From contig CAZTEW010000001.1 of the NCBI GenBank assembly GCA_964612215.1, positions 12,432 through 76,431 of the forward strand: a stretch of 64,000 nt of DNA. The letters are read 5' to 3'. Shown piece after piece: positions 1-64,000 of the stretch. This DNA comes from an uncultured Gammaproteobacteria bacterium. GTDB lineage: Bacteria; Patescibacteriota; Microgenomatia; CAZTEW01. The position numbers and the translations under genes are program-made. The number at the start of each line of letters is the position of its first letter. The stretch's first letter is position 1. The notes beneath the pieces are model-generated. The model saw nothing but the letters and a program-made list of their open reading frames with translations, searched no databases and was not told the origin of the DNA.

Positions 1-1243
1 GGGTGTTGGGTTGGGAATAAATTGCCAGAAAAGCCGCCAGCCAGGCTAAAGTACCGATGCTGACCGTTGCCTGGACAATCTTTTTCCACGGCAGCCGGAG
101 TTGTTCCCAAAACCAAGCGCTCCAAAGACAAAAAAGCGGGTAAAGGGGGAGAAGATAGCGCATGAATTTGACGCTAAATCTGCCGACGACCAAAAAGTAA
201 GCGAGGAAAAAAACCACCAGAATTATTTCTTTGGCCTCGATATCTTCTTCGCCCTTGATTCTCACCCGCCGATAAAGACTCAAGAAATACCAGGCGGTGG
301 CCAAGAAACTCATCGTTCCCAAGGTAATGCCCATGCCCCAAAGATATAAATTTTTGAGGTGATAAAGATAAGGGACAGTATCCACATATTGGAGAGTAAA
401 GGGGAAAGTGAAAGCATCTTTGGTCATTTGGTGTTGAGCCTGGATTTGCTGCCAAAAAGTCGGGAAATCAAGCAGGGCATAGGGTTCGGTTAAAGCAAAA
501 ACAGTGATTGTCGTGAGAAAAACAATCAGGCCGAAGGCAAGTAAAGGCTTAATTATTCTCCAGGTGGCGGTTTTTTTCCTGAAAATAACTAAACTGATTT
601 TCTGCCACCAGCGAGCCGTTTGTTGGCGCCAATATTTGAGAAAAATTAAAACCAGATCAAAAGCAAAAGCAGCGCCGATAGCGCTAACCAAAACTGAGGC
701 GCTGATTTTAGTGGCTAAAGCCAAGCCAAAGCTGATGCCCAGCCAGACAGCTCGCCGCCGGCTTTGTTTTTCATAAAAAAGAATCAATTGGTAAAGAGTC
801 AGGAAGATAAAAAAATTAAGTGGAACATCAACTGCGTAAAAGTGAGAAAGCTGGACCGGCAAGGCGCAAATCGCATAGAGAAAAGCCGCCTTTAACCCGA
901 TTTTTTCGGAAAAAACCCTTTGGCCGATTTTAAAAATCAAGAGCAGGGTTGCCAGGTCAAAAATGACTGATAAAATCCGGCCGACCCAATGCAGGTGGCT
1001 GTAGTGAGCCCACTGAGGACCGAAAATCAGACTGACCAACCAACCGGCAAGTTTTAAAAGATAAAGAGGCAAACTGCCATAAGCAAAAAACTTAGGATTG
1101 AGGTTGCCGGGACGCAAATTCTCCGCCACCATGATAATCATTCTTTCGTCAGGGTGGAGGTGATAACCCTGGTCCCAGTTAAGGCCATAGAGGCGGAGAA
1201 TGGCGCCAAATGCCAGAATCATGAATAATGAATTACGAATCAT
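1..1243 (-). CDS. GT-C fold membrane glycosyltransferase (GT39 PMT/ArnT-like), 3' end cut by window edge
   Basis: Own minus-strand translation from ATG at 1243 reads MIRNSLFMILAFGAILRLYGLNWDQGYHLHPDERMII..YGSLPLYLLK..LALATKISA with no stop down to position 1. Absent from the ORF track because no in-window stop. Paralog of the 1248..2774 product (shared WDQGY-HPDE, YGSL, LALATKI motifs). Polytopic. Confidence 0.55.
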   Translation of the reverse strand, partial: MIRNSLFMILAFGAILRLYGLNWDQGYHLHPDERMIIMVAENLRPGNLNPKFFAYGSLPLYLLKLAGWLVSLIFGPQWAHYSHLHWVGRILSVIFDLATLLLIFKIGQRVFSEKIGLKAAFLYAICALPVQLSHFYAVDVPLNFFIFLTLYQLILFYEKQSRRRAVWLGISFGLALATKISASVLVSAIGAAFAFDLVLIFLKYWRQQTARWWQKISLVIFRKKTATWRIIKPLLAFGLIVFLTTITVFALTEPYALLDFPTFWQQIQAQHQMTKDAFTFPFTLQYVDTVPYLYHLKNLYLWGMGITLGTMSFLATAWYFLSLYRRVRIKGEEDIEAKEIILVVFFLAYFLVVGRFSVKFMRYLLPLYPLFCLWSAWFWEQLRLPWKKIVQATVSIGTLAWLAAFLAIYSQPNT

Positions 1244-1247
1244 GAAT

Positions 1248-2774
1248 TTAGATTTCGAGAAGACTTTCATAATCACTTTCCGTGAAAAATTGGGTTTTTT
1301 GGTAAATCCTAATGACCGGGTGGTCAAAAACAGACCAGGTTTCTTCAGCCATTTCATCAGGGATTAAAGGATAAGAGCTAAGCTCTTTGATTTTAAGAAA
1401 ACCTAATTGATTAGCGAAGAGCAAATCATAAAAGCGGCTGGTCAGAGGAAACTGGTTTGGCAAGCGCTGGTGGTTGCTGAACATTCTCCGGCTTTGGACG
1501 ATAAAATAGTCAGCTTCAGCTAAGAGACCAGGCAGTTCTTGCCGGAGGCTGGCTTGCTCGTCAAGATGATAAAAATCAAAGCCGACTTTTTTCAAACTGC
1601 CGGTTAGCGGTACTTCCAGCATGTTGCCGGATTCGGTCAGAACGGTTGCTGCCGCCGGCAGATTGGCATTCAGCCAGTCAGTCGCGGTGATTCTGACATC
1701 AGGCCGGAGATAGATAGAGAAAAAGATCAAAGTCCAGAGAAAGTTAGTAAAAAGTAAAAAGTAAAAAGTAAAAAGTAAAAATTTATTTTTTATTTTTTTA
1801 TATAAATAAGCGGTGAAGATGGCGAAAAAGGGAAAGCTGGGAGCAATAAAGCGGGTCCATTTGGCAAAAAGAAAAGCATGGGGTAGAAAAAGGAGCAGAA
1901 AAGCAGCGACAACCAAACGCCAATTCGGATTTCTGATGGCCAGAAAAAAACCGATGGTTCCCAAAAGCAAAACCGCTGGTCCGAGAGCGTAAGGGAGAAT
2001 TTTCTGAAACTGGAAAAGAACAGGCAGGGTGTTAATGAACTGGCGAGTGTAAAAAACTACTGGTTGGCCGCGGCCGACACCAGTTTCATAATTTAAAGAA
2101 TGGGAGAAAGCAGAGTAATCCAGCAGGCTATAAGGGAAAGCGCAAAAGAAAACAAAACCGGCAAGGAAAAGAGGAACGATCACTTTTTCGATTAAAAGAA
2201 AAGGTTTCGTTAAAACGAAAAATAACAAAATTGGTAGCCAAAACAAAACAGTAATTTTGGTAGCCAGAGCCAGACCAAAGCTGGCTGCGGCAAGATAAAG
2301 AAATTTGAGTTTTTTTGTTTTTTGGTACTGCATACCCAAATAAAGAAATAAAAATAGCCAAAAGGTCAAGTTAGATTCTGGGGTGGCAAAATGAGCTTGC
2401 TGGATTAGGCCAGGGAGAGTGGCGCTGAGCGCGGCCGCGAGAAGCGCCTGTTTGGGAAAGAGCCGGCGGGCAATTAAATAAACAAGAATAATCGTTAAAG
2501 TGGAAAAAAGAGCGGCGTAAAAACGGCCAATAATAATAGCGGGTAGCGTGTGGCCGATGGCGGCCAGCAGCAGCTTGGTGAAATAAATGAGATAAACAGT
2601 TAATGAGCCGTAAGAGAAAAGCTCAGGGTTCATCTGGCGGGGAAAAGAGAGTCTTTCAACTGCCGCGGCAAGATGGTATTCGTCCGGATGGAAGAAGTAA
2701 CCCTGACCCCAGTCAAGCTTAAAAAACCTGAAAAAGCCGCTAATCAGAATAATCAAGAGAAGTTTAAACGACAT
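1248..2774 (-). CDS. GT-C fold membrane glycosyltransferase (GT39 PMT/ArnT-like)
   Basis: 508 aa, more than 10 predicted TM helices. N-terminal loop motif DWGQGYFFHPDE, then YGSLTVYLIYF. Tandem paralog of the upstream truncated gene. Confidence 0.6.
   Translation of the reverse strand: MSFKLLLIILISGFFRFFKLDWGQGYFFHPDEYHLAAAVERLSFPRQMNPELFSYGSLTVYLIYFTKLLLAAIGHTLPAIIIGRFYAALFSTLTIILVYLIARRLFPKQALLAAALSATLPGLIQQAHFATPESNLTFWLFLFLYLGMQYQKTKKLKFLYLAAASFGLALATKITVLFWLPILLFFVLTKPFLLIEKVIVPLFLAGFVFFCAFPYSLLDYSAFSHSLNYETGVGRGQPVVFYTRQFINTLPVLFQFQKILPYALGPAVLLLGTIGFFLAIRNPNWRLVVAAFLLLFLPHAFLFAKWTRFIAPSFPFFAIFTAYLYKKIKNKFLLFTFYFLLFTNFLWTLIFFSIYLRPDVRITATDWLNANLPAAATVLTESGNMLEVPLTGSLKKVGFDFYHLDEQASLRQELPGLLAEADYFIVQSRRMFSNHQRLPNQFPLTSRFYDLLFANQLGFLKIKELSSYPLIPDEMAEETWSVFDHPVIRIYQKTQFFTESDYESLLEI
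1747..1781. repeat. Heptanucleotide tandem repeat (gtaaaaa)x5 inside GT-C gene
   Basis: Direct read: gt dinucleotide recurs at 1747, 1754, 1761, 1768, 1775. Encodes FLLFTFYFLLFT on the minus strand. Confidence 0.85.
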
Positions 2775-3669
2775 AGATAATGAGGATAGTCATTAATCCC
2801 CAGCCCATGACGCTTAAAGAAAGAGGAATGTCACTGGTCAGGAGCTTCTCCGGCCTTTCGCCGGCCTGTTTCTCATAAATCAGCTGGGCGTAACGCATAA
2901 TGCCGAAAATGACAAAAGGAATCGTGGCGGCCATCAACCACTTTCGGCCCAGAGCCTTAGGGAAGTTAATCACTAAAAATTGAGTTAAGGGCTCGCTGAA
3001 TTCAGGCGGTTCAGTGAAAAAGGTAAAAAGAGCATAAGAGACCAAAGCGGCGTTGGCAAAAGTTGAAGTGTAAAAATCAAGCAGTTGGCGGCGGTAGGCT
3101 AACAGCGCCGGTCTGGTTTTGGCGCCTTCCAAAACCAGTTCTGATCGCCGCTTGCCGGAGGCAATAAAAAGAGCCAGAAAAATAGCGGTGAGCATAAGCC
3201 AAATGGGAACATGAAAGCCGGTCAAGGCCTCGCCGACAAAAATGCGGATGATAAAAGAACTGGCAATGATTAAGATATCAACGACGGCAAATTTTTTTAA
3301 GAAAGAAGAATAAAGAAGGTGCAGGCTGATAAAAAGAAGGCCGAGGAGAAAAACGCTGATGCCTAAAAGCAAGCTGATAATCAAGCCGCTGATCGCCAGA
3401 AAAACAGCTAGCTGAATAGCAGTCTGAGGCTTTATTTTGCCGCTCGCCAGCGGCCGGTGTTTTTTTTGAGGATGGCGTTGGTCATAAGGCAGATCGATTA
3501 AGTCATTAAAAAGATAAGAAGCAGAAGAAAGTAGGCAAAAGACGCCGAACCCGCAAAGACAGCGGAGGAAAATTTCCGGGTTAAGCAGCTGGCCGGTAAA
3601 AATAATGGCGGTAAAAACCAGCGCGTTCTTAATCCACTGACCCGGTCTCAGAGAAGTGATTATAAACAT
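2764..3669 (-). CDS. UbiA-family prenyltransferase, decaprenyl-phosphate phosphoribosyltransferase-like
   Basis: 301 aa polytopic protein. N-terminal RPGQWIKNALVF and NDLIDLPYDQRHP (NDxxDxxxD) motifs, typical of the DPPR synthase branch of UbiA. Confidence 0.6.
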   Translation of the reverse strand: MFIITSLRPGQWIKNALVFTAIIFTGQLLNPEIFLRCLCGFGVFCLLSSASYLFNDLIDLPYDQRHPQKKHRPLASGKIKPQTAIQLAVFLAISGLIISLLLGISVFLLGLLFISLHLLYSSFLKKFAVVDILIIASSFIIRIFVGEALTGFHVPIWLMLTAIFLALFIASGKRRSELVLEGAKTRPALLAYRRQLLDFYTSTFANAALVSYALFTFFTEPPEFSEPLTQFLVINFPKALGRKWLMAATIPFVIFGIMRYAQLIYEKQAGERPEKLLTSDIPLSLSVMGWGLMTILIIYVV

Positions 3670-3734
3670 TATAAAGATTATAAGAGCTTGCTCGCTTCGC
3701 TGTGCTTCCTCTTGTAATTCTCCTTACAGTCAAA

Positions 3735-4958
3735 TTATAACTCGCTTGCGACCTTTTTGCCAATTTCAATCGCATAATTAACGCCTCGATCCCAAGGATA
3801 AATTAAGGACTGGTTAGCCAGAGAGACATTTTTCAGCGGGGTTTTCATCCCTGGCATGATTTTTGAATAATTAATGGGTATGACCGGTTGAGCATAAAGA
3901 TTAGCGAACAGCGAACAGCGAACAGCGAACAGCCTGGGGTTGATTTTTTTCAAATAGGGGAGAAACTCTTTGAGAACTTCATCTTTTTTCATCTTAAAGT
4001 AGCGGTGGTTTTGCGGATAATAGCCGCCAACATAAAGAAGACGGCAGTGATGATAGTACTGCCGATTGATGAAGTTGGTGTGTTCGACTACGGCCACAAA
4101 AGGAAAACCAGGTTCGTTAATATTGAGCCAGTAAGTATTGTCAGTTAAGAACTTTTCTCTAAGAGTTAAAACTAAAACTACGGCGCCGACAAATTTTAAA
4201 GATTGGAGACGGCGACGGTAATCAACTGGCAAATGAGGGGCGATTTTTAGAAATTCCGGCGTCGGCACCGTGACGATGATAGCATCAAAACCCTTTAACT
4301 CACCGAGTTTTTTTATGGTTGTACTTGTCAAAATTTGGCCACCGCTGGCTTTGATTTCCTCAGCCAGGCGGTCAATTAAAACCTGAAAACCGCCTTTTAA
4401 GTAGCCTAATTGTGAACTTCTTTTTTTGATTCTGGCCCAAAACCAAGACATGGCGATTTCATCGGCAAAAGAGCCGAACTTGCTTTGCAGCAGCGGCTGC
4501 CAAAGGGTTTGATAGACGGCTTGGCCGTAATATTTGCGCAGCCATTTTTCCGCCGTGACTTCTTCAAAAGACAGCGCTTTGCTGGCTTTAAGCCAAGCCG
4601 TCGCTAAACCCGCGCGGATTTTTTCCGGCCAGGAAAGGTGTGGAAAAGTCATTAGCGCTAATGGCGAATCAAAGGCAGAAATCCGGTTACTTCGGAAAAT
4701 AGAAGTTTTCGGCTGGTAATAGTGAAGCTGGTTTTGAAGATTAAGTTCGCTGATTAAATTTTGGACATGATGATCAGAAGTGAAAAGGTGGTGATAGAAA
4801 CGTTCTAATGACCATTGCCAGTTTTTTTCTCGAAACCCAGCCGCCAGGCCGCCTAAATAGCCTTCTTTTTCAAAAACAGAAACAGCCTGTCCCTTTTTGG
4901 CCAATTCGTAAGCTGCGGTTAGGCCGGTAATGCCAGCGCCAATAACAGCAATCTTCAT
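3735..4958 (-). CDS. FAD/NAD(P)-binding oxidoreductase (amine-oxidase/protoporphyrinogen-oxidase/UDP-galactopyranose-mutase-like fold)
   Basis: 407 aa. N-terminal Rossmann motif MKIAVIGAGITGLTAAYELAKKGQAVSVFEKEGYLGG. HHLFTSD resembles the UGM PHIFHT signature. Exact family unresolved. Confidence 0.55.
   Translation of the reverse strand: MKIAVIGAGITGLTAAYELAKKGQAVSVFEKEGYLGGLAAGFREKNWQWSLERFYHHLFTSDHHVQNLISELNLQNQLHYYQPKTSIFRSNRISAFDSPLALMTFPHLSWPEKIRAGLATAWLKASKALSFEEVTAEKWLRKYYGQAVYQTLWQPLLQSKFGSFADEIAMSWFWARIKKRSSQLGYLKGGFQVLIDRLAEEIKASGGQILTSTTIKKLGELKGFDAIIVTVPTPEFLKIAPHLPVDYRRRLQSLKFVGAVVLVLTLREKFLTDNTYWLNINEPGFPFVAVVEHTNFINRQYYHHCRLLYVGGYYPQNHRYFKMKKDEVLKEFLPYLKKINPRLFAVRCSLFANLYAQPVIPINYSKIMPGMKTPLKNVSLANQSLIYPWDRGVNYAIEIGKKVASEL
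3903..3930. repeat. Heptanucleotide tandem repeat (agcgaac)x4 inside oxidoreductase gene
   Basis: Direct read at 3903-3930. Encodes AVRCSLFANLY on the minus strand. Confidence 0.85.
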
Positions 4959-4970
4959 AATTAATAATTA

Positions 4971-5447
4971 TCACAGAGCAAAGAGCAATCCGAGGATGAC
5001 GAGTGCGCCGCCAGCCAGAGCGGTGAGCCAGGTGGGTAGAGTGATGCCAGCTTCAGGCAGAGGAATCGGCGTCGGTGTTGGTAAGGCGTCTGGAGGAGCA
5101 GGCGGCGGCGTTGGCGTTGAAGTTGGTCCTGGGGTGGGCGTGGAAGTTGGTCCGGGCGTGCCGGTAGGCGTCGGTGTGCCGGTTGGCGTCGGTGTGCCGG
5201 TTGGCGTCGGTGTGGAGACGCCAGCGACATTAAAGCTTAAAGTGCAGGCGGCAACCGGATCCCTTTCGGCGGGTGGTAGTTGGGTGGGTGTGGCGGTCGG
5301 TTCCAGGGCCGGCGCCGGCTGGGGCGCGGTCGGAGCGACCGGCTGCTGGCGGAGCTGGTAGAGCCGCAAGGCAGTTATCACCGCAATCACCGCCAAGATG
5401 ACGGTCGCGCCTAAAATAAAAATTGTCGTCCGGTTTTTCTTTGGCAT
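4971..5447 (-). CDS. Small Pro/Thr-rich surface protein with N-terminal signal-anchor and C-terminal LPEAG-hydrophobic tail
   Basis: 158 aa. N-terminal TM. TPTPTGTPTPTG tandem repeats (tandem at the DNA level, 5100-5220). C-terminus LPEAGITLPTWLTALAGGALVILGLLFAL. Confidence 0.5.
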   Translation of the reverse strand: MPKKNRTTIFILGATVILAVIAVITALRLYQLRQQPVAPTAPQPAPALEPTATPTQLPPAERDPVAACTLSFNVAGVSTPTPTGTPTPTGTPTPTGTPGPTSTPTPGPTSTPTPPPAPPDALPTPTPIPLPEAGITLPTWLTALAGGALVILGLLFAL

Positions 5448-5451
5448 ATTT

Positions 5452-6843
5452 TTATCTCCAGCCTAGCGAGGGATTTTTTACCATCGCCTCGACCGTATAA
5501 CTACCTGAACTGGGAACTTCATACTGGACATAGAACTTGCCTGATTTTTTGCCGGTCGGTATTTGCCAGCTGCCGGCGTTAAACCGGAAGCGAGCGTCAG
5601 TAATGCCCTGAGGTTCTTCGCAACCGCCAGCGACCGCAAAATAAATTGTCTCGCCGACGCTGATCGTATTGAGATTGGTAATCGGCTGCCAATCCTCATT
5701 AAAAGCCGCCAGGCTGGTACAGCTTAAACTGTATTCTTGACCAGCTTCGCACCCCTCAACACAACCATGATCGCTGTTATGGCAGATGTCAAATCTAATG
5801 TCAGACTGCCAGGCACAATATTGAGGCGGACCATTGGCACTATTAGTATTGCCTCTGGTCCAGACTTCGTCTGGAGTGAGAGTCACTGCTTCGGAAAAAT
5901 CGCCACCGCTACAGAAGCAACTATCATTGTTTTGATGATCACACCAACGAGAAAACCAAACAGCCGTGCCGCTAATTGGCTGGTCAGTATTATTGATGAT
6001 CTTGACGCCGCCTTTATTTGCCTGACATTCTAAAGTGCCGCTGCCGACGCAAGTGCCGCCTTGACATTTGCCGGAAGCGCAATCTGAATCATAAACACAA
6101 CCAGCGTGACTGCCGCAGCTTTTACCACTAGCGCAATTGCCATTATCGACACTGCATGATTCCCAGTGAGCACAATCATTAGGGCCAGAGCAACAACCAG
6201 GTTTGCCAGGTTCTGGTTCAGGTTTACAGACGCTGCAGTTCGGATCATCGGTTTTCATGCATTGCTGGCCTTCGGCACAATCCTTGGTGCCGCTGCAGCA
6301 TTGCGTTCCCGGCGGGCTGGTGGGGCCAGGTGTTAAATCACCAGAACAGGGAGAGTTAGCTGGGTCAGGATTGACTGCTCCGGCGGAACAAGTGTACTGA
6401 TGGGTATCAGCATCACACCAAGTATCTGGCAAATCAATATAATTACAAGCTTGGTCACAGCCCCAGCGGCCGTCGGCATCGCAAGTGCTCCAGCCAGGTT
6501 CATGACCATTACATTTATGTTGGGGATTGTCAGGGTAATTACAGATATTATCGGCCATTTTGCGGACTTCCTGGCGCTGTTTGACTAGGGTCAAAGCCAC
6601 CGGCAGGGAAATGAGAATCAAAGCGATACCGGCAATTGCGGCGGCGACCCGGCCTTTTTTCTTGTTTGCCGCCGGCTTAATTTCCGGAGTTTCTTGGATG
6701 TTCCCCGGCTCTGGCTGTTTGTCAGTTGGCGGTGGCGGTGGCGGTGGCGGTGGTAGCTCAGCTGGCGGCACTGGCTGGCTGGCGGGAGGATTAATACCGG
6801 AAAGAGTTGGCGTTGCTGGCGGATTGGTCGGTTGGTCAGGCAT
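5452..6843 (-). CDS. Cys-rich ectodomain protein with polyproline N-terminal tail and single TM (type II topology)
   Basis: 463 aa. N-terminal about 60 aa Pro-rich including PPPPPPPPP. Then TM, then LVKQRQEVRKMA motif. Extracellular region has more than 50 Cys in CxxGxC-like spacing. 1-nt overlap with the upstream gene. Confidence 0.5.
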   Translation of the reverse strand: MPDQPTNPPATPTLSGINPPASQPVPPAELPPPPPPPPPTDKQPEPGNIQETPEIKPAANKKKGRVAAAIAGIALILISLPVALTLVKQRQEVRKMADNICNYPDNPQHKCNGHEPGWSTCDADGRWGCDQACNYIDLPDTWCDADTHQYTCSAGAVNPDPANSPCSGDLTPGPTSPPGTQCCSGTKDCAEGQQCMKTDDPNCSVCKPEPEPGKPGCCSGPNDCAHWESCSVDNGNCASGKSCGSHAGCVYDSDCASGKCQGGTCVGSGTLECQANKGGVKIINNTDQPISGTAVWFSRWCDHQNNDSCFCSGGDFSEAVTLTPDEVWTRGNTNSANGPPQYCAWQSDIRFDICHNSDHGCVEGCEAGQEYSLSCTSLAAFNEDWQPITNLNTISVGETIYFAVAGGCEEPQGITDARFRFNAGSWQIPTGKKSGKFYVQYEVPSSGSYTVEAMVKNPSLGWR

Positions 6844-8126
6844 TAAGGACTAAATTTAAAGTTTAAAAACAAGCCGCTAAAAATAAGGCTCAATCCCAGT
6901 ATGACAAAGAGAAGAGTGGGTGTCAAGTAGCCTGACTGAGGCACCCCGCTTTCAGTTGACGGCAAAGAAGTTCTTGGAACGCTGGTTGGCGTGGGGCTGG
7001 GGGTTGAAGTTGGCGAAACCTGGCCTGAAGGCGTGGCTGTAAAAGAAGGCAGGTCAGCCTCGCCGGCGGCAAGAATGGTAAATTCGCGGGAAACCGCGGC
7101 GCCGTCAGCGGTAGTAATCGTGATCGTGTGAACACCAGGTTCAAGATTAGCCGGCGGTACCCAGTGCCACTGGCCGTTTTCGTCAATCAAGACTTCGACT
7201 TCGAAGCTGGCTGAAGATTCCAGAATCAGGGTGACGGTTTCACCCTGAAGGCCGGTGCCCTGAAACTCAGGCCTCAAAGTATTTATCCCTTCACCTTCTT
7301 CAGGGTTAAGAATGGTTAACGGACTGATCCCGGGCCGATTGAGATTCAAAGGGTTAAGATTAAAGCCAGAGTTCCGGAATCCGGACGGCTGAGTCGGTTG
7401 AACCAGCGCCGGCCGGCGAAAATCATAAGTCTGGCCGAGAGTGATTTCTGGCACCGGCGAATCGTTTTGGCTGGTGACCAAAACCGTCGCTTCTCCCCAG
7501 CGGCCGGCCTGGACAAAAATTTCCTCGCTAGCGCTAGTACGGTCATAGTCAAAATAGCGAGTCAGGTCAGCGGTTCTGGCCATGCTTAAAGGAATTGTCC
7601 AGTGGCCGTCGGCCTGACTCAAGCCGGAAAGCGGACTGGCGCCAGCCAGGGTTAAATAAACAATCGCTTCCTGGCTAGGAGTGCCATCGGGTTGGAAAAC
7701 CTGGCCGTAGGCGGCGTCAGCCGCCGCTGCGGTCTGAAGATAAGGGCCGGTGGCGACTTCGTAAGGCCGGCCCTGCTGGTCATAGAGTTTCTCACTAGAG
7801 CCAATTTTTAAATAATATTTTGTTTCCGGCTGAAGATTTTCAATTTTTAAATAATGAAGCAAGTTAGTCTGGGTTTGAGTCTGGGTTTGGGTTAGAGAAA
7901 GAGAAGTTCCGTATTTGACAAGACCGACCGTTTCCTGATCAGTGATCCAGGAGACAGTAAAGCTGTTGGCATCAATATTAGTCACTTTAATTTGTTGAGG
8001 GATTGTTTGGGGAGCGGCGCCGAGAAAGCCAGTCCCGCCTTTTCTCAGCAAGAAAAGGCTAGCGGTCACGGCTGTCAGAATTAAAAAAAGGGCCAGGAGA
8101 GTGGGAATTGATTTTTTAGCTTTCAT
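6843..8126 (-). CDS. Surface protein with FN3-like and bacterial Ig-like domains and C-terminal hydrophobic anchor
   Basis: 427 aa. N-terminal signal-anchor. FN3-like FTVSWITDQETVGLVKYGTS..YYLKIGS. Ig-like TVTLILESS..HTITITTADGAAV. PT-rich linker. C-terminus VPQSGYLTPTLLFVILGLSLIF. Confidence 0.5.
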   Translation of the reverse strand: MKAKKSIPTLLALFLILTAVTASLFLLRKGGTGFLGAAPQTIPQQIKVTNIDANSFTVSWITDQETVGLVKYGTSLSLTQTQTQTQTNLLHYLKIENLQPETKYYLKIGSSEKLYDQQGRPYEVATGPYLQTAAAADAAYGQVFQPDGTPSQEAIVYLTLAGASPLSGLSQADGHWTIPLSMARTADLTRYFDYDRTSASEEIFVQAGRWGEATVLVTSQNDSPVPEITLGQTYDFRRPALVQPTQPSGFRNSGFNLNPLNLNRPGISPLTILNPEEGEGINTLRPEFQGTGLQGETVTLILESSASFEVEVLIDENGQWHWVPPANLEPGVHTITITTADGAAVSREFTILAAGEADLPSFTATPSGQVSPTSTPSPTPTSVPRTSLPSTESGVPQSGYLTPTLLFVILGLSLIFSGLFLNFKFSP

Positions 8127-8425
8127 TCTTTTCCAGGCTGGCCGCTAGGATTGGCACTAGAGGTTGTTTCGTTAGCTTCTGCGACCGGCCCTAATTCCTC
8201 CAGCCGGCCTAATTCTTCTTCTGAAATCCGAAGACGTTCTTTAAGCTGGTTGATTACCTCTTGATTTAATTTAGGATCCAAGGGCTGCATTTGTTGATCG
8301 AGAATTTCCGGTAGAGTATATCGAGTTAAAGCTCGGTAAACATCAAAGCCTATCCAGACCGCCACGGTCAGTAAAGTGGAAACAGCTAAGCTGATTAAAT
8401 CGCGGTTGATTTTTTTCTTTTTCAT
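8123..8425 (-). CDS. Small membrane protein (pilus-operon associated, function unknown)
   Basis: 100 aa. MKKKK plus one TM plus charged C-terminal region. 4-nt overlaps on both sides suggest translational coupling. Confidence 0.4.
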   Translation of the reverse strand: MKKKKINRDLISLAVSTLLTVAVWIGFDVYRALTRYTLPEILDQQMQPLDPKLNQEVINQLKERLRISEEELGRLEELGPVAEANETTSSANPSGQPGKE

Positions 8426-9039
8426 GGCAAAGAATAGATTTGAGCCTGAATTGTTAACATAATTGATGTTTCTTCTTCAAGGCCTGACTTTTCTTCAGCA
8501 AAGTCAAAGTTTTTTAAAATTACCAGTCTTTCCAGTTTTTCTAAATCAGTTAAGAATTTTTTTAAATCTTCATAATTGCCAGCGGCGCCAAAATCCACTG
8601 CCAGCGTCAATAGTTCGCTTTTTGGCTCAACAGGCAAGAGATCAGCCTTTTCTAGTTTAAAGCTGATGAGCTGAACGTTGTTTTTATAGGCCAAATATTC
8701 CAGTTGTTTGATGAGCTGAGAAAACTCGCTTTTTTTCGGCAAGGCGGCTTCAATATAGACCAGGTCTGGCTGGACGCGCAAATATTCCTTTTGCGCCAAG
8801 GAAAGAGAATTGATTTTTTGTTCCAGCTTTTGGCTAGCCTCACCCTTATCACGGATTTCCTTGATTAAGCCGCTGATGGTTCTTAAACTCGGCCTAATCG
8901 CGAAAAAGCCGCAAAAAGCGACCGTTAAAAGCGAAACTGCTAAAAAAGTAACATCTTTCACCGCCTGATCTTGATAAAGACCACCCAGGCGATGATAGTA
9001 GCGACGGTATTGGTGGTAAGGCTGTTGGCGATTATTCAT
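8422..9039 (-). CDS. pilO: Type IV pilus assembly protein PilO-like
   Basis: 205 aa. Single N-proximal TM, coiled-coil segment, C-terminal ferredoxin-like region typical of PilO. Immediately follows the PilN-like gene. Confidence 0.5.
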   Translation of the reverse strand: MNNRQQPYHQYRRYYHRLGGLYQDQAVKDVTFLAVSLLTVAFCGFFAIRPSLRTISGLIKEIRDKGEASQKLEQKINSLSLAQKEYLRVQPDLVYIEAALPKKSEFSQLIKQLEYLAYKNNVQLISFKLEKADLLPVEPKSELLTLAVDFGAAGNYEDLKKFLTDLEKLERLVILKNFDFAEEKSGLEEETSIMLTIQAQIYSLP

Positions 9040-9607
9040 TTTTGATTCTGTTTAAAGAATCAGCGGCCGGTGTTGCTTCACTGGCGCTGACAGTAAACTC
9101 AATCAGGCCTGATTCTTTTTTCCTGACTTCTTCAAGATTAATTTTTTCTAACTGGAGCTTTTCTTTTAAGCCGGTGAGAAAATGATGAAAGCCGGCATCA
9201 GAAATGGAGGTGGCGCTAATTTGCCAGCCGCCTTTTTCGATTTTTAACTCTGTTAAAACAACGTCCAGGGGAATGATGACCGACAATTGCTGCAGCCGGC
9301 TGGCGGCCGGAATTTGTTCACCGCTTAAGCGGTTGATTTCATTAAGTCTTTGCTGCAGCCGGCGGAAATTGGTTTCTAAGTCTTCTAACGAGCCGACAAT
9401 CGCCTGTTGTTGTTTAATGGTTTCGCTCAAGTCCATCAATTCCCGGTCAAGCTTAAACCGGGAAAGAAAACAAACAATCACGATGAGTTCAGTAGTGATG
9501 ACAATCCAGCGGCCGACAGTCAGGGTCCAATGAAGCAACTTGCCTAAGGAAGTTTGTTCAAAAGTTTTGATAAAAAGCAAATTGATTTCTTTTTTCCAGA
9601 CAGCCAT
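9032..9607 (-). CDS. pilN: Type IV pilus assembly protein PilN-like
   Basis: 191 aa. N-terminus KKEINLLF matches the PilN INLLP motif. One TM, then periplasmic coiled coil. Confidence 0.55.
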   Translation of the reverse strand: MAVWKKEINLLFIKTFEQTSLGKLLHWTLTVGRWIVITTELIVIVCFLSRFKLDRELMDLSETIKQQQAIVGSLEDLETNFRRLQQRLNEINRLSGEQIPAASRLQQLSVIIPLDVVLTELKIEKGGWQISATSISDAGFHHFLTGLKEKLQLEKINLEEVRKKESGLIEFTVSASEATPAADSLNRIKNE

Positions 9608-9640
9608 ATATTTTCAGTATAGAAATTTTCCCGGGATTTG

Positions 9641-9868
9641 TCAAAGGGCAGCAAGTTGGCTTTTGCAGCGAGCCGCTTTGTTCTGATGGAGGATGCCTTT
9701 TTTCACCGCCCGGTCAAGCACCGCATAAGCCAATGCCAGGCTTTTTTTGTTTTTCTTAGCCTTAGCTTTTTTAATCGCCATTTTGACCTTGTTTTTAATC
9801 CGGAGATTAACTAATCTACGGCGCTGGTCTTTCCGCAGGGCTTTTTTCGCTGATTGAGTGATAGGCAT
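9641..9868 (-). CDS. rpsT: 30S ribosomal protein bS20
   Basis: 75 aa. MPITQSAKKALRKDQRRRLVNLRIKNKVK..KKGILHQNKAARCKSQLA is canonical S20. Confidence 0.85.
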   Translation of the reverse strand: MPITQSAKKALRKDQRRRLVNLRIKNKVKMAIKKAKAKKNKKSLALAYAVLDRAVKKGILHQNKAARCKSQLAAL

Positions 9869-9888
9869 AGATAAATTCTATCATCTTC

Positions 9889-9917
9889 TTGTTTAATTCA
9901 CAACCAGAGGCTATACT
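9889..9917 (+). promoter_or_regulatory. Sigma70-like promoter for murJ (TTGTTT-17-TATACT)
   Basis: ttgttt at 9889-9894, 17-nt spacer, tatact at 9912-9917, 11 nt before the murJ ATG. Confidence 0.35.
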
Positions 9918-9928
9918 AAAAATACAAA

Positions 9929-11647
9929 ATGGTTGCTAATTTCTTAGGTCGGCGGCAGACGAACATTTCTTCCGCTGCCGCCATTATCAGTTTAATGATT
10001 GCTTTTTCCCGAATTCTGGGCTTGATGCGCAATCGGGTTTTGGCCCATTTTTTCTCTTCCACCGAGCTGTCTCTTTATTTTGCCGCCTTTCGTTTGCCAG
10101 GGGCTGTTTTCGACATTTTAGTTTTCGGCGTCATTTCCGCCGCTTTTATTCCTACCTTTACTGCCTATCTGGCTAAAGATGAAGAAAAACAGGCCTGGCA
10201 AATTGCCAATGGAGTTTTAATTCTGGCGTTGCTGGTATTTTTAGTCCTCTCCGGCTTGATTTTTTTATTGGCGGCGCCTCTTTACCGCCGGATTATTCCT
10301 GGTTTTAGCCAGGAGCAAATTGACCAAGTGGTTTTCCTGGCCAGAATCTTAATTGTTTCCCAGGGATTTTTCCTGCTGTCTTACTTTTTGACCGGCATTT
10401 TGGAATCATGGCAGCGCTTTTTAGTGCCGGCGATTGCGCCGATTTTCTATAACCTGGGAATTATCGGCGGCACGGCTTTTTTGGCGCCGAAATTGGGATT
10501 AACAGGGTCGGTTTTAGGCGTCGTGGCCGGCGCTTTTTTTCATTTTATTATTCAATTGCCTCTAGCTTTCAACCTTGGCTTCCGGCCGCGGTTAATTTTT
10601 AATTTTTCCCAGCCCGGTTTGAAAAAGGTGGGTCGATTAGCCTGGCCGCGGATAATTGAGCTTTCTCTTTTAGAGCTGGCGAAAACCATTGAGCTTTTTT
10701 TTGCTTCTCTAGTTTCAGTCGGCGCCTATACTTGGTTGACTTTTGCCAATTCGCTGCAGCTCTTGCCGGTGGATCTTTTCGGCACCAGCTTGGCCAAAGC
10801 CACCCTACCGACCTTTTCTTCTTTAGCGGCCCGCGAGGAAAATGACCAGTTTAAAAAAGTTTTTCTTTCATCCTGGCAGCAAATTCTCTTTTTAACTTTG
10901 CCGGCGTCGGTTTTTCTGGTGGTTTTGCGGGTGCCGATCGTCCGGCTGGTTTTTGGTGCCGCCCGCTTTACCTGGGAATCAACTTTGGAGACCGGGTACA
11001 CTCTTTCGGTTTTTTGCCTGGCGATTTTTTCTCAGGCTTTAGTTTTACTGCTTAACCGCGCCTTTTATGCTTTTCAAGAAACAAAAACAGCCGTGAAAGT
11101 TTCGGTTTTTTCTACTTTAATCAATATTATTCTCAGCGGACTCTTGATCTTAATTTTAAAATTTCCCCTTTGGGGGCTGGCTTTGTCTTTTACCCTGGCT
11201 TCTTTATTGCAGTTTTTAATTCTTTTTCGGCTGCTGGCAAACAAACTGGGCGGCTTTAGCAAAGAAGAAACCCTAACTCCTTTTTTGAAGACCGCCTTAG
11301 CAGCTGTTGTTGCCGGCGGTCTGATGTTTTTTCTTTTGAAAATTTTTGACCGGTCGGTTTGGGATAAACGGCTGTCTTTTTTAAATTTTTTCGGCTTGAG
11401 ACTTTCCACCAGCCTGGAGAAATTCGTTCTCGATACCCGCTACACGACTAATCTCATATTATTAACGGCTTTAGTGGCCCTAGCAGGCGCCGGGGCTTAT
11501 TTAGGCTTAGCTTGGGTTTTGAAAATCAAGGCCTTAATGGTCTTTTTAAAAACCGATTACCGGCTGGCCGGAAGAAATTTCTTTAAAGAGCCAGACCGAG
11601 AAATAATAACAGCAACCCCGAAAGAAGGCTCAGAACCGTTGGTGTGA
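9929..11647 (+). CDS. murJ: Lipid II flippase MurJ (MviN)
   Basis: 572 aa, 14 TM helices. N-terminus SRILGLMRNRVLAHFFSSTELSLYFAAFRLPGAVFDI matches the MurJ signature. Confidence 0.85.
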   Translation: MVANFLGRRQTNISSAAAIISLMIAFSRILGLMRNRVLAHFFSSTELSLYFAAFRLPGAVFDILVFGVISAAFIPTFTAYLAKDEEKQAWQIANGVLILALLVFLVLSGLIFLLAAPLYRRIIPGFSQEQIDQVVFLARILIVSQGFFLLSYFLTGILESWQRFLVPAIAPIFYNLGIIGGTAFLAPKLGLTGSVLGVVAGAFFHFIIQLPLAFNLGFRPRLIFNFSQPGLKKVGRLAWPRIIELSLLELAKTIELFFASLVSVGAYTWLTFANSLQLLPVDLFGTSLAKATLPTFSSLAAREENDQFKKVFLSSWQQILFLTLPASVFLVVLRVPIVRLVFGAARFTWESTLETGYTLSVFCLAIFSQALVLLLNRAFYAFQETKTAVKVSVFSTLINIILSGLLILILKFPLWGLALSFTLASLLQFLILFRLLANKLGGFSKEETLTPFLKTALAAVVAGGLMFFLLKIFDRSVWDKRLSFLNFFGLRLSTSLEKFVLDTRYTTNLILLTALVALAGAGAYLGLAWVLKIKALMVFLKTDYRLAGRNFFKEPDREIITATPKEGSEPLV

Positions 11648-12686
11648 GAAAGCCGGTTGCCGGCAAGTCTTCAGCGTCGGCCACCGTGAAAGAGACCGAG
11701 TCAGTGGTGGTTTGGCCGCTGCTGTCAGTGGCAGTGACTGTGGCCGTATGGCTGCCGGTTTCCAATTCGCTGGGCGGCGTCCAAGACCAGTTGCCGGCCG
11801 CATCAGCATAGACCATGCCGGTGATCGGCGTTGATTGCACGGTGATGGTGATTTTCGCTCCGGGAGCCGCGGTGCCAGATAAAGTTGGCGGATTACTGCT
11901 GCTGGAAATACTGCTTAAGCTGACCGGATTACTGGAGGTTCCGCCACCAGAAGCGGTAGTCGGTGTTGCCGTCGGCGAGGCGCGAGTTGGCGTCGGCGTG
12001 TTAGTGGGTTCGCCAGCTGATTGAGTGGGTGTGGGAGTATTCGTTACTCCGGCTGATTCTGTCGGCGTGGCCGTGGCTTCTGGCGGTATGGTTGTTGGTG
12101 TCGCCGTGGCTGTTGCCCCACCGCCAATCGTGTAAGAGCCATTGCTCGTCGGCGTCAAAAGAATATCGACATTGTCAATCTTGCTTTGAATTTTGCTTTG
12201 TTGAGGATCGAAACTTAAAACCACCGGATTAACCGCCGGCACTTCATTAGCCACGAGATTAAAAGAAGCGAGTAAAGTATCGCTGGCAGCGGTAAAGCCT
12301 TCAGTGGTAATATTAGCGCAGGCGATATCAATTTCAACCTGACTGCCTGTTGGAGTAATGGTTTTCACCGGACACATCCAGTTGCCGCTCGTCAGAAAAG
12401 AAGGATTAATTTGTAGACTAGAAGCCGTTAGGTTGCCGCTCAACGGATAAGTAATCCGCACCGCAATCGAAGAAATGGGAATGCTGACTGGATTAAAATA
12501 GACGCTGACTGGAAATGATTGGCCGACTTCATAATTACCTGAAGCTGGCGAAAGAGAAACTAGGGCTGTGCCGCTTGGCGTCGAAGCTCTTTTTCTGATT
12601 TCCTGACGCTGTTTGACTAAATAAACCCCCAAAGGAATGGCGACAATGACCAAAATAATAAAGAGTAAAATGGCAATTTTTTTCAT
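11583..12686 (-). CDS. Surface protein: N-anchor, cohesin-like domain, PT linker, Ig-like domain, C-terminal LPATG-hydrophobic signal
   Basis: 367 aa. N-terminus MKKIAILLFIILVIVAIPLGVYLVKQRQEIRKRA. Cohesin-like beta-sandwich region identical to that of 13294..14712. C-terminus LPATGFLTPTVLSLLSGLLLLFLGLAL. Confidence 0.5.
   Translation of the reverse strand: MKKIAILLFIILVIVAIPLGVYLVKQRQEIRKRASTPSGTALVSLSPASGNYEVGQSFPVSVYFNPVSIPISSIAVRITYPLSGNLTASSLQINPSFLTSGNWMCPVKTITPTGSQVEIDIACANITTEGFTAASDTLLASFNLVANEVPAVNPVVLSFDPQQSKIQSKIDNVDILLTPTSNGSYTIGGGATATATPTTIPPEATATPTESAGVTNTPTPTQSAGEPTNTPTPTRASPTATPTTASGGGTSSNPVSLSSISSSSNPPTLSGTAAPGAKITITVQSTPITGMVYADAAGNWSWTPPSELETGSHTATVTATDSSGQTTTDSVSFTVADAEDLPATGFLTPTVLSLLSGLLLLFLGLAL
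12205..12605. repeat. Copy A of perfect 401-bp direct repeat (partner 14219..14619)
   Basis: Compared both stretches base by eye and they are identical. Boundaries set by flanking mismatches. Encodes the shared RKRASTPSGT..VLSFDP cohesin-like domain. Confidence 0.8.
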
Positions 12687-12689
12687 CGT

Positions 12690-13307
12690 TTATTTAATTT
12701 GGTAAATGCCTGTTAGAAAATTAAGCTTTACTTTTTGGTTATCTTTAGTTGTTAATTTAGTCTGTTGAGGATCAAAAGCTAGGATTAAATTTTCAATCGC
12801 CGCTTCGGCCGTCAATTCAATTGTGCCTAAAATATCTTCTCCGTTTAGTTGAAAACCAGTCAGGGTTGGGTTAACAGCCGCTAATTCAAGATTAACAGTT
12901 TTATTTTGCCAGTCAACCCAAACTTTATTGATTGGGTAGATCCAGCCCTGTTGCTGCCAGTCAGAATTAGGTTGAATTTTAGTGCTTTGGGGTTGTAAAG
13001 GCGGGATTTTATCAAAAGGATAACTTAAGTGAAGAGCAATGCCAGAAAGAGAAAGATTTTGACCGGTTAGTCTGATCTCCAAAGATAGGTTTTGATCAAC
13101 CACTAATTGACTGTTTTGAGGAACAAGAAAGAGACTGGCTTGAGTTTCTGTCGTCATTTGCTTTTCCGGCAAACTAGATTCCGTGACTGCTTGGTGGAAA
13201 GCTGGATTTTTTGTTCTCTGCAGATTGAGAAAAACTAGCCAGCTGCCTATCACTAATAAAATGATTAGACCAAATAAAAACAACTTTTTCATTTTATTGA
13301 TCTCCAA
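12690..13307 (-). CDS. Membrane-anchored single-domain protein (cohesin-like)
   Basis: 205 aa. N-terminal TM then LNLQRTKNP. Beta-rich domain ending LAFDPQQTKL, similar to the FDPQQSKI region of the neighbours. Confidence 0.4.
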   Translation of the reverse strand: MEINKMKKLFLFGLIILLVIGSWLVFLNLQRTKNPAFHQAVTESSLPEKQMTTETQASLFLVPQNSQLVVDQNLSLEIRLTGQNLSLSGIALHLSYPFDKIPPLQPQSTKIQPNSDWQQQGWIYPINKVWVDWQNKTVNLELAAVNPTLTGFQLNGEDILGTIELTAEAAIENLILAFDPQQTKLTTKDNQKVKLNFLTGIYQIK

Positions 13308-14712
13308 GTACAGTCAAGGCAGTATAGTTTAATAAAACAGCAGAGATATCATCAATTTCGATGAAACTATTAGCATTGACATCAAATTGCTGATTACTAG
13401 CGCTAACCGGCACTGATAGAGCCGTGTAAACGCCAATAACGGCGCCTACGTCATCAATGTCAAGCTGATTATCATTATTAAAGTCGCCGCTCTTAACTTC
13501 AATTGAATTCCAAGAAGCAGAGGCCTGATTATTGCTGGCTGTGAGAGTGATGTTGCCAAGTTTTTTTTGTAAATGACCGTTATCTTTAACAAGAACTTCA
13601 ACATTAACGCCACCAGCAGGGAAAGAGAGATTGGCCAGAGAAATAGGATTAACAGGTGCAAAAGAACTATGAGCGCCGCTTTGACAAATAACACTGGGAT
13701 AAACTTGACCAGACGGTCCTTTAAGAGTTACCCGGATAGATTTAGAAATTCCTTGTTGATTGATTCCTTGCATTCTGAAACCAAAAGAGAGCGTGGGAGC
13801 GTTAGTCGTGGCTTCAGCAATATTTGACAAATTAGAAATGTTGCCCGCAGTATCAATAGATTTAATGGCAAAATAGTATTTTGTTCCGGGATTAAGTCCA
13901 GAAACAGTAAATGTTTCAGCTTTTCCAGGGTTGCCTGGGATTGGTAATCCACTCACTGGTGTAGCGCTAGACCAATTAGTGTTAGTAATCACTGAAGTAG
14001 AATAGCGCAGGTCGTAAAGGTTGGCTTTTCCAGCTGGTCCTGCGTCAGCGGGAGCGGTCCAAGACAAACTTAAGGAGTTAAAGGAGACGTTAGTTATATT
14101 CAGATTAGTGATGGCGGCTGGCGGTGTCAAGTCTAGGTTAATTGTATATGAAGCAGCGGCTGGCGGTGTTAAGAGAATGTCTTGATTTTGAGCTTTGCTC
14201 ATGATTTTACTGGCGGCTGGATCAAAACTTAAAACCACCGGATTAACCGCCGGCACTTCATTAGCCACGAGATTAAAAGAAGCGAGTAAAGTATCGCTGG
14301 CAGCGGTAAAGCCTTCAGTGGTAATATTAGCGCAGGCGATATCAATTTCAACCTGACTGCCTGTTGGAGTAATGGTTTTCACCGGACACATCCAGTTGCC
14401 GCTCGTCAGAAAAGAAGGATTAATTTGTAGACTAGAAGCCGTTAGGTTGCCGCTCAACGGATAAGTAATCCGCACCGCAATCGAAGAAATGGGAATGCTG
14501 ACTGGATTAAAATAGACGCTGACTGGAAATGATTGGCCGACTTCATAATTACCTGAAGCTGGCGAAAGAGAAACTAGGGCTGTGCCGCTTGGCGTCGAAG
14601 CTCTTTTTCTGATTTCCTGCTTTTCTTGAGTAAGTTGAGAAGCAACAACCAAACCAATGATTAAAATTAAAAGAAAGAAAAAACCCAAAAGATATTTTTT
14701 CATTTTATTCAT
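13294..14712 (-). CDS. Surface protein: N-anchor, cohesin-like domain, FN3 domain, C-terminal type I dockerin
   Basis: 472 aa. N-terminus LTQEKQEIRKRASTPSG. FN3 LSLSWTAPAD..YYFAIKSIDTAGN. Dockerin repeats GDFNNDNQLDIDDVGAVIGVY and QFDVNANSFIEIDDISAVLLNY with Ca-binding D/N at positions 1, 3, 5, 9, 12. Confidence 0.55.
   Translation of the reverse strand: MNKMKKYLLGFFFLLILIIGLVVASQLTQEKQEIRKRASTPSGTALVSLSPASGNYEVGQSFPVSVYFNPVSIPISSIAVRITYPLSGNLTASSLQINPSFLTSGNWMCPVKTITPTGSQVEIDIACANITTEGFTAASDTLLASFNLVANEVPAVNPVVLSFDPAASKIMSKAQNQDILLTPPAAASYTINLDLTPPAAITNLNITNVSFNSLSLSWTAPADAGPAGKANLYDLRYSTSVITNTNWSSATPVSGLPIPGNPGKAETFTVSGLNPGTKYYFAIKSIDTAGNISNLSNIAEATTNAPTLSFGFRMQGINQQGISKSIRVTLKGPSGQVYPSVICQSGAHSSFAPVNPISLANLSFPAGGVNVEVLVKDNGHLQKKLGNITLTASNNQASASWNSIEVKSGDFNNDNQLDIDDVGAVIGVYTALSVPVSASNQQFDVNANSFIEIDDISAVLLNYTALTVLGDQ
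14219..14619. repeat. Copy B of perfect 401-bp direct repeat
   Basis: Identical to 12205..12605, offset 2014 bp. Confidence 0.8.
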
Positions 14713-15982
14713 CGCCAGGTATCACTAAAGCAGTATAATTTAATAAAATGCCAGAAACATCAGTGATATCAATCATATTATCACCATTAATATCAAATTG
14801 TCGAGTGCTGCCGCTCACCGGGACCGATAGAGCGGTGTAAACGCCAATGATGGCGCCAACATCGTCAATTGCAAGCTCGTTGTTGTTATTAAAATCACCG
14901 GCTTTGAGGATTTGTTCGGGCGCGTTGAGGAGAGCGGCTTGGCCGGCGGCGAGCTCGACTTGGCCGAGATTTTTTTGCAAATGAGCCCAGCCTTTGACGA
15001 AAACAGTATAAGCGCCGGGGTCAAGGTTATGGAGAGTGCCGACATAGACGCCGCTGCCGTCGTGACCGAACTCAAAATTATCAAAAATCTGATCGTTGCC
15101 ACTATTTGGTCGAAGAGTGACTTTAGCTGTTTTTACTCCTTTATCGCCATCAATGCCCTGAAATTTGATTTTAATCGTTAAATTGCCTTTTTGCGGTTCC
15201 TGGGTAGGCGTTGGGCTGGGAATTGGCGTGTTGGTCGGTGTCGGCGTGTTGGTCGGTACTGGCGTGGCGGTTGGGTTAGGCGTTGCTGTCGGCGTTGGTG
15301 TCGTTGTGGCGGTAGGCGTAGGTGTGTTCGTTGGTTCGCCGGCCGGAACAGCCTCAATGACAATCGCATCAGCGGTTCCCAAAATGTCTTCACCTGCCTG
15401 ACTAACAACATTGGTATCCGGCGTACTGCCTTGAATAACTGTTTCCTGGCAACTGGCATCAGCCGTACTGCGGAAGCAGAAACTAATCTTGCTGCTGCCT
15501 TCAGCCAGAGCTTTGAAAACAATAGTTGCTAAGGGATTGACGATGGTTTCAACAGGATCGGTAGCGCTATCAGCCATCCAATTAAAACCTAAAGCGCCAA
15601 AAGAAAGCATGCCGGTTTGATTGGCTTGAGCGATGACTGTGTCTTTATCAAAACTGCCATCTGCAAGAACCGGAGCAAAGGTTTTTAAGTTTGTGGTAAG
15701 GTTAGGCATAATATCCATTACTTGCAGTAAATTTTTATCAAAAGTTAATATGATATCAGCGGCAACGACACTTTGACCGCCAGGGTTAAGAATCAGATTA
15801 ACATCAAAATTGTTGCCAACTACTGGTTGAGTTTCGCCAGCTAAAACCAGTGCGGCGCTGTAGTTAACGGCTTTTTTTCTAATTTCTTGATGCTGCTGGA
15901 CAAGAATAGAAACAGTCACGAGAGCGGTTAAAAGCAGCAAAAAAGAAAAAATCGCCCACCAAGTTTTTCTGGTTATTTTCAT
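14705..15982 (-). CDS. Surface protein: N-anchor, cohesin-like domain, long PT linker, C-terminal type I dockerin
   Basis: 425 aa. N-terminus LVQQHQEIRKKA. PTNTPTPTATTTPTPTATP linker. Dockerin repeats GDFNNNNELAIDDVGAIIGVY and QFDINGDNMIDITDVSGILLNY. Confidence 0.55.
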   Translation of the reverse strand: MKITRKTWWAIFSFLLLLTALVTVSILVQQHQEIRKKAVNYSAALVLAGETQPVVGNNFDVNLILNPGGQSVVAADIILTFDKNLLQVMDIMPNLTTNLKTFAPVLADGSFDKDTVIAQANQTGMLSFGALGFNWMADSATDPVETIVNPLATIVFKALAEGSSKISFCFRSTADASCQETVIQGSTPDTNVVSQAGEDILGTADAIVIEAVPAGEPTNTPTPTATTTPTPTATPNPTATPVPTNTPTPTNTPIPSPTPTQEPQKGNLTIKIKFQGIDGDKGVKTAKVTLRPNSGNDQIFDNFEFGHDGSGVYVGTLHNLDPGAYTVFVKGWAHLQKNLGQVELAAGQAALLNAPEQILKAGDFNNNNELAIDDVGAIIGVYTALSVPVSGSTRQFDINGDNMIDITDVSGILLNYTALVIPGDE

Positions 15983-16030
15983 TTAATTTTCATCCTAAAG
16001 TAAAATTTGACTAAAGTCAACTCTTAGGAC

Positions 16031-16067
16031 TTGACAACAATTAGCAGTCGTGTTATGCTTCTGCTAA
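16031..16067 (+). promoter_or_regulatory. Promoter TTGACA-17-TATGCT overlapping a CIRCE-like inverted repeat (TTAGCAGTC-N9-TTCTGCTAA), the HrcA operator
   Basis: ttgaca at 16031-36, tatgct at 16054-59. Inverted repeat at 16041-16067 resembles the CIRCE consensus TTAGCACTC-N9-GAGTGCTAA (1 and 2 mismatches). Confidence 0.5.
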
Positions 16068-16069
16068 AG

Positions 16070-16786
16070 ATGCTTGATGACCGACAGAGAAAGATTTTAG
16101 GCGCTATTATTCAAGAATACACTGAAACCGGCGAGCCGGTAGGCAGCGCCATTCTTGACAAAAAATATAATCTGGGAGTTTCGCCAGCCACCATCAGAAA
16201 CGAAATGGTGGTTTTGAAAAAAGAAGGTTATTTAGAGCAGCCCCACACTTCTGCCGGCCGAAGACCGACCGCCATGGCTTTCCGCTTTTACATCAAAGAA
16301 TTAATGAAAGAAAAGGAGCTTTCGGTGGGTGAAGAGGTAGCGGTTAAGGAAAGAGTCTGGGATTATCGCCGGGAGCCGGAAAAATTATTTCGGGAAATCG
16401 CTAAGGCTTTAGCGCAAAGAACCAAATCCTTGGCAGTAGTGATGACTGACAACGGCGATCTTTATCATGCCGGCTATGCCAACATTCTGGAGATTCCTGA
16501 ATTCTACGACATTGATGTTACCAAAAGCGTTCTTTCTCTTTTGGATGAAGCCAGCCAGTTGACTAGTCTTTTTGCCAAATCTTTAAGCGAAGAACCGATC
16601 CGGGTTTTAATCGGTAATGATTTCGGTCTAGAGGCGTTGTCGTCCTGCAGCCTAGTTTTTGCTGATTTTAAAACCGGACAGGACAAAAGCGGCAAAGTAG
16701 GTGTCATCGGCTCCTGCCGTTCTGATTTTGCCTATGTCATTCCGGTTCTAAGATACTTTGTTAATTTAATTAAAGAGATGGGTTGA
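16070..16786 (+). CDS. hrcA: Heat-inducible transcriptional repressor HrcA (short form)
   Basis: MLDDRQRKILGAIIQEYTETGEPVGSAILDKKYNLGVSPATIRNEM is the HrcA N-terminal wHTH. Start placed at ATG 16070 rather than the track TTG at 16031 because the CIRCE/promoter occupies 16031-16067. Confidence 0.75.
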   Translation: MLDDRQRKILGAIIQEYTETGEPVGSAILDKKYNLGVSPATIRNEMVVLKKEGYLEQPHTSAGRRPTAMAFRFYIKELMKEKELSVGEEVAVKERVWDYRREPEKLFREIAKALAQRTKSLAVVMTDNGDLYHAGYANILEIPEFYDIDVTKSVLSLLDEASQLTSLFAKSLSEEPIRVLIGNDFGLEALSSCSLVFADFKTGQDKSGKVGVIGSCRSDFAYVIPVLRYFVNLIKEMG

Positions 16787-17214
16787 TGATCGTGAAGAAA
16801 AAACAAAACCACCGCTTGGCTGATAAAGATTTGGAAAACAAATGGAAAAGAGCCCTGGCTGATTATGATAATTTGAGAAAACGAGTAGAAAAACAAAGGG
16901 GTGATTTGGTAAAGTTTGCCCATGCCGGCCTGGTTGATAAGCTTTTGCCGGTGCTTGACAGTTTGGAAAAATGTCGGCAACATATAAAAGACAAAGGTTT
17001 GGATTTAACCTGTGAACAGTTGCAAAAGGTTCTCGCCAGCGAAGGCTTAACGGAAATTAAAGCGCAGGATGAAGAGTTTGATCCGGAAAAAATGGATGCG
17101 GTGGAAATGGTCAGGGGTAAAAAAAACAAAGTGGTTGAAGTTGTTTTGAAAGGTTATAATTTAAATGGCCGGGTAATTCGACCGGCCAAAGTAAAAGTTG
17201 GTCAAGGAAATTAA
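16783..17214 (+). CDS. grpE: Nucleotide exchange factor GrpE
   Basis: 143 aa with coiled-coil N-terminus and GrpE C-terminal domain. Located between hrcA and dnaK. Confidence 0.85.
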   Translation: MMIVKKKQNHRLADKDLENKWKRALADYDNLRKRVEKQRGDLVKFAHAGLVDKLLPVLDSLEKCRQHIKDKGLDLTCEQLQKVLASEGLTEIKAQDEEFDPEKMDAVEMVRGKKNKVVEVVLKGYNLNGRVIRPAKVKVGQGN

Positions 17215-19119
17215 ATGACAGACACTAAAAAAGAAAAAATCATCGGCATTGATTTAGGCACCACTAATTCCTGCGTGGCGGTGATGGAAGCTGGCCAGCC
17301 CAAGGTAATTCCGACTGCCGAAGGCGGCAATTTAATTCCTTCGGTGGTCGAGCCGGCTAAGGGCTTGGTCGGCCAAGTAGCCAAGCGCCAGATGATCATT
17401 AATCCCCAAAACACCATTTTTTCGATTAAAAGACTGATGGGTCGGCGCTTTAAAGACAAATCAGTGCAGCAGGATAAAGAATGGCTGCCTTATCAAATTG
17501 CGGCCGGCAAAAACAGCTTGGCTGTGATTGAGGTTGGCGCTAAACAATACACGCCTCAGGAAATTTCCGCCAAAATTCTGCAAAAAGCCAAAGCCGATGC
17601 CGAAGCGTATTTAGGCGAGAAAGTAAAAAAGGCAGTGATTACAGTGCCGGCCTATTTTGATGATTCCCAGCGCAAAGCCACCAAAGAAGCCGGTGAAATT
17701 GCCGGCTTAGAAGTGGTTAGAATTATTAATGAGCCGACGGCGGCCAGCTTGGCTTATGGTTTGGAAAGAAAGAAAGCGGAAACAATCGCGGTTTATGATC
17801 TGGGCGGCGGTACTTTTGATATCTCTATTCTCGAACTCGGCGAAGGCGTTTATGAAGTCAAGGCGACGAATGGCGATACTCATTTAGGCGGCGATGATTT
17901 TGACAAGCGGATTCTAGATTACCTGGCAGAAGAATTTAAAAAAGAGCACAGCGTTGATTTACGCAAAGACCCTCAGGCGTTACAGCGTTTGCGGGATGCG
18001 GCGGAAAAAGCGAAAATTGAACTTTCCAGCGCCCAGGAAAGCGAAATTAACCTACCGTTTATCACCCAAGGCGATTCCGGACCGCTGCATTTAACGCTTA
18101 AATTAAACCGGGCCAAACTGGAACAACTGGTTGACGATCTAATCGAGAAGTCAATGAAGCCGGTGGCATCATGTTTAAAGGATGCAAAATTAACAACCAA
18201 AGACATTGACGAAGTGATTTTGGTGGGCGGCCAGACCAGGATGCCGAAAATTCAGGCAATCGTCAAGAAGTTTTTCAACAAAGAACTGAACAAGAGTGTT
18301 AATCCGGACGAAGTGGTGGCGGTCGGTGCGGCCATTCAGGCCGGGGTTTTAGCCGGCGAAGTCAAAGAAGTTTTGCTGTTAGACGTGACGCCGTTAACTT
18401 TAGGCTTAGAAACTTTAGGCGGCGTCCGCACACCGCTGATTGAACGCAATACCACCGTGCCTACCTCCAAGTCTCAGATTTTTTCTACGGCCGCTGATAA
18501 CCAAACTCAGGTAGAAATTAATATTCTTCAGGGTGAAAGGGCGATGGCAGCGGATAATAAATCTCTCGGCCGCTTTATTTTGGCCGGCATTCCATCGGCG
18601 CCCCGGGGCGTACCGCAGATCGAAGTCATTTTTGACATCGATGCTAACGGTATCTTGAGCGTGACTGCCAAAGACAAGGCGACCGGCAAAGAGCAATCGA
18701 TTAAAATCACCGGTTCCACTGGCCTTTCTGACGATGAAGTCAAAAAAATGACTGAGGAGGCTGATCAATTCAGCGAGGACGACAGGCAGAAAAAAGAACT
18801 GGTGGAAGCGAAAAATACGGCGGATAACCTGTGTTATACCGCGGAAAAGACCCTGAAAGACGCCAGGGATAAAGTCAAAGAAGAAGACAAAAAGCAAATT
18901 GAAGAAGAAGTGAAAAAAGTCCGCGAGATTCTTGCTAAAGAAGGAGTTGGCAAAGAAGAAATTGAAGAGGCTGCCAAAATTCTGGGCGAGGAATTGCAGA
19001 AATTAGGCGCCTCAATGTATCAGCAATCAGCCGACCAGCCAGCGACGGGTCAATCAGAAACAGACCAGAAAGCCTCTCCAGACAAAGATAAAGCTGAAGA
19101 AGGCGAAGTGGTAGAGTAG
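17215..19119 (+). CDS. dnaK: Chaperone DnaK (Hsp70)
   Basis: 634 aa. [33 protein letters not shown] signatures. Confidence 0.95.
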
Positions 19120-20001
19120 ATGCATGGCCCGAAAAGAGACCATTACGATGTTCTAGGAGTTGATCGAAAAGTCTCATCGGTCGAGATTAAGAAAGCTTAC
19201 CGCAAATTAGCGCTGCAATATCATCCGGATCGGAATAAGTCAGCCGACGCCGAGAAAAAATTCAAAGAGATTAACGAAGCCTACGAAATTCTTTCGGACG
19301 CCAAAAAGCGTCAGGTTTATGATCAGTTTGGTCATCGGGCCTTTACTGGTCCGGCTGGTTTTTCTGGCCAGAGTGATTTTACCTGGCCTTTCGGCGGCTT
19401 CAGCCGAACTTATCAATCCAGACCGTTTACCTATACGTATACGAGCCGGGGCGGTGAAAACGACGGCGGCTTTGGCGGCTTTTCCGATCCTTTTGAAATT
19501 TTTGAGGCTTTTTTCGGCGGGGCGTCGCCTTTCCGGCAGAGCCAGAGAATTCCCCGGATAGGCGTTACCTTGGATTTCATGGAAGCGGTTAAGGGCTGTG
19601 AAAAAGAAATCGAAATCGCAGGCAAAAGGAGACAGATTAAAATTCCGGCCGGCGTGGATGATAACACCCGCATTAAATTCAATGATTTTTATTTAGTCAT
19701 TAGGGTGCGGTCGGATAGGGTTTTCCGGCGGGAAGGGGTAAATTTGATTGTCAATCACGAAATTCCTTTTACTCTGGCGGCTCTGGGCGGCATCACTGAA
19801 GTACCGGGGATTGATAGGCCGATCAAAATTAAAATCAGGCCAGGTACTCAGCCGGGAACTTTAGTTCGGCTCCGCGGCCAAGGCGTCGCTTATCTCCGGT
19901 CTCGCCGCCGGGGCGACCAATACATCCGTTTGCTAATTACTATTCCTAAACGTCTTTCCCGCCGCCAGCGCCAGCTTCTCGAAGAATTTGAAAAAATTTG
20001 A
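19120..20001 (+). CDS. dnaJ: DnaJ-family co-chaperone lacking the zinc-finger domain (CbpA-like)
   Basis: 293 aa. J-domain [35 protein letters not shown]-rich region, C-terminal substrate-binding domains. No CxxCxGxG repeats. Confidence 0.8.
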
Positions 20002-20033
20002 CTTTCAGGCTGGCTCTTGCTATAATCCTTTCA

Positions 20034-20058
20034 AATCCTCCTAAGTGAGGATTTTTTA
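20034..20058 (+). terminator. Rho-independent terminator after dnaJ
   Basis: aatcctc-ctaagt-gaggatt stem-loop followed by ttttt. Confidence 0.5.
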
Positions 20059-20080
20059 ATGGGGCTGATTAACCCCGACG

Positions 20081-20650
20081 ATGTTATGGAAACTATTGCC
20101 GAAAACCAGAAAAAGTCATCCTTTGAGCAAACTTTTGCGGCCCTTTTTCGAGGCTAAAAAAAGCAAAAGGCAGCTAGGGAGCTTGTTATTGGCGCTAGTG
20201 ATGACGACCAGTTTTTTAGTGACTTCCGCTTCGGCTTTTGAAACCTATCCGGCTGATGAATTAGTGGTCTTGGCAGCAGAAGTGGAAACAGAGACTCATG
20301 AGAGAAACAAAGCGCCCCTGGAAGAGTTCACTATTTCTCAGGGTTTTTGGGTTCTGCATCCGGCAATTGACTTAAGCGCGCCTCAAGGAACTCCGGTCTA
20401 TTCAATTGAGGCCGGAAAAGTGACCCAAACTGAATTCAGCTACTGGGGTTATGGCAATCAGGTGGTGGTTGATCATGCCAACGGCCTGCAATCTCGTTAT
20501 GCTCATCTTTCCCGGATTACGGTTCAAGAGGGACAGGAAATTAATCAGGGAACAGTGATTGGTTTAGTGGGGGCGACTGGTTTGGCTACCGGCAACCATC
20601 TTCACTTGGAGATTATTGACCAAGGCCAACTAATTAATCCGCAGACTTTT

Positions 20651-20662
<12 letters not shown>
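20081..20662 (+). CDS. Peptidase M23 (LytM-domain) family protein
   Basis: DHANGLQSRYAHLSRITVQEGQEINQGTVIGLVGATGLATGNHLHLEI is the M23 HxxxD..HxH core. N-terminal signal-like segment. Exact start uncertain. Confidence 0.75.
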
Positions 20663-22618
<1,956 letters not shown>

Positions 22619-22625
22619 TTAGGAT

Positions 22626-22654
22626 ATTGTAAAAAAATCAACCGTTTTTGTCAA
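22626..22654 (-). promoter_or_regulatory. Sigma70-like promoter for groES-groEL (TTGACA-17-TACAAT) inside the 3' end of the upstream gene. No CIRCE seen.
   Basis: Reverse complement of 22649-54 is TTGACA and of 22626-31 is TACAAT, with 17-nt spacing. Confidence 0.4.
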
Positions 22655-23174
22655 GTAGCAATTTTGTGGTAGAAATTTCCGGATTATACTGATGAACGAT
22701 TTTCAATTGACAGTCGATTTTTTGACAGTCTTTTCTTTTTTGTTTTTCTAACGGATCCTGGCTGCTGATTGCTAAGACATCAGGTTTGATTAATCGAAGG
22801 AAAGCCAGGCGAACAGCCGAATTAGCGAAAAAAACAGGCAGTTTAATGACCGCCTCGACTTCTTTTAAGCGAAATAGATTTTCAGCCCTTTTGCGCCAGG
22901 AATTTAGAGGGCGGTCTTTGCCTTTCAGGGCTTTAATGCGCCCGTCGCTTTCCAAACCAACGACAAGGAAGTCTCCCTGGTGTCTGGCTTTTTTCAATAA
23001 GTTTTTATGTTCTTGATGAAGAATGTCAAAACAGCCAGTGACGAGGACGATTTTTTTACCCAGAACTTTGTTTAAACGAACTTGATGGAGAGCGATAATT
23101 TGTTCACTTTTGTCTTGGGGATGAAAAAAAGCATAATGAGGACTAATAAGCTCAGCAGTGAGGCGGCCTTTCAT
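22638..23174 (-). CDS. Cytidylyltransferase-like nucleotidyltransferase (HxGH family, RfaE domain II / TagD-like)
   Basis: KIVLVTGCFDILHQEHKNLLKKARHQGDFLVVGLESD matches the (H/T)xGH adenylyl/cytidylyltransferase motif. Start trimmed to an internal Met. The track ORF extends to 23234. Confidence 0.5.
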   Translation of the reverse strand: MKGRLTAELISPHYAFFHPQDKSEQIIALHQVRLNKVLGKKIVLVTGCFDILHQEHKNLLKKARHQGDFLVVGLESDGRIKALKGKDRPLNSWRKRAENLFRLKEVEAVIKLPVFFANSAVRLAFLRLIKPDVLAISSQDPLEKQKRKDCQKIDCQLKIVHQYNPEISTTKLLLDKNG

Positions 23175-23197
23175 ATATTTTCTTTGCCACCTAAAAG

Positions 23198-23833
23198 CTA
23201 TTTTTTCCAGTTGGGTAAAAATTTTACTAGCCATTGGTTAGCATCTAAAAAGCGCTGATGAAAATTATCTTTTTGATTCAGCACCTGCATTTGGCAAATT
23301 TCATGAGCCGTAAAAAGGTTACGTTTGGATGGGGGAAGAGTCAAATGATTCTCGTCAAGAAGCACGTTGAGACAGGCTTTATCACGGACATTAATGTCGT
23401 TTGGCCTTCTTCTTTTTCCCAGAATTTCGGTTAAAAGAAGGACAAAAAATCTTGTCAACCAAAGCCGGTTAGCCGCGGTGATAATCAAAAAATCAAGATC
23501 ATCATTTTCTTTGGCATTGCCGATGGCGACCGCGCCGGTGGCGGCAATCAATTTGATGGTTGGCAGTCGCCGCAGCCAACGACTGATCCGCCGAGCGCTA
23601 GCCAGCTTTTTTTGGCTGGTTTTTTGCCGCCGGCGACGGATTTTAACAATTTCCCCACGCCCTGCCAAAAAATAAAAGCCGTTCTTTTTTTGGACTTGTT
23701 TTTTTTTAATTAAATTTTGAATTTTTAATTGGGAATTGCCAATCAGAAATTTACTAATTTCTGATTGGGTCAGCGGATAGTCAAAAAGATCATGATAGCA
23801 AAGAGTGCTCAGAACAGCTAACTTGATCGTCAT
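23198..23833 (-). CDS. Hypothetical protein with Pol-beta-type nucleotidyltransferase-like motif
   Basis: 211 aa. ATGAVAIGNAKENDDLDFLIIT resembles the GS..DxD NTase fold motif. Weak. Confidence 0.35.
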   Translation of the reverse strand: MTIKLAVLSTLCYHDLFDYPLTQSEISKFLIGNSQLKIQNLIKKKQVQKKNGFYFLAGRGEIVKIRRRRQKTSQKKLASARRISRWLRRLPTIKLIAATGAVAIGNAKENDDLDFLIITAANRLWLTRFFVLLLTEILGKRRRPNDINVRDKACLNVLLDENHLTLPPSKRNLFTAHEICQMQVLNQKDNFHQRFLDANQWLVKFLPNWKK

Positions 23834-25291
23834 TTAAGGCGCGAGCTGATATTGATTGAGGACTTGGGCCACGCCTTGAGAGGTAATTTGCAGTGATTCT
23901 TGGGCGTTCTGGCCGGCCAGAACAGCATTGACAGCATCCTCAAAATATTTGATGATTTTTTCATTAAGGCCATTATCCCAAGTCCTTGAGGCCAAATACC
24001 AGGATTGGGCATAAGGAGCCTGCTGGAGAAAGGGAGAGATTTGAGGGTGATTTTGATAAAGGTTGGCCATGTCAGTGCGCGCCGGAATCTCACCGAAGAG
24101 CCGGCCGGATTGACTGGCCTGAGAATGAAATTTTTGCAAAGTTTCTTTCTGGGATAAAAACTTCAGCAATTCCCAAGCGGCTTCTTGGTTAGCGCTTTTT
24201 TGGCTGACGCCCTCAACCCAGTAGCTAGCCCAAGCTACCTTGTCGTTGGTTAGCTGGGGAACAGGCAAGATCTCAAAACGCAGCTGGGGATTAATCACCT
24301 TGATATTAAAAACCTGCCAGGAAGGGGCAAAAATCATGGCGGCTTTACCGGTAGCAAAAGCATAGATTGACGCTGGCAGGGTCTTATCCCAAACCCGGTC
24401 AGTGGTAGAAAAAAGAGTGTAAAAAGTCAAGGCATCAGCCCCGGAACAGGTTTCAGTTTCTCCAGCCTGAAAACAAGAATCTGGTTCCGCCGGATTAACG
24501 CCATTCTGAAGCATCATTAAGCCGAGAATATCACTCCAGTGATCAACATTGCTGGTTTCGCCCAGGGCGACGCCAGCGATTTCAATTTTTCCTTGATAAT
24601 CATAAACAGTCAGTTCAGCAGCCGTCGTTCTCAGCTCGTCCCAGGTGGCTGGCGGCTGTTTGGCCGCGGCCTGGAAAATCTCCTGGTTAATGAAAAGAGC
24701 CAGGCAGTCAAACATTAAAGGAATGCCGTAATAATTAGAACCCAAACGCAGGTCTTTTTTGACCGCCGGGTAAAAAACCGTCTCAAAGGCGTTAGCATCG
24801 AAAACATTAGCCGGCACCGCCGCCAGTTCGTTTTTCAGCATCGCCAGCCAAGTATTATGGAAACGGAAAATATCCGGACCTTCACTGCGAGCCAAAGCTG
24901 ACTGAAGCCTTTCCCGGTAATCTTTGTGATACTGCTGAGAATAATTGATTTTAATATTGGGATACTGCTGTTGGAATTCAACAATTAATGGCGCCATGAT
25001 TTCTGGCGTTTCCCAAAGGCCCCAGTAATTAAGGGTAACTTCTTTAGTAGAGGCGCCTTTCTTAAAAAGAGGCAGGATAACCTTAAAAACCAAGAGAACA
25101 ATCAAGCCAATAATTAAGGCTGGTAAAAGAAGCTTAAAAAGTCTTTTGAGGGGCGATTGGCCGGCTTGAATGATTTGCTGAGCTTTTTCTTCAACTGCTT
25201 CGACGCTGGCCTCAGTCGTGGACTGAGCCACGGTTTGATCTTCCATGATTTTCATCATAGAGGAAAAAAAACCGGAATGCAACCGAGCCAT
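23834..25291 (-). CDS. Membrane-anchored ABC-transporter substrate-binding protein (family 1, sugar-type)
   Basis: 485 aa. N-terminal TM anchor then MalE-like SBP fold (LNYWGLWETPE..; periplasmic-binding-protein pattern). Confidence 0.55.
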   Translation of the reverse strand: MARLHSGFFSSMMKIMEDQTVAQSTTEASVEAVEEKAQQIIQAGQSPLKRLFKLLLPALIIGLIVLLVFKVILPLFKKGASTKEVTLNYWGLWETPEIMAPLIVEFQQQYPNIKINYSQQYHKDYRERLQSALARSEGPDIFRFHNTWLAMLKNELAAVPANVFDANAFETVFYPAVKKDLRLGSNYYGIPLMFDCLALFINQEIFQAAAKQPPATWDELRTTAAELTVYDYQGKIEIAGVALGETSNVDHWSDILGLMMLQNGVNPAEPDSCFQAGETETCSGADALTFYTLFSTTDRVWDKTLPASIYAFATGKAAMIFAPSWQVFNIKVINPQLRFEILPVPQLTNDKVAWASYWVEGVSQKSANQEAAWELLKFLSQKETLQKFHSQASQSGRLFGEIPARTDMANLYQNHPQISPFLQQAPYAQSWYLASRTWDNGLNEKIIKYFEDAVNAVLAGQNAQESLQITSQGVAQVLNQYQLAP

Positions 25292-25329
25292 GATACAATT
25301 TCGTTAATGAAAAAGCTATTTCTTTTTTA

Positions 25330-26673
25330 ATGAAAAAGCTACTTCTTTTTTTCCTCATCATTTTTGGTGAAACGCTGTTTGTCTACGAATTAATTCATCA
25401 AAACAAAGTTTATCCTGGTGTTTCCGTGGCTAACTTAGACTTTAGCAACCAATCTCAGGAAGAAATTCGGTCTTTTTTCCAAGCTCAAAACCAATTTTTT
25501 TTTGCAACCCAGTTTATTTTTCATTTTGAAGACAAAGCCGCGACAGTCTCCGGTCAAGAACTGAACTGGGGTTATGATGAAGAAAAAATAAGCCAGGCCG
25601 CCTTCAAGGTGGGTCGCAGCGACAACGCCCTGGTTTCCTGGCAAGAAAAATGGCGTGCCTTTTTTCAGGGAATTAATCTTGAACCAGATTATTCTTTTGC
25701 TGAACAACAGCTTTGGCAAATCCTTGCTCCTCTGGAAAATGCTATTTATCAACCACCCCAAGAGGCCCTTTTTCAGTTTAAAAACGGCCGCGTGGTTGCT
25801 TTTCAAAAAGAAAAGGAAGGCCGGAGACTAGATAAAGAAAAACTCCTGCAAGTACTCCAAGAAAAGCTAGGAGAGGCAAGCCGGGTGATAGAGATTGTTT
25901 TAGAGACTCAGCCAATTTTGCCGTTGACGAGAGTTGATGAGGTTAATAATTTGGGCATTAAAGAAATTTTAGGCAAAGGTCTTTCTTATTTCTGGGGTTC
26001 TCCTGCGGCCAGGGTTCACAATATTGTGTTGGCTGCCAGCCGCCTCAACGGCCTACTTTTACCAGCGGGCGAGGTTTTCTCTTTCAACCAGTCTTTGGGT
26101 TTGGTTTCTCAGGCAACTGGTTATCAACAAGCTTATGTGATTAAAGAGGGTAGGACTATTTTAGATGACGGTGGTGGTGTTTGCCAGGTATCCACCACTC
26201 TTTTTCGGGCGGCTTTGGCGGCAGGTTTGTTGATTATTGAGCGGCACCCCCATTCTTACCGAGTGAGCTACTATGAGCAGGGCGGTTTTGGTCCGGGCCT
26301 GGATGCGACTGTTTTTTACCCGACGGTCGATTTAAAATTTAAGAATAATACTCGCCACAATATCCTTATTCAGGCGGCAGTAGACACCAAGAAAGGAATT
26401 TTAATTTTTGAGCTTTACGGAACTAGCGATGGCCGCCGGGCGAAACTGGGTCAGCCGAAAATTTGGGAGCAAACCGCGCCGCCAGAAGATCTTTATCGAG
26501 ACGAGCCGGCTTTGCCTCAGGGAGAGGTTAAACAACTTGAGAGGAAGGCTTGGGGAGCAAAAGTAAGCGTTGATTGGCAGGTAAAACGAAGAGAAGAAAT
26601 TCTGGAAGAAAAAACTTTTTGGAGTTATTATCAACCCTGGCAGGCAGTTTATTTAAGAGGAGTAGGCGGGTGA
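25330..26673 (+). CDS. VanW-domain protein
   Basis: 447 aa. N-terminal TM. C-terminal VanW core GGGVCQVSTTLFRAALAAGLLIIERHPHSYRVSYYEQG. Confidence 0.65.
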   Translation: MKKLLLFFLIIFGETLFVYELIHQNKVYPGVSVANLDFSNQSQEEIRSFFQAQNQFFFATQFIFHFEDKAATVSGQELNWGYDEEKISQAAFKVGRSDNALVSWQEKWRAFFQGINLEPDYSFAEQQLWQILAPLENAIYQPPQEALFQFKNGRVVAFQKEKEGRRLDKEKLLQVLQEKLGEASRVIEIVLETQPILPLTRVDEVNNLGIKEILGKGLSYFWGSPAARVHNIVLAASRLNGLLLPAGEVFSFNQSLGLVSQATGYQQAYVIKEGRTILDDGGGVCQVSTTLFRAALAAGLLIIERHPHSYRVSYYEQGGFGPGLDATVFYPTVDLKFKNNTRHNILIQAAVDTKKGILIFELYGTSDGRRAKLGQPKIWEQTAPPEDLYRDEPALPQGEVKQLERKAWGAKVSVDWQVKRREEILEEKTFWSYYQPWQAVYLRGVGG

Positions 26674-28046
26674 TGGAAATTTTCTTTTTTCTTGGTCTTT
26701 TCTTTTTGTCTTTTTTACCAGCGCTGGATCCTGATTTGGGCTGGCAGTTAAGATGTGGACAATTGATTCTTCAGGGGCAAGGATTTTGCGGCCAAAATCA
26801 ATTTTCTGCTTTAATGAGCGGTTATCAATGGGTTAATCACTATTGGCTTTATCAGACGATGCTTTTTTTCATCTGGGAACATTTTGGGTTTTTAGGACTG
26901 AGCATTTTTAATGCGCTGATAGTGACGCTAATATTTTTTGTTTTTGACCGAACAATTAAAAATTATCTTTGGGAGAAAAAAATAGCCATTCTTTTGCTTT
27001 TCTATTTTAGCTGGGGCGTTTTTTCTTTGGGAATCAGAGGTCAGCTCTTAGGGATTCTTTATTTTACCTTAGTCTTTTTTTGCCTGACCAAGAAAAAAGA
27101 AATTTATCTGCCTTTAGTGTTTCTTTTTTGGGCGAACACGCACGGCTCAGCTGTTTTCGGACTAGCGACTCTGTTGCTTTTTCTTTTCCAAGACTTTAAA
27201 AATATCAGCGCCAAGATGCTCATTTTCTCTGCCTGTTTTTTTGCTACCTTTCTTAATCCATTTGGCTGGGGTATTTTTCCAGAGGCCTGGCGACATCTAG
27301 GAGGGGTTCATTTGGACCAATTGATTGCCGAATGGGTGCCGCCGTCAGTCAACCAACGGGTTTTGCTTTTTCTCAGCGGTTTAGGTCTTTTATTTTTCAG
27401 TCCGCGGCCATTATGGCCGGTAATTTTTAGCCTGTTTTTTCTGGCTTTGCGCGCGAGAAGAAACGTTCCTTTTTTCTGGTTGCTCTTTTTTATTCTTTTT
27501 TTCCAGAGCCGGGTGGTGCAAAAATGGCTGACCGGCTGGCAAAAAAAAGAGTCTTTAAGAAAAGACCTGCTTTTATTAACCAGCTTTTTGCTTTTCTTTT
27601 ATGGTTTAGTTATCCAGCCGCGCCAGACTTTTCAGGCCAATGCTTCCTGGGGAAATTATTGTCAGACCTCTACTGTTGGCTATCCTTGTCAGGCGGTTGA
27701 GTTTTTAAAAAAGCAGCCTGCCTCTTCGGCGGGTAATTTATTCAACCGCTATGAATGGGGCGGTTTCTTGATCTGGCAGCTGCCGCAATTTAAGGTTTTT
27801 GTTGATGGCCGCATGCCAGCTTGGTCGACCCCCAGTCCTTATACCATTTATCTGGAAACCCTACAAACTCAACCCGGCTGGCAAGAAACACTTGATCAGC
27901 ATCAAATTAAGTGGATTTTAATCAGCCCCGGGACTTTTATGGACTTAAAACTCCAGCCAGACCCGGAAATCTTCGGTTGGCAAGAAGCCTATCGTGATAA
28001 AATCAGCGTGATTTATCGAAGAATATTTGTTGATTATCTTGAATGA
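26673..28046 (+). CDS. Polytopic membrane protein (possible GT-C/O-antigen-polymerase-like)
   Basis: About 457 aa from ATG 26673 (TGATG overlap with the VanW stop; AGGAG 12 nt upstream). More than 10 TM helices. The track start at 26574 overlaps VanW and is rejected. Confidence 0.4.
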   Translation: MEIFFFLGLFFLSFLPALDPDLGWQLRCGQLILQGQGFCGQNQFSALMSGYQWVNHYWLYQTMLFFIWEHFGFLGLSIFNALIVTLIFFVFDRTIKNYLWEKKIAILLLFYFSWGVFSLGIRGQLLGILYFTLVFFCLTKKKEIYLPLVFLFWANTHGSAVFGLATLLLFLFQDFKNISAKMLIFSACFFATFLNPFGWGIFPEAWRHLGGVHLDQLIAEWVPPSVNQRVLLFLSGLGLLFFSPRPLWPVIFSLFFLALRARRNVPFFWLLFFILFFQSRVVQKWLTGWQKKESLRKDLLLLTSFLLFFYGLVIQPRQTFQANASWGNYCQTSTVGYPCQAVEFLKKQPASSAGNLFNRYEWGGFLIWQLPQFKVFVDGRMPAWSTPSPYTIYLETLQTQPGWQETLDQHQIKWILISPGTFMDLKLQPDPEIFGWQEAYRDKISVIYRRIFVDYLE

Positions 28047-28277
28047 GCGCGGCGCGGCGATTGGCTTTTTTCAATTGATTTCTTAAAGAAAGCAAGATAA
28101 GCCAAAAGAGCCACAATCATCGTTAAAGCGAAAGCAATAATAACCCTAGTATTAAGATCCCAAACATTAATCATTTATCTTTAAATTTTTCCTTAATCTA
28201 AAAGCAATCACTAAACAAAGGCTACCAAAGAGCACATCCATTGTCAAGAAACTTACCGTGATAAAATTAGTCAAGAA

Positions 28278-29276
28278 ATGAGAATTTTGGGCATTGAGAC
28301 GAGTTGTGATGAGACGGCGGCGGCCGTGGTTGAAAACGGGACAAAAGTGCTATCCAGCGTGGTTGCTTCTTCAGTGGCTTTACACCAAAAAACCGGCGGC
28401 ATTATTCCGGAAACCGCGGCTCGGGAGCAGGTTAAATATATTATTCCGGTTATAGAGGAGAGTTTAAAAGTATCAAGGTGTAAAAGTTTAAAAGAGATTG
28501 ATGCCGTGGCAGTGACCGTCGGGCCGGGTTTGATCGGTAGTCTTTTGGTCGGCGTGGAAACCGCTCGCGCCCTGGCCTATGTTTGGCAAAAACCAATTGT
28601 AGCGATTAATCATCTTCAGGCGCATCTCTACGCGAACTTTCTTAATTCAAAATTCAATCCGCCAGCTGGCGGACAAAATTCTGAATTATTCCCGGCGATT
28701 GGCTTGGTGGTGAGCGGCGGGCATACGGACTTGGTCCTGATGAAAGATCACGGGAAAATAAAATGGCTGGGCGGCACCCGTGATGATGCCGCCGGTGAGT
28801 GTTTTGATAAATGCAGTCGCTTGCTTGGTCTTAGCTATCCTGGTGGACCAGCGATCGAGGCGATCGCCTCTAAATTAAAAATTAAAAATGAAAAATTAAA
28901 AATTCTATTGCCGCGGCCAATGATGAATCAAAAGAATTATGACTTTTCTTTTGCCGGCTTAAAGACGGCTGTTTTTCATCAGGTGAGCAAGTTTACTGCG
29001 GAGCAATTAGCCAATGAGATTCAAGAGGCGATTGTGGAAGTGTTAGTGACGAAAACGATTAGGGCGGCTAAAGAATATCACACCAGGTCAATTTTACTTG
29101 GCGGCGGCGTGGCCGCGAATTCTTTGCTTCGCCAAAAGTTCAAAGTTCTACCGCCAAAAAATCTTTGTTCTGATAATGGTGCGGTGATTGCCGCCAGCGC
29201 TTTTTTTAATTACCGGCCAGTTAGTTGGCGGAAGATTAAAGCCAACCCTTCTCTTGGGATCGATGAAATTGTATAA
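28278..29276 (+). CDS. tsaD: tRNA N6-adenosine threonylcarbamoyltransferase TsaD
   Basis: MRILGIETSCDETAAAVVENG.., HLQAHLYAN, GGVAANSLLR are Kae1/TsaD signatures. Confidence 0.9.
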   Translation: MRILGIETSCDETAAAVVENGTKVLSSVVASSVALHQKTGGIIPETAAREQVKYIIPVIEESLKVSRCKSLKEIDAVAVTVGPGLIGSLLVGVETARALAYVWQKPIVAINHLQAHLYANFLNSKFNPPAGGQNSELFPAIGLVVSGGHTDLVLMKDHGKIKWLGGTRDDAAGECFDKCSRLLGLSYPGGPAIEAIASKLKIKNEKLKILLPRPMMNQKNYDFSFAGLKTAVFHQVSKFTAEQLANEIQEAIVEVLVTKTIRAAKEYHTRSILLGGGVAANSLLRQKFKVLPPKNLCSDNGAVIAASAFFNYRPVSWRKIKANPSLGIDEIV

Positions 29277-29283
29277 TATCTTC

Positions 29284-31341
29284 ATGGATAAAGCTTATCA
29301 GCCCCGGGAATATGAGGCTAAGATTTATCAATTTTGGGAGAAAAAAGGGTTTTTTAAGGCGACTCTTCAGACTGATAAAAAGCCGTTTGTGATTACTTTG
29401 CCGCCGCCAAACGTCACCGGCGGCCTGCATGCGGGCCACGCCATGTATGTTGTCGAAGACGTTCTTGCCCGCTACCATCGGATGAAAGCTGAGCCGACCC
29501 TTTTTTTACCCGGGTTTGATCATGCTTCCATCGCGGTTGAGTATTTAGTCAAAAAACAATTGGCTAAAGAAGGAAAAAGCAGGGAAGAGATCGGCCGGGA
29601 GGAGTTCCTGAAAAAGGCGGAAAAATTTGCTGAAGATTCTAAAAAATATATCCGCGGGCAGTTAAAAAAACTCGGCTTTTCTCTGGACTGGAGCCGGGAG
29701 GCTTACACCATGGATGTTGTCCGTTCTCAGGCAGTCAAAGAAGCGTTTCACAGGCTTCATCAAAAAAAGCTGATTTATCAAGGAGAGCGGATGATCCATT
29801 GGTGCGTTAAATGTCAAACGACTCTTTCTGATTTAGAAGTTGATTACCAAGAGCGAAAAGACCCGCTTTACTATTTAAAATATGGTCCTTTTATTTTGGC
29901 GACGACCAGGCCGGAAACCAAGTTTGGCGATACGGCGGTGGCAGTTAACCCGAAAGACAAGCGATATCAGTCCTGGGTCGGCAAAAAATTTATTTACCAG
30001 TCTTTAATCGGGTCGAGACAGATGAAAGTGATTGCTGATGAAGCGGTTGATCCGGAGTTCGGCACTGGGGTAGTGAAAGTCACACCGGCCCACGATTTTA
30101 ATGATTTTGAAATCAGCCAGCGACATCATTTAGATGTTCTAGCGGTAATTGACTGCCGCGGCAGGCTTAATCAAAACACAGGTCGGTTTAGCGGCTTAAC
30201 TATTCAACAGGCGCGGGAAAAAGTCGTAGCTGAACTGAAAAAGAAAGGCGATTTAATTAAAATTGACGAAAATTATCTGCATCGGGTGGGTACTTGTTAT
30301 CGCTGCGGCGCCGTGGTGGAGCCAATGATTTCCAAGCAATGGTTTGTCAAGATGAAACCTTTAGCTGCCAAAGCCATAGAAGCCGTGAAAACCGGTCGAA
30401 TCACCATCATTCCCCAGCGGTTTGAAAAGATTTATTTTCACTGGTTGGAAAATATTCAGGATTGGTGTATTTCCCGTCAGCTTTGGTGGGGTCATAAAAT
30501 TCCCTTGGCAGGCGAAGATGACGTTCTTGATACCTGGTTTTCCTCCAGCCTTTGGCCGATTTCTGTTTTCGGCTGGCCAGAAAAAACTAAAGATCTGCAA
30601 TTTTTTTACCCGACAACAGTCAGGGAAACTGGCTATGATATTTTATTTTTCTGGGTAGCCAGGGAAATTATGATGTGTTTGGCGATGACCGCTGAAATTC
30701 CTTTCAAAACTGTTTATTTTCACGGTTTGGTTCGGGATGAACAGGGCAGAAAATTCAGCAAGACCGCCGGGATTGGTTTTGATCCGGTTGAGATGATGGA
30801 GAAATACGGCGCTGATGCTTTACGCTTTGCTTTAGTCATTGGTAACGCGCCGGCTAGAGACCTGAAAATCCAGGAAAATAAGGTTAAAGCTTATCGTAAT
30901 TTCAGCAACAAGGTTTGGAATGCGGCGCGATTCATCACGATGAACCGCGAGGTCAAAACTCAATCCGCCAGCTGGCGGACAAAACTCAAAACTACAACTC
31001 AAAAGTTAAAGCTGGAAGATAAACAGATGATTAAAGAAATTAATCAACTAATCGTTTCAGCGACGAAACACTTAGATGAATTTCGTTTTGATTTAGCGGC
31101 AGAAGAAATTTATCAATGTTTTTGGCACCGGTTTTGCGATCATTATCTGGAAACAACCAAGTCGCGTCAAAAGGAGGCGGCGGCTCAGTGGACACTCCAG
31201 GTTTCTTTAAGAACTTTCTTAAAATTACTGCACCCTTTCATGCCTTTTATCACGGAAACAATTTGGCAGAAATTAAAAACCAAAAACGATCCAGATTTGA
31301 TAGTCGCACCATGGCCAGGAAAAATAAAAATCAGCCAGTAA
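29284..31341 (+). CDS. valS: Valine--tRNA ligase (short, CPR-type)
   Basis: MDKAYQPREYEAKIYQFWEKKGFFKA aligns with ValRS N-termini. HIGH motif GGLHAGHA. KMSKS-like KFSKT. Start set at ATG 29284, not the track 29188, which overlaps tsaD. Confidence 0.88.
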   Translation: MDKAYQPREYEAKIYQFWEKKGFFKATLQTDKKPFVITLPPPNVTGGLHAGHAMYVVEDVLARYHRMKAEPTLFLPGFDHASIAVEYLVKKQLAKEGKSREEIGREEFLKKAEKFAEDSKKYIRGQLKKLGFSLDWSREAYTMDVVRSQAVKEAFHRLHQKKLIYQGERMIHWCVKCQTTLSDLEVDYQERKDPLYYLKYGPFILATTRPETKFGDTAVAVNPKDKRYQSWVGKKFIYQSLIGSRQMKVIADEAVDPEFGTGVVKVTPAHDFNDFEISQRHHLDVLAVIDCRGRLNQNTGRFSGLTIQQAREKVVAELKKKGDLIKIDENYLHRVGTCYRCGAVVEPMISKQWFVKMKPLAAKAIEAVKTGRITIIPQRFEKIYFHWLENIQDWCISRQLWWGHKIPLAGEDDVLDTWFSSSLWPISVFGWPEKTKDLQFFYPTTVRETGYDILFFWVAREIMMCLAMTAEIPFKTVYFHGLVRDEQGRKFSKTAGIGFDPVEMMEKYGADALRFALVIGNAPARDLKIQENKVKAYRNFSNKVWNAARFITMNREVKTQSASWRTKLKTTTQKLKLEDKQMIKEINQLIVSATKHLDEFRFDLAAEEIYQCFWHRFCDHYLETTKSRQKEAAAQWTLQVSLRTFLKLLHPFMPFITETIWQKLKTKNDPDLIVAPWPGKIKISQ

Positions 31342-31646
31342 AGGAACTTCTGCTGCCGCTATTCTTGGTGCTGCTTTTGCTTTCAGTCTTTTGGCCGAAA
31401 AGAAATATTATCAGCGAGTGGCAGAGAAAAGAAGCCATCGAAGCCGAAATTAATTTTTGGGAAAAGACCGCTGAGCAATATCCAGGCGATGGCGATGCTT
31501 TTCTCAGACTAGCGGTTCTTCATTGGCAGGTACATCAACAGGCTACCGCCGCTGATTATTTAGAAAAAGCCCGCTACTTGAACCCGAATTCAGAGAAGAT
31601 TAAGGAAGTAGAAGGTCTGATTGCTGATCAGCTCGAGGCTCAATGA
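31311..31646 (+). CDS. Small membrane-anchored protein with TPR-like C-terminus (hypothetical)
   Basis: 112 aa from ATG 31311 (MARKNKNQPVKELLLPLFLVLLLLSVFW..). Overlaps the valS 3' end in another frame. The longer track ORF from 31116 is rejected. Confidence 0.3.
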   Translation: MARKNKNQPVKELLLPLFLVLLLLSVFWPKRNIISEWQRKEAIEAEINFWEKTAEQYPGDGDAFLRLAVLHWQVHQQATAADYLEKARYLNPNSEKIKEVEGLIADQLEAQ

Positions 31647-32091
31647 TTAATTTTCTCTCCCGGCCTTGACCTTCAGAACGGGTGGTAACGCCGGGATGAT
31701 CGGCCAAAACTAGATGGATGACTCTTCTTTCGGCGGCATTCAGGGCCGGTATCGTAACTGGCTTTTGAGAAAACTTAACTCTTTGGGCGGCGGCTAAAGC
31801 CATGGTTTTCAGCTGTTCTTCACGTTTCTCTTGCCAGCCGGCAATATCGACGAGTAAGCGCTGCCAAACACCGGATTTCTTATAGACGATCAGATTAAGC
31901 ATCAGTTGAAAGGCATAAAGATTTTCGCCATGAAAACCAATTAAGACCCCAGAGTCCTGAGTTTCAATTGAGAGTTTAAGCTGACCATCGCTAATTTTTT
32001 CCAGGCTGATTGCCGGCGCTTCAATTTTCAGAAGCTGCAGCAGCTCCTGAGCAGTTTGTTGAGTAATGGTTTCTAGGTTTGCTTCGACCAT
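31600..32091 (-). CDS. khpB: RNA-binding protein KhpB/Jag (KH + R3H domains)
   Basis: 163 aa. R3H-like ERRVIHLVLADHPGVTTRSEG. Immediately downstream of yidC, the conserved yidC-jag synteny. Confidence 0.7.
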   Translation of the reverse strand: MVEANLETITQQTAQELLQLLKIEAPAISLEKISDGQLKLSIETQDSGVLIGFHGENLYAFQLMLNLIVYKKSGVWQRLLVDIAGWQEKREEQLKTMALAAAQRVKFSQKPVTIPALNAAERRVIHLVLADHPGVTTRSEGQGRERKLIIEPRADQQSDLLLP

Positions 32092-32768
32092 TGGGAAAAG
32101 AACTGTTGCTGAATAATGGAAAAAAGAGTCGTGGCTACCCAGTAAAGAGCCAAACCAGAGGGCAGCTTAACAGAGATTAAAATTGTCATTAAAGGCATCA
32201 TCAGGTTCATTTGTTTCTGCATGGCCGTCGCCATATCTTCTTTCTTGGCTGATTTTTTCTTAATTTGAGGCGGTGATGGCAGTGGCATGATTTTCACGAG
32301 AAAAAACTGAGAGAGACCGGCGAAAACAGGCAAGACATAATAAGGGTCTGGCTGGGCTAAGTTTAACCAAAGAAATTCCATGTTGACCTGAGTGTTGTCG
32401 ATCATCCCAGTTTGGATAAAGTTGGCAAAGACCCGGTAAAGAGCAATCAGAACCGCGAACTGCAGCAGAAAAGGGAGACAGCCAGCCGCCGGATTAAGGT
32501 TATACTGGCGGTAAAGTTTAAGTTGTTCTTGTTGAAGCCTCCTTTTGTCTTGATATTTTTCCTTGAGTTTTTCTAATTCCGGCTGCAAATCCTTGAGACG
32601 TTGACTGGAGCGGAGAGTGGGTAAAATTAAAGGGATTAAAAGACTGCGAATCAGAATGGTGATGGTAATAATGGCCCAGCCGAAATTATTACCCAGGGCC
32701 TTATAGAAAAAGATCAGGCCTTGTAAGATGGGTTGATAGAATAGTGAATTCCAGAGGCTTGACATCAT
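32073..32768 (-). CDS. yidC: Membrane protein insertase YidC (short form)
   Basis: 231 aa. GWAIITITILIRSLLIPL..LQPELEKLKEKY..NPAAGCLPFLLQ. Confidence 0.8.
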   Translation of the reverse strand: MMSSLWNSLFYQPILQGLIFFYKALGNNFGWAIITITILIRSLLIPLILPTLRSSQRLKDLQPELEKLKEKYQDKRRLQQEQLKLYRQYNLNPAAGCLPFLLQFAVLIALYRVFANFIQTGMIDNTQVNMEFLWLNLAQPDPYYVLPVFAGLSQFFLVKIMPLPSPPQIKKKSAKKEDMATAMQKQMNLMMPLMTILISVKLPSGLALYWVATTLFSIIQQQFFSQWSKQT

Positions 32769-33502
32769 TTCTTTGCCGCCGCTTCTTTTTCTGCCGGAGA
32801 CGACTGTTTCCCTTTTTCTTCCTTTTTAGCTTCTTCGGCCTTTGGCTGGGCTTTCTTTTCCCCGGCGTCAGCAGCAACCCCTTCAGGTGCCGCCAGCGTC
32901 TCTTTGGCTTCCGGCTGAGGTTGAACTACGGCTTCTTCTTTTTCCGGAGGCGCAATTCTGGCAACAACCTCATTGGCAGCGGTGAGGATTTTTATTTTTC
33001 TTTGGTCAACATCAATGTCTTTGACCCGCACCATATCATCAACCTTTTCTAATTGATCAACGTTAACGATGATTTTCTCTGGCAGGTCAGCAGGTAGGGC
33101 TTCAACCTCAAGGTTATCAAGAATAGTCATCAGAATACCCACGCCGCTTTTTTCGGCCGGCGCTTCGCCAACAAGTTCGACTGGCACTTCAACCGTGGTT
33201 TTTTCCGTCAGACTAATCTGGCGGAAATCAGCATGAAGCGGCAAATCAGTGACCGGGTCGAGCTGAACATTGTGGATCAAGCCGGGACGGGTTTTACTTT
33301 CACCGCTAACTTTTATCTCGACCACGCCGGTTTCGCCTACTTCTTGGTAGACAGCCTTGAAGGCTTTTAAATCAACCTGAACCGCAGTTGATTTTATTTT
33401 TTTACCGTAAATATTAGCCGGGAGAATATTCTCAGCGCGGAGTTTTTTGACCTGCTTGCCTTGAACTTTTCTTTTTTGAACTTCAAGTTGCGGTTTTTTC
33501 AT
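32765..33502 (-). CDS. rplY: 50S ribosomal protein bL25 (Ctc form) with K/A/E-rich C-terminal tail
   Basis: MKKPQLEVQKRKVQGKQVKKLRAENILPANIYGKK.. is canonical L25. Confidence 0.8.
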   Translation of the reverse strand: MKKPQLEVQKRKVQGKQVKKLRAENILPANIYGKKIKSTAVQVDLKAFKAVYQEVGETGVVEIKVSGESKTRPGLIHNVQLDPVTDLPLHADFRQISLTEKTTVEVPVELVGEAPAEKSGVGILMTILDNLEVEALPADLPEKIIVNVDQLEKVDDMVRVKDIDVDQRKIKILTAANEVVARIAPPEKEEAVVQPQPEAKETLAAPEGVAADAGEKKAQPKAEEAKKEEKGKQSSPAEKEAAAKK

Positions 33503-35262
33503 CGACTTAAATTAACTGAAAATAAGCGGTCTTTCAGTAAGTCTGTATTATATAAGATTGACTGGGGTCCGGTCAAGGCTTGGGGAGAAATTTGGCTTGC
33601 CTGGTAAGTTTTCGGGTAGCGAATCAGAACCACGAGCGGGTCTTGAGAAACCCCGGGCTGTTTTTGGAATAAAAGAGAATAACTGAGACTGCTAGCGGCA
33701 GTAAAAGGCAGTTGATAATTGATTTTTACTTTTCTTTTTTCAGCTGGCGGGACTTCAACCAGAAAACCAAAAACTTTTTTTTCTGACTCCTGAAGGTGAT
33801 CGACTTTTTCCAGGTCCAAAACTTGATCGTCAATGAAAACGCTGAGTAGCTGGCTTTGAAGAGGCGTATAAACTCGCAGATAATTTTTATAAGTCCCGCC
33901 GGGCCAGGTTTGCGTCGGACTGTCATTCTGATAATCAATGGTCAGGGTTTCCTCAATGGTTTCTTTAATTTCAACTTGATGAGTGAAGCTTCTTTGTAAA
34001 AAAAAGTTAGTTTTGTTAACACCGAAATTACTTTCTACCACCATTAAGTAGTCTTCCAGGCAAGATTCCCCAAGCGGTCGATTAATTGACACACAGTGAT
34101 GATTGGCCAGCAGTCGGCCGTCCCAGCCGTAATCACTGATGATACTCATGACTTTCTGGTCGTTAAGTTGAATCAGAATTTGTTTTTCTTCCAGACCGGA
34201 GAGAAGCGGCGCGGCCAGTTTTAAGAAATTATCTCCATTTTTGATTTTCTCAAAAAGCTGACGGGTGAGGCTGCTGAGAAAGTCTTTTTTCTGGGTTGAA
34301 CCCGGAAAAAAACCAACTTCGCTGTGATATTCAGCCCGTTCAAAAAGATTGTGAGCGCTGATCGCTTCCTGATAATCCGGCAATTCAACCGAACCAATGG
34401 CCTGGAGGATTTTTTCAATCACTAAAAGATTAACCGCAATAACGCCGTCGACAGACTGACCAGTTTCTTTTTGCAAGAACCAGGCTGCTTTTTCAGCGGT
34501 GCGGGGAAAGTCAGGATCAAAATTGCTGTCGCGCAAATACCAGCCAGCTTCGCCGAGGTATTTTTTAATCGCTGCTGGCGGTTCAACATGGCCGCGAAGC
34601 TGGCCATCAGCTTCGTAAACATCTTGAACCTGAAAATCCAGCAGCTGGCCGTTTTGAAAAGTAGCTAAAGCAAAGGAGCCGATGAAGCCGCCAGTGGGCC
34701 TCAGTTCCATGTTGTTTTGGAGAAGGAAAAGATAGGTTTTGCGGCTGGTCGCCGCGAAAATTTCCGGCGTAACCGAGAGCAGTTTTTTACCGATTTCAAT
34801 TTTTTGCCGCAGAGAGCCGGTATCAATGAGGGGCACTTTCTTTAGTTTTGCTTCCAGCAGAGAGAGCTCTTTCCAAGCCAGACCGAGATTGTCCTCGGCT
34901 TCTTGAGCATATTTAGTCAGGCTGCCTTGTTCCCGGCCAAAAATTAAATAATCGACTCTGGTAAGGCTGGCGCCGGTTCTGGCCAAATAAAAGGCAGTTT
35001 GAGAAAGAGATTCGCCGACTTCAACCCAGTCTTGAACTTGAAAGGCTTTGCCCAAAAAGGGAAAAAGAGCTAAGGTTTTCTTAGCTTCTTGGAAAGACAG
35101 AGTGGCTTCTTCGGCCAGGGCTTGGCTGCGGCTAAAATCAGCCGCTAAAAGAGCTGTTTGGGTTTTCTCCAGGCCTTTCTTGCCCTGCCAAAGATAAAAA
35201 ATAAAGCTCAAGATCACCGCGAGAATCATCAGGAAAATCGAAAAAAAGAAAGCTTTTTTCAC
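33499..35262 (-). CDS. Large N-terminally anchored extracytoplasmic protein (DUF4012-like, common in CPR)
   Basis: 587 aa. One N-terminal TM. Family assignment from memory of DUF4012 architecture only. Confidence 0.4.
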   Translation of the reverse strand: MKKAFFFSIFLMILAVILSFIFYLWQGKKGLEKTQTALLAADFSRSQALAEEATLSFQEAKKTLALFPFLGKAFQVQDWVEVGESLSQTAFYLARTGASLTRVDYLIFGREQGSLTKYAQEAEDNLGLAWKELSLLEAKLKKVPLIDTGSLRQKIEIGKKLLSVTPEIFAATSRKTYLFLLQNNMELRPTGGFIGSFALATFQNGQLLDFQVQDVYEADGQLRGHVEPPAAIKKYLGEAGWYLRDSNFDPDFPRTAEKAAWFLQKETGQSVDGVIAVNLLVIEKILQAIGSVELPDYQEAISAHNLFERAEYHSEVGFFPGSTQKKDFLSSLTRQLFEKIKNGDNFLKLAAPLLSGLEEKQILIQLNDQKVMSIISDYGWDGRLLANHHCVSINRPLGESCLEDYLMVVESNFGVNKTNFFLQRSFTHQVEIKETIEETLTIDYQNDSPTQTWPGGTYKNYLRVYTPLQSQLLSVFIDDQVLDLEKVDHLQESEKKVFGFLVEVPPAEKRKVKINYQLPFTAASSLSYSLLFQKQPGVSQDPLVVLIRYPKTYQASQISPQALTGPQSILYNTDLLKDRLFSVNLSR

Positions 35263-35729
35263 GACTGAACCAAGGCTTTTTTCACTAAAGCATCCGCTTC
35301 TTGATTTTTTTCCCGAGGAATGTATTGGTAACGAAAACAGCCGCCAGCTTCTTGTTCTAATTGCCTGATTTTAATAGCTAAATTTCGCAGCTGGTAGTTT
35401 TTAATCTTAAAAACGCCGTTTAATTGATTAACCACCAGTTTTGAGTCGAGGTAAAATTTAATTTTTGCCACTCGCCACTTGCCACTAGCTACGAGCCAGT
35501 TTAAAGCTTCAATAACCGCGGTGTACTCGGCTACATTATTAGTAGCATAGCCAATAGGTCTGCCAAATTTATGAATTGTTTTTTCCTCATAAATTTTTAC
35601 ATTTCGCAGAAATCCCGCCTTGCGGGCTTTTTCATTTTTAATTTTTAACTTTACTATCACGCCGATAGCGGCTGGCCCGGGATTGTTGCTGGCGCCGCCG
35701 TCAGTGAAAATGGTTAAAAGATTTCTCAT
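35259..35729 (-). CDS. rnhA: Ribonuclease HI
   Basis: IFTDGGASNNPGPAAIGV.., NNVAEYTAVIEAL, DSKLVVNQ, REKNQEADALV are RNase H catalytic motifs. Carries an in-frame insertion, listed in the next entry. Confidence 0.85.
   Translation of the reverse strand: MRNLLTIFTDGGASNNPGPAAIGVIVKLKIKNEKARKAGFLRNVKIYEEKTIHKFGRPIGYATNNVAEYTAVIEALNWLVASGKWRVAKIKFYLDSKLVVNQLNGVFKIKNYQLRNLAIKIRQLEQEAGGCFRYQYIPREKNQEADALVKKALVQS
35591..35649. mobile_element. Palindromic hairpin element copy 1, in-frame within rnhA
   Basis: aatttttACATTTCGCAGAAAT-CCCGCCTTGCGGG-ctttttcatttttaatttttaac. The core cccgc-ctt-gcggg is a perfect stem-loop. Encodes the extra loop KLKIKNEKARKAGFLRNVKI. Confidence 0.6.
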
Positions 35730-36265
35730 TTTCTTATTTTATCACGATAAAAATCAGGATTGAGAAAAGGAGCCAGGCTGAAAATCACCGCGGTTTCGAA
35801 AACTAGCCTTCGGGTGATAAGGTGAGCAGTTAAAATCCCAGCCGCCCCTTCTCGCCTCCGGGTATCTTTCTGGCCAATGAATTCATCCATAACCAAGCCG
35901 AGTTCTTGGCCTTGCTTGATGCCGTTGATCACTGCCGCCGGCAGTAAAAGCCGGCCGCTGGAGCCGATGCCGATCCGGCCAGACTGATTAACCGCTGCTG
36001 CCCAGCCAGAAACAAACATTTGGCCGGCGACCTGAGTAACACAGCCTTCCAGGCCAAAAGCCAAATCAGCCTGAGTGATGATCAAAGCCTTTCTGGCTCG
36101 ATTTTTAGCGCCCCGAATTGCTTCTTCATCTGATAACGGTTGGGGTCTGATTCCAGAACTGACTGCCATGTTTATCACCTTGACCTGGGGCCAGAGGCGG
36201 CGCACCACTCTTTTCACAGCGCTAACCTTAACCGGATTGTCCGACCCGACCGCGATCTGCTTCAT
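35726..36265 (-). CDS. Non-canonical purine NTP phosphatase (YjjX/inosine-xanthosine triphosphatase family)
   Basis: MKQIAVGSDNPVKVSAVKRV.. aligns with the YjjX N-terminus. Track ORF trimmed to this Met. Confidence 0.65.
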   Translation of the reverse strand: MKQIAVGSDNPVKVSAVKRVVRRLWPQVKVINMAVSSGIRPQPLSDEEAIRGAKNRARKALIITQADLAFGLEGCVTQVAGQMFVSGWAAAVNQSGRIGIGSSGRLLLPAAVINGIKQGQELGLVMDEFIGQKDTRRREGAAGILTAHLITRRLVFETAVIFSLAPFLNPDFYRDKIRK

Positions 36266-36282
36266 GCTAAGATAATAAATTA

Positions 36283-37092
36283 ATGGCTGATCTTCGTCAA
36301 TCAATCCAATACGGCCGCTATCTTCAAGTTCTTGGTTGGCAAGCGATTAAAATTGATCACTGTCAAGTTTTTATCAAAAAAATTCCTTTACTGCCTTTTT
36401 CGATTATCAAAATTCAGCGACCAGAATTGCCGCTGCCGTTAGCAAAAATTGACAGACTGGCTAAAAAACGTCGCGTTTTTCTAATTAAACTAGAACCATT
36501 GACTATTCGCCATCACCTTTTTGCCAGATTCGGCTACCGCCGCGACTCTTGGCCACTGTTGCCAACCAAGACAGTCCAGATTGATTTAACCAAGAGCGAA
36601 AAGCAGTTATGGCAGGCAATTAATAAAAAGACAAGAAATTGCATCAAAAAAGCCCAATTCAACAATTTAACAAGAGATTATTTCTATCAAAATTTTAAAA
36701 AATTCGGCAAAGGCGATGTTCCTCAGGAAAAAGCATTTCAGGCTTTAATGGCGGCTTTTGGTCAGAATGCCTGGCTGTTGACATTTCATCCGCCCGCCTC
36801 ATCGGCGGGCTTCGCCGGAGCCCTGATTTTAATTCACGACCAAACTGCCTATTATTACTATGCTTTTACTTCGCCGGCCGGTCGTCGGGTTTTCAGTCAA
36901 CACCTGTTGGTTTGGCTAGCAATCAGGCAAGCCAAAAAAGCCGGCTGCCGGATTTTTGATTTTGAAGGCATTGCTGACCGGCGCTATCGCTTTACCCGCC
37001 AATGGCAGGGTTTTTCCCATTTTAAAAAATCCTTCGGCGGTCAAGAAATCACCTATCCCGGTTCCTTCAGCCGCTGGCGCCTACCGATTTAA
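36283..37092 (+). CDS. FemAB-family peptidoglycan aminoacyltransferase-like protein
   Basis: 269 aa. C-terminal YYYAFTSPAGRR..HLLVWLAIRQAKKAGCRIFDFEGI resembles the Fem/lipid II aminoacyltransferase GNAT-fold C-domain. Confidence 0.5.
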   Translation: MADLRQSIQYGRYLQVLGWQAIKIDHCQVFIKKIPLLPFSIIKIQRPELPLPLAKIDRLAKKRRVFLIKLEPLTIRHHLFARFGYRRDSWPLLPTKTVQIDLTKSEKQLWQAINKKTRNCIKKAQFNNLTRDYFYQNFKKFGKGDVPQEKAFQALMAAFGQNAWLLTFHPPASSAGFAGALILIHDQTAYYYYAFTSPAGRRVFSQHLLVWLAIRQAKKAGCRIFDFEGIADRRYRFTRQWQGFSHFKKSFGGQEITYPGSFSRWRLPI

Positions 37093-37093
37093 C

Positions 37094-40090
37094 CTATTGC
37101 CAGGCGTCGCAGAGGAGTTGGTAGGGGCAGAAATCGCAGAGCTTGCTGGGTGTGGGCAAAAATTGACTTTTCTGAATTGCTTCAGCTTTTTGGATGATTT
37201 CTTTTTTGGCACTGGTCAGTTGGATTGCGGTTCGTTGCGTGGAAAGTTTTTGCACCGGCTCGAGGAAAATGAAACTGAGAATGATTTCTTCTGGTTTTTT
37301 GCCGTAAATGCCCGAATCAGTGGCCGCCAAGGCATAAATTGTCGCTTGTAAATCTTGGTCAACTTCTTTTTGGGTTTTCGCCTTGCCGGTTTTATAATCA
37401 ATGATTTCCATTTTGCCCGCCGACGAGGCGGAGTCAATCCGGTCGATTTTGCCTCTGATTTTCAGGCTGCGGCTCAGGGGGAAAGAAAAGCCCTGTTCTA
37501 AAGCCAGAGGTTTGATGCTGGAGTCATAAAGCTTTTTATAAAAATGGCGTAAAATAGTTTTGCCCCGCAGTAGCATTTTCTTTTCATGAGCTTTTGAAGA
37601 ATAGCCTAATGGCGACCAATTTTTTTCCAGAAGAGACAGGAGTTGCTGACCAGCAGGCTGTTTGAGCCGGTAAAAGTCTCTTAGGGTTTTATGAATCGTC
37701 TCGCCAAAACTAAGGCTGGCTGAGGCTGGTGTCGGTATTCGCAAAAGATATTGATATTTATACTGCAGAGGGCAAACAGCAAAGGTGTTAATTTGAGAAT
37801 AGGAAAGAGAGCTGATAGTGATTAGCGGTTCGCCAGCTGGTCCGCCTGCCAGGCGGGCAGGTCGGACTGACGGCGCTGGTTTAAAGTCAAGAAAAGAAAG
37901 CTGATCAGCCGGTTGCTTGGCTTGACGGCCAGGCATTTCTCCTAAAGTTTCAGAGACAAACGGTGAGATTTTTTTCTTCTGCTTAGCCTCAGCGTAATAA
38001 TCGGCCGCGGTTAAAAAAAGCCGGTCTTGAGCCCGGGTCAGCCCGACATAAAACAGCCGGCGTTCTTCTTGCTGGTGATAATCGCCCTGAGGCAAAAACT
38101 CCTTGATGATTGCTTCTGGCAAGGGGATTTGTTCCGGACGCTGGGTAGTGGGGAAGCGCTGATTAACGAGATTGACTAAGAAAACGACTGGAAACTCCAA
38201 ACCCTTAGCTGAGTGGATGGTGAGGAGATTGACCGCGTCGGTTTCGCTCCAATCGACATCAGCCGCCAAAGGCGATTCACCCAGGTTGATTTTCATCTTC
38301 AACCAGTCGACGACCGGAAAAACAGAAGCGTCTTCATGGTTGCTTTCATAAGTTCTCAGCTGGTCAAAAAATTTGGCTGTGTTCAGCGCTTGACGCTCAG
38401 CCAGGGCCGTCTGGTAGCTGGTAATCGCTTTCAGCAAACCGGTTTCTTCGAGGAAGTAATAAAGAATTTGACCGCTGCTTTTCTTGGGGATTAATTTTAA
38501 ATGCCGGTGAATCATTTTAATGATTTTGCTGATTTTCTGTTGGGAGTCGAGGCTGATTCTGGGTCGGGGCCGCTGGCTTTCTTCTTGACTGACTTCTTCA
38601 CAGCCTGTAAATAAAGACAGCTGATGTTTGCGGCTGAAACTGCGGATGGCCGCTAAATCCCGGGCCGAAACCTGGAAAATATCCATGGTTAAAACTCTGA
38701 AGAAAGCGACATCATCTTCAAAATCATCAAGAACTTGAAGATAAGCGATGAGATTCTTGATTTCTGGCTGGCGCAAAAGCCGGCCCGGGCCTAAAAATTG
38801 AGAGGGAATGTCATGACGAGTTAAGGCCTGGCTAAAAGGATGAGCATGGTTATTGGCCCGGACGAGAATCGCAAAATCCGACCAACGATAATTTTTACAT
38901 TTCGCAGAAATCCCGCCTTGCGGGCTTTTTAATTTTAAATTTTTAATTTTCTTTGCCACTGCTTCTGCTTCGTTTTCGACTCGATCAAGATGGAGAAATT
39001 CAATTTTTTCGCCTTTGATTTTCCGAACAGGCATGAGTCGTTTGTTGATTTTCTCCTGAATCTCGAGCCGGTCAGGATTGTTATGTTGGATAAGTTGATA
39101 AGCGGCGTCAAGAATCGTTTTCGTCGAGCGGTAATTGCGGATCAGAGAAACGACTTTTGCTTTGGGAAAGCGTTTTCTGAACTGAAGAACATTGGCAATG
39201 GCCGCGCCGCGCCATTTGTAGATCGCCTGGTCATCGTCACACGCAACGGTAATATTGGCCCGCCGATGAGGCGGGCGGGCGAGAAGAATCGCCAGTTCGT
39301 TTTGGCTGATGTTGGTATCCTGAAATTCGTCCACCAGCAGGTATCTAAAGCGCTGCTGATATTCTCTCAGAATATATTTTCTCTTTCGGAAAAGCTGGAG
39401 GGTATTGCTGATTAGGTCACTGAAATCCATTCGACTCTCTTTGATTTTCAGCTCTTGGTATTTTTTGAAAGCCCGAGCCAGCTCAAGATATTTTCTAACT
39501 TCAGTTTTATCAATTTTGATTTTTGATTTGTCATTTTGACTTTTGACTTGCCCGCCTTGCGGGATTTCTGCGAAATGTGACTTTTGAGTTTGAGCCCAAT
39601 GAAAATATTCATTGGGCGATATATCTTCGTCACGCAAGCGATTAAAATGCTGGAGCAAACCGCCGAGGAATTTAGTCGGGTTGCCTTGGGGTCGGAAATA
39701 ATTGAGCGGCAAGTCAAAAAGATGGTTTTTCAAGAACAGCAAAGATTCAGCTTCAGTCATCAGGACGAAGCCTGGGTCTAGGCCGACATTCACCGCTTCA
39801 TCGCGCAAAACCCGGTCGCAAAAAGAATGAAAAGTCGCAATCCACATTTGGGTGTAGCCGTAAGGCATGGCCTGGTCAACCCTTTCTTCCATTTCCTGAG
39901 CGGCTTTCTCGGTGAAAGTTAGGGCCAGGATTTCTGCCGGCTTGGCAAGACCCTGATTGATCAACCACCTGATTCGTTCAGTGATGACGGTAGTTTTGCC
40001 AGTGCCAGCGCCGGCAATAATCAACAAAGGACCTTGTTTGTGTTCGACCGCTCTTTTCTGTTCTGGATTAAGAACTTTTCTGTCCGTCAC
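37094..40090 (-). CDS. UvrD/PcrA-family helicase fused to C-terminal PD-(D/E)xK nuclease with 4-Cys cluster (AddA/AddB/Cas4-like)
   Basis: 998 aa. Walker A IIAGAGTGKTTV. UvrD motifs. C-terminus CPLQYKYQY..CDFCPYQLLCDAWQ. Carries two in-frame palindromic element insertions. Confidence 0.8.
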   Translation of the reverse strand: MTDRKVLNPEQKRAVEHKQGPLLIIAGAGTGKTTVITERIRWLINQGLAKPAEILALTFTEKAAQEMEERVDQAMPYGYTQMWIATFHSFCDRVLRDEAVNVGLDPGFVLMTEAESLLFLKNHLFDLPLNYFRPQGNPTKFLGGLLQHFNRLRDEDISPNEYFHWAQTQKSHFAEIPQGGQVKSQNDKSKIKIDKTEVRKYLELARAFKKYQELKIKESRMDFSDLISNTLQLFRKRKYILREYQQRFRYLLVDEFQDTNISQNELAILLARPPHRRANITVACDDDQAIYKWRGAAIANVLQFRKRFPKAKVVSLIRNYRSTKTILDAAYQLIQHNNPDRLEIQEKINKRLMPVRKIKGEKIEFLHLDRVENEAEAVAKKIKNLKLKSPQGGISAKCKNYRWSDFAILVRANNHAHPFSQALTRHDIPSQFLGPGRLLRQPEIKNLIAYLQVLDDFEDDVAFFRVLTMDIFQVSARDLAAIRSFSRKHQLSLFTGCEEVSQEESQRPRPRISLDSQQKISKIIKMIHRHLKLIPKKSSGQILYYFLEETGLLKAITSYQTALAERQALNTAKFFDQLRTYESNHEDASVFPVVDWLKMKINLGESPLAADVDWSETDAVNLLTIHSAKGLEFPVVFLVNLVNQRFPTTQRPEQIPLPEAIIKEFLPQGDYHQQEERRLFYVGLTRAQDRLFLTAADYYAEAKQKKKISPFVSETLGEMPGRQAKQPADQLSFLDFKPAPSVRPARLAGGPAGEPLITISSLSYSQINTFAVCPLQYKYQYLLRIPTPASASLSFGETIHKTLRDFYRLKQPAGQQLLSLLEKNWSPLGYSSKAHEKKMLLRGKTILRHFYKKLYDSSIKPLALEQGFSFPLSRSLKIRGKIDRIDSASSAGKMEIIDYKTGKAKTQKEVDQDLQATIYALAATDSGIYGKKPEEIILSFIFLEPVQKLSTQRTAIQLTSAKKEIIQKAEAIQKSQFLPTPSKLCDFCPYQLLCDAWQ
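38890..38950. mobile_element. Palindromic hairpin element copy 2, in-frame within helicase gene
   Basis: aatttttACATTTCGCAGAAAT-CCCGCCTTGCGGG-ctttttaattttaaatttttaatttt. Identical 36-nt core to copy 1. Encodes KKIKNLKLKSPQGGISAKCKN. Confidence 0.6.
39511..39590. mobile_element. Palindromic hairpin element copy 3 (opposite-arm variant), in-frame within helicase gene
   Basis: ttttgatttttgatttgtcattttgacttttgacttg-CCCGCCTTGCGGG-ATTTCTGCGAAATGtgacttttgag. The right arm is the reverse complement of the left arm of copies 1 and 2. Flanked by direct repeat tgacttttga. Encodes EIPQGGQVKSQNDKSKIKID. Confidence 0.55.
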
Positions 40091-41116
40091 CTATAAGCCT
40101 GCTTTTAGCTGTTTGTTTTCTCGGATGGACTCGGAAAGAGCTTGAGTCGAGGAGAGTTTTTGGCCGAGCAAAGAAAAGCTTTGGAGAACATGGGCAAATT
40201 GATTATAAGCATTATTAAGGTGTTTGCCTAAAACCTGAAGAACGCTGTCAGTTTTCTGATAGTCTTTTTGAATCGCTCTCAGCAGGCGAAAGACTTGACG
40301 CGATCGGGCTTCAATTTTTTGGCCCTCAAAAGAAAGCAGAACGGTTTGCAGGTGGACATAAAGAGTGTTAGGTGAAACTGGATAAACCCGCTGCTGGCGA
40401 GCATATTCAAGAAGAGAAGCATTGTTAGCCACTTCGTAAAAGACTGTCTCTGAAGGCAAATACATGAAAGCAAAGTCTAACGTTCCTTCCTCAGGCAAAA
40501 TATATTTTTTGGCGATGTCCTGGATATGTTTTTTAATGTTCTGACTGAAGGTTTTTTTGGCGGCCTGGCGGTCGGCCTTAGTTTGGCTGGTGATCATCCG
40601 CCGAAAGTTTTCCATGGGAAACTTGGAGTCAATCGGCAGGATGCCGGCTGAAGTTTTAATGGCGGCATCAACTTTTTCGCCGGACTTAAAGGAGTGCTGG
40701 AAAAAAAAGCTGCCCTTGGGAAAAGCTTCGGCAATTAAGTCTTTGAGAACCTGTTCGCCAATATTGCCCCGTAGCTTTGGTGATTGGAGGAAAACCTGAA
40801 GTTCGCGCATGCTACTGCCTAGCTCTGACATTTTCCCTACTTCCTTAGAGACTTGACCAATAAAGCGCGCGGCATTATCCAGTCTTTCATTGATGGTTTT
40901 GGTAGTTGTTTGCAGAGTGTCAGAGATATTTTTCGATTGGTCCTGAAGGCCTTTTTGCACGCCGGCAGTGCCTTTTTGAAAAATCTCCATTGCCTTGAGA
41001 AAGTTTTCATCCGGTTTAAGAGATTTGGTCAATTGCTGGAGGCGGCGGTTAATTAACCAGAAAAGCACCGCCAAAGCGGCAATGATCAGAGCGCTAATCA
41101 GATAGACTTCCTGGTT
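40091..41116 (-). CDS. rmuC: DNA recombination protein RmuC
   Basis: N-terminal TM, coiled coil, RmuC core RGNIGEQVLKDLIAEAFP..ILPIDSKFPMENF. Start moved to MNQEVYLISALII (41116). The Lys-rich 80-aa track extension is rejected. Confidence 0.65.
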   Translation of the reverse strand, partial: NQEVYLISALIIAALAVLFWLINRRLQQLTKSLKPDENFLKAMEIFQKGTAGVQKGLQDQSKNISDTLQTTTKTINERLDNAARFIGQVSKEVGKMSELGSSMRELQVFLQSPKLRGNIGEQVLKDLIAEAFPKGSFFFQHSFKSGEKVDAAIKTSAGILPIDSKFPMENFRRMITSQTKADRQAAKKTFSQNIKKHIQDIAKKYILPEEGTLDFAFMYLPSETVFYEVANNASLLEYARQQRVYPVSPNTLYVHLQTVLLSFEGQKIEARSRQVFRLLRAIQKDYQKTDSVLQVLGKHLNNAYNQFAHVLQSFSLLGQKLSSTQALSESIRENKQLKAGL

Positions 41117-41150
41117 CATTATTGTTAGTATATCATTGACAGCCAGGCCA

Positions 41151-41474
41151 ATGAAATTAATTAAACGCCGCCGGTCTAACTTTCTCTTGACTTTGATTTT
41201 CGCGGTTTTCTTTTGGCTGGTGTGGTTTTTTATCGTTTTTTTTGCTTCTCCGACCGACAAGTTCATGACGCCGTTTTTCTTTTTCGCCCTTTTTTTATCT
41301 TTAAGCCTGACTTTAGGCATGATGCTGGCTAATTGCCGCCGCGGTTTTTTCATAGCCTCTGGCCTTGTTTTAGCCTTACTTTTGCAATGGCAGCAACTAA
41401 TTCATTGGCTGAATCTTATTCTTTTGGCGGCTGTCCTTCTTTGTTTTGAAGCCTACTTTACAAAAAAGAAATAA
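41151..41474 (+). CDS. Small polytopic membrane protein (hypothetical)
   Basis: About 107 aa from MKLIKRRRS. 3 predicted TM helices. Confidence 0.3.
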   Translation: MKLIKRRRSNFLLTLIFAVFFWLVWFFIVFFASPTDKFMTPFFFFALFLSLSLTLGMMLANCRRGFFIASGLVLALLLQWQQLIHWLNLILLAAVLLCFEAYFTKKK

Positions 41475-41504
41475 TATGCTAGTCTTTTTTCGATTAAACG
41501 AAAT

Positions 41505-41873
41505 ATGCAGATTTCAGGTAAAAAATTAAACCAAAATCTAGAAAAACAGATTTTCCAGGTTCTTCATCAGCTCGTGGCTGATTTGGGAAGCCCAAAAGAG
41601 GTAGAAATCTTTCTTGACGACTTTCTAACCGCAGCGACGAAGACAAGCCTGGCTAAAAAAGTGATGATTGCGCTCTTTCTTGATCAGAAAATGGCTTATG
41701 AAAAAATCCGTGATAGCCTTAACGTTTCCACCTCGACCATTTCCGAGATCTATAATCGCCTGGGTCATGATGGAATTCAGCTAGCTATCAAGAAAATCAA
41801 AGCTGAAGAATGGGCGAATAAATGGTCTAAAAAAATCAACAGCGTTCTTGCCAAAATTCTTCCCAAAACCTAG
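41505..41873 (+). CDS. TrpR-like DNA-binding protein (YerC/YecD family)
   Basis: 122 aa. FLDDFLTAATKTSLAKKVMIALFLDQKMAYEKIRDSLNVSTSTISEI matches the YerC/YecD Trp-repressor-like fold. Confidence 0.5.
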   Translation: MQISGKKLNQNLEKQIFQVLHQLVADLGSPKEVEIFLDDFLTAATKTSLAKKVMIALFLDQKMAYEKIRDSLNVSTSTISEIYNRLGHDGIQLAIKKIKAEEWANKWSKKINSVLAKILPKT

Positions 41874-41894
41874 CTTTCCTGCTAAAATATCTTC

Positions 41895-43331
41895 ATGGCC
41901 AAGAAATTTTACATTACGACCGCTATTCCTTACGTCAATGCCTCACCCCATTTAGGTCATGCCTTGGAATTTGTTCAGGTCGATGCTGCTGCCAGGTATC
42001 ATCGCTTAGTCGGGGAGGTCTTTTTTGCTACCGGCTCTGATGAGAATGCCTTGAAAAATGTTCAAGCAGCCCAGAAAAGGAACATGACCACTCAACAGTT
42101 GTGCGACCAGGTGACTCAAGAATTTAAGAAGTTTGCCAGACGGCTTAACATTCAATATGATGTCTGGCGCCGAGGGTCTGATAAAAAAAGACATTGGCCA
42201 GGGGTGCATCGACTTTGGCAGCTTTGTCAAAAATCCGGCGATATCTATAAGAAAAGTTACCAGGGGCTTTATTGTGTCGGTTGTGAAGCTTTTTTGACTC
42301 CTAAAGACCTACAGAATGGTCAATGCCCGTACCACTTAAAGAAGCCAGAATTGATTGAAGAAATAAATTATTTCTTTCGCCTGTCCAAATACGAAGACAA
42401 GATAAAACATTTAATCGAGTCGAACGAACTGAAAGTTTTTCCTAAAAAAAGAAAAAATGAAATTTTAGCTTTCATTAATCAGGGGTTGAAAGATTTTAGC
42501 GTTTCTAGGTCAACTCAAAGAACGCATGGTTGGGGCATCCCTGTTCCTGGTGATGATTCCCAAATGATTTATGTTTGGTATGACGCCTTAACTATTTATA
42601 TGACGGCGGTGGGTTGGGGTTATGACCAAAAGCGCTGGAAGGGGTTCTGGCCAGCCGACCTTCATGTTATCGGCAAGGATATCGTCCGTTTTCATGCCGT
42701 TTATTGGCCGGCAATGCTTTTAAGCGCCGGGCTAGCTTTACCCAAAGCAATTTTAGTGCACGGTTTCATCACCTCCGGCGGCCAAAAAATGGCCAAGAGT
42801 TTAGGTAATGTTGTTGATCCTCAGGAAATTGCCAAAAAATACGGCGCTGATGCCCTGAGATATTATCTTTTAAAAGAAATTCCTACTCAAGATGACGGTG
42901 ATTTCACTGTTAAGCATTTTGAGGAAATTTATAATGCTGATCTGGCTAATGGGCTAGGGAATTTAGTGCAGCGGGTGGCAAAGCTAGCCGAAGATTATAA
43001 AATTTATAACAATTATAAACTTTATAAAAACTATAAAATTTATAATAAATTTTTTAGTGAATATCGCTTTAACGACTGTTTGGTTTGGTTGTGGGAAAAA
43101 ATTGCCAGTGTCGATAAATACCTTGATCAAACTCAGCCGTGGAATAAGAAAGGGAAAGAACGAGTCAAGATATTAGTGAAACCAGTGAAGGAGATTCGCG
43201 AGATTGCTTTTCTTTTACAGCCATTTTTGCCGGAAACAGCCGTGGCCATTGAGAAAATATTCAGCGCCGATAAAATAAAAGCACCGGGAAAACCACTTTT
43301 TCCGCGCCTGCCGGTCGGCAGGCAGGGGTGA
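41895..43331 (+). CDS. metG: Methionine--tRNA ligase
   Basis: 478 aa. HIGH-type PYVNASPHLGHALE. KMSKS as KMAKSLGN. Confidence 0.9.
   Translation: MAKKFYITTAIPYVNASPHLGHALEFVQVDAAARYHRLVGEVFFATGSDENALKNVQAAQKRNMTTQQLCDQVTQEFKKFARRLNIQYDVWRRGSDKKRHWPGVHRLWQLCQKSGDIYKKSYQGLYCVGCEAFLTPKDLQNGQCPYHLKKPELIEEINYFFRLSKYEDKIKHLIESNELKVFPKKRKNEILAFINQGLKDFSVSRSTQRTHGWGIPVPGDDSQMIYVWYDALTIYMTAVGWGYDQKRWKGFWPADLHVIGKDIVRFHAVYWPAMLLSAGLALPKAILVHGFITSGGQKMAKSLGNVVDPQEIAKKYGADALRYYLLKEIPTQDDGDFTVKHFEEIYNADLANGLGNLVQRVAKLAEDYKIYNNYKLYKNYKIYNKFFSEYRFNDCLVWLWEKIASVDKYLDQTQPWNKKGKERVKILVKPVKEIREIAFLLQPFLPETAVAIEKIFSADKIKAPGKPLFPRLPVGRQG
42993..43048. repeat. 9-nt tandem repeat (tataaaNNt x about 6) encoding YKIYNNYKLYKNYKIYNK inside metG
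   Basis: Direct read: gattataaaatttataacaattataaactttataaaaactataaaatttataataaa. Confidence 0.7.
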
Positions 43332-43335
43332 AAAT

Positions 43336-44820
43336 ATGCGACGATTCTTCAGAAGACATGATCGGCAGATTACCCGGGCTTTGGAAATTTTGCCCGGCTT
43401 CCTTTCTTGGAACCTGATTCTTTTTCCATTCTGGGGAGCTTTTTTTTCGCCGCTCTTGGTCGGCTATTTTATTCTTGCCTTTGACGTTTTTTGGCTTTAT
43501 AAATCAGCCTCGCTGGCCTTAACGGCGACCCTTTCTCATTTTAAAATCCGGGCATCGGAAAAACTTGATTGGCTCAGAGAAGTCAAGGGTTTTGGTGATT
43601 GGCAAAAAGTCCATCATCTTGTTTTAATTCCTACCTATCAAGAACCGCTCCATATTTTAAGAAGGACGATTCGCAGATTGAGCGAACAAACTTTTCCGGC
43701 AAAACAAATCACGGTAGTTTTGGCCACTGAAATTCGGGAAAAAGAGGCGGTGGTAAAAGCTAAGATCTTGAAAAAAGAATTTGGCAGTTATTTCGGCCAG
43801 TTTTTGATTACGGTTCATCCGGACATTCCCGGCGAAGTCAAAGGCAAATCTTCTAACCAGGCTTGGGCGGGCAAGCAGGCAAAAGAATATCTAGTTGACA
43901 AACTAAAATACAATCTTGATTATTTGACGATTACTTCGCTTGATGCTGACGGCCTGCTTCATCCACAATATTTTGCTTATTTAACTTTTAAATTTCTTGA
44001 CAGTCCTCAGCGCTATCGGCTTTTTTGGCACTCGGCGGTGATGCATTACAATAACTATTGGCGGGTGCCGGCGCCAATCCGAGTGATCAACACTATTGGC
44101 TCGGTTTGGCGGACCGGGATTTTGATTCGCCGCGACCGCCTCATCCAAATGTCAGTCTATTCGGCTTCCCTCAAGATGATTGATGAGGTGGGCTATTGGG
44201 ATGTGGATGTGATTCCTGAGGATTACCGCATCTTTTTTAAGTGCTTTTTTCACTTTCAAGGCAAGGTTGAGGTTGAACCGATTTTTCTAGCAACCTTTGT
44301 TGACGCTGCGGAAAGCACCAGTTATTGGCGGACAATGGTTAATCAGTACGAACAAATGAAACGCTGGGCCTGGGGCGTTTCTGATGACCCCCAATTAATT
44401 AAATGGTGGTTTACCGCCCCGCAAGTTTCTTTTTGGGATAAAACCATTCATTTGTTAAAGGTTCTTGAAGACCATGTCCTTTGGCCGGTTAATTGGTTTA
44501 TTATTACTTTAGGAGTTAATATCCCCACGCTGATTAATCCCAATTTCCGACGCTTGGCCTTGGGTTTTAATTTACCGCGGCTTTCTTTCTGGATTTTAAC
44601 GGCCTGTCTGTTCTTTTTAGGAATAGTTTTAATAATCAACGCTCGCCAGCGGCCGCCGCGGCCGAAACACATTTCCCGCTGGCGTTCTTTCCTGATTCCT
44701 TTTGAATTCCTTTTAATGCCGATTGTCGGTTTTTTCTTTAATGCTTTACCTGGTCTTGACGCCCACACCCGCTTGATGCTCGGCAAATACCTTGAATACC
44801 GAGTGACAGAAAAGGTATAA
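43336..44820 (+). CDS. Processive family-2 glycosyltransferase (cellulose/chitin/PNAG-synthase-like)
   Basis: 494 aa with N- and C-terminal TM bundles. DXD-like TSLDADG. QxxRW motif in EQMKRWAWG. Confidence 0.6.
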   Translation: MRRFFRRHDRQITRALEILPGFLSWNLILFPFWGAFFSPLLVGYFILAFDVFWLYKSASLALTATLSHFKIRASEKLDWLREVKGFGDWQKVHHLVLIPTYQEPLHILRRTIRRLSEQTFPAKQITVVLATEIREKEAVVKAKILKKEFGSYFGQFLITVHPDIPGEVKGKSSNQAWAGKQAKEYLVDKLKYNLDYLTITSLDADGLLHPQYFAYLTFKFLDSPQRYRLFWHSAVMHYNNYWRVPAPIRVINTIGSVWRTGILIRRDRLIQMSVYSASLKMIDEVGYWDVDVIPEDYRIFFKCFFHFQGKVEVEPIFLATFVDAAESTSYWRTMVNQYEQMKRWAWGVSDDPQLIKWWFTAPQVSFWDKTIHLLKVLEDHVLWPVNWFIITLGVNIPTLINPNFRRLALGFNLPRLSFWILTACLFFLGIVLIINARQRPPRPKHISRWRSFLIPFEFLLMPIVGFFFNALPGLDAHTRLMLGKYLEYRVTEKV

Positions 44821-44827
44821 TCTTTTT

Positions 44828-46102
44828 ATGAACCAATTTACCGCCAGTTTGTGGGGAGATGAAGCCTTTGCTGCGGTTTTAGCCCAAAAGCCATATTGGC
44901 AAATTGTTCTCAGGGCTGCCAGAGACACTTCGCCGCCTCTTTTTTATCTTTCCCTTCATACCTGGATGAAGTTTTTTGGCAGCAGTGAGCTGGCCATCAG
45001 AACCCACTCCTTTCTCTATTTCCTCTTGTTGATTTATGTGGTTTATCTTTTTGGGAAACATCTTTTCAATAAGAAAATTGGCATGATCGCGGCAATGTTA
45101 ACCTTTCTCAACCCTTTTTTATTTCAATATGGTTTTGAAGGCCGAATGTATTCCATTCTAGCCTTTTATTCTACTTTATCGATGTATTTTTTTATCACCC
45201 AAAAGAAATGGCCCTATATTTTAGCGAGCACGGCTGCCTTGTATTCTCATCATTTTGCTATTTTTATTATTTTGAGCCAATTTATTTTTCAGCTACCAAA
45301 ATTAAAGAAAAATTTCATAGAAACGATTAAACCATTTTTCTGGATAGGATTTTTCTACCTTCCTTGGCTTTATCCTCTTTATTATCAGACTTCATTAGTC
45401 ACCAGTGGTTTTTGGTTGGCTAAACCTGATTTAGAAAGCGTTTATCATCTTTTTAGAAGTTTTTTGGCGGGCGGCTTTGAGCATCAGCTTAAGAACAAGA
45501 TTTTACTGGTTAGCGGTTTATTGCTTTTAGGCCGGCGCTGGCAGAAAGAGGATTTCTTGCTTTTGGGCTGGCTGGCTTTACCAATTAGCCTGACCTTCCT
45601 TTTTTCTCAACTTAAACAATCCATTTTTTTTGACCGCTACTTGCTTTTTGTCATCCCGTCCCTAATTTTGCTTATGACATCCCGACTAAGAAAAATAGCC
45701 TATCCGTTGTTAGTCTTGTTGATTTTCTGGCTGGCAGTGACTAATTTTTCCTATTTTACCCAGCCGACAAAAAGGCCGTTTCGAGAATTGGCTCAATTTG
45801 TTCACCAAACAGCTAGGCCTGGCGACGCATTAATTAACTGGAGTGGTCAGGCTCATCATTTTTTCGAATCTAAATATTATGGTCTATCAGCACCGCTTTA
45901 TTATCCCCAAGGCGAACCGCCATTTTATATTGGGACTGCTTTAATGGAAGCAGAAGATATTATTAAAGAGTTGCCAGTCAAAGGAAGAACTGGAGTGGTT
46001 ACCAGCGACTCAACCGAGTCAGTAACCTTGCCTGGCTACCAACAAGAACAGGTTCATAATTTTGGCGGTTTGAAATTAATATGGTTTATCAAAAGATTTT
46101 GA
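44828..46102 (+). CDS. GT-C fold membrane glycosyltransferase (ArnT/PMT-like)
   Basis: 424 aa polytopic. N-terminal WGDEAF..DTSPPLFY loop typical of GT39/GT83. Confidence 0.55.
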   Translation: MNQFTASLWGDEAFAAVLAQKPYWQIVLRAARDTSPPLFYLSLHTWMKFFGSSELAIRTHSFLYFLLLIYVVYLFGKHLFNKKIGMIAAMLTFLNPFLFQYGFEGRMYSILAFYSTLSMYFFITQKKWPYILASTAALYSHHFAIFIILSQFIFQLPKLKKNFIETIKPFFWIGFFYLPWLYPLYYQTSLVTSGFWLAKPDLESVYHLFRSFLAGGFEHQLKNKILLVSGLLLLGRRWQKEDFLLLGWLALPISLTFLFSQLKQSIFFDRYLLFVIPSLILLMTSRLRKIAYPLLVLLIFWLAVTNFSYFTQPTKRPFRELAQFVHQTARPGDALINWSGQAHHFFESKYYGLSAPLYYPQGEPPFYIGTALMEAEDIIKELPVKGRTGVVTSDSTESVTLPGYQQEQVHNFGGLKLIWFIKRF

Positions 46103-47532
46103 TCATTATTTTGATTGGCGCTTTTTTCTTGCGGCTGCCTTCGCTTTTTGAACCTTTTACTTATGCTGATGAAGGTATTTATTTAACCTTGGGCCAGGCA
46201 ATGCAGCAAGGTAAAATTCTTTACCGAGAGATTCATGATAATAAACCGCCCTTACTTTATCTTTTGGCGGCCCTAGCGGGTAACTTTACTTATTTTCGCC
46301 TTTTATTGATGATCTGGGGCCTGTTTACTATTTATCTTTTTTCACTTTTAGCCCGCCAACTTTTTCCTCAAAAACCAAAAGCCTGGTTACTTGCCACTGG
46401 TTTTTTTGCTATTCTCACCTCAGTTCATACTTTTGAAGGTAATATTGCCAATGCAGAAAATTTTATGCTTTTACCAACAATTGCTGGTTTTTGGCTGATT
46501 CTTAAAAACCTTAAAAATAAGTCAATGTTTCCTTTTTTTCTCGCCGGCTCCTTTTTTGCTTTAGCTGTCTTATTTAAAATTCCCGCTGCCTTTGATTTCT
46601 TGGCCGCCTTAATCTTTCTTTGCTTCATTTCGATTAAACGAAAAGAGAAGCTACCTGCTAGTCGCTACCTGCTAGTCTCTATTTTAGGATTTGCCTTGCC
46701 TTTTCTGATGACTTTTATTTATTTTTACTACCAGAAGGCTCTTTCTCAATATTTAGTCGCGGCCTTTTATCAAAATATTCCCTATCTTTCTTCGTGGGGA
46801 GGCCAGTCTCAAGCTTTCAGCTTCCCCTTTGGCTTTTTAGCTCGGAGTTTAATCGTCGCCGGAACAGTGATCATTGTTTTTCTTTTCAGCAAGAGGCTAA
46901 CCCTGGCAAGCCAATTGATTTTAATTTGGTTTTCTTTTTCACTTTTTGCCGCCTTACTTTCTTCAAGACCTTATCCGCATTATTTATTGCAAATCATGCC
47001 GAGCTTGTCTTTAGCCTTTGGTTTGATTTTGATTTGCTCTTGGGAGAAATTTTTGCCTTTTTTCCTAATGGCGGTTTTTGTCGCTACTTTTTGGGCCTTT
47101 CATTTCTGGCATTATCCCAACCTAAGCTATTATCTTAATTTTTATCAATTTGCCCTAGGAATGAAGACCAAGGATCAATATTTGACTACTTTTGATCCCC
47201 GAGCAGAGATGACTTATCAGCTAGTTCATTATATTTGCAGTCATACTCAAGTTGAGGAGCCAATTTTTATTTGGGGAACCGAGCCATCGGTTTATGCCTT
47301 GTCTCGCCGGCCGCCAGTTGGTCGCTATACGGTCAAATATCATATTATTGATTTCAACGGTTATACAGAAACGATGGCCGCTCTTAAACAAACGCCGCCC
47401 CGTTTAGTGGTGATTATCGGCGATGCAGAAAAAGAGTTTTCAGAACTAGCTTTTTTTCTGAAGAAATATTATTTCAAGAACCATAATATTGGCGAGAGTG
47501 AAATTTACTGGCTTCGAGAGAAACCATCATGA
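46081..47532 (+). CDS. GT-C fold membrane glycosyltransferase (ArnT/PMT-like)
   Basis: 483 aa. YADEGIY..HDNKPPLLY loop motifs. Contains a 14-nt exact tandem duplication at 46649-46676. Confidence 0.55.
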   Translation: MVYQKILIIILIGAFFLRLPSLFEPFTYADEGIYLTLGQAMQQGKILYREIHDNKPPLLYLLAALAGNFTYFRLLLMIWGLFTIYLFSLLARQLFPQKPKAWLLATGFFAILTSVHTFEGNIANAENFMLLPTIAGFWLILKNLKNKSMFPFFLAGSFFALAVLFKIPAAFDFLAALIFLCFISIKRKEKLPASRYLLVSILGFALPFLMTFIYFYYQKALSQYLVAAFYQNIPYLSSWGGQSQAFSFPFGFLARSLIVAGTVIIVFLFSKRLTLASQLILIWFSFSLFAALLSSRPYPHYLLQIMPSLSLAFGLILICSWEKFLPFFLMAVFVATFWAFHFWHYPNLSYYLNFYQFALGMKTKDQYLTTFDPRAEMTYQLVHYICSHTQVEEPIFIWGTEPSVYALSRRPPVGRYTVKYHIIDFNGYTETMAALKQTPPRLVVIIGDAEKEFSELAFFLKKYYFKNHNIGESEIYWLREKPS

Positions 47533-47870
47533 GAAGATTTATCAGAGATAAAAGAAACCGTCTGCCGATTAAAATCTTTTTCGGATTTTTAATCTTTGAT
47601 GTTTTGCTTTTGTTGTTTTTTGTTTTTTCTCTGCCGCCGGAAATTCCTCTTTTTTATTCCCGTCCGTGGGGAGAAAGCCAGTTAGCCGCGCCAGGATTAA
47701 TTTGGCTGCTGCCGACAGCTGTCTTCTTGATTGGTCTCTTGAACCTTTATTTAGCCGTCATTTTTTTTGCAGAACTGCCATTTTTGTCTCATGTTTTAAA
47801 TTGGAGCAATGTCCTGATGTCTTTCTTGGCGACGGTTTCAATAGCGAAGATTATTACCTTGGTTTTTTAA
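47529..47870 (+). CDS. Small membrane protein (hypothetical)
   Basis: 113 aa. 3 TM helices. 4-nt overlaps with neighbours. Confidence 0.3.
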   Translation: MRRFIRDKRNRLPIKIFFGFLIFDVLLLLFFVFSLPPEIPLFYSRPWGESQLAAPGLIWLLPTAVFLIGLLNLYLAVIFFAELPFLSHVLNWSNVLMSFLATVSIAKIITLVF

Positions 47871-48887
47871 ATGAATCTGGTTATTTTGCCGCTTATTTTA
47901 AGTTTTTGCGCCGTGTTCTTCATTACGCCGCTGGTGATCAAACTAGCTAATTTTTTTGGTCTGGTTGACGATTCCCAAAAAAGAGAACACCCGGCTCATA
48001 CCCATCATGGCGTTGTGCCTCGAGCCGGCGGCTTAGCCGTTTTTTTAGGAATTTTCCTGATCAGTTTAATTTTTTTGCCGTTGGACAAACATCTTCAGGG
48101 AATTTTGTTAGGCAGTTTGATTGTCGTTCTGGTTGGTTTACTGGACGACAAATACGACCTGAGCCCCTATTTGCGGCTAGGAACTAATTTCTTGGCGGCC
48201 GGCTGTTTAGTGGTTGCCGGCATTGGCATCAACTTTATTAATAATCCGTTGGACGGCATTTTAATTTTAAACAAAACCGAGTCAGTTTTTTTCGCTGTTT
48301 TTTGGGTGGTTTGGTGCATGAACATGGTTAATTGGAGCAAAGGAGTTGATGGCCAGATGCCTGGTTTCGTGGGGATTGCGGCCACGGTTATCGGCCTGCT
48401 TAGTTTAAGATTCAGCGCTGATATTACTCAGTGGTCGGTGACGATTCTGGCTTTTATCACCGCCGGCGCTTTTTTAGGGTTTTTGCCCTGGAATTTTTAT
48501 CCGCAAAAAATTATGCCTGGTTACGGCGGCGGCAGTCTTGGTGGCTATCTACTGGCGACTCTTTCGATTCTTTCAACCGCGAAAGTAGGCACCATGCTTC
48601 TGGTTTTAGGAATTCCTTTAATTGACGGCGGTTACACCATTCTGCGCCGGATTTTGACCGGCAGACTGCCTTTTTGGGGAGATCGCGGCCATCTTCATCA
48701 CCGCTTGTTGGCCATGGGCTGGGGTCGGCGCCGGATTGCTTTTTTTTACTGGCTGGTTTCTGCTTTTTTGGGCATGATTGCTTTATCCTTAAATCCGCGG
48801 CAAAAATTTTATACGGTAATTTTCTTGACGGCTTTATTGGGCGGAGCGCTGCTTTGGCTGACCCAATTTCTTAAAAAGAAGTCTTAA
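47871..48887 (+). CDS. Polyprenyl-phosphate N-acetylhexosamine-1-phosphate transferase (WecA/MraY family, GT4)
   Basis: 338 aa. LLDDKYDLSP and NMVNWSKGVDGQ motifs of the MraY/WecA superfamily. Confidence 0.75.
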   Translation: MNLVILPLILSFCAVFFITPLVIKLANFFGLVDDSQKREHPAHTHHGVVPRAGGLAVFLGIFLISLIFLPLDKHLQGILLGSLIVVLVGLLDDKYDLSPYLRLGTNFLAAGCLVVAGIGINFINNPLDGILILNKTESVFFAVFWVVWCMNMVNWSKGVDGQMPGFVGIAATVIGLLSLRFSADITQWSVTILAFITAGAFLGFLPWNFYPQKIMPGYGGGSLGGYLLATLSILSTAKVGTMLLVLGIPLIDGGYTILRRILTGRLPFWGDRGHLHHRLLAMGWGRRRIAFFYWLVSAFLGMIALSLNPRQKFYTVIFLTALLGGALLWLTQFLKKKS

Positions 48888-49711
48888 TTTTTAGTGGCAT
48901 ATTGGCCGGCAATCCAACCCTCTTGGCCTTCCTCAAATTCAATTTTATACCAACCATTGTTTTCTTCCAGGAGAATAAATTCAGCGCCTGGCTTGACCCT
49001 AGCCGCTTCAGTGGCAGATAAATTTGGTTCCCAGCGCACGCGAAGCCAGCCAGTAGGAGTTTCATTGATAACGACCGTCTTTTGCCCTGCTTCTTTGATG
49101 GCCGCGCTGGCAGTAGCCTCCGGAGATAACACTTCTTCCCCATCAGCTGTTTTGGCCAGCTGAACGTTAATGATTAATTTCCGGCCGAGAATTGTTTTGG
49201 CTTTGATTTCCTTTTGCTGATAGCCGGGTAAAGTCAAGGAAACCAGGTGGTCGCCTTCCTGGATGTCTTCCAAAGAAATCGGAGTAAAGCCGCGAGTCAC
49301 AGCGTCAACTTTCACCAAAACGCCATCTGGTTGAGAAATAATTGCCAAAACCATCAATCTTTTGTTATTGAGTGATTCTAGGTTCAGGATGGTGCTGCTG
49401 GACTTTTCTTCGCTGGCAGCTAACTGACAATCAATCACCGTGGAAACGCCGGAAACTAGAGAAACTTTTTTTTCCCAAGAAATCAACCCCGCCTCTGGCG
49501 GGGTTATTTTTAAGAGATATTCGCCAGGTTGAAGATTTTCTTGCTTGAAAGGCGTCTGGCCTAAGTGCTTGCCCTCGAGGAAAACAATCGCCTCCGGCTG
49601 GCAATTAATTTCTAGGCCGGCATGCTTTTGAAAGGAAAACGGCCGGAAATGAAAAAATAAAGGAGCGGCAATAATCAAAATGACCCCGACGACAATTAAT
49701 AACCATTTCAC
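48884..49711 (-). CDS. PEGA-domain protein with C-terminal bacterial SH3 domain
   Basis: 275 aa. N-terminal TM. Two PEGA-like repeats (GKHLGQTPF.., GFTPISL). SH3b-like TGWLRVRWEPNLSATEAARVKPGAEFILLEENNGWYKIEF. Confidence 0.5.
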   Translation of the reverse strand: MKWLLIVVGVILIIAAPLFFHFRPFSFQKHAGLEINCQPEAIVFLEGKHLGQTPFKQENLQPGEYLLKITPPEAGLISWEKKVSLVSGVSTVIDCQLAASEEKSSSTILNLESLNNKRLMVLAIISQPDGVLVKVDAVTRGFTPISLEDIQEGDHLVSLTLPGYQQKEIKAKTILGRKLIINVQLAKTADGEEVLSPEATASAAIKEAGQKTVVINETPTGWLRVRWEPNLSATEAARVKPGAEFILLEENNGWYKIEFEEGQEGWIAGQYATKN

Positions 49712-49802
49712 GACCCTTAATTTATATCACAAAACTGGCTTTCTGGCAAGCTGAGACAGGTTTGTTTTCAAGCAAGATTTATGATAAAGTAAGGTTTACT
49801 CA

Positions 49803-49873
49803 GACCGCGTACCCAAGAGGTTAGGGAGTTGTCTGCAAAACAACTAACGCCGGTTCGAATCCGGCCGCGGTCT
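49803..49873 (+). tRNA. tRNA-Cys (GCA)
   Basis: Hand-folded. Acceptor GACCGCG/CGCGGTC. Anticodon stem gttgt/acaac with loop ctGCAaa. T-arm gccgg-ttcgaat-ccggc. Discriminator T. CCA not encoded. Confidence 0.8.
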
Positions 49874-49893
49874 CAAAGAAACAAGAGTTAAGG

Positions 49894-49917
49894 GTTTAAA
49901 AGTTTAAGAGTTTAAGA
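49894..49917. repeat. 8-nt tandem repeat gtttaaRa x3 (left flank of cassette)
   Basis: gtttaaaa gtttaaga gtttaaga, directly after the tRNA. Confidence 0.8.
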
Positions 49918-50345
49918 GTATAATTTTTTGTTTAAGTATTTTTTACGCAGCATCGCTTTGAATTCTTCGGCTGAATCTTGAGTTTCTTTTTTCCATTTTA
50001 AACCTTTATACTTTGACACCTTGACACTCTCAATAAATTTATAAATTATTCCTGAAGTTTGCCTGGCCAAATTAAAGGCTTTTTCAAATCCTTGCTTGTT
50101 AATAAAGTTTTGGTCCAGAGCGACATAGAGCTGGGCTCTGACTTCGCCGCAAGAAGCCTTGGCGATATAGAGAAAATAAAGCAGGTCGTCTTTTGTTCCC
50201 CGCTCAAAGCCTTCAGCGATATTGGATAAGACAGAGACGGCGGCGCGCCGGATCTGGTCTTTCAGAGAAAAGTCGGAAAAGCTTTAGTCCGGGCTTTTTG
50301 CCAGCAATAAAGATCTTCGAAGGTTTTTACTTTTAACTCGGGCAT
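49912..50345 (-). pseudogene. Four-helix-bundle protein (23S rRNA-intervening-sequence-protein family), frameshifted and N-terminally degenerate
   Basis: Own translation. MPELKVKTFEDLYCWQKARTKAFPTFL then a stop. A different frame continues FSDFSLKDQIRRAAVSVLSNIAEGFERGTKDDLLYFLYIAKASCGEVRAQLYVALDQ... This matches the WQKA..FP..SQ.RRAA.S..NIAEG family pattern but with a missing segment and a frame change. Not in the ORF track. Confidence 0.55.
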
Positions 50346-50373
50346 TAACTTAATTTAAACATAAAGACTGTTG

Positions 50374-50413
50374 CTTTAAAAGTTTAAAAGTTTAAAAGTT
50401 TAAAGGTTTAAGA
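50374..50413. repeat. 8-nt tandem repeat (c/g)tttaaRR x5 (right flank of cassette)
   Basis: ctttaaaa gtttaaaa gtttaaaa gtttaaag gtttaaga. Confidence 0.8.
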
Positions 50414-50462
50414 GGCGAGCCCGCCGCCATCAACTTGACTGCCTTTCCACTGTTTCTGCAAA

Positions 50463-50759
50463 TTAAATTGCTGTCGGTGACTCGCTGGCCGTAGGCGGTT
50501 CTTGAGCTGGTTTTTGATAAGCCTCAAAAGCGGCTGTTGCTGTCGGATTAACTTTTTTCAAGACCTCCAAAACCTGGTTTCTCACCTCAAAACTCTTGAT
50601 TACTCCCCCGATGGCCGCTCCCTGCACCCAAGCTTCGACTTGCTTAGTTACTTCCTCCGCTTGTTCAGGAGTTGAGCCGGCTTTAACAACACCATTCAAA
50701 ACCTTATTGCGGTCAAAATCTTCTGTGTTTCCGTCTTTTTTCTGAACCTTGACTGGCAT
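50463..50759 (-). CDS. ATP-cone domain protein
   Basis: MPVKVQKKDGNTEDFDRNKVLNGVVKAG fits the ATP-cone (NrdR/NrdA N-terminal-type) pattern. 98 aa. Confidence 0.55.
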   Translation of the reverse strand: MPVKVQKKDGNTEDFDRNKVLNGVVKAGSTPEQAEEVTKQVEAWVQGAAIGGVIKSFEVRNQVLEVLKKVNPTATAAFEAYQKPAQEPPTASESPTAI

Positions 50760-50786
50760 TTTTCCTCACCCCCTCTCCAATATAAA

Positions 50787-51554
50787 TTAACTGGCTAACC
50801 AACCACCATCAACATAAATCACTGTTCCGGTGATATAATCAGCTTCGTCTGAGGCCAGAAAAGCGGCCGCCGCGCCAATATCCGCTGGCTTGCCGGTCCG
50901 GCCCTTCAGGATTCTGGTCATTAAGCCCTGTTTGGTTTTTTCATCCGCCAGCATGTCTTTAGTCATATCGCTTTCAATCACGCCCGGGCCAATGGCGTTA
51001 ACATTAATGCCTTTTTTCGCTAAATCAACCGCCATGTTTTCCGTAAGAGCGACGACGCCGCCCTTGGAAGCGGTGTAATGAGAAATATTGCTGAAACCAA
51101 CACCCACTCCGCCGGAAGCAATCGAGGCGATATTGATAATTTTACTGCCGGCAGTCATCAATTTGACCGCTTCCTGAGAGCAAAGAAACTGGCCTTTAAG
51201 ATTAACGGCCATCAGTTGATCCCACTGCTCTTCGGTTAACTCCTCAAACGGCGCAAACTGGAGAATACCGGCGTTGTTAACCAGGATGTCTAATTTAGCC
51301 CATTTTTCTTTGATGCCGGCGAACATTTTTCTGACGGCTTCTGAACTAGACACATCCGCCTGGAGACTAAAACTTTCCCGGCCCATTTGTTTAATCTGGC
51401 TGACGACTGCTTCAGCGGCTTCGGCCTGGGAATGGTAATTAATCGCCACGGCTGCACCCTGAGTTGCCAAGGCCAAGACAATTCCCTTGCCGATACCCCG
51501 GGAGCCGCCGGTGACTAAAGCTTTCTTGCCGCTTAAATCAAACATTTTTTTCAT
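50787..51554 (-). CDS. Short-chain dehydrogenase/reductase (FabG-like)
   Basis: KKALVTGGSRGIGKGIVLALA; NNAG; YxxxK present (YTASKGG). Start trimmed to MKKMFDLSGKK. Confidence 0.8.
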   Translation of the reverse strand: MKKMFDLSGKKALVTGGSRGIGKGIVLALATQGAAVAINYHSQAEAAEAVVSQIKQMGRESFSLQADVSSSEAVRKMFAGIKEKWAKLDILVNNAGILQFAPFEELTEEQWDQLMAVNLKGQFLCSQEAVKLMTAGSKIINIASIASGGVGVGFSNISHYTASKGGVVALTENMAVDLAKKGINVNAIGPGVIESDMTKDMLADEKTKQGLMTRILKGRTGKPADIGAAAAFLASDEADYITGTVIYVDGGWLAS

Positions 51555-52551
51555 TGCCAATCTGAATAACAGTTTCAATTAATCTTTGGCTGGTTGCCCA
51601 TTCATTGTCATACCAGGCAATAATTTTGGCAAAATTATTGCCAATCACCTGGGTTCTTTCCAAGTCCACAATGGCCGAATGGGGATTGGCGATAATGTCA
51701 GAAGAAACCAATGGTTCTTGAGTAGTCGTCAGGATATTTTTCAAATCAGATTGAGAGGCTTGAAGAAAAGCACGATTAATGGCGTCGGCGTCAGTTTCTT
51801 TTTCCAGGATGACTGCCAAATCAAGCAAAGAACCGGTGATTACCGGTACGCGGACAGCCAAACCATCAAGTTTACCTTTGAGCTGGGGAATGGCCTTGGC
51901 CACCGCTTGGATAGCGCCGGTAGAAGTAGGAATAATATTCTGGCCAGCGGCCCGAGCTCGTCTAAGGTCTTGACGAGAGCTGTCTTGAAGATTTTGATCG
52001 CCGGTATAAGCATGAACCGTCGTCAGAAAAGCTTTGTTTATCCCGAAGTTTTCCAAAATGACTTTTAAAACCGGCGCGGCGCAATTAGTGGTGCAGGAGC
52101 CACCATCAATGATTTCTTCGCCTTGATATTGATCTAGATTAACCCCGACGAGATAGGTTGGAATTTTCTCATCTTTGGTCGGCGCCGAAATCAGGACTTT
52201 TTTAGCACCGGCCTGAAGATGGCCGTTAACGCCGGCTTGATCGCGGAAAACCCCAGTCGCTTCTAAAACCACATCAATGTCATATTGCCGCCAGGGTAAT
52301 TTAGCTGGCTCCCGCTCGCCAGAAAGAGGGATTTTCTGCTGGCCAATCATTAAATGGTTTTGATCACTGGTAACTTCTTTTTGATAAGGTCCGTAAGCCG
52401 TGTCATATTTAAAAAGATGAGCCCAGCCGGCGGCTTCCATGCTGCCAGAAGTATTAATGGCCGCCACCTTGATTTCTTGAGGATGCTCTAGGGCAATTCT
52501 GAAACTGACGCGGCCAATACGGCCAAAGCCATTAATCGCTAACTTCACCAT
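51538..52551 (-). CDS. gap: Glyceraldehyde-3-phosphate dehydrogenase (type I)
   Basis: MVKLAINGFGRIGR.. and active-site SCTTNCAAP. Start at MVKLAING. The 32-aa track extension is rejected. Confidence 0.9.
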   Translation of the reverse strand: MVKLAINGFGRIGRVSFRIALEHPQEIKVAAINTSGSMEAAGWAHLFKYDTAYGPYQKEVTSDQNHLMIGQQKIPLSGEREPAKLPWRQYDIDVVLEATGVFRDQAGVNGHLQAGAKKVLISAPTKDEKIPTYLVGVNLDQYQGEEIIDGGSCTTNCAAPVLKVILENFGINKAFLTTVHAYTGDQNLQDSSRQDLRRARAAGQNIIPTSTGAIQAVAKAIPQLKGKLDGLAVRVPVITGSLLDLAVILEKETDADAINRAFLQASQSDLKNILTTTQEPLVSSDIIANPHSAIVDLERTQVIGNNFAKIIAWYDNEWATSQRLIETVIQIGNEKNV

Positions 52552-52660
52552 CGCTTGACTAGCATAACACAAGGGATATTGACTGATCAACCGTTTTTTG
52601 GTAATATCAAGCCAGGAGTAGAGAAAGAGGTGGGAGACAGAACCCACCTTTTTTAAAAAT

Positions 52661-53704
52661 ATGGCAGTTATTAGTGCGAGAACAGAATTTGCCAGCGCCC
52701 TGAATCAGATTTGCGCGGAAAGGGGCATAGAATTAAAAGCGGCTCTAGAATCAATTGAAGCCGCGATTTTAGCCGCTTTTAAGAAAGATTTTGGTTTGGA
52801 AGAGGACTGGGAATACAGTGTCCAATTAGACAAAAATACCGGTCATGCCAAGATTTTCCGGTACTCCGAAGTAAAACCAGAAGACAGGAAAGAAGTAACG
52901 CCGCGGGGTTTTGGCAGAATTGCTGCTCAAACCGCCAAGCAGGTGATTCTGCAAAAAATTCGCGAAGCGGAAAAAAGCGCCATCCTTGATGAATACAAAA
53001 CCAGAATTGATACTTTGGTTAACGGCCGGATTCTCCGCTTTGACGGAGCCAACATCATCTGTGATATTGGTCGCGGGCAGGGCGTGATGTTGCCGGAAGG
53101 CCAGGTGAAAAGCGAGAATTACCGGCCTAACCAGCGCTTGACTTTTTATATTGTCAAGATTGGTGAAACCGAAACTGGGGAACAAGTGATTGTTTCTCGG
53201 GCTGACGAGCGTTTAGTCACCAGTCTCTTTCGCCGAGAAGTGCCGGAAATTGCCTCCGGAGCCGCAGAAATCAAGGCGATTGCCCGGGAAGCCGGTAATC
53301 GGACTAAAATTGCTGTTTTTTCCAATAAACCTGGAGTTGATCCGGTGGGTTCCTGTGTCGGCCAAAAAGGAGTTAGGGTTCAGGCAGTGATTGATGAAAT
53401 TAACAACGAGAAAATCGATGTTATCCAATGGTACGGAGACCCGGCGAAGTTCATTGCCGCCAGCCTGGCGCCGGCAGAAAAAGCCAAAGTTGAACTAAAT
53501 GAGAAAAAGAAGACGGCTTTGGTAACGATTAGCGAGAATCAGCTTTCCTTGGCGATTGGTAAAGAAGGCCAAAATGCCCGCTTAGCCGCTAAGCTGACCG
53601 GCTGGAAAATTGATGTGAAGCCTTCCTCTGTTAAAACTAAAAGAGAGGAGAAACCCCACTCCGCTAAAGCTCCGTTAGGGGTTAAAAAAAGTGAGGCCAA
53701 GTGA
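52661..53704 (+). CDS. nusA: Transcription termination/antitermination factor NusA
   Basis: NusA N-terminal domain (SIEAAILAAFKKDFG), S1 (GRILRFDGANIICDIGRG), KH (VGSCVGQKGVRVQAVIDEI). Confidence 0.85.
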   Translation: MAVISARTEFASALNQICAERGIELKAALESIEAAILAAFKKDFGLEEDWEYSVQLDKNTGHAKIFRYSEVKPEDRKEVTPRGFGRIAAQTAKQVILQKIREAEKSAILDEYKTRIDTLVNGRILRFDGANIICDIGRGQGVMLPEGQVKSENYRPNQRLTFYIVKIGETETGEQVIVSRADERLVTSLFRREVPEIASGAAEIKAIAREAGNRTKIAVFSNKPGVDPVGSCVGQKGVRVQAVIDEINNEKIDVIQWYGDPAKFIAASLAPAEKAKVELNEKKKTALVTISENQLSLAIGKEGQNARLAAKLTGWKIDVKPSSVKTKREEKPHSAKAPLGVKKSEAK

Positions 53705-55131
53705 AAAAACCACCGGTTGTGGCCATTCTCGGTCATATTGATCATGGCAAAACCAGCTTGCTTTCAAAAATCAGAGCTCAGGATTTAACCAAAAAAGAAT
53801 CAGGCGGGATTACTCAGCATATTGGTGCTTATCAGGTAAAGCACCAAGGCCAGACGATTACTTTCATTGATACTCCAGGTCACGTTGCCTTTGCCAAGAT
53901 GCGGGCTCGGGGAGCACAAGTGACTGATTTGGTGATTTTAGTGATTGCGGCTGATGATGGCATCATGCCCCAGACCAAAGAATCTTTGGCGCATATTCGG
54001 GCCGCCAAAACGCCATTCTTGGTGGCGATTAATAAGGTTGATCTAGCGGCAGCCGGACCGCAAAAAGTCAAAGAACAGCTTCAGAAAGAAGGGATTTTAG
54101 TCGAGGATTTAGGCGGCGACGTTGTGGCTGTTGAGGTTTCGGCTAAAACAGGCCAGGGAATTAACGAGCTTTTGGAATTAATCCTTCTTTCCGTGGAGAT
54201 GCAGGAGAAAAAGGTTGATCCGGCAGCTCGTCTGAGAGCCGTCGTGATTGAATCGACGCTTGATCATCGCCGTGGTCCAGTGGCTAGCCTGCTGGTCCAG
54301 GATGGAATTTTGCGCCTCGGCGATGAACTGAAATCAGGCCGGATTGAAGGCAAGGTGAAAGCGATGTTTAACGAAGACGGCCAGAAAATCACTGCGGCCG
54401 GCCCGAGCCAGCCGGCTGAAGTGCTGGGATTTAAGGAAGTACCGCCGGTAGGCAGTCTGGTGAGAAAAGCGCTGGATCCAGCCGCGCTTCAAGATCACTT
54501 TTTCTCAGCGAACGAAGACCGGCTACAGCCAGATCAGACAGCAGTGGAGAAAAAACTTAAAATCATCCTGAAAGCTGATGTTCAAGGCACCCTAGAAGCG
54601 ATTAGCAGCAGTCTGCCGGCTGAAGTTGAGATTGTTGTCGGTTCAGTCGGTTTAGTGACCGAATCTGACGTTCTTTTGGCTGAGACGACGAAGGCGGAAA
54701 TCTTTGGTTTTCGGATTAAAGTGTCGACTAGCGTCGCTAAGCTGGCGAAAACAGAAGCAGTGAAGATCCAAAACTTCAACCTTATTTATGAATTGCTGGC
54801 TGAGATTAACAGGAGAATGATCGAACCAGAGAGAGTTGAAGAAATCCTTGGCCGAGCGGAAATCGTAGCAGAGTTTCAATATAACCAGACAAAAGTGGCT
54901 GGTTGTCGGCTGAAAGAAGGGAAAATCAGAAAGAGCGATTTAGTGCGTCTGCAGCGGGGCAAAGTCATCGTGGCTGAGACCAGAATCAAATCGATGAAAT
55001 ATAAAAAAGAAGACATTGAGCTGGCTAAAGAAGGCCAGGAATTCGGGGTGATTTTCAAATCCGAGCTTGACTTTCAAGCAGGAGATAGTGTATTATCGGT
55101 CGTGTTTCCGAGAAATGAATCAAAATCTTGA
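53701..55131 (+). CDS. infB: Translation initiation factor IF-2 (N-terminally short form, GTG start)
   Basis: G-domain AILGHIDHGKTSLL, DTPGH, NKVD. 476 aa beginning at the G domain. Conserved nusA-infB synteny. Confidence 0.9.
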   Translation: MKKPPVVAILGHIDHGKTSLLSKIRAQDLTKKESGGITQHIGAYQVKHQGQTITFIDTPGHVAFAKMRARGAQVTDLVILVIAADDGIMPQTKESLAHIRAAKTPFLVAINKVDLAAAGPQKVKEQLQKEGILVEDLGGDVVAVEVSAKTGQGINELLELILLSVEMQEKKVDPAARLRAVVIESTLDHRRGPVASLLVQDGILRLGDELKSGRIEGKVKAMFNEDGQKITAAGPSQPAEVLGFKEVPPVGSLVRKALDPAALQDHFFSANEDRLQPDQTAVEKKLKIILKADVQGTLEAISSSLPAEVEIVVGSVGLVTESDVLLAETTKAEIFGFRIKVSTSVAKLAKTEAVKIQNFNLIYELLAEINRRMIEPERVEEILGRAEIVAEFQYNQTKVAGCRLKEGKIRKSDLVRLQRGKVIVAETRIKSMKYKKEDIELAKEGQEFGVIFKSELDFQAGDSVLSVVFPRNESKS

Positions 55132-55969
55132 CCTGGCTTCATTATCATCTTTACTCAGTTCCAGTCAAAGCGCCCTGGTGGTTTTGCCGCCAAGTTCAGG
55201 CTTCGACAGAATTGCCGCCTCTTTGGCTCTTTATTTGGCTCTGAAAAAGGCTGGTAAAAAAGCCGGCATTGCTTGTTCGCAAGCGATGACGGTTCAGTTT
55301 TCTCAGCTAATCGGCGTCGACAAGATTACCGATAAAATCGGCCAACGGGATTTGGTGATTTCTTTTGATTATAAGCAAGATTTGATTGAGAAAGTCAGCT
55401 ACAACATTGAGGATGACAAGTTTAATCTGGTTATTCAGCCCAAGGCCGGTTTTCCGGCGCTTGATCCGAAAACGGTTGCCTATTCTTCCTCAGGTACAGA
55501 CGCGGATTTAATTTTCGTCGTCGGCAGTCAGAAGCTGGAAGATTTAGGTGAACTCTATCAGCAAAATAAGTCTTTTTATCAAAGCGCCGCCGTGGTTAAT
55601 ATTGATCGTCAGGCCGGCAACAGCCAATTCGGCAAAGTCAACTTGGTTGTTTCTCAGGCGGCGGCGGACAGCGAATTAGTGGCGCTGATTTTGAAAGGAT
55701 TAAAACTGGCGATTGATGAAGATATCGTCACCAATCTCTATCTCGGGCTGCAATCAGCCACCGGGAATTTCCAGGCCGCTGAAGTGTTGGCTGATACCTT
55801 TGAGGCGGCGGCTTGGCTCTTGCGTAGCGGTGCCAGGCATTCTCAGTCAACGGCCGTGAAACCAGAACCCCAGCCTGATTCTCAGACTGAGATGGAAAAG
55901 GAAGATGCGGCGGCAGCGTCACCTGACTGGCTTTCACCAAAAATCTACAAAAGTACGAGCAGGGTTTGA
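55115..55969 (+). CDS. Hypothetical protein, possibly degenerate DHH/NrnA-like
   Basis: MNQNLDLASL..LVVLPPSSGFDRIAASLALYLALKKAG has the architecture of DHH phosphoesterases but no clear DHH motif. Sits at the position of rbfA/nrnA after infB. Confidence 0.3.
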   Translation: MNQNLDLASLSSLLSSSQSALVVLPPSSGFDRIAASLALYLALKKAGKKAGIACSQAMTVQFSQLIGVDKITDKIGQRDLVISFDYKQDLIEKVSYNIEDDKFNLVIQPKAGFPALDPKTVAYSSSGTDADLIFVVGSQKLEDLGELYQQNKSFYQSAAVVNIDRQAGNSQFGKVNLVVSQAAADSELVALILKGLKLAIDEDIVTNLYLGLQSATGNFQAAEVLADTFEAAAWLLRSGARHSQSTAVKPEPQPDSQTEMEKEDAAAASPDWLSPKIYKSTSRV

Positions 55970-56017
55970 CGGTAGAGGAACTTCGGAGTAAAATAGATAA
56001 ATCAATTAAGATAAATT

Positions 56018-56287
56018 ATGGCGAAGAAGCTTTCGGAGAAACAGAAGATTATCAAGAAGTTTGCTACCAAAAAAGGTGATACTGGTTCGCCTGAAGTTCA
56101 AGTAGCGCTTTTGAGCCAGCAAATCAAAAATTTAACCAAGCATTTAAAAGAACATAAAAAAGACACTCATTCTCGCCGTGGCCTGTTAACCATGGTGAGC
56201 AAGCGCCGCCGCCTTCTCAACTATCTATCTAAAAAAAGCGAGAAGCGATACCGGGAATTGATTAAGGAACTTAAACTGAAGAAGTAA
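56018..56287 (+). CDS. rpsO: 30S ribosomal protein uS15
   Basis: [57 protein letters not shown]. Confidence 0.9.
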
Positions 56288-58488
56288 TGGCGATTAAGCA
56301 AAAGAAACTAGAAATTGGCGGCAGGGAATTAATCTTCGAAACCGGACACTTTGCGGAACAGGCGAACGCGGCCGTTACCTGCTGTTACGGCGGGACGGTG
56401 GTGCTGGCAGCGGTTGTGGCCGCACCGTGCCGGGAAGAAATTGATTATTTTCCGCTTTACGTTGAATATCAGGAAAAGCTTTATGCTGGCGGCAAGATTA
56501 AAGGCAGTCGCTGGGTCAAGCGCGAAGGCCGACCTTCTGATGAGGCGATTTTAACGGCGCGTTTAATTGATCGCAGTCTCCGGCCGCTCTTCCCTAAAGA
56601 CTATAAGAATGAGGTTCAGGTGGTGGTGACAGTGCTTTCCGTGGACGGCGAAAACGATCCGGAAATTCCCGGTATTTTAGCCGCCTCGGCCGCCCTGGCG
56701 ATTAGCGATATTCCTTGGGACGGACCAGTGGGGGCGATTCGGGTGGGCAATAAAACCAGCACTTTTTTTGCTAACCCGACTTATGGCGACTTAGATTTTT
56801 CTGACATGAATATTATCGCTGCCGCGACCGAAGATAGCTTAATTATGCTTGAGGGTGAAGCGCGCGAGGTCAGTCGCGAACTGGTGACCCAAGCCTTAGA
56901 ATTCAGCCATCAAGAGATTAAAAAAATAGTGAAGGCGATTAAGGAGTTTCAGAAAGAAGCCGGTCGGAAAAAACAGGCGCTGAAGCCGGCAATCGTTGAT
57001 CAAAAAATAAAACAGGCGGTGCAGAAAGAAATTAAAGCCCACTTCGAAAGCTTCAGGGACGGCACGGTGGATTTTGATGAATTTAAAGCCGCCTTAGCGG
57101 AGAAAATGGCAGATAAAAAAGCCGCCATCTTTGCCGAGGAGCTGTTTTTTGAAGCAATACGAGAGGAAATCTTAACCAAAAAAATTCGTTTTGACGGTCG
57201 CAAAGCTGATGAAATCCGGAAAATTACCATTGAAACCGGCATTTTGCCCCGAACCCATGGCTCAGCAATGTTCAAAAGAGGCAAAACTCAAGCTCTGACG
57301 ATTACCACGCTCGGGTCGCCTTCCCTGGAGCAGTTGGTTGAATCAATGACCGGCGAGGAAACGAAAAGATATATGCATCATTATTATATGCCGCCTTATT
57401 CGGTGGGCGAAACCGGCCGTTTCGGCTGGCCATCCAGAAGAGAAGTGGGTCATGGTACCCTGGCTGAGCGCGCTCTGGAACCGGTTTTACCGAGCGAAGA
57501 AGAATTTCCCTATACGATTCGGGTTGTTTCCGAACTGATGTCTTCGAACGGTTCAACTTCCATGGCTTCGGTTTGCGGTTCGACTCTTTCTTTAATGGAC
57601 GCCGGCGTGCCCATCAAGAAACCAGTGGCGGGTATTGCTTTGGGATTGATTAAGAATGAAAAAAGCCATGTGGTTCTCACTGACATTTCAGGCTTAGAAG
57701 ATCACTGCGGCGATATGGATTGTAAAATCGCCGGCAGTCAAGACGGCATCACCGCTCTTCAGATGGATGTTAAGTCGCCGCTGCCATTGAATTTAATCGA
57801 AGAAATTTTCGAACAGGCCGATCAAGGCCGGGCTTTCATTTTGGAGAAAATGATTAAGGCAATGCCCAAATCCAGAACCGCAATTTCTCAATACGCCCCC
57901 AAAGTTGCTGTCATTAAAATAGAGGCAGAGAAAATCGGTGAAGTCATTGGCCCCGGCGGCCGTATGATTAGGCAGATCATCAGCGAGACAGGAGCGGCGG
58001 TTGACGTTAAAGATAGCGGCGAAGTGACAATTTCTGGTCCTCAGGAAGGCGTGAAAAAGGCCAGCGAATGGGTGAAAAATCTGGTTCGGGAAGTCAAGAT
58101 CGGCGAAACTTTTAGCGCTGAAGTGAAACGCATCCAGCCTTTCGGCGCTTTTGTGGAAATTCTACCTGGCAAAGAAGGTTTGGTGCATGTTTCCAAAATG
58201 GCCAACCGTTTTATTAAAGATCCCAGCGAAGTGGTAAGTCTTGGCGATAAAGTCCAGGTGAAAGTGGTAGAAATTGACGAGCGCAAAAGGATTAATCTTT
58301 CCATGATTTTAGATGAGAAGCCGGGTGAGCGTCATTTTTCCGGCCGAGGAGATCAACAGCGCCGGCCGTTTCCGCAAAATCGCTCCCGCTATCCTTCTCG
58401 CCAGTCCTCCCGTTCTGGAGACAGACCGCCTTTCCGTTCCCAGCGTTTTCCACGACCCCGTTCAGACTTCCGCTCCCGGGAAAGATAA
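56287..58488 (+). CDS. pnp: Polyribonucleotide nucleotidyltransferase (PNPase) with R/S-rich C-terminal tail
   Basis: Two RNase PH domains, KH (GEVIGPGGRMIRQI), S1 (GETFSAEVKRIQPFGAFVEI). C-terminal RSRYPSRQSSRSGDRPPFRSQRFPRPRSDFRSRER. Confidence 0.95.
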   Translation: MAIKQKKLEIGGRELIFETGHFAEQANAAVTCCYGGTVVLAAVVAAPCREEIDYFPLYVEYQEKLYAGGKIKGSRWVKREGRPSDEAILTARLIDRSLRPLFPKDYKNEVQVVVTVLSVDGENDPEIPGILAASAALAISDIPWDGPVGAIRVGNKTSTFFANPTYGDLDFSDMNIIAAATEDSLIMLEGEAREVSRELVTQALEFSHQEIKKIVKAIKEFQKEAGRKKQALKPAIVDQKIKQAVQKEIKAHFESFRDGTVDFDEFKAALAEKMADKKAAIFAEELFFEAIREEILTKKIRFDGRKADEIRKITIETGILPRTHGSAMFKRGKTQALTITTLGSPSLEQLVESMTGEETKRYMHHYYMPPYSVGETGRFGWPSRREVGHGTLAERALEPVLPSEEEFPYTIRVVSELMSSNGSTSMASVCGSTLSLMDAGVPIKKPVAGIALGLIKNEKSHVVLTDISGLEDHCGDMDCKIAGSQDGITALQMDVKSPLPLNLIEEIFEQADQGRAFILEKMIKAMPKSRTAISQYAPKVAVIKIEAEKIGEVIGPGGRMIRQIISETGAAVDVKDSGEVTISGPQEGVKKASEWVKNLVREVKIGETFSAEVKRIQPFGAFVEILPGKEGLVHVSKMANRFIKDPSEVVSLGDKVQVKVVEIDERKRINLSMILDEKPGERHFSGRGDQQRRPFPQNRSRYPSRQSSRSGDRPPFRSQRFPRPRSDFRSRER

Positions 58489-58499
58489 GCAAGTCATTC

Positions 58500-58528
58500 T
58501 TGACAGGTTATATAAATCTTATATAATA
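58500..58528 (+). promoter_or_regulatory. Sigma70-like promoter for the RHH-PIN operon (TTGACA-16-TATAAT)
   Basis: ttgaca at 58500-05, tataat at 58522-27. Confidence 0.4.
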
Positions 58529-58536
58529 GACTTACT

Positions 58537-58785
58537 ATGCAGACGCAGATGATTAATTTTATGATTCCCAGCGAACTGCTTCGACAGGTAGATAGTTTGG
58601 CAGCAAGAGAATTCCGCAGTCGTTCTGAATTGCTGCGCGAGGCGGCTCATTGCTATCTGAAGAGGCAAGAAGCGCGAAGAAAACTCTTTGCTTCTATTAG
58701 AAAGACAGCTGCTAGGCTTGATCTTTCTGAAGAAGAAGCAATGAATCTGGCTGAAAAGGCGAAGCTTTGGGCGAGAGGCAAGTGA
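58537..58785 (+). CDS. Ribbon-helix-helix antitoxin (CopG/VapB-like)
   Basis: 82 aa. FMIPSELLRQVDSLAAREFRSRSELLREAAHCYL is an RHH fold. Confidence 0.6.
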   Translation: MQTQMINFMIPSELLRQVDSLAAREFRSRSELLREAAHCYLKRQEARRKLFASIRKTAARLDLSEEEAMNLAEKAKLWARGK

Positions 58786-59231
58786 GGGTTGTTTTTGACG
58801 CTAATATCTATATTAGTTTTTTCTTAACTCGAGGGCCGACAATTACTTCGATTTTTTCTTACTGGGAGAAAGATTGTTTTAGTGTTTTGATTTCCCCAAT
58901 CATTATTGAAGAAATCGAAACCGCATTTCAGTATTCAAGGATAAAAGAAAGGTTAAAGGCGAAAGACTTTCTCAATCTTTATTTGCTTCTAGAAGAGGCA
59001 GAAATGATTTATCCGCATTCAAAAGTGGGAATTATTAAAGACCTAAAAGACAATATGTATCTGGAATGCGCTCAGGACGGCAGCGCTGATTATTTAATTA
59101 CCGGCGATAAAAAACACCTTTTGCCATTAAAAAAATTCGGCAGAACCAAAATTATTTCACCACGAGAATTTGTGGCAGAAATCGGTCGTGATTGTCGTGA
59201 TATAATGAAAACATGCCCAATGAGCTTCTGA
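58782..59231 (+). CDS. PIN-domain toxin (VapC-like, TIGR00305-type)
   Basis: VRVVFDANIYISFFL.. with downstream acidic residues. GTG start overlapping the antitoxin stop in GTGA. The track ORF uses TTG at 58767. Confidence 0.6.
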   Translation: MRVVFDANIYISFFLTRGPTITSIFSYWEKDCFSVLISPIIIEEIETAFQYSRIKERLKAKDFLNLYLLLEEAEMIYPHSKVGIIKDLKDNMYLECAQDGSADYLITGDKKHLLPLKKFGRTKIISPREFVAEIGRDCRDIMKTCPMSF

Positions 59232-60274
59232 TTGAAATTCAGAAATTAAGAGAAAAAATTAAAAAAGCCGAATTGCCAGCCGGATTGCTAGAAAAGACAG
59301 CCGCAATGGTGGCGCGTCTGAACCGAGTGACTAAATTCGCTGGTTATTCAACGGAGTACGAACGGATGAGCCGCTATCTTGATTGGGTGACGGCTCTTCC
59401 CTGGCACCAGCGAACTGAAGACATCCTTGATCTGGAAAAAGCCAAAGCAGTTCTTGACAAGAGCCACTATGATTTAGATGAGATTAAAGAAAGAATTCTG
59501 GAGCACTTGGCCGTTTTGAATTTGCGGCGCCAGCGATCAGCCGGCAAAGACCGGCCGCCAGCTTTGCGAGCGCCGATTCTTTGTTTAGTGGGTTTAGTGG
59601 GGACGGGTAAAACCAGCTTGGGTGCTGCCATCGCTGAGGCGATGGGGAGGAAATTTATCAGAATTCCTTTCGGCGGCATGGGTTCAGCTTTGGAGTTGCG
59701 GGGTCAATCCCGGCTTCACCCGGAATCTGAACCAGGCCAAGTGATTAAGGCCCTGCGGCGCTGCGGCAGTAAAAATCCGGTCTTGCTTTTAGATGAAATT
59801 GACCGAGTGGCAGAAGAGACCAGAAGCGATATCATGGGCGTCCTGATCGAGCTTCTGGATCCAGAACAAAATCTGGCTTTCAGCGACTATTTTGTTGATT
59901 ACCCGTTTGATTTGTCAGAAGTTCTTTTTGTGGCTACCGCCAACAACACCACTAACATTTCAGCGCCGGTGCTGGACCGGCTCGAACCATTGTCAATGCC
60001 TTCATATTCTGACGGAGAAAAAATTATTATCGGCCGCGATTATGTTTTGCCTCAGGTTTTAGCGGAAACCGGCTTAACCAAAGCAGACTTGAAGATCGAC
60101 GACGCTGTCTGGCCGCAGATTGTCCGGCCCTTGGGCTATGATGCCGGTATTCGGACCCTGGAGCGAACGATTAAAAGGATTTGCCGGAAAGCGGCGAAAA
60201 TGATTGTCCAGAAAAAAGGTCAAGAATTTCAAATCACCACCGAAAATATTAAAGAATATTTATCCCAATGGTAA
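59213..60274 (+). CDS. Lon-like AAA+ ATPase module without protease or N-terminal LON domain
   Basis: 353 aa. Aligns to the Lon central region: ..ILEHLAV.., Walker A GLVGTGKTSLG, Walker B LLLDEIDR, LDPEQN, TANN, sensor and alpha domain. No S16 protease domain. rnj starts immediately after. Confidence 0.65.
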   Translation: MPNELLIEIQKLREKIKKAELPAGLLEKTAAMVARLNRVTKFAGYSTEYERMSRYLDWVTALPWHQRTEDILDLEKAKAVLDKSHYDLDEIKERILEHLAVLNLRRQRSAGKDRPPALRAPILCLVGLVGTGKTSLGAAIAEAMGRKFIRIPFGGMGSALELRGQSRLHPESEPGQVIKALRRCGSKNPVLLLDEIDRVAEETRSDIMGVLIELLDPEQNLAFSDYFVDYPFDLSEVLFVATANNTTNISAPVLDRLEPLSMPSYSDGEKIIIGRDYVLPQVLAETGLTKADLKIDDAVWPQIVRPLGYDAGIRTLERTIKRICRKAAKMIVQKKGQEFQITTENIKEYLSQW

Positions 60275-61569
60275 AAGTAACTCCTTTAGGCGGCGTTGCC
60301 GAAGTCACCAATAACCTGTTTGTTTACGAAACCGAGAAAGAGGCTTTAGTGGTTGATTGCGGCGCTGGGTTTCCTGAAGAAGAAGAGGGAGAAAATAAAA
60401 TCCTGATTCCGGACTTTGCTTATTTACAAACCATCAGAAAAAAACTCCGCGGTTTGATCATTACTCATGCTCACTTTGACCATTACGGCGCCATTCCTTA
60501 TCTTTTGGAGCAGTTTAATCTGCCGGTTTTTGGCGTCCGGATCAGCTTAGAATTCCTGAGGGCAAAGATGATTGACCTGAAAATCAAAAAAGAAACAAAA
60601 CTGCAACAACTGTCGTTTCGAAAAAATGTTAGCCTCGGGAGTTGGAAAATAACGCCTTTTTTAGTTAACCATTCGGTTCCGGATGCTTCTGGTTTAGCGA
60701 TTTCGACGCCAGCCGGGAAGATTTTCCATGTCAGCGATTTTAAATTTGACTTGACGCCGGTTGACGGCCGGGTTTTTGATTTTCAAAGCTGTATTCAGCT
60801 GGCCCAGAGCGGCGTTTTGGCGCTTTTCTCAGATTGCCTGGGCGCGTGCGAAGAAGGCTTTACCCAGACCGAAAAGAAAGTTGGCCAAACCCTTTTCTCC
60901 TTGATGGCCAAAGCGCCGGGCCAGCTTCTAATGACCACTCTTTCCTCTAATATTCACCGGCTGCGGTTAATGATTGAGGCCGCCAGAGTCTTAGGCAGGC
61001 AGATAGTACCTGTTGGCCGCTCGATAGAAACCAGCTTGGCAATTGGCGAGCGCTTGGGTTATCTGCCTCGGTTGTCGAGAAAAAAACAGAAAAATTCCCG
61101 CCGCTTAGTCTATTTAGTCGCCGGCAGCTATGGTCAGGAGAATTCCAACCTGATGCGTGTCGCTCAGGGAAAGCATCCGGGGTTGAAATTAGAAAAAGGA
61201 GCGACGGTGATTTTTTCCGCTGACCCTTCGCCGCCCAACACCGAAGCTAAAGTGAACAAACTAGTTGACCTCTTAACACTCCAGGGAGCTAGGGTTCATT
61301 ACTACGAAATTCAGGAAAATCTGCATGCTTCCGGACATGGTTCAGCTGGAGACCTTCAGCTGTTAATGGCTTTGGTGAAGCCGAAATTTTTCGTTCCCAT
61401 CGGCGGTTGTCCGCGGCACATGCGGGCTTACGCCGCCTTAGCCAAGGAAATGGGGATCGGGCCGGAAAGGGTTTTCGAACTTTTGCCGGGCGAGAGTTTG
61501 ATTTTCGGACTACACAGTGCCAGGCGGGGAACGGTCATCGAGCTTAAAAAGAAAACGATTTTAGTGTAG
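60268..61569 (+). CDS. rnj: Ribonuclease J (metallo-beta-lactamase/beta-CASP)
   Basis: HAHFDHYGAIPYL (HxHxDH), ..SDFKFD.., FSDCLGA align with RNase J. Confidence 0.8.
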   Translation: MVKVTPLGGVAEVTNNLFVYETEKEALVVDCGAGFPEEEEGENKILIPDFAYLQTIRKKLRGLIITHAHFDHYGAIPYLLEQFNLPVFGVRISLEFLRAKMIDLKIKKETKLQQLSFRKNVSLGSWKITPFLVNHSVPDASGLAISTPAGKIFHVSDFKFDLTPVDGRVFDFQSCIQLAQSGVLALFSDCLGACEEGFTQTEKKVGQTLFSLMAKAPGQLLMTTLSSNIHRLRLMIEAARVLGRQIVPVGRSIETSLAIGERLGYLPRLSRKKQKNSRRLVYLVAGSYGQENSNLMRVAQGKHPGLKLEKGATVIFSADPSPPNTEAKVNKLVDLLTLQGARVHYYEIQENLHASGHGSAGDLQLLMALVKPKFFVPIGGCPRHMRAYAALAKEMGIGPERVFELLPGESLIFGLHSARRGTVIELKKKTILV

Positions 61570-61587
61570 AATGGTGGTGGAGGCAAG

Positions 61588-63633
61588 ATGAGTCAGCGCG
61601 GTCGCAGGAAAAACCCTTATAAGCTTAAATTAAAAAAAGAATCGCTTTATGCTATCGCCAGCATTTTTCTTTTTTTCAGCGGCGGCTTGGTGATGCTTTC
61701 TTTTTCCCAGCAAGGAGAGATTTTAACCAAAGTCCATTTGCTTTCGCGCCAGCTTTTTGGCGTTGGCTCTCTTTTTTTGCCTTTTCTTTTGGTAGCGGCG
61801 GGGTTAATGCTGACTAACCTGCAATGGCGCCTTTGCCGGCCGCATGTTTTAGTCGGCGGCTTCCTGATGGCTTTAAGCTTTATCGGAGTTTTAAAAACCG
61901 GTAGCGTCGGCCAAGTGGTTTTTCAAAATATGAGCGCTTTGATTACCGGTTTTGGCGCTTATTTAGTTCTTCTGGCTGCCGGTTTAATCGGCTTTATTGT
62001 TCTTTTTGAAACTTCGTTTGAAGATATTTTCCTGTTTTTTGGCCAACTTTTGGCCCGGCTGAAAGAGAAAACGCCGGCGATGCCTAAAAAAGGATCATTG
62101 ATTCTAGCGCGGCGAGTCAAAAAAGAATCAGGCCACGAAGATAAAGAGCTGGAAAAGACAACGGCGGCTGTCCAGCCAGTTTCTTCAACCAGTCAAGGAA
62201 TTTGGGAATATCCACCTCTTGATTTATTAGTGAACGAAATCGGCGGTGAGGCTGATCGTGGTGACGTCAAGCAAAATCAGGCTGTCGTTGAAGAAACACT
62301 GGCTTCTTTTGGTGTTCAAGCTAAGGTCGCCGAAGTGAATTATGGACCGGCGGTCACCCAATATGCCTTGGAAATCAGCCGCGGCACCAAGCTTTCTAAA
62401 GTGACCGCTCTTGCTAATGACCTGGCTTTGTCTTTGGCCGCGCCGACCGGTCAAATTAGAATTGAAGCGCCGATTCCGGGCCGTTCTTTAGTGGGCGTGG
62501 AAGTTCCGAATAATTCTTTGGAAATTGTGCCTTTGAAAAAAATTCTCGCCTCTAAAGAAATGAAAAAAGAGAAGCATAAATTAAACGTGACTTTAGGGTT
62601 GGACGTTTCCGGCCGGCCGATGATTGCTAATTTGGCCAGAATGCCTCATGTTTTGATTGCCGGCGCGACCGGTTCAGGCAAAACCTGCTGTTTGAATTCT
62701 TTTATTGCCACTATTCTTTTTCGGGCCAGTCCCGAAGAAGTCAAATTAATTTTAATTGATCCGAAGCGAGTCGAATTGGTGTCCTATAATGGCATTCCTC
62801 ATCTGCTGACACCGGTGATTACTGATCCGGAACAGGTAATTTCTGCTTTGAAATGGGCGATTAGCGAGATGGATCGGCGTTATAAGCTTTTTGCCCAGGT
62901 CGGGGTACGCAACATTGACAGCTATAACCAACTTTCTGGCTTTCAGGCGTTGCCCTATATGGTGATTATCATCGACGAACTGGCGGATATTATTCTTTTT
63001 GCGCCGGCTGATGTTGAGGACGCTATTACCCGGATTGCGCAAATGGCGCGCGCGACCGGAATTCATCTGGTAATTTCTACTCAAAGACCGTCAGTTGACG
63101 TTCTGACTGGCCTGATTAAGGCCAACATTCCCTGTCGAATTGCCTTTAATGTTACGTCTGCGGTTGATTCCCGGGTAATTCTGGATATGGGGGGTGCGGA
63201 AAAGCTCCTGGGCCGCGGCGACATGCTTTATATTCCGCCGGATCAGGCGAAACCGAGCCGGATTCAAGGCACCTATGTTTCTGACGCGGAAATTCAGAAA
63301 CTGATTGAGTTTTTGAAAAAGACCGGTGAGCAGCCAAAATATATCAATGAAGTCACCACCAAATATAAACCTCTGACAGTCACCGAAGAAGAAACTGAAA
63401 AGGACGATTTGTTTGACGAAGCCGTCCGGGTAGTTTGCCGCTATGATCGGGCTTCGGCTTCCCTGTTGCAGCGCCGGCTATCAATTGGTTATGCCCGGGC
63501 GGCCAGAATTTTAGACCAGCTGCAAAAAGCAGGCTTGGTCGGTCCGCCGGAAGGTAGCAAGCCGCGAGAGGTTTTGGTTCGCAGTCCGGAAGAATACTTC
63601 AGCCGCAGCGCTGGTTGGCGGACTGACGCTTAG
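61588..63633 (+). CDS. ftsK: DNA translocase FtsK/SpoIIIE
   Basis: N-terminal TM domain. Motor Walker A GATGSGKTCCLN. C-terminal gamma wHTH (LLQRRLSIGYARAARILDQL). Confidence 0.9.
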   Translation: MSQRGRRKNPYKLKLKKESLYAIASIFLFFSGGLVMLSFSQQGEILTKVHLLSRQLFGVGSLFLPFLLVAAGLMLTNLQWRLCRPHVLVGGFLMALSFIGVLKTGSVGQVVFQNMSALITGFGAYLVLLAAGLIGFIVLFETSFEDIFLFFGQLLARLKEKTPAMPKKGSLILARRVKKESGHEDKELEKTTAAVQPVSSTSQGIWEYPPLDLLVNEIGGEADRGDVKQNQAVVEETLASFGVQAKVAEVNYGPAVTQYALEISRGTKLSKVTALANDLALSLAAPTGQIRIEAPIPGRSLVGVEVPNNSLEIVPLKKILASKEMKKEKHKLNVTLGLDVSGRPMIANLARMPHVLIAGATGSGKTCCLNSFIATILFRASPEEVKLILIDPKRVELVSYNGIPHLLTPVITDPEQVISALKWAISEMDRRYKLFAQVGVRNIDSYNQLSGFQALPYMVIIIDELADIILFAPADVEDAITRIAQMARATGIHLVISTQRPSVDVLTGLIKANIPCRIAFNVTSAVDSRVILDMGGAEKLLGRGDMLYIPPDQAKPSRIQGTYVSDAEIQKLIEFLKKTGEQPKYINEVTTKYKPLTVTEEETEKDDLFDEAVRVVCRYDRASASLLQRRLSIGYARAARILDQLQKAGLVGPPEGSKPREVLVRSPEEYFSRSAGWRTDA

Positions 63634-63645
63634 AAAGGAGGAGAA

Positions 63646-64000
63646 GTGCAAAAAGCAGGCGAGCTTTTGAAAAAAAACCGTCAGCGCAAAAAATTATCTT
63701 TGACGACAGTTGCCAAGAGAACTAAAATTAGAAAAGACTATTTAATCGCCCTGGAAGAAAGCCGCTATCAAGATCTGCCTAGCGGCACCTATATTCAAGG
63801 ATTTATCAAAAACTACAGCCAGGTTTTAGGCGTTGATCCCCAGCCGTTTTTAGCGGTTTTTCGCCGGGATTATCGGGAGAAAAACAGGCCGACATTTAAA
63901 ACTTCCCAACTGGAGGGTTTTTACTGGACGCCAAAAACCACTCTACTGGCGATTTTCATTCTCGGCCTCCTGTTTTTTTTCGGCTATCTCTTCTGGCAGT
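63646..64000 (+). CDS. rodZ: RodZ-like HTH (XRE) membrane protein, 3' end cut by window edge
   Basis: AAGGAGG then GTG at 63646. VQKAGELLKKNRQRKKLSLTTVAKRTKIRKDYLIALEESRYQDLPSGTYIQGFIKNY then TM. Runs off the window. Not in the ORF track. Confidence 0.5.
   Translation, partial: MQKAGELLKKNRQRKKLSLTTVAKRTKIRKDYLIALEESRYQDLPSGTYIQGFIKNYSQVLGVDPQPFLAVFRRDYREKNRPTFKTSQLEGFYWTPKTTLLAIFILGLLFFFGYLFWQ

Follow-up and report, generated by a model that had tools for sequence, protein, structure and literature searches.

Intragenomic gene conversion between paralogues of surface or outer-membrane proteins is known from babA/babB of Helicobacter pylori and opa of Neisseria, and tufA/tufB is a further case of concerted evolution. 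In programmed antigenic-variation systems, like pilE/pilS of Neisseria, vlsE of Borrelia, and the MgPa repeats of Mycoplasma, cassettes are involved. Cohesins, in turn, are found in cellulosomal scaffoldins, such as CipA of Clostridium thermocellum (Coh-X-DocII) with its anchoring scaffoldins, and the sortase-anchored, single-cohesin ScaE of Ruminococcus flavefaciens; cohesin repeats within scaffoldins are also kept very similar to one another.

Here, we analysed a stretch of 64 kb (hereafter, the window), in which four minus-strand genes, p4, B, p2, and A, follow one another in an operon, with copies of a long repeat in A and B. The repeat draws attention to a cohesin-dockerin operon that is small and conserved in uncultured Patescibacteria-like bacteria, whose surface structures and attachment to hosts are poorly understood. 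As with babA/babB, opa, and tufA/tufB, there are two full-length expressed paralogues in one genome, between which an internal segment appears to have been copied non-reciprocally, with a sharp step from identity to old divergence and with chimeric genes whose ends keep their own identity. Unlike in those systems, the tract concerns one cohesin domain of modular proteins that are encoded 2 kb apart in one operon, and the host is an uncultured, Patescibacteria-like bacterium with no known phenotypic switch. The replacement of an internal variable segment between conserved borders of surface proteins also recalls pilE/pilS, vlsE, and MgPa. However, the 64-kb window holds no silent donor cassettes or further DNA copies of the module, the donor would be an expressed gene, and the population represented by the related locus L099 gives no sign of high-frequency switching, as its array does not vary among L099, L100, and L102.

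The locus shares with scaffoldin systems the cohesin fold, a putatively anchored cohesin with an LPXTG-like tail (A), and adaptor-like proteins that combine cohesin and dockerin (B and p4). Unlike those systems, the window encodes no dockerin-bearing glycoside hydrolase or other enzyme, dockerin loops being present in B and p4 only; each protein has a single cohesin rather than a tandem array, and its own N-terminal transmembrane (TM) helix. Fold matches also link the locus to cohesins whose context is unrelated to cellulose degradation, namely those of Archaeoglobus fulgidus (2xdh) and Clostridium perfringens GH84C (2w1n), and the cohesin of B is directly followed by FN3, as in the Coh-FN3 pair of GH84C. 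In those cases, a single module sits on an enzyme or an orphan protein, whereas the present operon unites four cohesin-bearing genes and a putative anchor. Our literature search found no relevant paper on cohesins or dockerins in CPR/Patescibacteria, on the QEIRK motif, or on gene conversion of scaffoldins.

The p4-B-p2-A operon and its domains

The operon probably encodes a non-cellulosomal cohesin-dockerin surface assembly (Table 1). A is a cohesin with an LPATG tail, putatively anchored to the cell: an N-terminal TM helix and the motif QEIRKRA are followed by the cohesin (aa ~41-188), a Pro/Thr linker, an Ig-like Big_13 domain, and LPATG (11652-11666) with a hydrophobic tail of 22 residues, which has no basic residue at its end. 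The sortase motif TLxTC was found nowhere in the 64-kb window. The product of p2, which sits between the repeat copies, is a lone membrane-tethered cohesin, with a TM helix and a cohesin-like module and without the QEIRK motif or a dockerin; hhalign aligned it with the profile of A-type modules at a probability of 98.4% (E = 9e-15, 188 columns). B and p4 are each a cohesin with a C-terminal beta-sandwich-dockerin pair. In B, the order is TM helix (4-29), QEIRKRA (disordered), cohesin (45-192), FN3 (~200-302), beta-sandwich (305-396), and dockerin (409-472). The first gene of the operon, p4, overlaps B by 8 nt and encodes a TM helix, QEIRKKA, a cohesin of a different type, a Pro/Thr linker, a beta-sandwich, and a dockerin. 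A and B have different signal peptides, and their C-terminal halves are unrelated.

Table 1. Positions of genes and sequence features of the operon in the window
Feature	Position	Strand	Basis or remark
Gene A, 367 aa	11583..12686	-	ORF; Pfam Big_13 E = 9e-13; AF2 cohesin fold
Gene p2, 205 aa (about 200 aa if the start is the ATG at 13292)	12690..13307	-	ORF
Gene B, 472 aa	13294..14712	-	Pfam fn3 E = 3.4e-11; AF2; dockerin profile
Gene p4, 425 aa	14705..15982	-	Pfam Cohesin E = 2e-4; hhalign; dockerin loops
Repeat copy in gene A, inferred donor	12205..12605	-	A residues 28-160: QEIRKRA, linker, ~120 cohesin residues
Repeat copy in gene B, inferred recipient	14219..14619	-	B residues 32-164
3' end of the A cohesin-coding region (aa 161-188), unconverted	12123..12204	-	B counterpart 14137-14218
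Dockerin-coding 3' end of B	13276..13489	-	74% identical over 214 nt to p4 end
Dockerin-coding 3' end of p4	14687..14900	-	Partner of 13276-13489

The first-pass annotation of this DNA had called the shared module cohesin-like, and structure prediction agrees. The AlphaFold2 (AF2) model of A (pLDDT 88.8, pTM 0.83) shows the nine-stranded jelly-roll beta-sandwich of cohesins, and its first 41 matches in a Foldseek search against the PDB are all cohesins (best E = 8.8e-11, TM 0.77). The cohesins matched by fold include 6kgf, 1aoh, and 2xdh, and sequence identity to solved cohesins is 10-21%. The Pfam family PF00963 had no match on A or B at its gathering score, and p4 scored 21.9 bits against Pfam Cohesin, under the cut-off of 24.1; hhalign placed a cohesin in p4 with a probability of 95%, across 78 N-terminal columns. 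Precomputed PF00963 matches exist for A-like relatives at a greater distance (P0169-P0176).

For full-length B (pLDDT 87.1), the best PDB matches were Coh9-X-DocII of CipA (4fl4_C, 3kcp_A) and Coh-FN3 of GH84C (2w1n). Both calcium-binding loops of its dockerin are present, DFNNDNQLDIDD and DVNANSFIEIDD, and the model places a helix after each of them (419-428 and 453-462), which gives the two tandem loop-helix segments at the C-terminus that characterize PF00404 dockerins. In p4, the strict loop pattern fits the second loop only, the first segment being DFNNNNELAIDD. A profile of the dockerin family ranked dockerins at the top of the PDB (3kcp/2b59, E = 2e-6), and Pfam Dockerin_1 matched 11 of the 13 family members (best E = 2.5e-9), with E = 0.051 for the B protein of the window alone. 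The similarity between the dockerin-coding ends of B and p4 is the result of older paralogy or of an older conversion between these two genes.

Extent and edges of the shared tract

The repeat had been described as base-for-base identical over 401 bp, with flanks that diverge immediately, and as encoding the whole cohesin-like module. The coordinates proved right, and the side-by-side alignment gave 400 identical bases out of 401, so that the repeat is not perfect. The sole mismatch (G at 12210, A at 14224) is synonymous (TTC vs TTT, both Phe) and bounds a perfect core of 395 bp (12211-12605 = 14225-14619). The five matching bases beyond it, GGATC, encode a family-invariant Asp-Pro, and their match may come from conservation instead of conversion. 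Counted in codons, the tract is identical at 398 of 399 nt over 133 codons, and it is in frame and in the same codon phase in both genes. Its length is far beyond the approximately 16 nt that we estimate to be expected by chance, and no other long repeat occurs in the 64-kb window, the next longest being those of 214 nt (74% identity) and 61 nt (95% identity).

Rather than the whole module, the tract encodes QEIRKRA and ~120 of the ~148 cohesin residues in both proteins. The predicted domain extends to residue ~188 in A and ~192 in B, so that the last two or three cohesin strands lie outside the repeat. On the signal-peptide side, divergence is indeed immediate, as the 27 upstream codons of A and B are 42% identical in nucleotides and share 4 of 27 residues. 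On the other side, low-level homology continues for 84 nt (56% of nucleotides, 17 of 28 residues) before it is lost (26% nt). In these last 28 cohesin codons, synonymous sites are saturated, and 11 of the 17 conserved residues are encoded by different codons. Purifying selection was rejected as the cause of the tract identity because the synonymous sites of the tract are identical as well. A scan for promoters and terminators gave nothing specific to the repeat, the hairpins inside it being merely its two copies, and the Rfam search returned one tRNA only, far from the repeat.

A and B in related genomes

A metagenome scan for relatives had an alignment of five A-type sequences as its query; a scan of GTDB genomes with B matched only FN3 domains of unrelated phyla. 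The locus L099 shares the gene order DnaK-GrpE-HrcA / p4-B-p2-A / MurJ-S20-PilN-PilO, and its housekeeping flanks are 71-76% identical to those of the window. A B-type module also lies upstream of an A-type module by 1.3-1.8 kb in L002, L004, L046, and L052, and by ~0.6 kb in L048, and within a genome the two types are only 25-41% identical in protein sequence. The module shared by A and B of the window is 50-51% identical to the A-type modules of L002 and L004, with no indels, vs only 36-40% to those of B orthologues, which are 8-18 residues longer. In neighbour-joining trees, the B module of the window adjoins its A module inside the A clade. For the remainder of B, B-type proteins are full-length orthologues (identity 45-48%, coverage 99-100%), and A likewise has full-length orthologues that share its architecture (P0124, 42% identity, 99% coverage). 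As judged by these sequence comparisons, the shared tract belongs to the type that A-like anchored proteins carry natively, and not to that of B-like FN3-dockerin proteins. The unconverted tail of B is ambiguous, since 17 of 28 residues match A and, counted by eye, ~14 of 26 match a B-type orthologue.

The comparison with relatives for cassette variation, suggested in the first-pass annotation, showed that the A slot can hold different cohesins and that the cohesins of A and B pair by genome. The A orthologue of L098 is 89% identical in nucleotides in its 3' half, with an unrelated cohesin between the same borders. In L099, the A cohesin shares 65% of its amino acids with the B cohesin (82% in nucleotides), whereas the two are only 33-38% identical to those of the window. 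The cohesin of p4 is 68% identical to its counterpart in the window, and B and p4 of L099 have dockerins with 97% mutual identity. The L099 array recurs in contigs from three further samples at 99.3-100% nucleotide identity with no array mismatch; for example, the array region of L100 is free of mismatches, and L102 shows 100% identity. A repeat of 277 nt with 95% identity covers dockerin-coding gene ends in L003. The operon is a compact natural case of domain-level concerted evolution, in which domains are repeatedly homogenised or replaced between paralogues.

Origin of the shared tract

The repeat is most likely a recent gene-conversion tract, in which A served as the template and part of B was overwritten by non-reciprocal homologous copying. 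The tract is near-identical including synonymous sites, the paralogues are older than the tract, and the phylogeny is incongruent. This bears out the earlier suggestion of recent concerted evolution or gene conversion between two surface-protein genes and adds a direction. The direction from A to B, which we derive from phylogeny rather than from a pre-conversion B of the same lineage, fits the nesting of the B module within the A type. In this process, the cohesin-coding part of A (~395-401 bp) would have been used to overwrite the equivalent part of B, 2,014 bp upstream in the same operon, presumably by the homologous recombination or repair machinery of the cell with the neighbouring paralogue as template. 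The latest conversion was probably one of several rounds, and an earlier A-type replacement of the cohesin of B would have provided the homology that the latest round needed. That first replacement could not have been ordinary homologous recombination, because the native types are so dissimilar; only short conserved anchors are found at the borders, CAR GAA ATH AGA AAR ARA GCN and GAY ATY CTY YTR ACN CCG. The dockerins of B and p4 presumably dock on the cohesins of A and B, in line with the joint change of the A/B cohesins and the B/p4 dockerins between the window and L099. The outcome of the conversion would be a B protein that shows exactly the same docking surface as the anchor A. Taken by itself, such a tract would be an ordinary, textbook gene-conversion event, of a kind that recurs in this operon family.

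Duplication had been named as another origin. Both the direct orientation of the repeat and the paralogy of the four adjacent genes would agree with a recent tandem or segmental duplication, followed by divergence of all but 400 bp. However, the flanks are saturated at synonymous sites right to the tract edges, A and B show no relationship in their C-terminal halves, and L099 and arrays at a greater distance keep the two as separate genes in an unchanged order. We rejected duplication, since both genes are old and have been conserved separately, and consider it extremely improbable; their separate presence in syntenic relatives, the longer cohesin type of B orthologues, and the nesting of the B module within the A type argue for conversion from A to B instead. 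The sequence comes from a metagenome assembly. The modules of the two genes might be similar but not identical, or only one of the genes might have this module, with the same consensus threaded through both places. The assembly-collapse risk that had been flagged is genuine. A MEGAHIT contig with this sequence breaks off after 76 nt of copy B, and some true differences between the copies may have been lost in bubble-merging. The B protein in its exact form is known from a single NCBI record, and the junction between its signal peptide and the tract (14619/14620) is seen in the source contig only. A mis-thread, though, needs shared k-mers at both tract edges in B, which means that the real B would be near-identical to A there. 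Both junctions in B are in frame with intact domains in a confidently modelled full-length protein. In L099, too, the cohesins of A and B pair by genome, and a collapse cannot account for this. Moreover, the independent assembly L001 reproduces 10594-14294 of the window at 100%, covering copy A with both unique flanks as well as the B-side junction with its copy-specific base at 14224. An assembly artefact is therefore very unlikely as the source of the repeat.

Selection might also have acted on cassettes, with the cohesin slot of A/B and the dockerin slot of B/p4 swapped as matched sets between conserved borders, so that swaps change or keep docking specificity and the 400-bp tract is a step of a functional variation system rather than neutral. 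Flanked by the shared borders QEIRKxA ... DILLTP..SYTI, the A slot holds at least three unrelated types of cohesin, in genomes whose A 3' halves reach up to 89% nucleotide identity. Relative to the window, L099 has another type of cohesin in A/B and also another type of dockerin in B/p4, with the p4 cohesin unchanged in type. This co-variation is seen in one genome pair only, however, and the single long repeat without a silent store, the invariance of the L099 population across three samples, and the lack of an invertase, reverse transcriptase, or other dedicated machinery beside the operon make such exchange quite unlikely. In a wider and more speculative scenario, to which we give a low but not negligible chance, the operon family would swap cohesins and dockerins as matched sets at short conserved borders, with A and B cohesins kept identical by intra-operon conversion. 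B and p4 could then stack head-to-tail on the anchor. On an episymbiotic Patescibacteria-like cell, they would form a lineage-specific surface fibre or attachment organ that assembles itself, and cassette replacement would reset its specificity.

The repeat also has consequences of its own. The data are consistent with the proposed recombination hotspot: any crossover between the A and B copies gives an in-frame hybrid, because the codon phase is the same in both genes. For annotators and assemblers, it is a warning that such a repeat breaks or circularises short-read contigs and yields chimeric "proteins" in public databases. The related Logan contig L007 agrees with the hotspot idea as well, being an exact unrolling of the 2-kb cycle between the repeat copies, and it shows that assemblers are indeed misled by such repeats. 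Its protein P0002 looks like a "B orthologue" (70% identity) whose signal peptide resembles that of A. An older and wider conversion was dropped as the preferred reading of P0002. The ends of L007 lie ~20 nt apart in p2 and in the same frame, so that a walk through a cycle of the assembly graph is the simplest explanation, or else an unequal-crossover product, and P0002 is probably a chimeric database "protein".

Copies of the repeated tract and their operon

The two copies of the tract, spaced 2,014 bp apart, were taken to be base-for-base identical in the first-pass annotation. When 12105-12705 was aligned with 14119-14719, we found 400/401 identical positions across 12205-12605, and base-by-base comparison at an offset of 2,014 located the sole mismatch (12210 G, 14224 A), a synonymous change in a Phe codon (TTC/TTT), beside a perfect run of 395 bp (12211-12605 = 14225-14619). 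In gene A the tract begins with the first base of codon 28, in gene B with that of codon 32; it takes up 133 codons, and its phase is shared by the two genes. No other long repeat occurs in the 64-kb window, where the next in length measure 214 nt (74% identity) and 61 nt (95%).

A and B belong to an operon-like array, p4-B-p2-A, in which neighbouring minus-strand ORFs touch or overlap. All four proteins have a hydrophobic helix at the N-terminus, followed in p4, B, and A by Q-E-I-R-K-K/R-A. Pfam assigned an Ig-like Big_13 domain to A, FN3 to B, and a sub-threshold Cohesin to p4 (21.9 bits against a cut-off of 24.1), and gave no match on the module shared by A and B. Over its full length p2 is homologous to this cohesin module (hhalign probability 98.4%, E = 9e-15). 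A ends with LPATG and a hydrophobic tail without basic residues. Homologues of the family carry the names Patescibacteria group, Microgenomates, Woesebacteria, and Pacebacteria, which place it in Patescibacteria/CPR.

Coordinates of the features in the window
Feature	Positions	Strand	Remark
A	11583..12686	minus	ORF, 367 aa
B	13294..14712	minus	ORF, 472 aa
p2	12690..13307	minus	ORF
p4	14705..15982	minus	ORF
Tract, copy A	12205-12605
Tract, copy B	14219-14619
QEIRK-type motif site	12585-12605	minus
QEIRK-type motif site	14599-14619	minus
QEIRK-type motif site	~15869-15889	minus
QEIRK-type motif site	~6553-6573	minus
LPXTG-like protein	4971-5447	minus	motif search
LPXTG-like protein	6843-8126	minus	motif search
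LPXTG-like protein	11583-12686	minus	motif search
Cys-rich ORF	5452..6843		463 aa
PilO-like and PilN-like genes	8422-9607	minus
Short direct repeat	35592-35652 / 38890-38950		61 nt at 95%
Short direct repeat	28647-28688 / 30953-30994		42 nt at 88%

Predicted cohesin and dockerin domains

The shared module had been labelled cohesin-like, and this label is correct: an AlphaFold2 model of A residues 25-195 built with 17 homologues (pLDDT 88.8, pTM 0.83) returned cohesins as all of the first 41 Foldseek matches in the PDB (best 6kgf_C, E = 8.8e-11, TM 0.77). The predicted domain spans model residues 17-164 (A residues 41-188) and the tract ends at residue 160, so the final two or three strands lie outside the repeat, which does not hold the whole module as first proposed. 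In the full-length model of B (pLDDT 87.1), a transmembrane helix (4-29) and a disordered QEIRKRA segment precede the cohesin (45-192), which is followed by FN3, another beta-sandwich, and two C-terminal helices; the best PDB matches are a CipA cohesin-X-dockerin fragment and a C. perfringens cohesin-FN3 pair. The C-terminal 65 residues of B contain two calcium-loop motifs, and in those of p4 only the second loop fitted the strict pattern. Searched against the PDB, a profile built from 13 such tails had dockerins on top (E = 2e-6), and Pfam Dockerin_1 matched 11 of the 13, the B tail of the window being sub-threshold (E = 0.051).

Probable gene conversion from A to B

Divergence between A and B changes abruptly at the tract edges. 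The tract is identical at 398/399 nt, whereas the 28 codons directly after it, in the same domain, are 56% identical and use different codons for 11 of the 17 residues they conserve; identity over the 27 signal-peptide codons is 42%, and past the cohesin domain there is no similarity (26%). Since selection on the protein cannot hold synonymous sites identical, the tract is young and its flanks are old. By comparison of contigs, both genes are old. In L099, 24 kb assembled from another sample, with flanks 71-76% identical to the window in nucleotides, the order DnaK-GrpE-HrcA, p4'-B'-p2'-A', MurJ, S20, PilN, PilO is kept, and in more distant contigs a B-type module lies 1.3-1.8 kb upstream of an A-type module (L002, L004, L046/47, L052) or about 0.6 kb upstream (L048). 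A recent duplication was rejected as the origin, given the abrupt step and the age of both genes; gene conversion between two surface-protein genes, the main reading of the first-pass annotation, was thus supported, in the form of a non-reciprocal, templated copying event between direct paralogues separated by 2 kb.

The donor was most likely A. The shared module is 50-51% identical, without gaps, to modules of short anchored A-like proteins (L002, L004), and only 36-40% identical to the modules of B orthologues, longer by 8-18 residues. Neighbour-joining trees split the modules into p4, p2, A-type, and B-type clades, and the B module of the window lies beside the A module within the A-type clade. 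Outside the module, B is orthologous to B-type proteins at full length (45-48% identity, 99-100% coverage), making B the mosaic; A has full-length orthologues of its own architecture (P0124, 42% over 99%).

It is possible, though unlikely, that the repeat is an assembly artefact, the upper junction of copy B (14619/14620) being found in the source contig only. An artefact would still need a near-identical real copy, and the ENA contig L001, which equals window 10594-14294 exactly, reproduces copy A with both unique flanks and, base 14224 included, the lower junction of the second copy, before ending 76 nt into copy B. The closest "B orthologue", P0002 (70% identity), joins a B body to a signal peptide and module that are A-like. 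Its 2,007-bp contig, L007 (Logan SRR28106079_342724), runs from a p2 tail through the hybrid gene to a p2 head, and its ends lie about 20 nt apart within p2 in the same frame; because they nearly meet, L007 reads as an unrolled cycle of tract, B body, p2, A start, and tract, for which the matching distance in the window is 2,014 bp. It is either a de Bruijn walk through the shared repeat or a true unequal-crossover product, and P0002 is probably a chimera from such a walk around the repeat cycle. On either reading, a module sequence common to A and B exists in a second lineage, 75-82% identical to the window in nucleotides.

As for the mechanism, we infer that the copy was made by homologous recombination or repair. 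The 5' edge of the tract coincides with the DNA coding QEIRKRA (CAR GAA ATH AGA AAR ARA GCN), conserved in all array members, and a second conserved patch, coding DILLTP, lies directly 3' of the tract. Native A-type and B-type modules within a genome are only 25-41% identical in protein, and patches of this length would not support efficient homologous recombination between them, so they do not account for the first A-type replacement of the B module; the tract now present is best read as a later round that homogenised copies already alike. A crossover inside the tract would remove the B body and p2 and leave a hybrid of the B signal peptide and A, in frame given the phase that the tract shares between the genes, and the reciprocal crossover would duplicate the unit.

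Homogenisation and cassette replacement in related arrays

The A' and B' cohesins of L099 represent a third type, with 65% identity between the two and only 33-38% to the window module, so cohesins of A and B cluster with those of their own genome and not with those of the same gene elsewhere; A' and B' share a tract of 206 nt at 82.5% (8262-8467, 10211-10416). The p4 cohesins of the two arrays are 68% identical. In L099 the C-terminal beta-sandwich and dockerin of B' and p4' are also homogenised (531 nt at 83%, 7559-8087 and 8949-9474), their dockerins being 97% identical in protein and only 33-35% identical to those of the window; against much more distant arrays, window dockerins reach 48-57%. 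The type of cohesin (in A and B) has therefore changed jointly with that of dockerin (in B and p4), and this change between the window and L099, the sole basis for the proposal, indirectly suggests that B/p4 dockerins may dock on A/B cohesins. The middle domain of B' also differs, with a faint Y_Y_Y match where the window B has FN3.

The A orthologue in L098 is 89% identical to the window in nucleotides over 12111..11552 and 73% over the signal peptide, with nucleotide similarity absent across 12112-12585; the counterpart (1149-1613) is an unrelated cohesin cassette, enclosed by borders that are conserved in both. P0122 is built likewise. L003 has a repeat of 277 nt at 95% (7786-8062, 9261-9537) spanning the ends of p4-like and B-like genes that code the dockerins and running into the start of the gene that follows. 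As a class of event, conversion between paralogous surface-protein genes is ordinary; the setting is unusual, a small cohesin-dockerin operon of uncultured Patescibacteria-like bacteria with repeated domain homogenisation and cassette replacement.

Within the window, a transmembrane helix followed by Q-E-I/V-R-K-K/R/M-A occurs in four proteins: A, B, p4, and the Cys-rich protein. A metagenome scan for [KR]Q[RH]QEIRK gave at least 600 stretches, and many confirmed loci match over the first ~55 residues only, so the motif is found on otherwise unrelated proteins. No mention of it was found in the literature searched; it may serve in sorting or processing, as a signal specific to the lineage. Three proteins have LPXTG-like ends (LPEAG, VPQSG, LPATG) before a hydrophobic tail without basic residues, and the 64-kb window has no TLxTC sortase signature. 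The PilO-like and PilN-like genes, with Pfam-annotated counterparts in L099, lie about 2 kb from the operon, past MurJ and S20, in a neighbourhood kept in L099. Of the two short direct repeats, the longer has a GC hairpin then a T-run and the shorter the palindrome CCGCCAGCTGGCGG; both fall inside mechanically called long ORFs.

Follow-up and report, generated by a model that had tools for sequence, protein, structure and literature searches.

The DNA considered here, a stretch of 64,000 nt hereafter called the window, carries three copies of a short palindromic motif, termed family A, one of them within the gene for RNase HI (rnhA) and two within a gene for a UvrD/PcrA-type helicase with a C-terminal nuclease. 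In addition, the helicase-nuclease gene holds three more GC hairpins, and hairpins of two further families, B and C, as well as tandem repeats of seven nucleotides, occur in these and in other genes (Table 1).

That the motif occurs threefold and in-frame in these two genes, as the original prediction had it, was confirmed. The 29-nt core, ACATTTCGCAGAAAT-CCCGC-NNN-GCGGG-C, is found three times in the window, all inside 4 kb and with no copy in the other 60 kb; with the loop left free, there are exactly 3 matches at ≤3 mismatches, against 0.00 expected. Its GC hairpin, CCCGCCTTGCGGG, likewise has three sites, against 0.11 expected. All copies are in-frame and without stop codons (3/3). Because the ORFs continue through every copy, with proper protein sequence on both sides, and independent NCBI, ENA, JGI, and Logan assemblies contain related modules, whether at these sites or elsewhere, it is exceedingly improbable that low-complexity or palindromic sequence was merely misjoined during metagenome assembly, even though the contig is metagenome-assembled and palindromes and A/T repeats are error-prone. 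The observation is real, while its interpretation, as a small mobile element analogous to the Rickettsia palindromic elements (RPEs), is partly supported.

Table 1. Host genes, hairpin modules, and heptanucleotide tracts in the window
Feature	Position	Strand	Host gene	Details
Family-B module	28647..28688	+	TsaD	16-nt palindrome TCCGCCAGCTGGCGGA, CAAAATT heptamer flanks; peptide SKFNPPAGGQNSEL
Uninterrupted 33-nt heptamer unit	28872..28904	+	TsaD	AAATTAAAAATTAAAAATGAAAAATTAAAAATT; KLKIKNEKLKI; without any hairpin
Family-B module	30953..30994	+	Class-I aaRS-like ORF (29188-31341)	Other frame, VKTQSASWRTKLKT; then CAAAACT array
rnhA	35259..35729	-		RNase HI, 156 aa; Pfam RVT_3/RNase_H
61-nt block, copy 1	35592..35652	-	rnhA	Core plus flanking (AAAAATT)-type heptamer tract
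Family-A core, copy 1	35599..35627	-	rnhA	AT hairpin 35601-35613 (+), GC hairpin 35614-35626; coding strand GCCCGC-AAG-GCGGG-ATTTC-TGC-GAAAT-GT, peptide ARKAGFLRNV
Family-C hairpin	36790..36810	+	FemAB-like gene	CCGCCCGCC-TCATC-GGCGGGC; peptide HPPASSAG; absent from L034
Helicase-nuclease gene	37094..40090	-		UvrD/PcrA-type helicase with C-terminal PD-(D/E)XK nuclease, 998 aa
Family-C-like hairpin	37417..37431	-	Helicase	CCGCC-TCGTC-GGCGG; DSASSAGK
GC palindrome	37829..37861	-	Helicase	CCGCCTG-G-CAGGCGG; LAGGPAGE; +7 aa relative to L030
61-nt block, copy 2	38890..38950	-		Heptamer tract 38926-38950, TRF period 7
Family-A core, copy 2	38897..38925	-	Helicase-nuclease	AT hairpin 38899-38911 (+), GC hairpin 38912-38924; peptide SPQGGISAKC, frame unlike copy 1
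Family-C hairpin	39258..39278	-	Helicase	21/21 complementary to 36790-36810; other frame, ARPPHRRA
(TCAAAAN)n heptamer array adjoining copy 3	39513..39549	-		TRF
10-bp direct repeat TGACTTTTGA	39537-39546 and 39578-39587			Brackets the copy-3 core
Family-A core, copy 3	39550..39578	-	Helicase-nuclease	GC hairpin 39551-39563, AT hairpin 39564-39576 (-); AT hairpin 5' of GC hairpin on the coding strand; HFAEIPQGG

The family-A core and its two hairpins

The core consists of two adjacent hairpins, since ATTTC-GCA-GAAAT (ATTTCGCAGAAAT), next to the GC hairpin, forms a 5-bp hairpin by itself. Copies 1 and 2 have a common block of 61 nt with 95% identity, most of which is heptamer repeat. Copy 3 had been read as carrying the reverse-complemented arm, and it does match the reverse complement of the core at 26/29 positions, the 3 loop bases being the only differences. 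However, because ATTTCGCAGAAAT is itself a hairpin, its reverse complement differs in the loop only, and because every copy has AAG as its GC-hairpin loop when read on the coding strand, a simple inversion does not describe copy 3. There is also no need for a single long palindrome with one arm retained at each locus, as was further proposed, because the two small hairpins also occur separately: L029 has the AT hairpin alone, and L030 has a GC hairpin alone, with another loop. The AT and GC modules are separable. Moreover, the AT stem changes from ATTTC/GAAAT to ATTCC/GGAAT in L029 and the GC stem from CCCGCC/GGCGGG to CCTGCC/GGCAGG in L208, compensatory changes by which both predicted stems are kept.

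Such changes in other species, along with the AAG loop kept on the coding strand (3/3) and the one orientation relative to transcription shared by the three family-C copies in the window, speak for a nucleic-acid signal maintained by selection, as opposed to selfish DNA, for example a terminator of antisense transcription inside genes or a structured host-factor site, kept for its function. The two family-B copies, like copies 1 and 2 of family A, also show an antisense intrinsic-terminator pattern, in which a GC stem is followed by CTTTTT or TGAGTTTT. Copy 3, however, has no T-run, terminator-like patterns in the region are only ~1.8 times as numerous as in shuffles, and at these sites the closest relatives lack the motifs. 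The hairpins have stems of just 5-7 bp and weak folds (the energies are modest, with z-scores from -0.6 to -2.3), and Rfam covariance models gave 0 matches at E≤1 in 27000-41000 on both strands. We regard a selected signal of this kind as quite improbable.

Heptanucleotide arrays, other hairpin families, and orthologous sites

The A/T-rich arms of the family-A copies are 7-nt tandem repeats according to TRF, and period-7 arrays flank all three of these copies and both family-B copies. The arm had been counted as part of the element; it is not, because the heptamer cassette is hairpin-free in TsaD, in the related RNase HI of L035, where the 33-nt unit is intact, and in >120 metagenome contigs. 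This unit, which encodes (K/E)LKIKNEKLKI and has >120 metagenome matches, lies in-frame in SecA, RpoB, TopA, ValRS, TsaD, and other proteins, and the cassette is also found in Bacteroidales. The rnhA copy is a 33-nt KLKIKNEKLKI unit in which 28 nt replace one T (net +27 nt), and in L052, in a putative UvrC-like ORF assigned by eye, a different hairpin is nested at the identical point of the unit. Heptamer arrays are characteristic of these genomes: there are 81 of them with 70 different units, and period 7 is the commonest tandem-repeat period.

The other hairpin families and GC palindromes behave like family A. Family B is present in three genes of two organisms: in TsaD and the aaRS-like ORF, in different frames, and, with the same flanks around TCCGCCAGCTGGCGGA, in a putative P-type ATPase-like ORF (by eye) of contig L105. 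The palindrome with these flanks also occurs in non-coding DNA. At the site of the family-C hairpin at 39258..39278, L030 has CCGCC-GAAAA-GGCGG, and at the site of the GC palindrome at 37829..37861, L034 has a (CCAGCTA)x3 heptamer array. The hairpin at 37417..37431 is present in L034 with one mismatch, and L029, L030, and L031 lack it.

Regarding the comparison with relatives, the prediction that the RNase HI peptide is a lineage-specific insert agrees with the alignment, in which 14 of 22 homologs lack extra residues at this site. The closest syntenic relative, L034, whose flanking genes are 90-96% identical, has no copy 1, and the closest helicase relative, L030, has neither copy 2 nor copy 3; the copies are missing from most other homologs, too. 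Hairpin modules make up 6 of the 11 indels of at least 3 aa among ~17 orthologs compared with two close relatives. Filled and empty orthologous sites are seen between relatives with 62-96% protein identity; no within-population polymorphism was seen for family A. The exact 18-mer was found in no element-like context in 185,579 GTDB species representatives, and viral contigs contained no element-like match to family A. At 37417 and in a Paludibacteraceae DUF1015 loop, the cassette substitutes for local sequence instead of being a clean addition, a pattern compatible both with insertion and with the recombination of alleles.

Encoded peptides and the proposed copying of modules

The peptides added by the family-A copies are those originally given, i.e., KLKIKNEKARKAGFLRNVKI at residues 27-46 of RNase HI and KIKNLKLKSPQGGISAKCKN and HFAEIPQGGQVKSQNDKSKIKIDKTEV at residues 381-400 and 172-198 of the helicase. 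The anticipated location in a surface loop is borne out for rnhA by a confident AlphaFold2 model (pLDDT 93), in which the insert is predicted to lie at the protein surface, at the tip of the beta2-beta3 hairpin, which it prolongs. Translation also confirms two reading frames for the GC hairpin, which gives ARKAG in RNase HI and PQGG in the helicase, and because of these different frames the motif is a DNA-level repeat and not a conserved peptide.

The same observation weighs on a reading at the protein level, in which selection keeps Lys-rich, beta-hairpin-like peptides (LKIK-NE-KLKI, PASSAG, GFLRNVK), for instance as added nucleic-acid contacts or flexible loops, and the DNA similarity stems from shared descent and occasional recombination. 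In its favor, PASSAG or SASSAG is found in four proteins, proteins acting on nucleic acids are numerous among the hosts, and the heptamer unit is read in its single open sense frame, as LKIKNEKLKI, in 35 of 40 cases. Moreover, all nine differences between module copies in three cross-species pairs are synonymous and at third codon positions, which points to protein-level constraint on some of the inserted peptides. The frame bias, however, follows from stop avoidance, as just one sense frame of the 32-mer is free of stops, and the DNA of one module is read in more than one frame within the same genome (ARKAG/PQGG, PASSAG/RPPHRRA, and PPAGG/SASWR). Identical nucleotides despite only ~60% protein identity would also be unexpected from peptide selection alone, and we hold this account to be very unlikely.

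Another reading is a classical non-autonomous transposon, MITE- or RPE-like, which a transposase in trans would cut or copy and which would leave target-site duplications; the heptamer tracts would then be its preferred target or accumulated duplication footprints. The 10-bp direct repeat described at copy 3 does bracket that core, the AT hairpin of copy 3 has the opposite polarity, and the direct repeats of family B, 8 and 10 bp long, differ by locus (CAAAATTC versus CAAAACTCAA), as expected of target duplications. The recurrence of TCCGCCAGCTGGCGGA with the same flanks, both in a gene of another organism and in DNA that does not code for protein, and its position in L072, a 3.4-kb contig, at the center of 123-nt perfect terminal inverted repeats, speak for this reading as well. 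Nevertheless, the direct repeats of both families are mere units of the surrounding tandem arrays, and copies 1 and 2 have no target-site duplication. Between repeats the distance is 26 or 41 nt, neither of them divisible by three, and one insertion together with its duplication would therefore break the frame. The core, with 27-31 nt, is far below the known size of MITEs and RPEs and lacks terminal inverted repeats; around the 61-nt block there are none either, the flanks being direct 7-nt repeats. The syntenic neighborhoods hold housekeeping genes only and gave no transposase-like Pfam match, the source genome itself being covered over 64 kb. Neither a consistent target-site duplication nor many dispersed copies are seen in these 64 kb, and a transposon of this type seems unlikely.

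The reading that we prefer, with a probability of about 55%, is that family A is a very small copy-paste hairpin module, nested in heptanucleotide arrays and filtered by selection to in-frame sites that code for loops. Hairpin modules of ~16-33 nt would be copied into tandem heptanucleotide tracts situated in loop-coding parts of genes, the family-A module being the 29-nt pair of GC hairpin CCCGC-AAG-GCGGG and AT hairpin ATTTC-TGC-GAAAT. Copying would most likely proceed by template switching or by short-patch gene conversion, with heptamer tracts as partners; whatever the register, these can provide 7-14 nt of microhomology, and the element would encode no enzyme of its own. Such a process would explain why the copies cluster locally, why the flanking direct repeats consist of array units, why the modules are separable, and why the loop is flipped. 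Survival would be limited to copies that add a length divisible by three, contain no stop codon, and code for a hydrophilic Lys-rich peptide, to be translated as a surface-loop extension. The inserts are presumably translated rather than removed, given their reading frames (in-frame and stop-free in 3/3, the heptamer unit in its open frame in 35/40).

Some observations run against copying and pasting: family A is known from three copies only, which share a 4-kb segment, the fold energies are modest, the differences across species are synonymous (9/9), and the cassette can replace local sequence. Genome-wide mobility of family A is thus putative, and the motif may be confined to these three places, the outcome that the original prediction named as refuting it.

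Comparison with known repeats

Short GC-rich palindromes of ~30-50 nt that spread in A/T-rich DNA, coding sequence included, are familiar from mitochondria, as GC clusters in yeast and as "byp" inserts in Magnusiomyces. Unlike family A, both are found in the genomes of organelles. Ribosomes skip the byp inserts, which do not have to be in-frame, whereas frame and stop avoidance are respected in family A, which argues for translation.

REP and REPIN sequences are highly repeated, non-coding imperfect palindromes of 20-40 nt mobilized by RAYT transposases (PMC3116915, PMC3733652), and family A is like them in being a short imperfect palindrome without coding capacity. REPs are extragenic, have a conserved GTAG or CGTC head, are arranged in inverted pairs, and are accompanied by a RAYT gene (PMC3116915, PMC3733652); family A shows none of these features, as its copies are intragenic, without a GTAG head, and without a transposase in the syntenic neighborhoods. 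In Geobacter metallireducens, multicopy elements consist of four or five tandem heptanucleotides, those with four lying inside genes (PMC2700814), a format shared by the 33-nt unit and by the other period-7 arrays described here. Their units, however, are GC-rich (GGACCGG) and interpreted as regulatory, and neither nested hairpins nor an in-frame analysis are reported (PMC2700814).

RPEs (Ogata et al. 2000) are described as single long palindromes of ~100-150 bp in dozens of dispersed copies (PMC10969869). The analogy holds insofar as both look like selfish repeats that have entered unrelated housekeeping genes without breaking the frame, code for fold-compatible peptides, and are absent from orthologs (PMC10969869). 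It fails for the length of 100-150 bp and for terminal inverted repeats: the core here has 29 nt and two 5-bp stems, being ~3-5 times shorter, and three local copies stand against dozens dispersed in families. In addition, family A sits in 7-nt tandem repeats, a setting that is not known for RPEs.

Family A resembles the small dispersed repeats (SDRs) of cyanobacteria more than the Rickettsia elements. SDRs are reportedly elements of 21-27 nt within heptamer (STRR) repeats of Nostocaceae, and most were reported from intergenic DNA, introns, and RNA genes. They are said to form hairpins with compensatory changes, to be nested or modular, to vary in presence between relatives, and to lack coding capacity of their own. 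The likeness concerns the size class (21-27 nt versus 27-29 nt here, for a net insert of 27 and a core of 29), the stems conserved through compensatory pairs, here in L029 and L208, and the embedding in tandem heptanucleotide repeats, with a nesting point that recurs in L052. It extends to the nested or modular arrangement, the presence or absence between relatives, and the lack of coding capacity. The SDR paper (Elhai et al. 2008, Genome Res 18:1484) is cited in PMC3116915 and PMC5861425; among HIP1-rich cyanobacteria, SDR-like repeats were found in none outside Nostocaceae (PMC5861425), and related P6b heptanucleotide repeats have non-repeat indels (PMC3488679). The host here belongs to another phylum, Patescibacteria (CPR), and the two are likened by format, with no descent from SDRs claimed. 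A second difference from SDRs is that all copies here lie in-frame within protein-coding genes and are presumably translated.

The family-A repeat and its anatomy

Three copies of a short DNA-level repeat, made of two hairpins nested in heptamer arrays, lie in frame and free of stop codons within minus-strand ORFs of the window, copy 1 in rnhA and copies 2 and 3 in the helicase-nuclease gene, where the original prediction had placed a hairpin motif. The GC hairpin CCCGCCTTGCGGG occurs three times in the window against 0.11 expected, and the 29-nt core ACATTTCGCAGAAATCCCGCNNNGCGGGC, with its loop left free, has exactly three matches there at up to three mismatches and none in shuffled sequences. 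This core defines what is called family A in this report, seen within 64 kb of the source genome. Copies 1 and 2 have 61 nt in common at 95% identity; copy 3 complements them over 26 of 29 positions, the three loop bases being the only differences. The observation is confirmed, including the inserted peptides, the 10-bp direct repeat and the use of different reading frames: one DNA repeat translates to ARKAGFLRNV in rnhA, to PQGGISAKC in copy 2 and to HFAEIPQGG in copy 3.

The element had been described as a long imperfect palindrome of which each locus keeps one arm; no such palindrome need be assumed. The AT hairpin ATTTCGCAGAAAT lies to the left of CCCGCCTTGCGGG in copies 1 and 2 and, as its reverse complement, to the right in copy 3. 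This arm, ATTTC-GCA-GAAAT, is a 5-bp hairpin in its own right and differs from its reverse complement in the loop only, so that the core consists of two adjacent small hairpins. The coding-strand order is (A-rich tract)-GCCCGC-AAG-GCGGG-ATTTC-TGC-GAAAT-G-TAAAAATT in copies 1 and 2 and, in copy 3, TCAAAAGTCA-C-ATTTC-GCA-GAAAT-CCCGC-AAG-GCGGGC-AAG-(TCAAAAG array); because the GC loop is AAG on this strand in all three, copy 3 is no plain inversion. The A/T-rich arms are 7-nt tandem repeats, and the 10-bp direct repeat bracketing copy 3 is composed of their units. RNA and DNA folds contain just these small hairpins (-9 to -12.6 kcal/mol, with z-scores of -0.6 to -2.3), and no Rfam family was matched in 27000-41000 on either strand.

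Features of the window discussed in the text
Feature	Position	Strand	Remarks
Likely membrane protein ORF	1248-2774		by eye, from hydrophobic sequence
(TTTTTAC)x5 array	1746-1781		perfect, 36 nt; in-frame, encodes FLLFTFYFLLFT
ORF with (GCTGTTC) array	3735-4958		
(GCTGTTC)x4.4 array	3903-3933		perfect, 33 nt; in-frame, encodes RLFAVRCSLFA
Direct repeat, first pair	12205-12504 and 14219-14518		300 nt, 100% identical, 2 kb apart
Direct repeat, second pair	13276-13489 and 14687-14900		74% identical
GCGATCGAGGCGATCGCC	28845-28871		just upstream of TsaD heptamer unit
FemAB-like, NTPase, rnhA block	35259-37092		62-73% protein identity to L034
RNase HI (rnhA), 156 aa	35259-35729	minus	Pfam RVT_3/RNase_H
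Period-7 repeats (TRF)	35628-35652, 38926-38950, 39514-39546		A/T-rich arms beside the family-A cores
UvrD/PcrA-type helicase + PD-(D/E)XK nuclease, 998 aa	37094-40090	minus	
Related third family-C copy	37417		
Palindrome	37842		
Class-I aaRS-like ORF	41895-43331		
9/18-nt tandem repeat	42991-43051		in the aaRS-like ORF; encodes DYKIYNNYKLYKNYKIYNK
tRNA-Cys	49803-49874		
Segment of ~0.5 kb	49875-50460		only broken minus-strand ORFs
8-nt array AAGAGTTT x5.2	49883-49923		brackets the segment
8-nt array TTTAAAAG x4.6	50375-50411		brackets the segment

Insertion sites in related genes and proteins

Alignment with homologs bears out that the inserts are lineage-specific. At the RNase HI site, 14 of 22 homologs have no extra residues, P0128 and P0136 have KLKIKNEKLKI or KLKIKVEALKI, and KLKIKNEK-ARKAGFLRNV-KI belongs to the window protein only. 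The rnhA DNA encoding P0128 (contig L035) carries an uninterrupted 33-nt unit, AAATTAAAAATTAAAAATGAAAAATTAAAAATT; the window gene has this unit with GCCCGCAAGGCGGGATTTCTGCGAAATG replacing one T, which lengthens it by a net 27 nt, and rnhA of the closest syntenic relative (L034; flanking genes at 90-96% protein identity) has neither unit nor hairpins. The closest helicase homolog (P0002, on contig L030; 76% identity) is shorter by 27 aa at copy 3 and by 9 aa, exactly 27 nt, at copy 2, and both sites are Lys-rich linkers of variable length in relatives.

The location in surface loops, also part of the original prediction, holds for one protein. An AlphaFold2 model of RNase HI (pLDDT 93) places the insert at the surface, where residues 27-46 are predicted to prolong the beta2-beta3 hairpin (local pLDDT 80-82); the helicase model, to which little weight is given, has low confidence (pLDDT 56), and both of its inserts fall within low-confidence linkers between helices. 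Among other helicase homologs (P0007, P0037, P0054, P0063 and P0069), some reach ~1,320-1,345 aa with the Hint/intein Pfam domains PF01079 and PF14890, so that this helicase also hosts inteins in related lineages.

The contribution to protein length was assessed by aligning ~17 orthologous genes of L030 and L034 to the window and counting indels of at least 3 aa. GC-hairpin modules account for six of the 11 found (family A three times, HPPASS, AGGPAGE, and one 33-nt hairpin in L030 itself) and a 14-nt tandem duplication for one; with this share, hairpin modules could be a main route by which proteins of these reduced genomes acquire or exchange surface loops. Where the window has its palindrome at 37842, L034 carries (CCAGCTA)x3 instead, and hairpins and heptamer arrays thus share hot spots. 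The place of the 9/18-nt tandem repeat in the aaRS-like ORF is occupied in the L030 ortholog (5395-6843) by a 33-nt hairpin insert, WPNGLSRSGGI, with an 11-bp stem. Hairpin modules also cluster within the FemAB-like, NTPase, rnhA block, which has been either replaced by recombination or is fast-evolving; the genes flanking it (DUF4012, L25, YidC, KhpB and the helicase C-terminus) share 90-96% protein identity with L034.

Further hairpin families and the 33-nt heptamer cassette

In related contigs the AT and GC modules can occur apart: L029 has at the copy-2 site the AT hairpin alone, with the compensated stem ATTCC-TTC-GGAAT, and L030 has a GC hairpin, CCGCC-GAAAA-GGCGG, at the site of CCCGCC-TCATC-GGCGGG in the window, with the same stem and a different loop and frame. 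Stems are kept by compensation elsewhere too. Family C (CCGCCCGCCTCATCGGCGGGC) has two copies, in the FemAB-like gene and in the helicase, that agree at 21 of 21 positions and are read in different frames; relative to this family, CCTGCC-TCGTC-GGCAGG on contig L208 shows a double compensatory change. Family B (TCCGCCAGCTGGCGGA between CAAAAYT heptamers) occurs in different frames in TsaD and in another aaRS-like ORF (29188-31341), and with the same flanks in a P-type ATPase-like gene (by eye) on L105 and in non-coding DNA of L141. Both 123-nt perfect terminal inverted repeats (1-123 and 3312-3434) of a 3.4-kb metagenome contig, L072 (Ga0172379_10055000), are centred on the family-B palindrome, and this contig represents a small element whose inverted ends are long or, alternatively, an artefact of fold-back assembly. 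In three cross-species module pairs, all nine differences are synonymous third positions, and several modules resemble intrinsic terminators on the antisense strand; both facts complicate a purely selfish reading.

A scan of GTDB species representatives with ATTTCGCAGAAATCCCGC returned 28 single matches in unrelated, mostly GC-rich taxa, none of which extends into the hairpin, so that they are chance matches; viral contigs had no match to the family-A 20-mer or the family-B 24-mer. A broader screen, for any GC segment flanked by A-rich tracts, gave too noisy a result to be of use.

The heptamer tract itself is widespread. The pattern AAATTAAAAATGAAAAA-N{1,31}-TAAAAATT was found at no fewer than (at least) 120 metagenome loci; among the 121 matches listed, the gap is 1 in 74 and the full 32-mer is present in 40. 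Of these 40 listed 32-mers, 35 are read in the one sense frame that has no stop (LKIKNEKLKI), and ORFs of at least 100 aa enclose 32. The contigs of the matches listed range in GC from 0.30 to 0.59, and their host genes include, by Pfam, SecA, RpoB, TopA, ValRS, LepA, ProRS, TsaD (two copies), PriA, TrmD and a DUF3987 protein and, by eye, GyrA, Mur ligase, RecR, RseP, MiaA, CobT, TrxB and PBP2. Among the matches listed, the 32-mer is preceded by A, G or C but in no case by T: the 33-nt unit begins where TAA would otherwise occur, and an internal G abolishes the next TAA. Non-coding DNA of giant viruses carries this array as pure (AAAAATT)n (T 140, A 3, C 1, G 0). Long pure microsatellites of this kind are common on AT-rich giant-virus MAG contigs (L037, L164-L207), and none of the 140 overlapping matches has the stop-avoiding G. 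On contig L052, in a UvrC-like ORF (by eye), another hairpin, encoding PASSAG, is nested at the same point of the 33-nt unit.

Arrays of heptamers characterise these genomes. In 0.89 Mb, made up of the window, related contigs and the metagenome loci, tandem repeats most often have a period of 7; with the arrays selected by the scan pattern removed, these number 81 and have 70 different units, followed by period 14 (51), and the median length over all period-7 arrays of the survey is 33 nt. Two further in-frame arrays of the window are listed in the table; a hydrophobic product seems to make T-rich arrays tolerable. Immediately upstream of the heptamer unit in TsaD, GCGATCGAGGCGATCGCC forms a small hairpin, GAGGC-GATC-GCCTC, and includes the octamer GCGATCGC, known from cyanobacteria as the HIP1 motif. 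SDR5 has been reported to insert in HIP1; the octamer here is probably a coincidence.

In Bacteroidales, DUF1015 genes of Paludibacteraceae have 97-100% DNA identity outside one loop, which carries the alternative cassettes (AAAAATT), (AAAGGCR) and (AAAAGCR), among many further alleles, and the cassette substitutes for the loop and is not a simple addition. This loop follows a DGHHRSAAA motif and is hypervariable among proteins of 85-100% identity (contigs L138, L162 and L163; P0244-P0363). Over 15 different cassettes are seen there, and several derive from heptamers (LKIKNEKLKI, LKIQNSKLKI, LKAKGKKANG, KQKATGNKNA) or contain an internal repeat (KMSAAKLLNDKMSAAKPLN).

Origin of the copies and comparison with known repeats

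The copies would have arisen by copying between heptamer tracts, through a template switch or short-patch conversion. A transposase that copies the hairpin modules is less favoured, as the modules have no terminal inverted repeats, are very small and separable, and have a flipped loop, and as the flanking repeats are array units and all three copies are clustered within 4 kb. Several other sources of such sequence were rejected: for DGR variable regions there is neither a template/variable repeat pair nor an adenine-specific pattern; the identical sequence at many sites speaks against mis-integrated CRISPR spacers; DNA uptake sequences would call for a single short motif at high density, which is not seen; and the respect for frame and stop avoidance speaks against ribosomal bypass or frameshift signals.

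The interpretation as a mobile insert similar to the Rickettsia palindromic elements (RPEs) is partly supported, in that the inserts are DNA-level, in-frame and lineage-specific. RPEs are alike in outcome, adding in-frame peptides to housekeeping genes, but unlike in anatomy (PMC10969869). The closest description is that of the SDR elements in heptamer repeats of Nostocaceae. We found no literature on the insert peptide, the DNA string or CPR in-frame palindromes.

Very small SDR elements, of 21-27 nt, were reportedly described by Elhai et al. in 2008 as embedded in Nostocaceae tandem heptamer repeats. That study is cited in PMC3116915 and PMC5861425. P6b heptanucleotide repeats with non-repeat indels are known from Nostoc (PMC3488679), and elements of four tandem heptanucleotides occur in Geobacter, both within and between genes (PMC2700814). 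The likeness links CPR genomes to the Nostoc SDR/STRR and Geobacter four-heptamer elements, a poorly understood feature, and suggests that a general bacterial mechanism may make ~33-nt heptanucleotide arrays. Four points are new here: the phylum, the strict confinement to in-frame sites within genes, the share in protein indels and the cross-phylum 33-nt cassette. A literature search on them found nothing.

A bolder reading, which we hold to be possible and on balance doubtful, is that hairpins and 7-nt arrays are the work of one unrecognised cross-phylum process. It would write ~33-nt cassettes, each of four to five heptamers and some holding a nested mini-hairpin, into DNA that codes for loops. 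Changes in protein length in Patescibacteria would stem mainly from this process, which would also act in Bacteroidales, in the DUF1015 loop, and would depend on dedicated, as yet unrecognised machinery (a template-repeating polymerase, a reverse transcriptase or a hairpin-specific nuclease) and not on ordinary slippage.

If copying between heptamer tracts is what happens, these would be among the smallest known copy-and-paste DNA elements, active inside essential genes of ultra-small CPR bacteria. The KLKIKNEKLKI cassette, in-frame in SecA, RpoB, TopA, aaRSs, TsaD and others across metagenomes, is a concrete searchable marker. Such inserts inflate apparent divergence, produce false "signature indels" in CPR proteins, and can mislead alignment-based phylogeny and structure prediction.

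Two further features of the window deserve mention. The segment that follows tRNA-Cys resembles, by eye, a frameshifted gene for a four-helix-bundle ("23S rRNA IVS") protein, and may be a decayed small insertion. Both pairs of direct repeats look like recently duplicated or converted paralogous genes.

Follow-up and report, generated by a model that had tools for sequence, protein, structure and literature searches.

What is the cassette that lies between a FabG-like SDR gene and a tRNA-Cys gene in the 64,000-nucleotide stretch of DNA analyzed here (the window), and how did it come to stand there with a broken gene? The reading that we favor, and consider reasonably probable, is that of an old, free-standing "IVS-type" four-helix-bundle (4HB) cassette, which possesses its own terminal arrays, works through paired arrays and RNase III, and has been inactivated here by a 28-nt deletion. 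Its parts, together with the adjacent tRNA gene, are as follows.

49803-49874, plus strand: tRNA-Cys(GCA) (ARAGORN; Rfam RF00005, 62.4 bits).
49883-49923, minus strand: 3' array of about five 8-nt units, CTCTTAAA / CTTTTAAA on the gene sense strand (Tandem Repeats Finder, 5.2 copies, 82% matches).
49912-50345, minus strand: 4HB (PF05635 / TIGR02436) pseudogene (joined translation, profile matches, and tblastn with the homologue P0001).
49998-50033, minus strand: degenerate array inside the ORF, in inverted orientation (Tandem Repeats Finder, 50002-50027; inverted repeat I1).
50285/50286, minus strand: junction of the 28-nt deletion (alignment A2 with L001 and L002; gap in tblastn).
50374-50413, minus strand: 5' array of five 8-nt units, CTTTTAAA on the sense strand (Tandem Repeats Finder, 50375-50411, 4.6 copies, 96% matches).

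The N-terminal frame of the pseudogene (50345-50262) runs for 27 codons and then meets a stop, and the remaining protein is encoded in another frame, at 50283-49912. The joined minus-strand fragments matched PF05635 (1.8e-25, 89.7 bits with a cut-off of 33.8) as well as TIGR02436 (3.4e-25, 88.4 bits with a cut-off of 24), the latter being the profile proposed for the repaired translation in the preliminary description, whose view of the gene as a decayed member of the 23S-IVS-protein/four-helix-bundle family is confirmed by the two matches on the broken frame. In comparison with the closest intact homologue (P0001, on L001), 28 nt are missing from the window between 50285 and 50286, where the junction reads GAAAAGCTTT/AGTCCGGGC. 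As a tblastn query, P0001 matched the window in two segments: residues 1-20 with 100% identity at 50345-50286, and residues 31-153 with 84.6% identity at 50283-49915. The deletion shifts the frame and takes residues 21-30; helix 1, which covers residues 13-29 of the modeled homologue, loses its second half. The pseudogene is left without an intact frame, and its downstream part does not have a rescuing start codon. The frameshift at about 50265 and the loss of about 10 residues that had been described are both real, but they do not represent two defects: alignment A2 and tblastn reduce them to one 28-nt deletion, and 50262-50264 is merely where the N-terminal frame meets a stop codon after it. 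As judged from the sequence, it is this single deletion that inactivated the gene in this genome, leaving the arrays intact, and the inactivation may be recent. The deletion is known from one assembly, and the independent contig L102 does not provide a test of it because that contig ends at window position 50349.

The gene belongs to a very large "hypothetical" family. At least 7,986 of 8,000 scored candidates matched PF05635 at E <= 0.001, and at least 588 of the first 600 pattern matches listed from the genome collection were relatives; the 80 genome loci that we analyzed represent one subfamily, picked by the motifs NIAEGFER and FL[YF]IA[KR][AG]SC. The model of P0001 (pLDDT 83.8) exhibits helices at residues 13-29, 35-58, 61-87, and 93-119. 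In a Foldseek comparison, it matched 2GSC with a target-normalized TM-score of 0.89-0.92 and an rmsd of 1.1-1.3, and its fold also matches 2RLD and Avd 4DWL, with the best 2GSC and 2RLD chains at target-normalized TM-scores of 0.83-0.92. Five-chain assemblies are seen in the solved structures of the homologues 2GSC, 2RLD, and 4DWL, Avd is present in the DGR ribonucleoprotein 8UB7, and Xcc0516 was described as a homopentamer (PMC4990558). Proteins of the CPR subfamily are longer (145-157 aa); their linker is basic, and one more helix is predicted at the C terminus.

The two 8-nt tandem arrays reported to bracket the gene were recovered by Tandem Repeats Finder at 49883-49923 and 50374-50413. 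They are direct repeats: the 3' array has the orientation of the 5' array and shows 83% identity across 36 nt to 50376-50411 (repeat family D1). The window contains the pattern GTTTAARAGTTTAARA, with one mismatch at most, at 7 positions, of which 6 fall within the outer arrays; the chance expectation is 0.02, and 0 of 100 shuffles gave as many as 7. The ATG begins 28 nt downstream of the end of the 5' array, which is matched base for base in L102, an independent assembly of the same organism. At the other end, the stop codon of the ORF (49912-49914) falls within the 3' array, and such a stop-codon array is common to L001, L002, L085, L086, L090, L094, and L099. The third array, internal, inverted, and degenerate, does not appear in the preliminary description. 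Its sense strand is GTCAAGGT GTCAAAGT ATAAAGGT TTAAAATG, which encodes the linker IESVKVSKYKGLKWK; it has the period of the outer arrays and is complementary to both of them, the match to 50376-50411 (I1) being 78% complementary over 36 nt. Because the arrays have complementary partners, we regard them as the working ends of the element.

The same signature was found across the family. Among the 74 loci of the motif-picked subfamily for which both flanks were available, which come from many phyla, arrays with a period of 7-9 nt were present on both flanks of the 4HB gene in 53, and at least one flank carried an array in 68. Annotated copies flanked by arrays occur in cultured Nostoc, Calothrix, and Riemerella; cultured carriers are Nostoc PCC 7120 (pCC7120alpha, 3776-4126), Nostoc ATCC 53789 (pNsp_c, 96451-96828), Calothrix NIES-22 (plasmid1, 70848-71225), and a Riemerella plasmid (NZ_CP081938, 100318-100734), and WP_114083260.1 is a 4HB protein from Nostoc. 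Arrays with a period of 6-10 nt were encountered at 2.28 per kb beside 4HB genes versus 0.32 per kb elsewhere in the same loci. In 45 of 57 scored loci, the downstream array carries the upstream unit in reverse-complement form, versus 5.9% of cross-locus pairs; there are 38 different unit sequences, including G+C-rich ones, and the arrays match the partner in their own locus. Upstream flanks and reverse-complemented downstream flanks shared a median of 16 7-mer positions versus 2.7-3.3 in the controls. The tests of 7-mer sharing and unit rotation were used here in place of RNAduplex energies of whole 150-nt flanks (own versus cross-locus), which were dropped because that comparison is confounded by G+C content and by shared GTTCAA-like units. 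The median array length is 32 nt (interquartile range, 30-39 upstream and 31-42 downstream), equal to 4.4-4.6 copies, and an array of about 32 nt holds five occurrences of the core at 7-nt spacing. For most phyla, the array on one side is the reverse complement of the array on the other, and a stem of about 30 bp encloses the ORF. In the CPR subfamily, the outer arrays are direct, and their inverted partner is part of the coding sequence, in which it specifies the linker SVKVSKYKGLKWK after helix 4; this architecture, A-ORF[A']-A, was present in all 8 scored subfamily loci, in 4 genomic contexts. These data indicated that locus-specific arrays are a hallmark of the 4HB family, as sampled in 74 loci of one motif-picked subfamily. 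In our literature search, flanking arrays were not described as a property of 4HB genes, save for the heptamers of the Coxiella IVS.

The pairing of the arrays was analyzed in predicted folds. The 5' array pairs with the internal array in the minimum-free-energy and centroid folds of the window, and RNAduplex gave -27.1 kcal/mol for the internal and 5' arrays (z = -4.3 versus a shuffled internal segment) and -23.3 kcal/mol for the internal and 3' arrays (z = -2.2). The duplex between the 5' and internal arrays had z values of -4 to -6 in 6 of 8 subfamily loci, and that between the internal and 3' arrays had z values of -2 to -5 in 8 of 8. This long-range helix also appears in the minimum-free-energy and centroid folds of L085 (z = -3.15, 0 of 100 shuffles), and the termini of the Calothrix cassette are predicted to pair in a stem of about 28 bp (z = -5.47). 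In the window, the stem made by the 5' and internal arrays encloses the 4HB domain, which is less than the whole ORF, and the helices consist of A-U-rich blocks of 5-11 bp interrupted by 3-nt internal loops. The transcript of the window cassette as a whole showed no extra stability over shuffled sequence (z = +0.73). G·U was not in excess over A·C in the inverted arms of 61 loci (51 versus 64 among 115 informative mismatches, p = 0.26); therefore, nothing in these arms shows selection for pairing of the sense RNA, and a role of the arrays at the DNA level or in protein binding would fit equally well.

By analogy with the Coxiella IVS, the most likely mechanism is the following. Transcripts from the SDR operon would run into the cassette, and the 5' array would fold on the internal array, or the internal array on the 3' array, giving a long A-U-rich duplex. 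RNase III would then cut this duplex, as it does in the heptamer-repeat stem of the Coxiella 23S rRNA IVS, and the cleavage would set the 4HB message free or regulate it, and the genes on either side would be insulated.

Since there is no G·U bias, protein binding to the arrays stays a live rival, and we regard it as possible, if doubtful, that the arrays are putative binding sites, in RNA or DNA, of a ring-shaped 4HB homopentamer, with one repeat core for each subunit. Protein and arrays would then form a self-recognizing unit for autoregulation or mobility, comparable to TRAP on its GAG repeats or to a transposase bound to sub-terminal repeats in its own element. Consistent with this reading are the sharply peaked array length, whose median of 32 nt equals five cores spaced by 7 nt, the 4.6 and 5.2 copies in the window arrays, the 38 unit sequences, each of which matches its own partner as if the site were specific to the protein variant, and the lack of a G·U over A·C bias, which is expected of inverted sites in double-stranded DNA. 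The five-chain structures 2GSC, 2RLD, and 4DWL, the homopentamer Xcc0516 (PMC4990558), and Avd in 8UB7 point in the same direction. However, a period of 7-9 nt and a length of about 30 bp suit an RNase III substrate too, one of the three arrays in the window's subfamily is coding sequence, and the arrays are unchanged beside a dead gene here, although the inactivation may be recent.

The history of the cassette can be read from its edges and from related genomes. Upstream of the 5' array, the minus strand carries three further features.

50414-50440, minus strand: remnant of the 3' end of an SDR gene (..VDGGGLAS, then stop), joined directly to the 5' array.
50463-50759, minus strand: ATP-cone gene, 98 aa (PF03477, 1.5e-11).
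50787-51545, minus strand: SDR (FabG-like) gene (PF13561, 8.6e-68).

The tRNA-Cys(GCA), correctly recognized in the preliminary description, is the sole match in an Rfam scan of the 64-kb window; the gene runs toward the cassette and bounds the insertion site downstream. The upstream edge is the FabG-like SDR gene, the 252-aa form of which begins at M12 of the listed ORF and shows 100% identity to P0121 across 252 aa. Intact SDR genes end with ..VDGGWLAG and a stop in L002 and with ..VDGGYLAG and a stop in L085, the stop codon falling within the first array unit, and the SDR remnant of the window is likewise found in L001 and L102; on this sequence comparison, the remnant is the marker of the original SDR/array junction. 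The ATP-cone gene, which stands between the present SDR gene and the remnant and is not at that position in L002, L085, or L103, is context outside the cassette. Another SDR homologue (P0130, 82% identity) was rejected as an orthologous site, being in another context with thioredoxin genes next to it. No identical sequence was on record for the window's PEGA protein, and a search of metagenome contigs with it for orthologous loci yielded two distant ones only (36% and 49% identity), one of which has a LAGLIDADG-like ORF after its tRNA-Cys and is too remote to inform. PADLOC gave no defense-system match, a scan for promoters and terminators gave nothing above chance, and a viral-contig scan returned a single weak, partial match.

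The comparison with related genomes suggested in the preliminary description had a divided outcome. The cassette is present, intact and with its arrays, at the same position in L002 and L085, in the order SDR-array-4HB-array-tRNA-Cys, and it is absent from another syntenic relative, L103. At this empty site, the SDR stop codon is followed by AAGC (4 nt) and then by the 3' end of the tRNA-Cys, with neither an array nor a 4HB gene, which bears out the array-ORF-array unit as an insert. Nor can the outer arrays be scars left by insertion into an array that was already there, since L103 has none at its empty site. No target-site duplication was seen. A recent insertion is not borne out by the intact copies with arrays at the same position in L002 and L085, nor by the divergence of the cassette, which resembles that of its neighbors (74% versus 75% for the SDR gene and 71% for GAPDH). 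Thus, the intact syntenic copies, the neighbor-like divergence, and the empty L103 site argue for an old insertion that was inherited vertically and later inactivated here. An ancestor of the Patescibacteria (Microgenomates-like) lineage would have gained the whole unit, in a gap of a few bases that separates the FabG-like SDR stop codon from the 3' end of tRNA-Cys, a convergent gene, and the unit would then have been passed on vertically.

That the gene is instead an ordinary resident, with an assembly or sequencing error for a lesion and functionless slippage in an A+T-rich spacer for repeats, is very unlikely, even though two syntenic relatives keep the gene intact, the divergence of the window copy is not excessive (82-85% identity to P0001), and the deletion was seen in one assembly only. 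A clean loss of 28 nt in nonrepetitive coding sequence is atypical of a read or consensus error, locus-specific units with matching partners occur in many phyla (45/57 versus 5.9%), and the empty L103 site reveals a presence/absence polymorphism. The part of this explanation that takes the repeats as meaningless is already contradicted by the family-wide pattern.

From the position beside a tRNA and the repeat brackets, the preliminary description had suggested a decayed mobile or IVS-derived insert. Derivation from an rRNA IVS found no support: the Rfam scan revealed no rRNA in the window and none of the 40 related 4HB loci tested (0/40) lies inside rRNA. The tRNA position is not a family trait either: subfamily relatives are placed after LeuRS or between Wzx and Wzy genes, and a tRNA occurs within about 3 kb in 2 of 40 loci from other phyla. 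It is highly improbable that the cassette is the remnant of a tRNA-targeting integrative element, with the direct arrays as att-like duplications at tRNA-Cys. Such an element is suggested by the location next to the 3' end of the tRNA, by the direct repeats on both sides, and by L083, a distant relative with a selfish-looking LAGLIDADG-like ORF downstream of tRNA-Cys. However, the arrays have no sequence in common with the tRNA, L103 offers no array to duplicate at its empty site, no integrase was found among the 10 ORFs scanned (0 of 10; 44828-49711 and 50463-55131), subfamily cassettes elsewhere lie away from tRNAs, and similar arrays flank 4HB genes in unrelated contexts. This explanation, which is close to that of the preliminary description, is already largely refuted.

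An orphan Avd accessory gene of a diversity-generating retroelement, as a PHROG match to "Avd protein of DGR" (3.7e-08) and the fold matches to Avd 4DWL and the DGR ribonucleoprotein 8UB7 might suggest, is scarcely credible against housekeeping neighbors with 0 reverse transcriptases among 10 ORFs (44828-49711 and 50463-55131), the lack of an RT domain among the listed neighbors of nine related CPR loci, and best fold matches to the non-DGR proteins 2GSC and 2RLD.

Taken together, the old, free-standing cassette with its own arrays is our preferred reading, and the analysis shows locus-specific, mutually complementary arrays of about 32 nt beside most of the 4HB genes sampled, along with filled and empty orthologous sites. 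To our knowledge, why PF05635 is linked to rRNA intervening sequences has been a puzzle since the 1990s, and the arrays give a concrete connection between free-standing copies and RNase III-processed rRNA IVSs. The array signature could also flag such cassettes and their decayed or ORF-less remains. On a more speculative note, and with the odds rather against it, the pentameric 4HB protein might read its own five-unit arrays, this pair being the common origin of IVSs, cassettes, and some heptamer arrays. If this were true, it would cover ORF-bearing rRNA IVSs, free-standing 4HB cassettes, and, in part, repeats of the type of the STRR sequences of heterocystous cyanobacteria, which are tandem heptamer repeats, and the CPR arrangement, in which the inverted array has turned coding, would be derived. 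The gain for the window itself is modest: an old insertion, now inactivated, and a tRNA to be included in the annotation.

Several known systems resemble the cassette in part. Integron cassettes (attC), foldback elements, and MITEs likewise carry a single promoter-less gene between hairpin-capable ends, and small repeat-bounded cassettes show presence or absence at orthologous sites, as found here, and replacement of boundary genes, to which the SDR remnant and ATP-cone gene of the window may be likened. Unlike integron cassettes and MITEs, the window has neither an integrase nor a transposase among the ORFs scanned and no target-site duplication, and the ends of 4HB cassettes are tandem arrays of 7-9-nt units, not attC sites and not terminal inverted repeats of unique sequence. 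Avd (4DWL, 8UB7) is a homologous pentameric four-helix bundle and a DGR ribonucleoprotein component (PMC10053308), whereas the window gene has about 12% sequence identity to Avd and no nearby reverse transcriptase.

Free-standing four-helix-bundle proteins (2GSC, 2RLD) share the sequence family and the fold of the window's ORF. Their genes are patchy across lineages and occur in varied genomic contexts, as in the window's subfamily, and flanking arrays are found with the annotated Nostoc, Calothrix, and Riemerella copies too; in contrast, the window copy is a pseudogene, and the CPR subfamily is longer. Heptamer-type arrays bracket 4HB genes on Nostoc and Calothrix plasmids. Bacterial heptamer repeats, among them TAACTGA and G-rich heptamers of Beggiatoaceae, Xanthomonas, and Nostoc, the function of which is unexplained, form intergenic 7-nt tandem arrays of few copies, often just before start codons (PMC4679880, PMC4692102); the repeats in these two papers are mostly direct and upstream of varied genes, and 4HB or S23 genes are unmentioned there.

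The 23S IVSs that carry an S23p ORF (helix 45 of Coxiella burnetii; Leptospira) have their protein family in common with the window's ORF, and ORF-bearing IVSs are regarded as selfish and of unknown origin (PMC4990558). Unlike a 23S IVS, the window cassette stands between a protein gene and a tRNA, and the 40 related loci are also outside rRNA; unlike the Coxiella IVS, its unit is 8 nt, its outer arrays are direct, and the inverted partner lies inside the ORF. In the Coxiella IVS, tandem GACAGAT heptamers, in 3-4 copies that vary among strains, stand ahead of an S23p ORF that is in decay, and RNase III cleaves the 28-bp terminal stem at the first repeat (PMC4990558). The 4HB cassettes resemble it in their short tandem repeats right before the ORF, in the complementarity of their termini, and, in the window, in a decayed ORF.

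All components of the preliminary description, that is, a tRNA-Cys, two 8-nt arrays, and a minus-strand gene of the four-helix-bundle (4HB) family (PF05635/TIGR02436, the 23S rRNA intervening-sequence [IVS] protein), were recovered with ARAGORN, Rfam, Tandem Repeats Finder, and profile searches. The cassette is composed as follows, with 5′ and 3′ referring to the sense strand of the 4HB gene.

49803-49874, plus strand: tRNA-Cys(GCA), the sole tRNA in the window by either ARAGORN or Rfam
49883-49923: 3′ array of 8-nt units, 5.2 copies (Tandem Repeats Finder)
49998-50033: internal degenerate array within the 4HB ORF, inverted, 78% complementary to the 5′ array over 36 nt
50375-50411: 5′ array of 8-nt units, 4.6 copies (Tandem Repeats Finder)

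The pattern GTTTAARAGTTTAARA, allowing at most one mismatch, has seven matches in the 64 kb (0.02 expected), and six of them fall within the two outer arrays. Two minus-strand ORF fragments lie between the arrays, and their joined translation scored 89.7 bits with PF05635 and 88.4 bits with TIGR02436, the profile proposed earlier for the repaired translation; both scores far exceed the curated cutoffs. The window gene is thus a member of this family, as a pseudogene.

The closest intact homologue is P0001, a 153-amino-acid (aa) protein (82% identity) encoded on the Logan contig L001. Alignment of the two DNAs yielded a single clean gap of 28 nt at the 50285/50286 junction, where the window reads GAAAAGCTTT followed directly by AGTCCGGGC and L001 has GAAAAGCTTT-TTGTTAATTGATAAATTATTTTGACTAA-AGTCCGGGC. 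When P0001 was used in tblastn, residues 1 to 20 (100% identity) and 31 to 153 (84.6%) were matched in different frames. Therefore, the frameshift and the roughly 10 absent residues, both correctly noticed before but taken for two defects, reflect one deletion. In the AlphaFold model of P0001 (pLDDT, 83.8), helix 1 spans residues 13 to 29, half of which is predicted to be taken out. Since no start codon could rescue the part downstream of the deletion, the gene is dead, provided that the assembly is correct. The deletion is seen in one assembly: L102, an ENA contig assembled independently from the same organism (SDR 100% identical), agrees with the window from the SDR gene up to and including the 5′ array and stops at 50349, before the deletion site.

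One genome per species was scanned, yielding at least 80 4HB loci that span many phyla (Ignavibacteria, Acidobacteriota, Verrucomicrobiota, Bacteroidota, Nitrospirota, Planctomycetota, Proteobacteria, and the CPR [Patescibacteria], among others); these 80 loci represent one subfamily, picked via the motifs NIAEGFER and FL[YF]IA[KR][AG]SC. The density of arrays with a period of 6 to 10 is 2.28 per kb from −200 to +250 nt around the 4HB gene and 0.32 per kb in the remainder of these loci; such arrays flank the gene on both sides in 53 of 74 loci and on at least one side in 68. Periods of 7 (100 arrays), 8 (33), and 9 (15) were found, and array length is sharply peaked (median, 32 nt, or 4.4 to 4.6 copies). 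In 45 of 57 loci, the upstream and downstream units are reverse complements of each other (at most one mismatch in some rotation), versus 5.9% of cross-locus pairs, and this holds across 38 different unit sequences, from AAAGTTC to AGTGCTG and AGGTCGC. An alignment-free 7-mer test agreed, with a median of 16 shared positions versus 2.7 and 3.3 in displaced and cross-locus controls, respectively. The same pattern accompanies annotated 4HB genes of cultured bacteria, namely, Nostoc ATCC 53789 (GGGAAAA/CCCTTTTC), Calothrix brevissima (AGGGTGT/CTACACC), and Riemerella anatipestifer (GGTTTAA/TAAACCT), and the Calothrix cassette folds with a terminal stem of ∼28 bp (z = −5.47). None of 40 loci tested was located in an rRNA gene, and only 2 of 40 had a tRNA within flanks of roughly 3 kb. 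These data indicated that the brackets are a hallmark of the 4HB family. Direct outer arrays, as in the window, are a minority form, seen only in L009 (Thermodesulfovibrionales) among the 57 loci scored.

Long 4HB forms from several phyla (L003, L004, L006, L008, L009, L013, L017, and L045) have a basic motif, ..YL(K/R)xS(K/R)x(K/R)GxK(F/Y)K, in common at the C terminus. In L003 and L004, its coding sequence (AGGTTCAAAA) matches the flanking array unit, and the 3′ array itself supplies the last codons; thus, ORF and arrays overlap and may exchange sequence. In four loci (L026, L066, L068, and L072), more than two arrays, or adjacent array pairs of both orientations, lie close to the 4HB gene; these may be nested or neighboring cassettes or ORF-less hairpins.

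We examined eight further loci of the 145- to 157-aa CPR subfamily in four genomic contexts (SDR/tRNA-Cys, TsaD-LeuRS/TPR, Wzx/Wzy, and others). Three array elements recur in seven of them (the exception being L100) and in the window. The 5′ array consists of pyrimidine-rich 8-mers (CTTTTAAA, CTTTTATA, and CTTTTACA) and stops just short of the start codon, by a few bases; the 3′ array, in the same orientation, starts at the stop codon; and the internal one, degenerate, purine-rich, and inverted, encodes a conserved (I)ES(V/I)KVSKYKGLK(W/F/Y)K stretch, which in the P0001 model forms the end of helix 4 and a low-confidence linker (pLDDT, about 50 to 60) before an extra helix. In the window fold, the internal array pairs with the 5′ array in the minimum-free-energy and centroid structures alike. 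Against shuffled internal segments, the duplex energies gave z = −4.3 for the 5′ array and z = −2.2 for the 3′ array; among the eight loci scored, six had z values of −4 to −6 for 5′ pairing, and all had values of −2 to −5 for 3′ pairing. The transcript of the window cassette as a whole is not more stable than shuffles (z = +0.73); that of the intact L085 is (z = −3.15), and its fold contains this long-range helix as well. Either outer array can pair with the internal one, and pairing between the two outer arrays is poor, so the direct brackets described initially are real but make up two-thirds of a three-part structure.

Comparison of related loci supported the earlier view of the cassette as an insert. 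L002 has the order GAPDH, SDR, array, 4HB (P0003), array, tRNA-Cys, and L085 shows the 3′ end of SDR followed by array, 4HB (P0002), array, and tRNA-Cys; an intact orthologue without repeats had been considered as contrary evidence, but both of these intact copies are array flanked. L103 shares the wider synteny (IF-2, NusA, PGK, GAPDH, SDR, tRNA-Cys, Hsp20, PEGA-SH3, and GT4; SDR 80% and PEGA 52% identical to the window), and its site holds neither 4HB gene nor array, the SDR stop codon being followed by AAGC and the tRNA-Cys 3′ end. Therefore, array-ORF-array behaves as one unit, either wholly present or wholly absent, and the arrays arrived with the gene. No target duplication was visible between filled and empty sites. 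Identity between the window and L002 is 74% for 4HB, 75% for SDR, and 71% for GAPDH; thus, the cassette diverged together with its neighbors. Those homologues whose sources give a name are Shapirobacteria, Microgenomates, or "Patescibacteria group," and the window organism probably belongs to this part of the CPR.

Within the CPR subfamily, position is kept within lineages and differs between them (L086/L090 against L094/L099), and two genomes with substantially diverged 4HB proteins have the order TsaD-LeuRS-4HB-TPR in common. Such a distribution would be expected if insertions were rare and were then inherited vertically for a long time. In the distant relative L083 (positions 1 to 574; PEGA 36% identical), a LAGLIDADG-like ORF lies downstream of tRNA-Cys in place of the cassette; in both L083 and L103, an Hsp20 gene separates tRNA-Cys from the PEGA gene, and it is absent from the window.

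A 27-nt leftover of an SDR 3′ end (50414-50440; VDGGGLAS*) is joined directly to the 5′ array. The complete present SDR gene (50787-51545) lies 350 nt upstream, with the ATP-cone gene (50463-50759) in between, an arrangement confirmed independently by L102. At the DNA level, the remnant is similar to the SDR ends of the cassette-bearing L001, L002, and L085 (GAYGGCGGCTGG), and the end of the present SDR gene is similar to that of L103, which has no cassette (GATGGTGGTTGG); these similarities suggest that SDR and ATP-cone replaced the original SDR by recombination. The 1,462-bp L001 has the order remnant-array-4HB-array-258-aa ORF-remnant-array, with the same 26-mer (last array unit plus DGGWLAS* remnant) at both ends; the 258-aa ORF has no Pfam match. 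Cassettes repeated in tandem, a small circle, or collapse during assembly may each explain this structure.

Outside the cassette, the array pattern has a single near-match in the window (0.02 expected), an array of the cassette unit (AGTTTAAA, 4.2 copies) in the tsaD coding region at 28461-28494. It encodes SLKVSRCKSLK, similar to the 4HB linker SVKVSKYKGLK, and is presumably not an insertion, judging from E. coli TsaD. Six further arrays (1216-1247, 1746-1781, 3903-3933, 28872-28904, 39514-39546, and 42995-43045) have periods of 7 to 9 and 4.4 to 5.7 copies, the size class of 4HB arrays; the window contains no further 4HB gene and no other trace of one.

The only relative studied experimentally is the Coxiella 23S rRNA IVS, in which three or four tandem GACAGAT heptamers, differing in number between strains, precede a decaying S23p ORF, complementary termini form a stem of about 28 bp, and RNase III cleaves at the start of the first repeat (PMC4990558). 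Free-standing 4HB cassettes share this anatomy, so the best-supported reading is that the arrays would form an RNase III substrate in any transcript crossing the cassette, which in the window would be read-through from the same-strand GAPDH-SDR-ATP-cone operon. However, when mismatches in the inverted arms were tallied over 61 loci, G·U (51) did not outnumber A·C (64), a result that went against a purely RNA-level reading and fits rapid concerted array turnover, recognition by a protein, or a role at the DNA level. Recognition of the arrays by the 4HB protein itself is attractive, since every solved 4HB homologue is a five-chain assembly, Avd, the accessory protein of diversity-generating retroelements (DGRs), is part of the ribonucleoprotein 8UB7, and the arrays contain about five cores; we regard it as the main rival, less likely than the RNase III reading.

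Among known systems, a DGR was rejected for lack of a reverse transcriptase in the ten neighboring ORFs scanned, a tRNA-targeting island for lack of an integrase in the same ORFs and of an att sequence, and PADLOC gave no match to the cassette. Papers on bacterial heptamer repeats, whose function they leave unexplained, do not mention 4HB genes, and flanking complementary arrays as a general property of the family were not found in the full-text literature searched, an absence of evidence only, given incomplete coverage. The window feature is ordinary as a single locus; its wider relevance is that it leads to a regularity across the family, through which an old question becomes testable. Although its location outside rRNA, the defining site of an rRNA IVS, led us to reject that assignment, the cassette would, by analogy, work like one.
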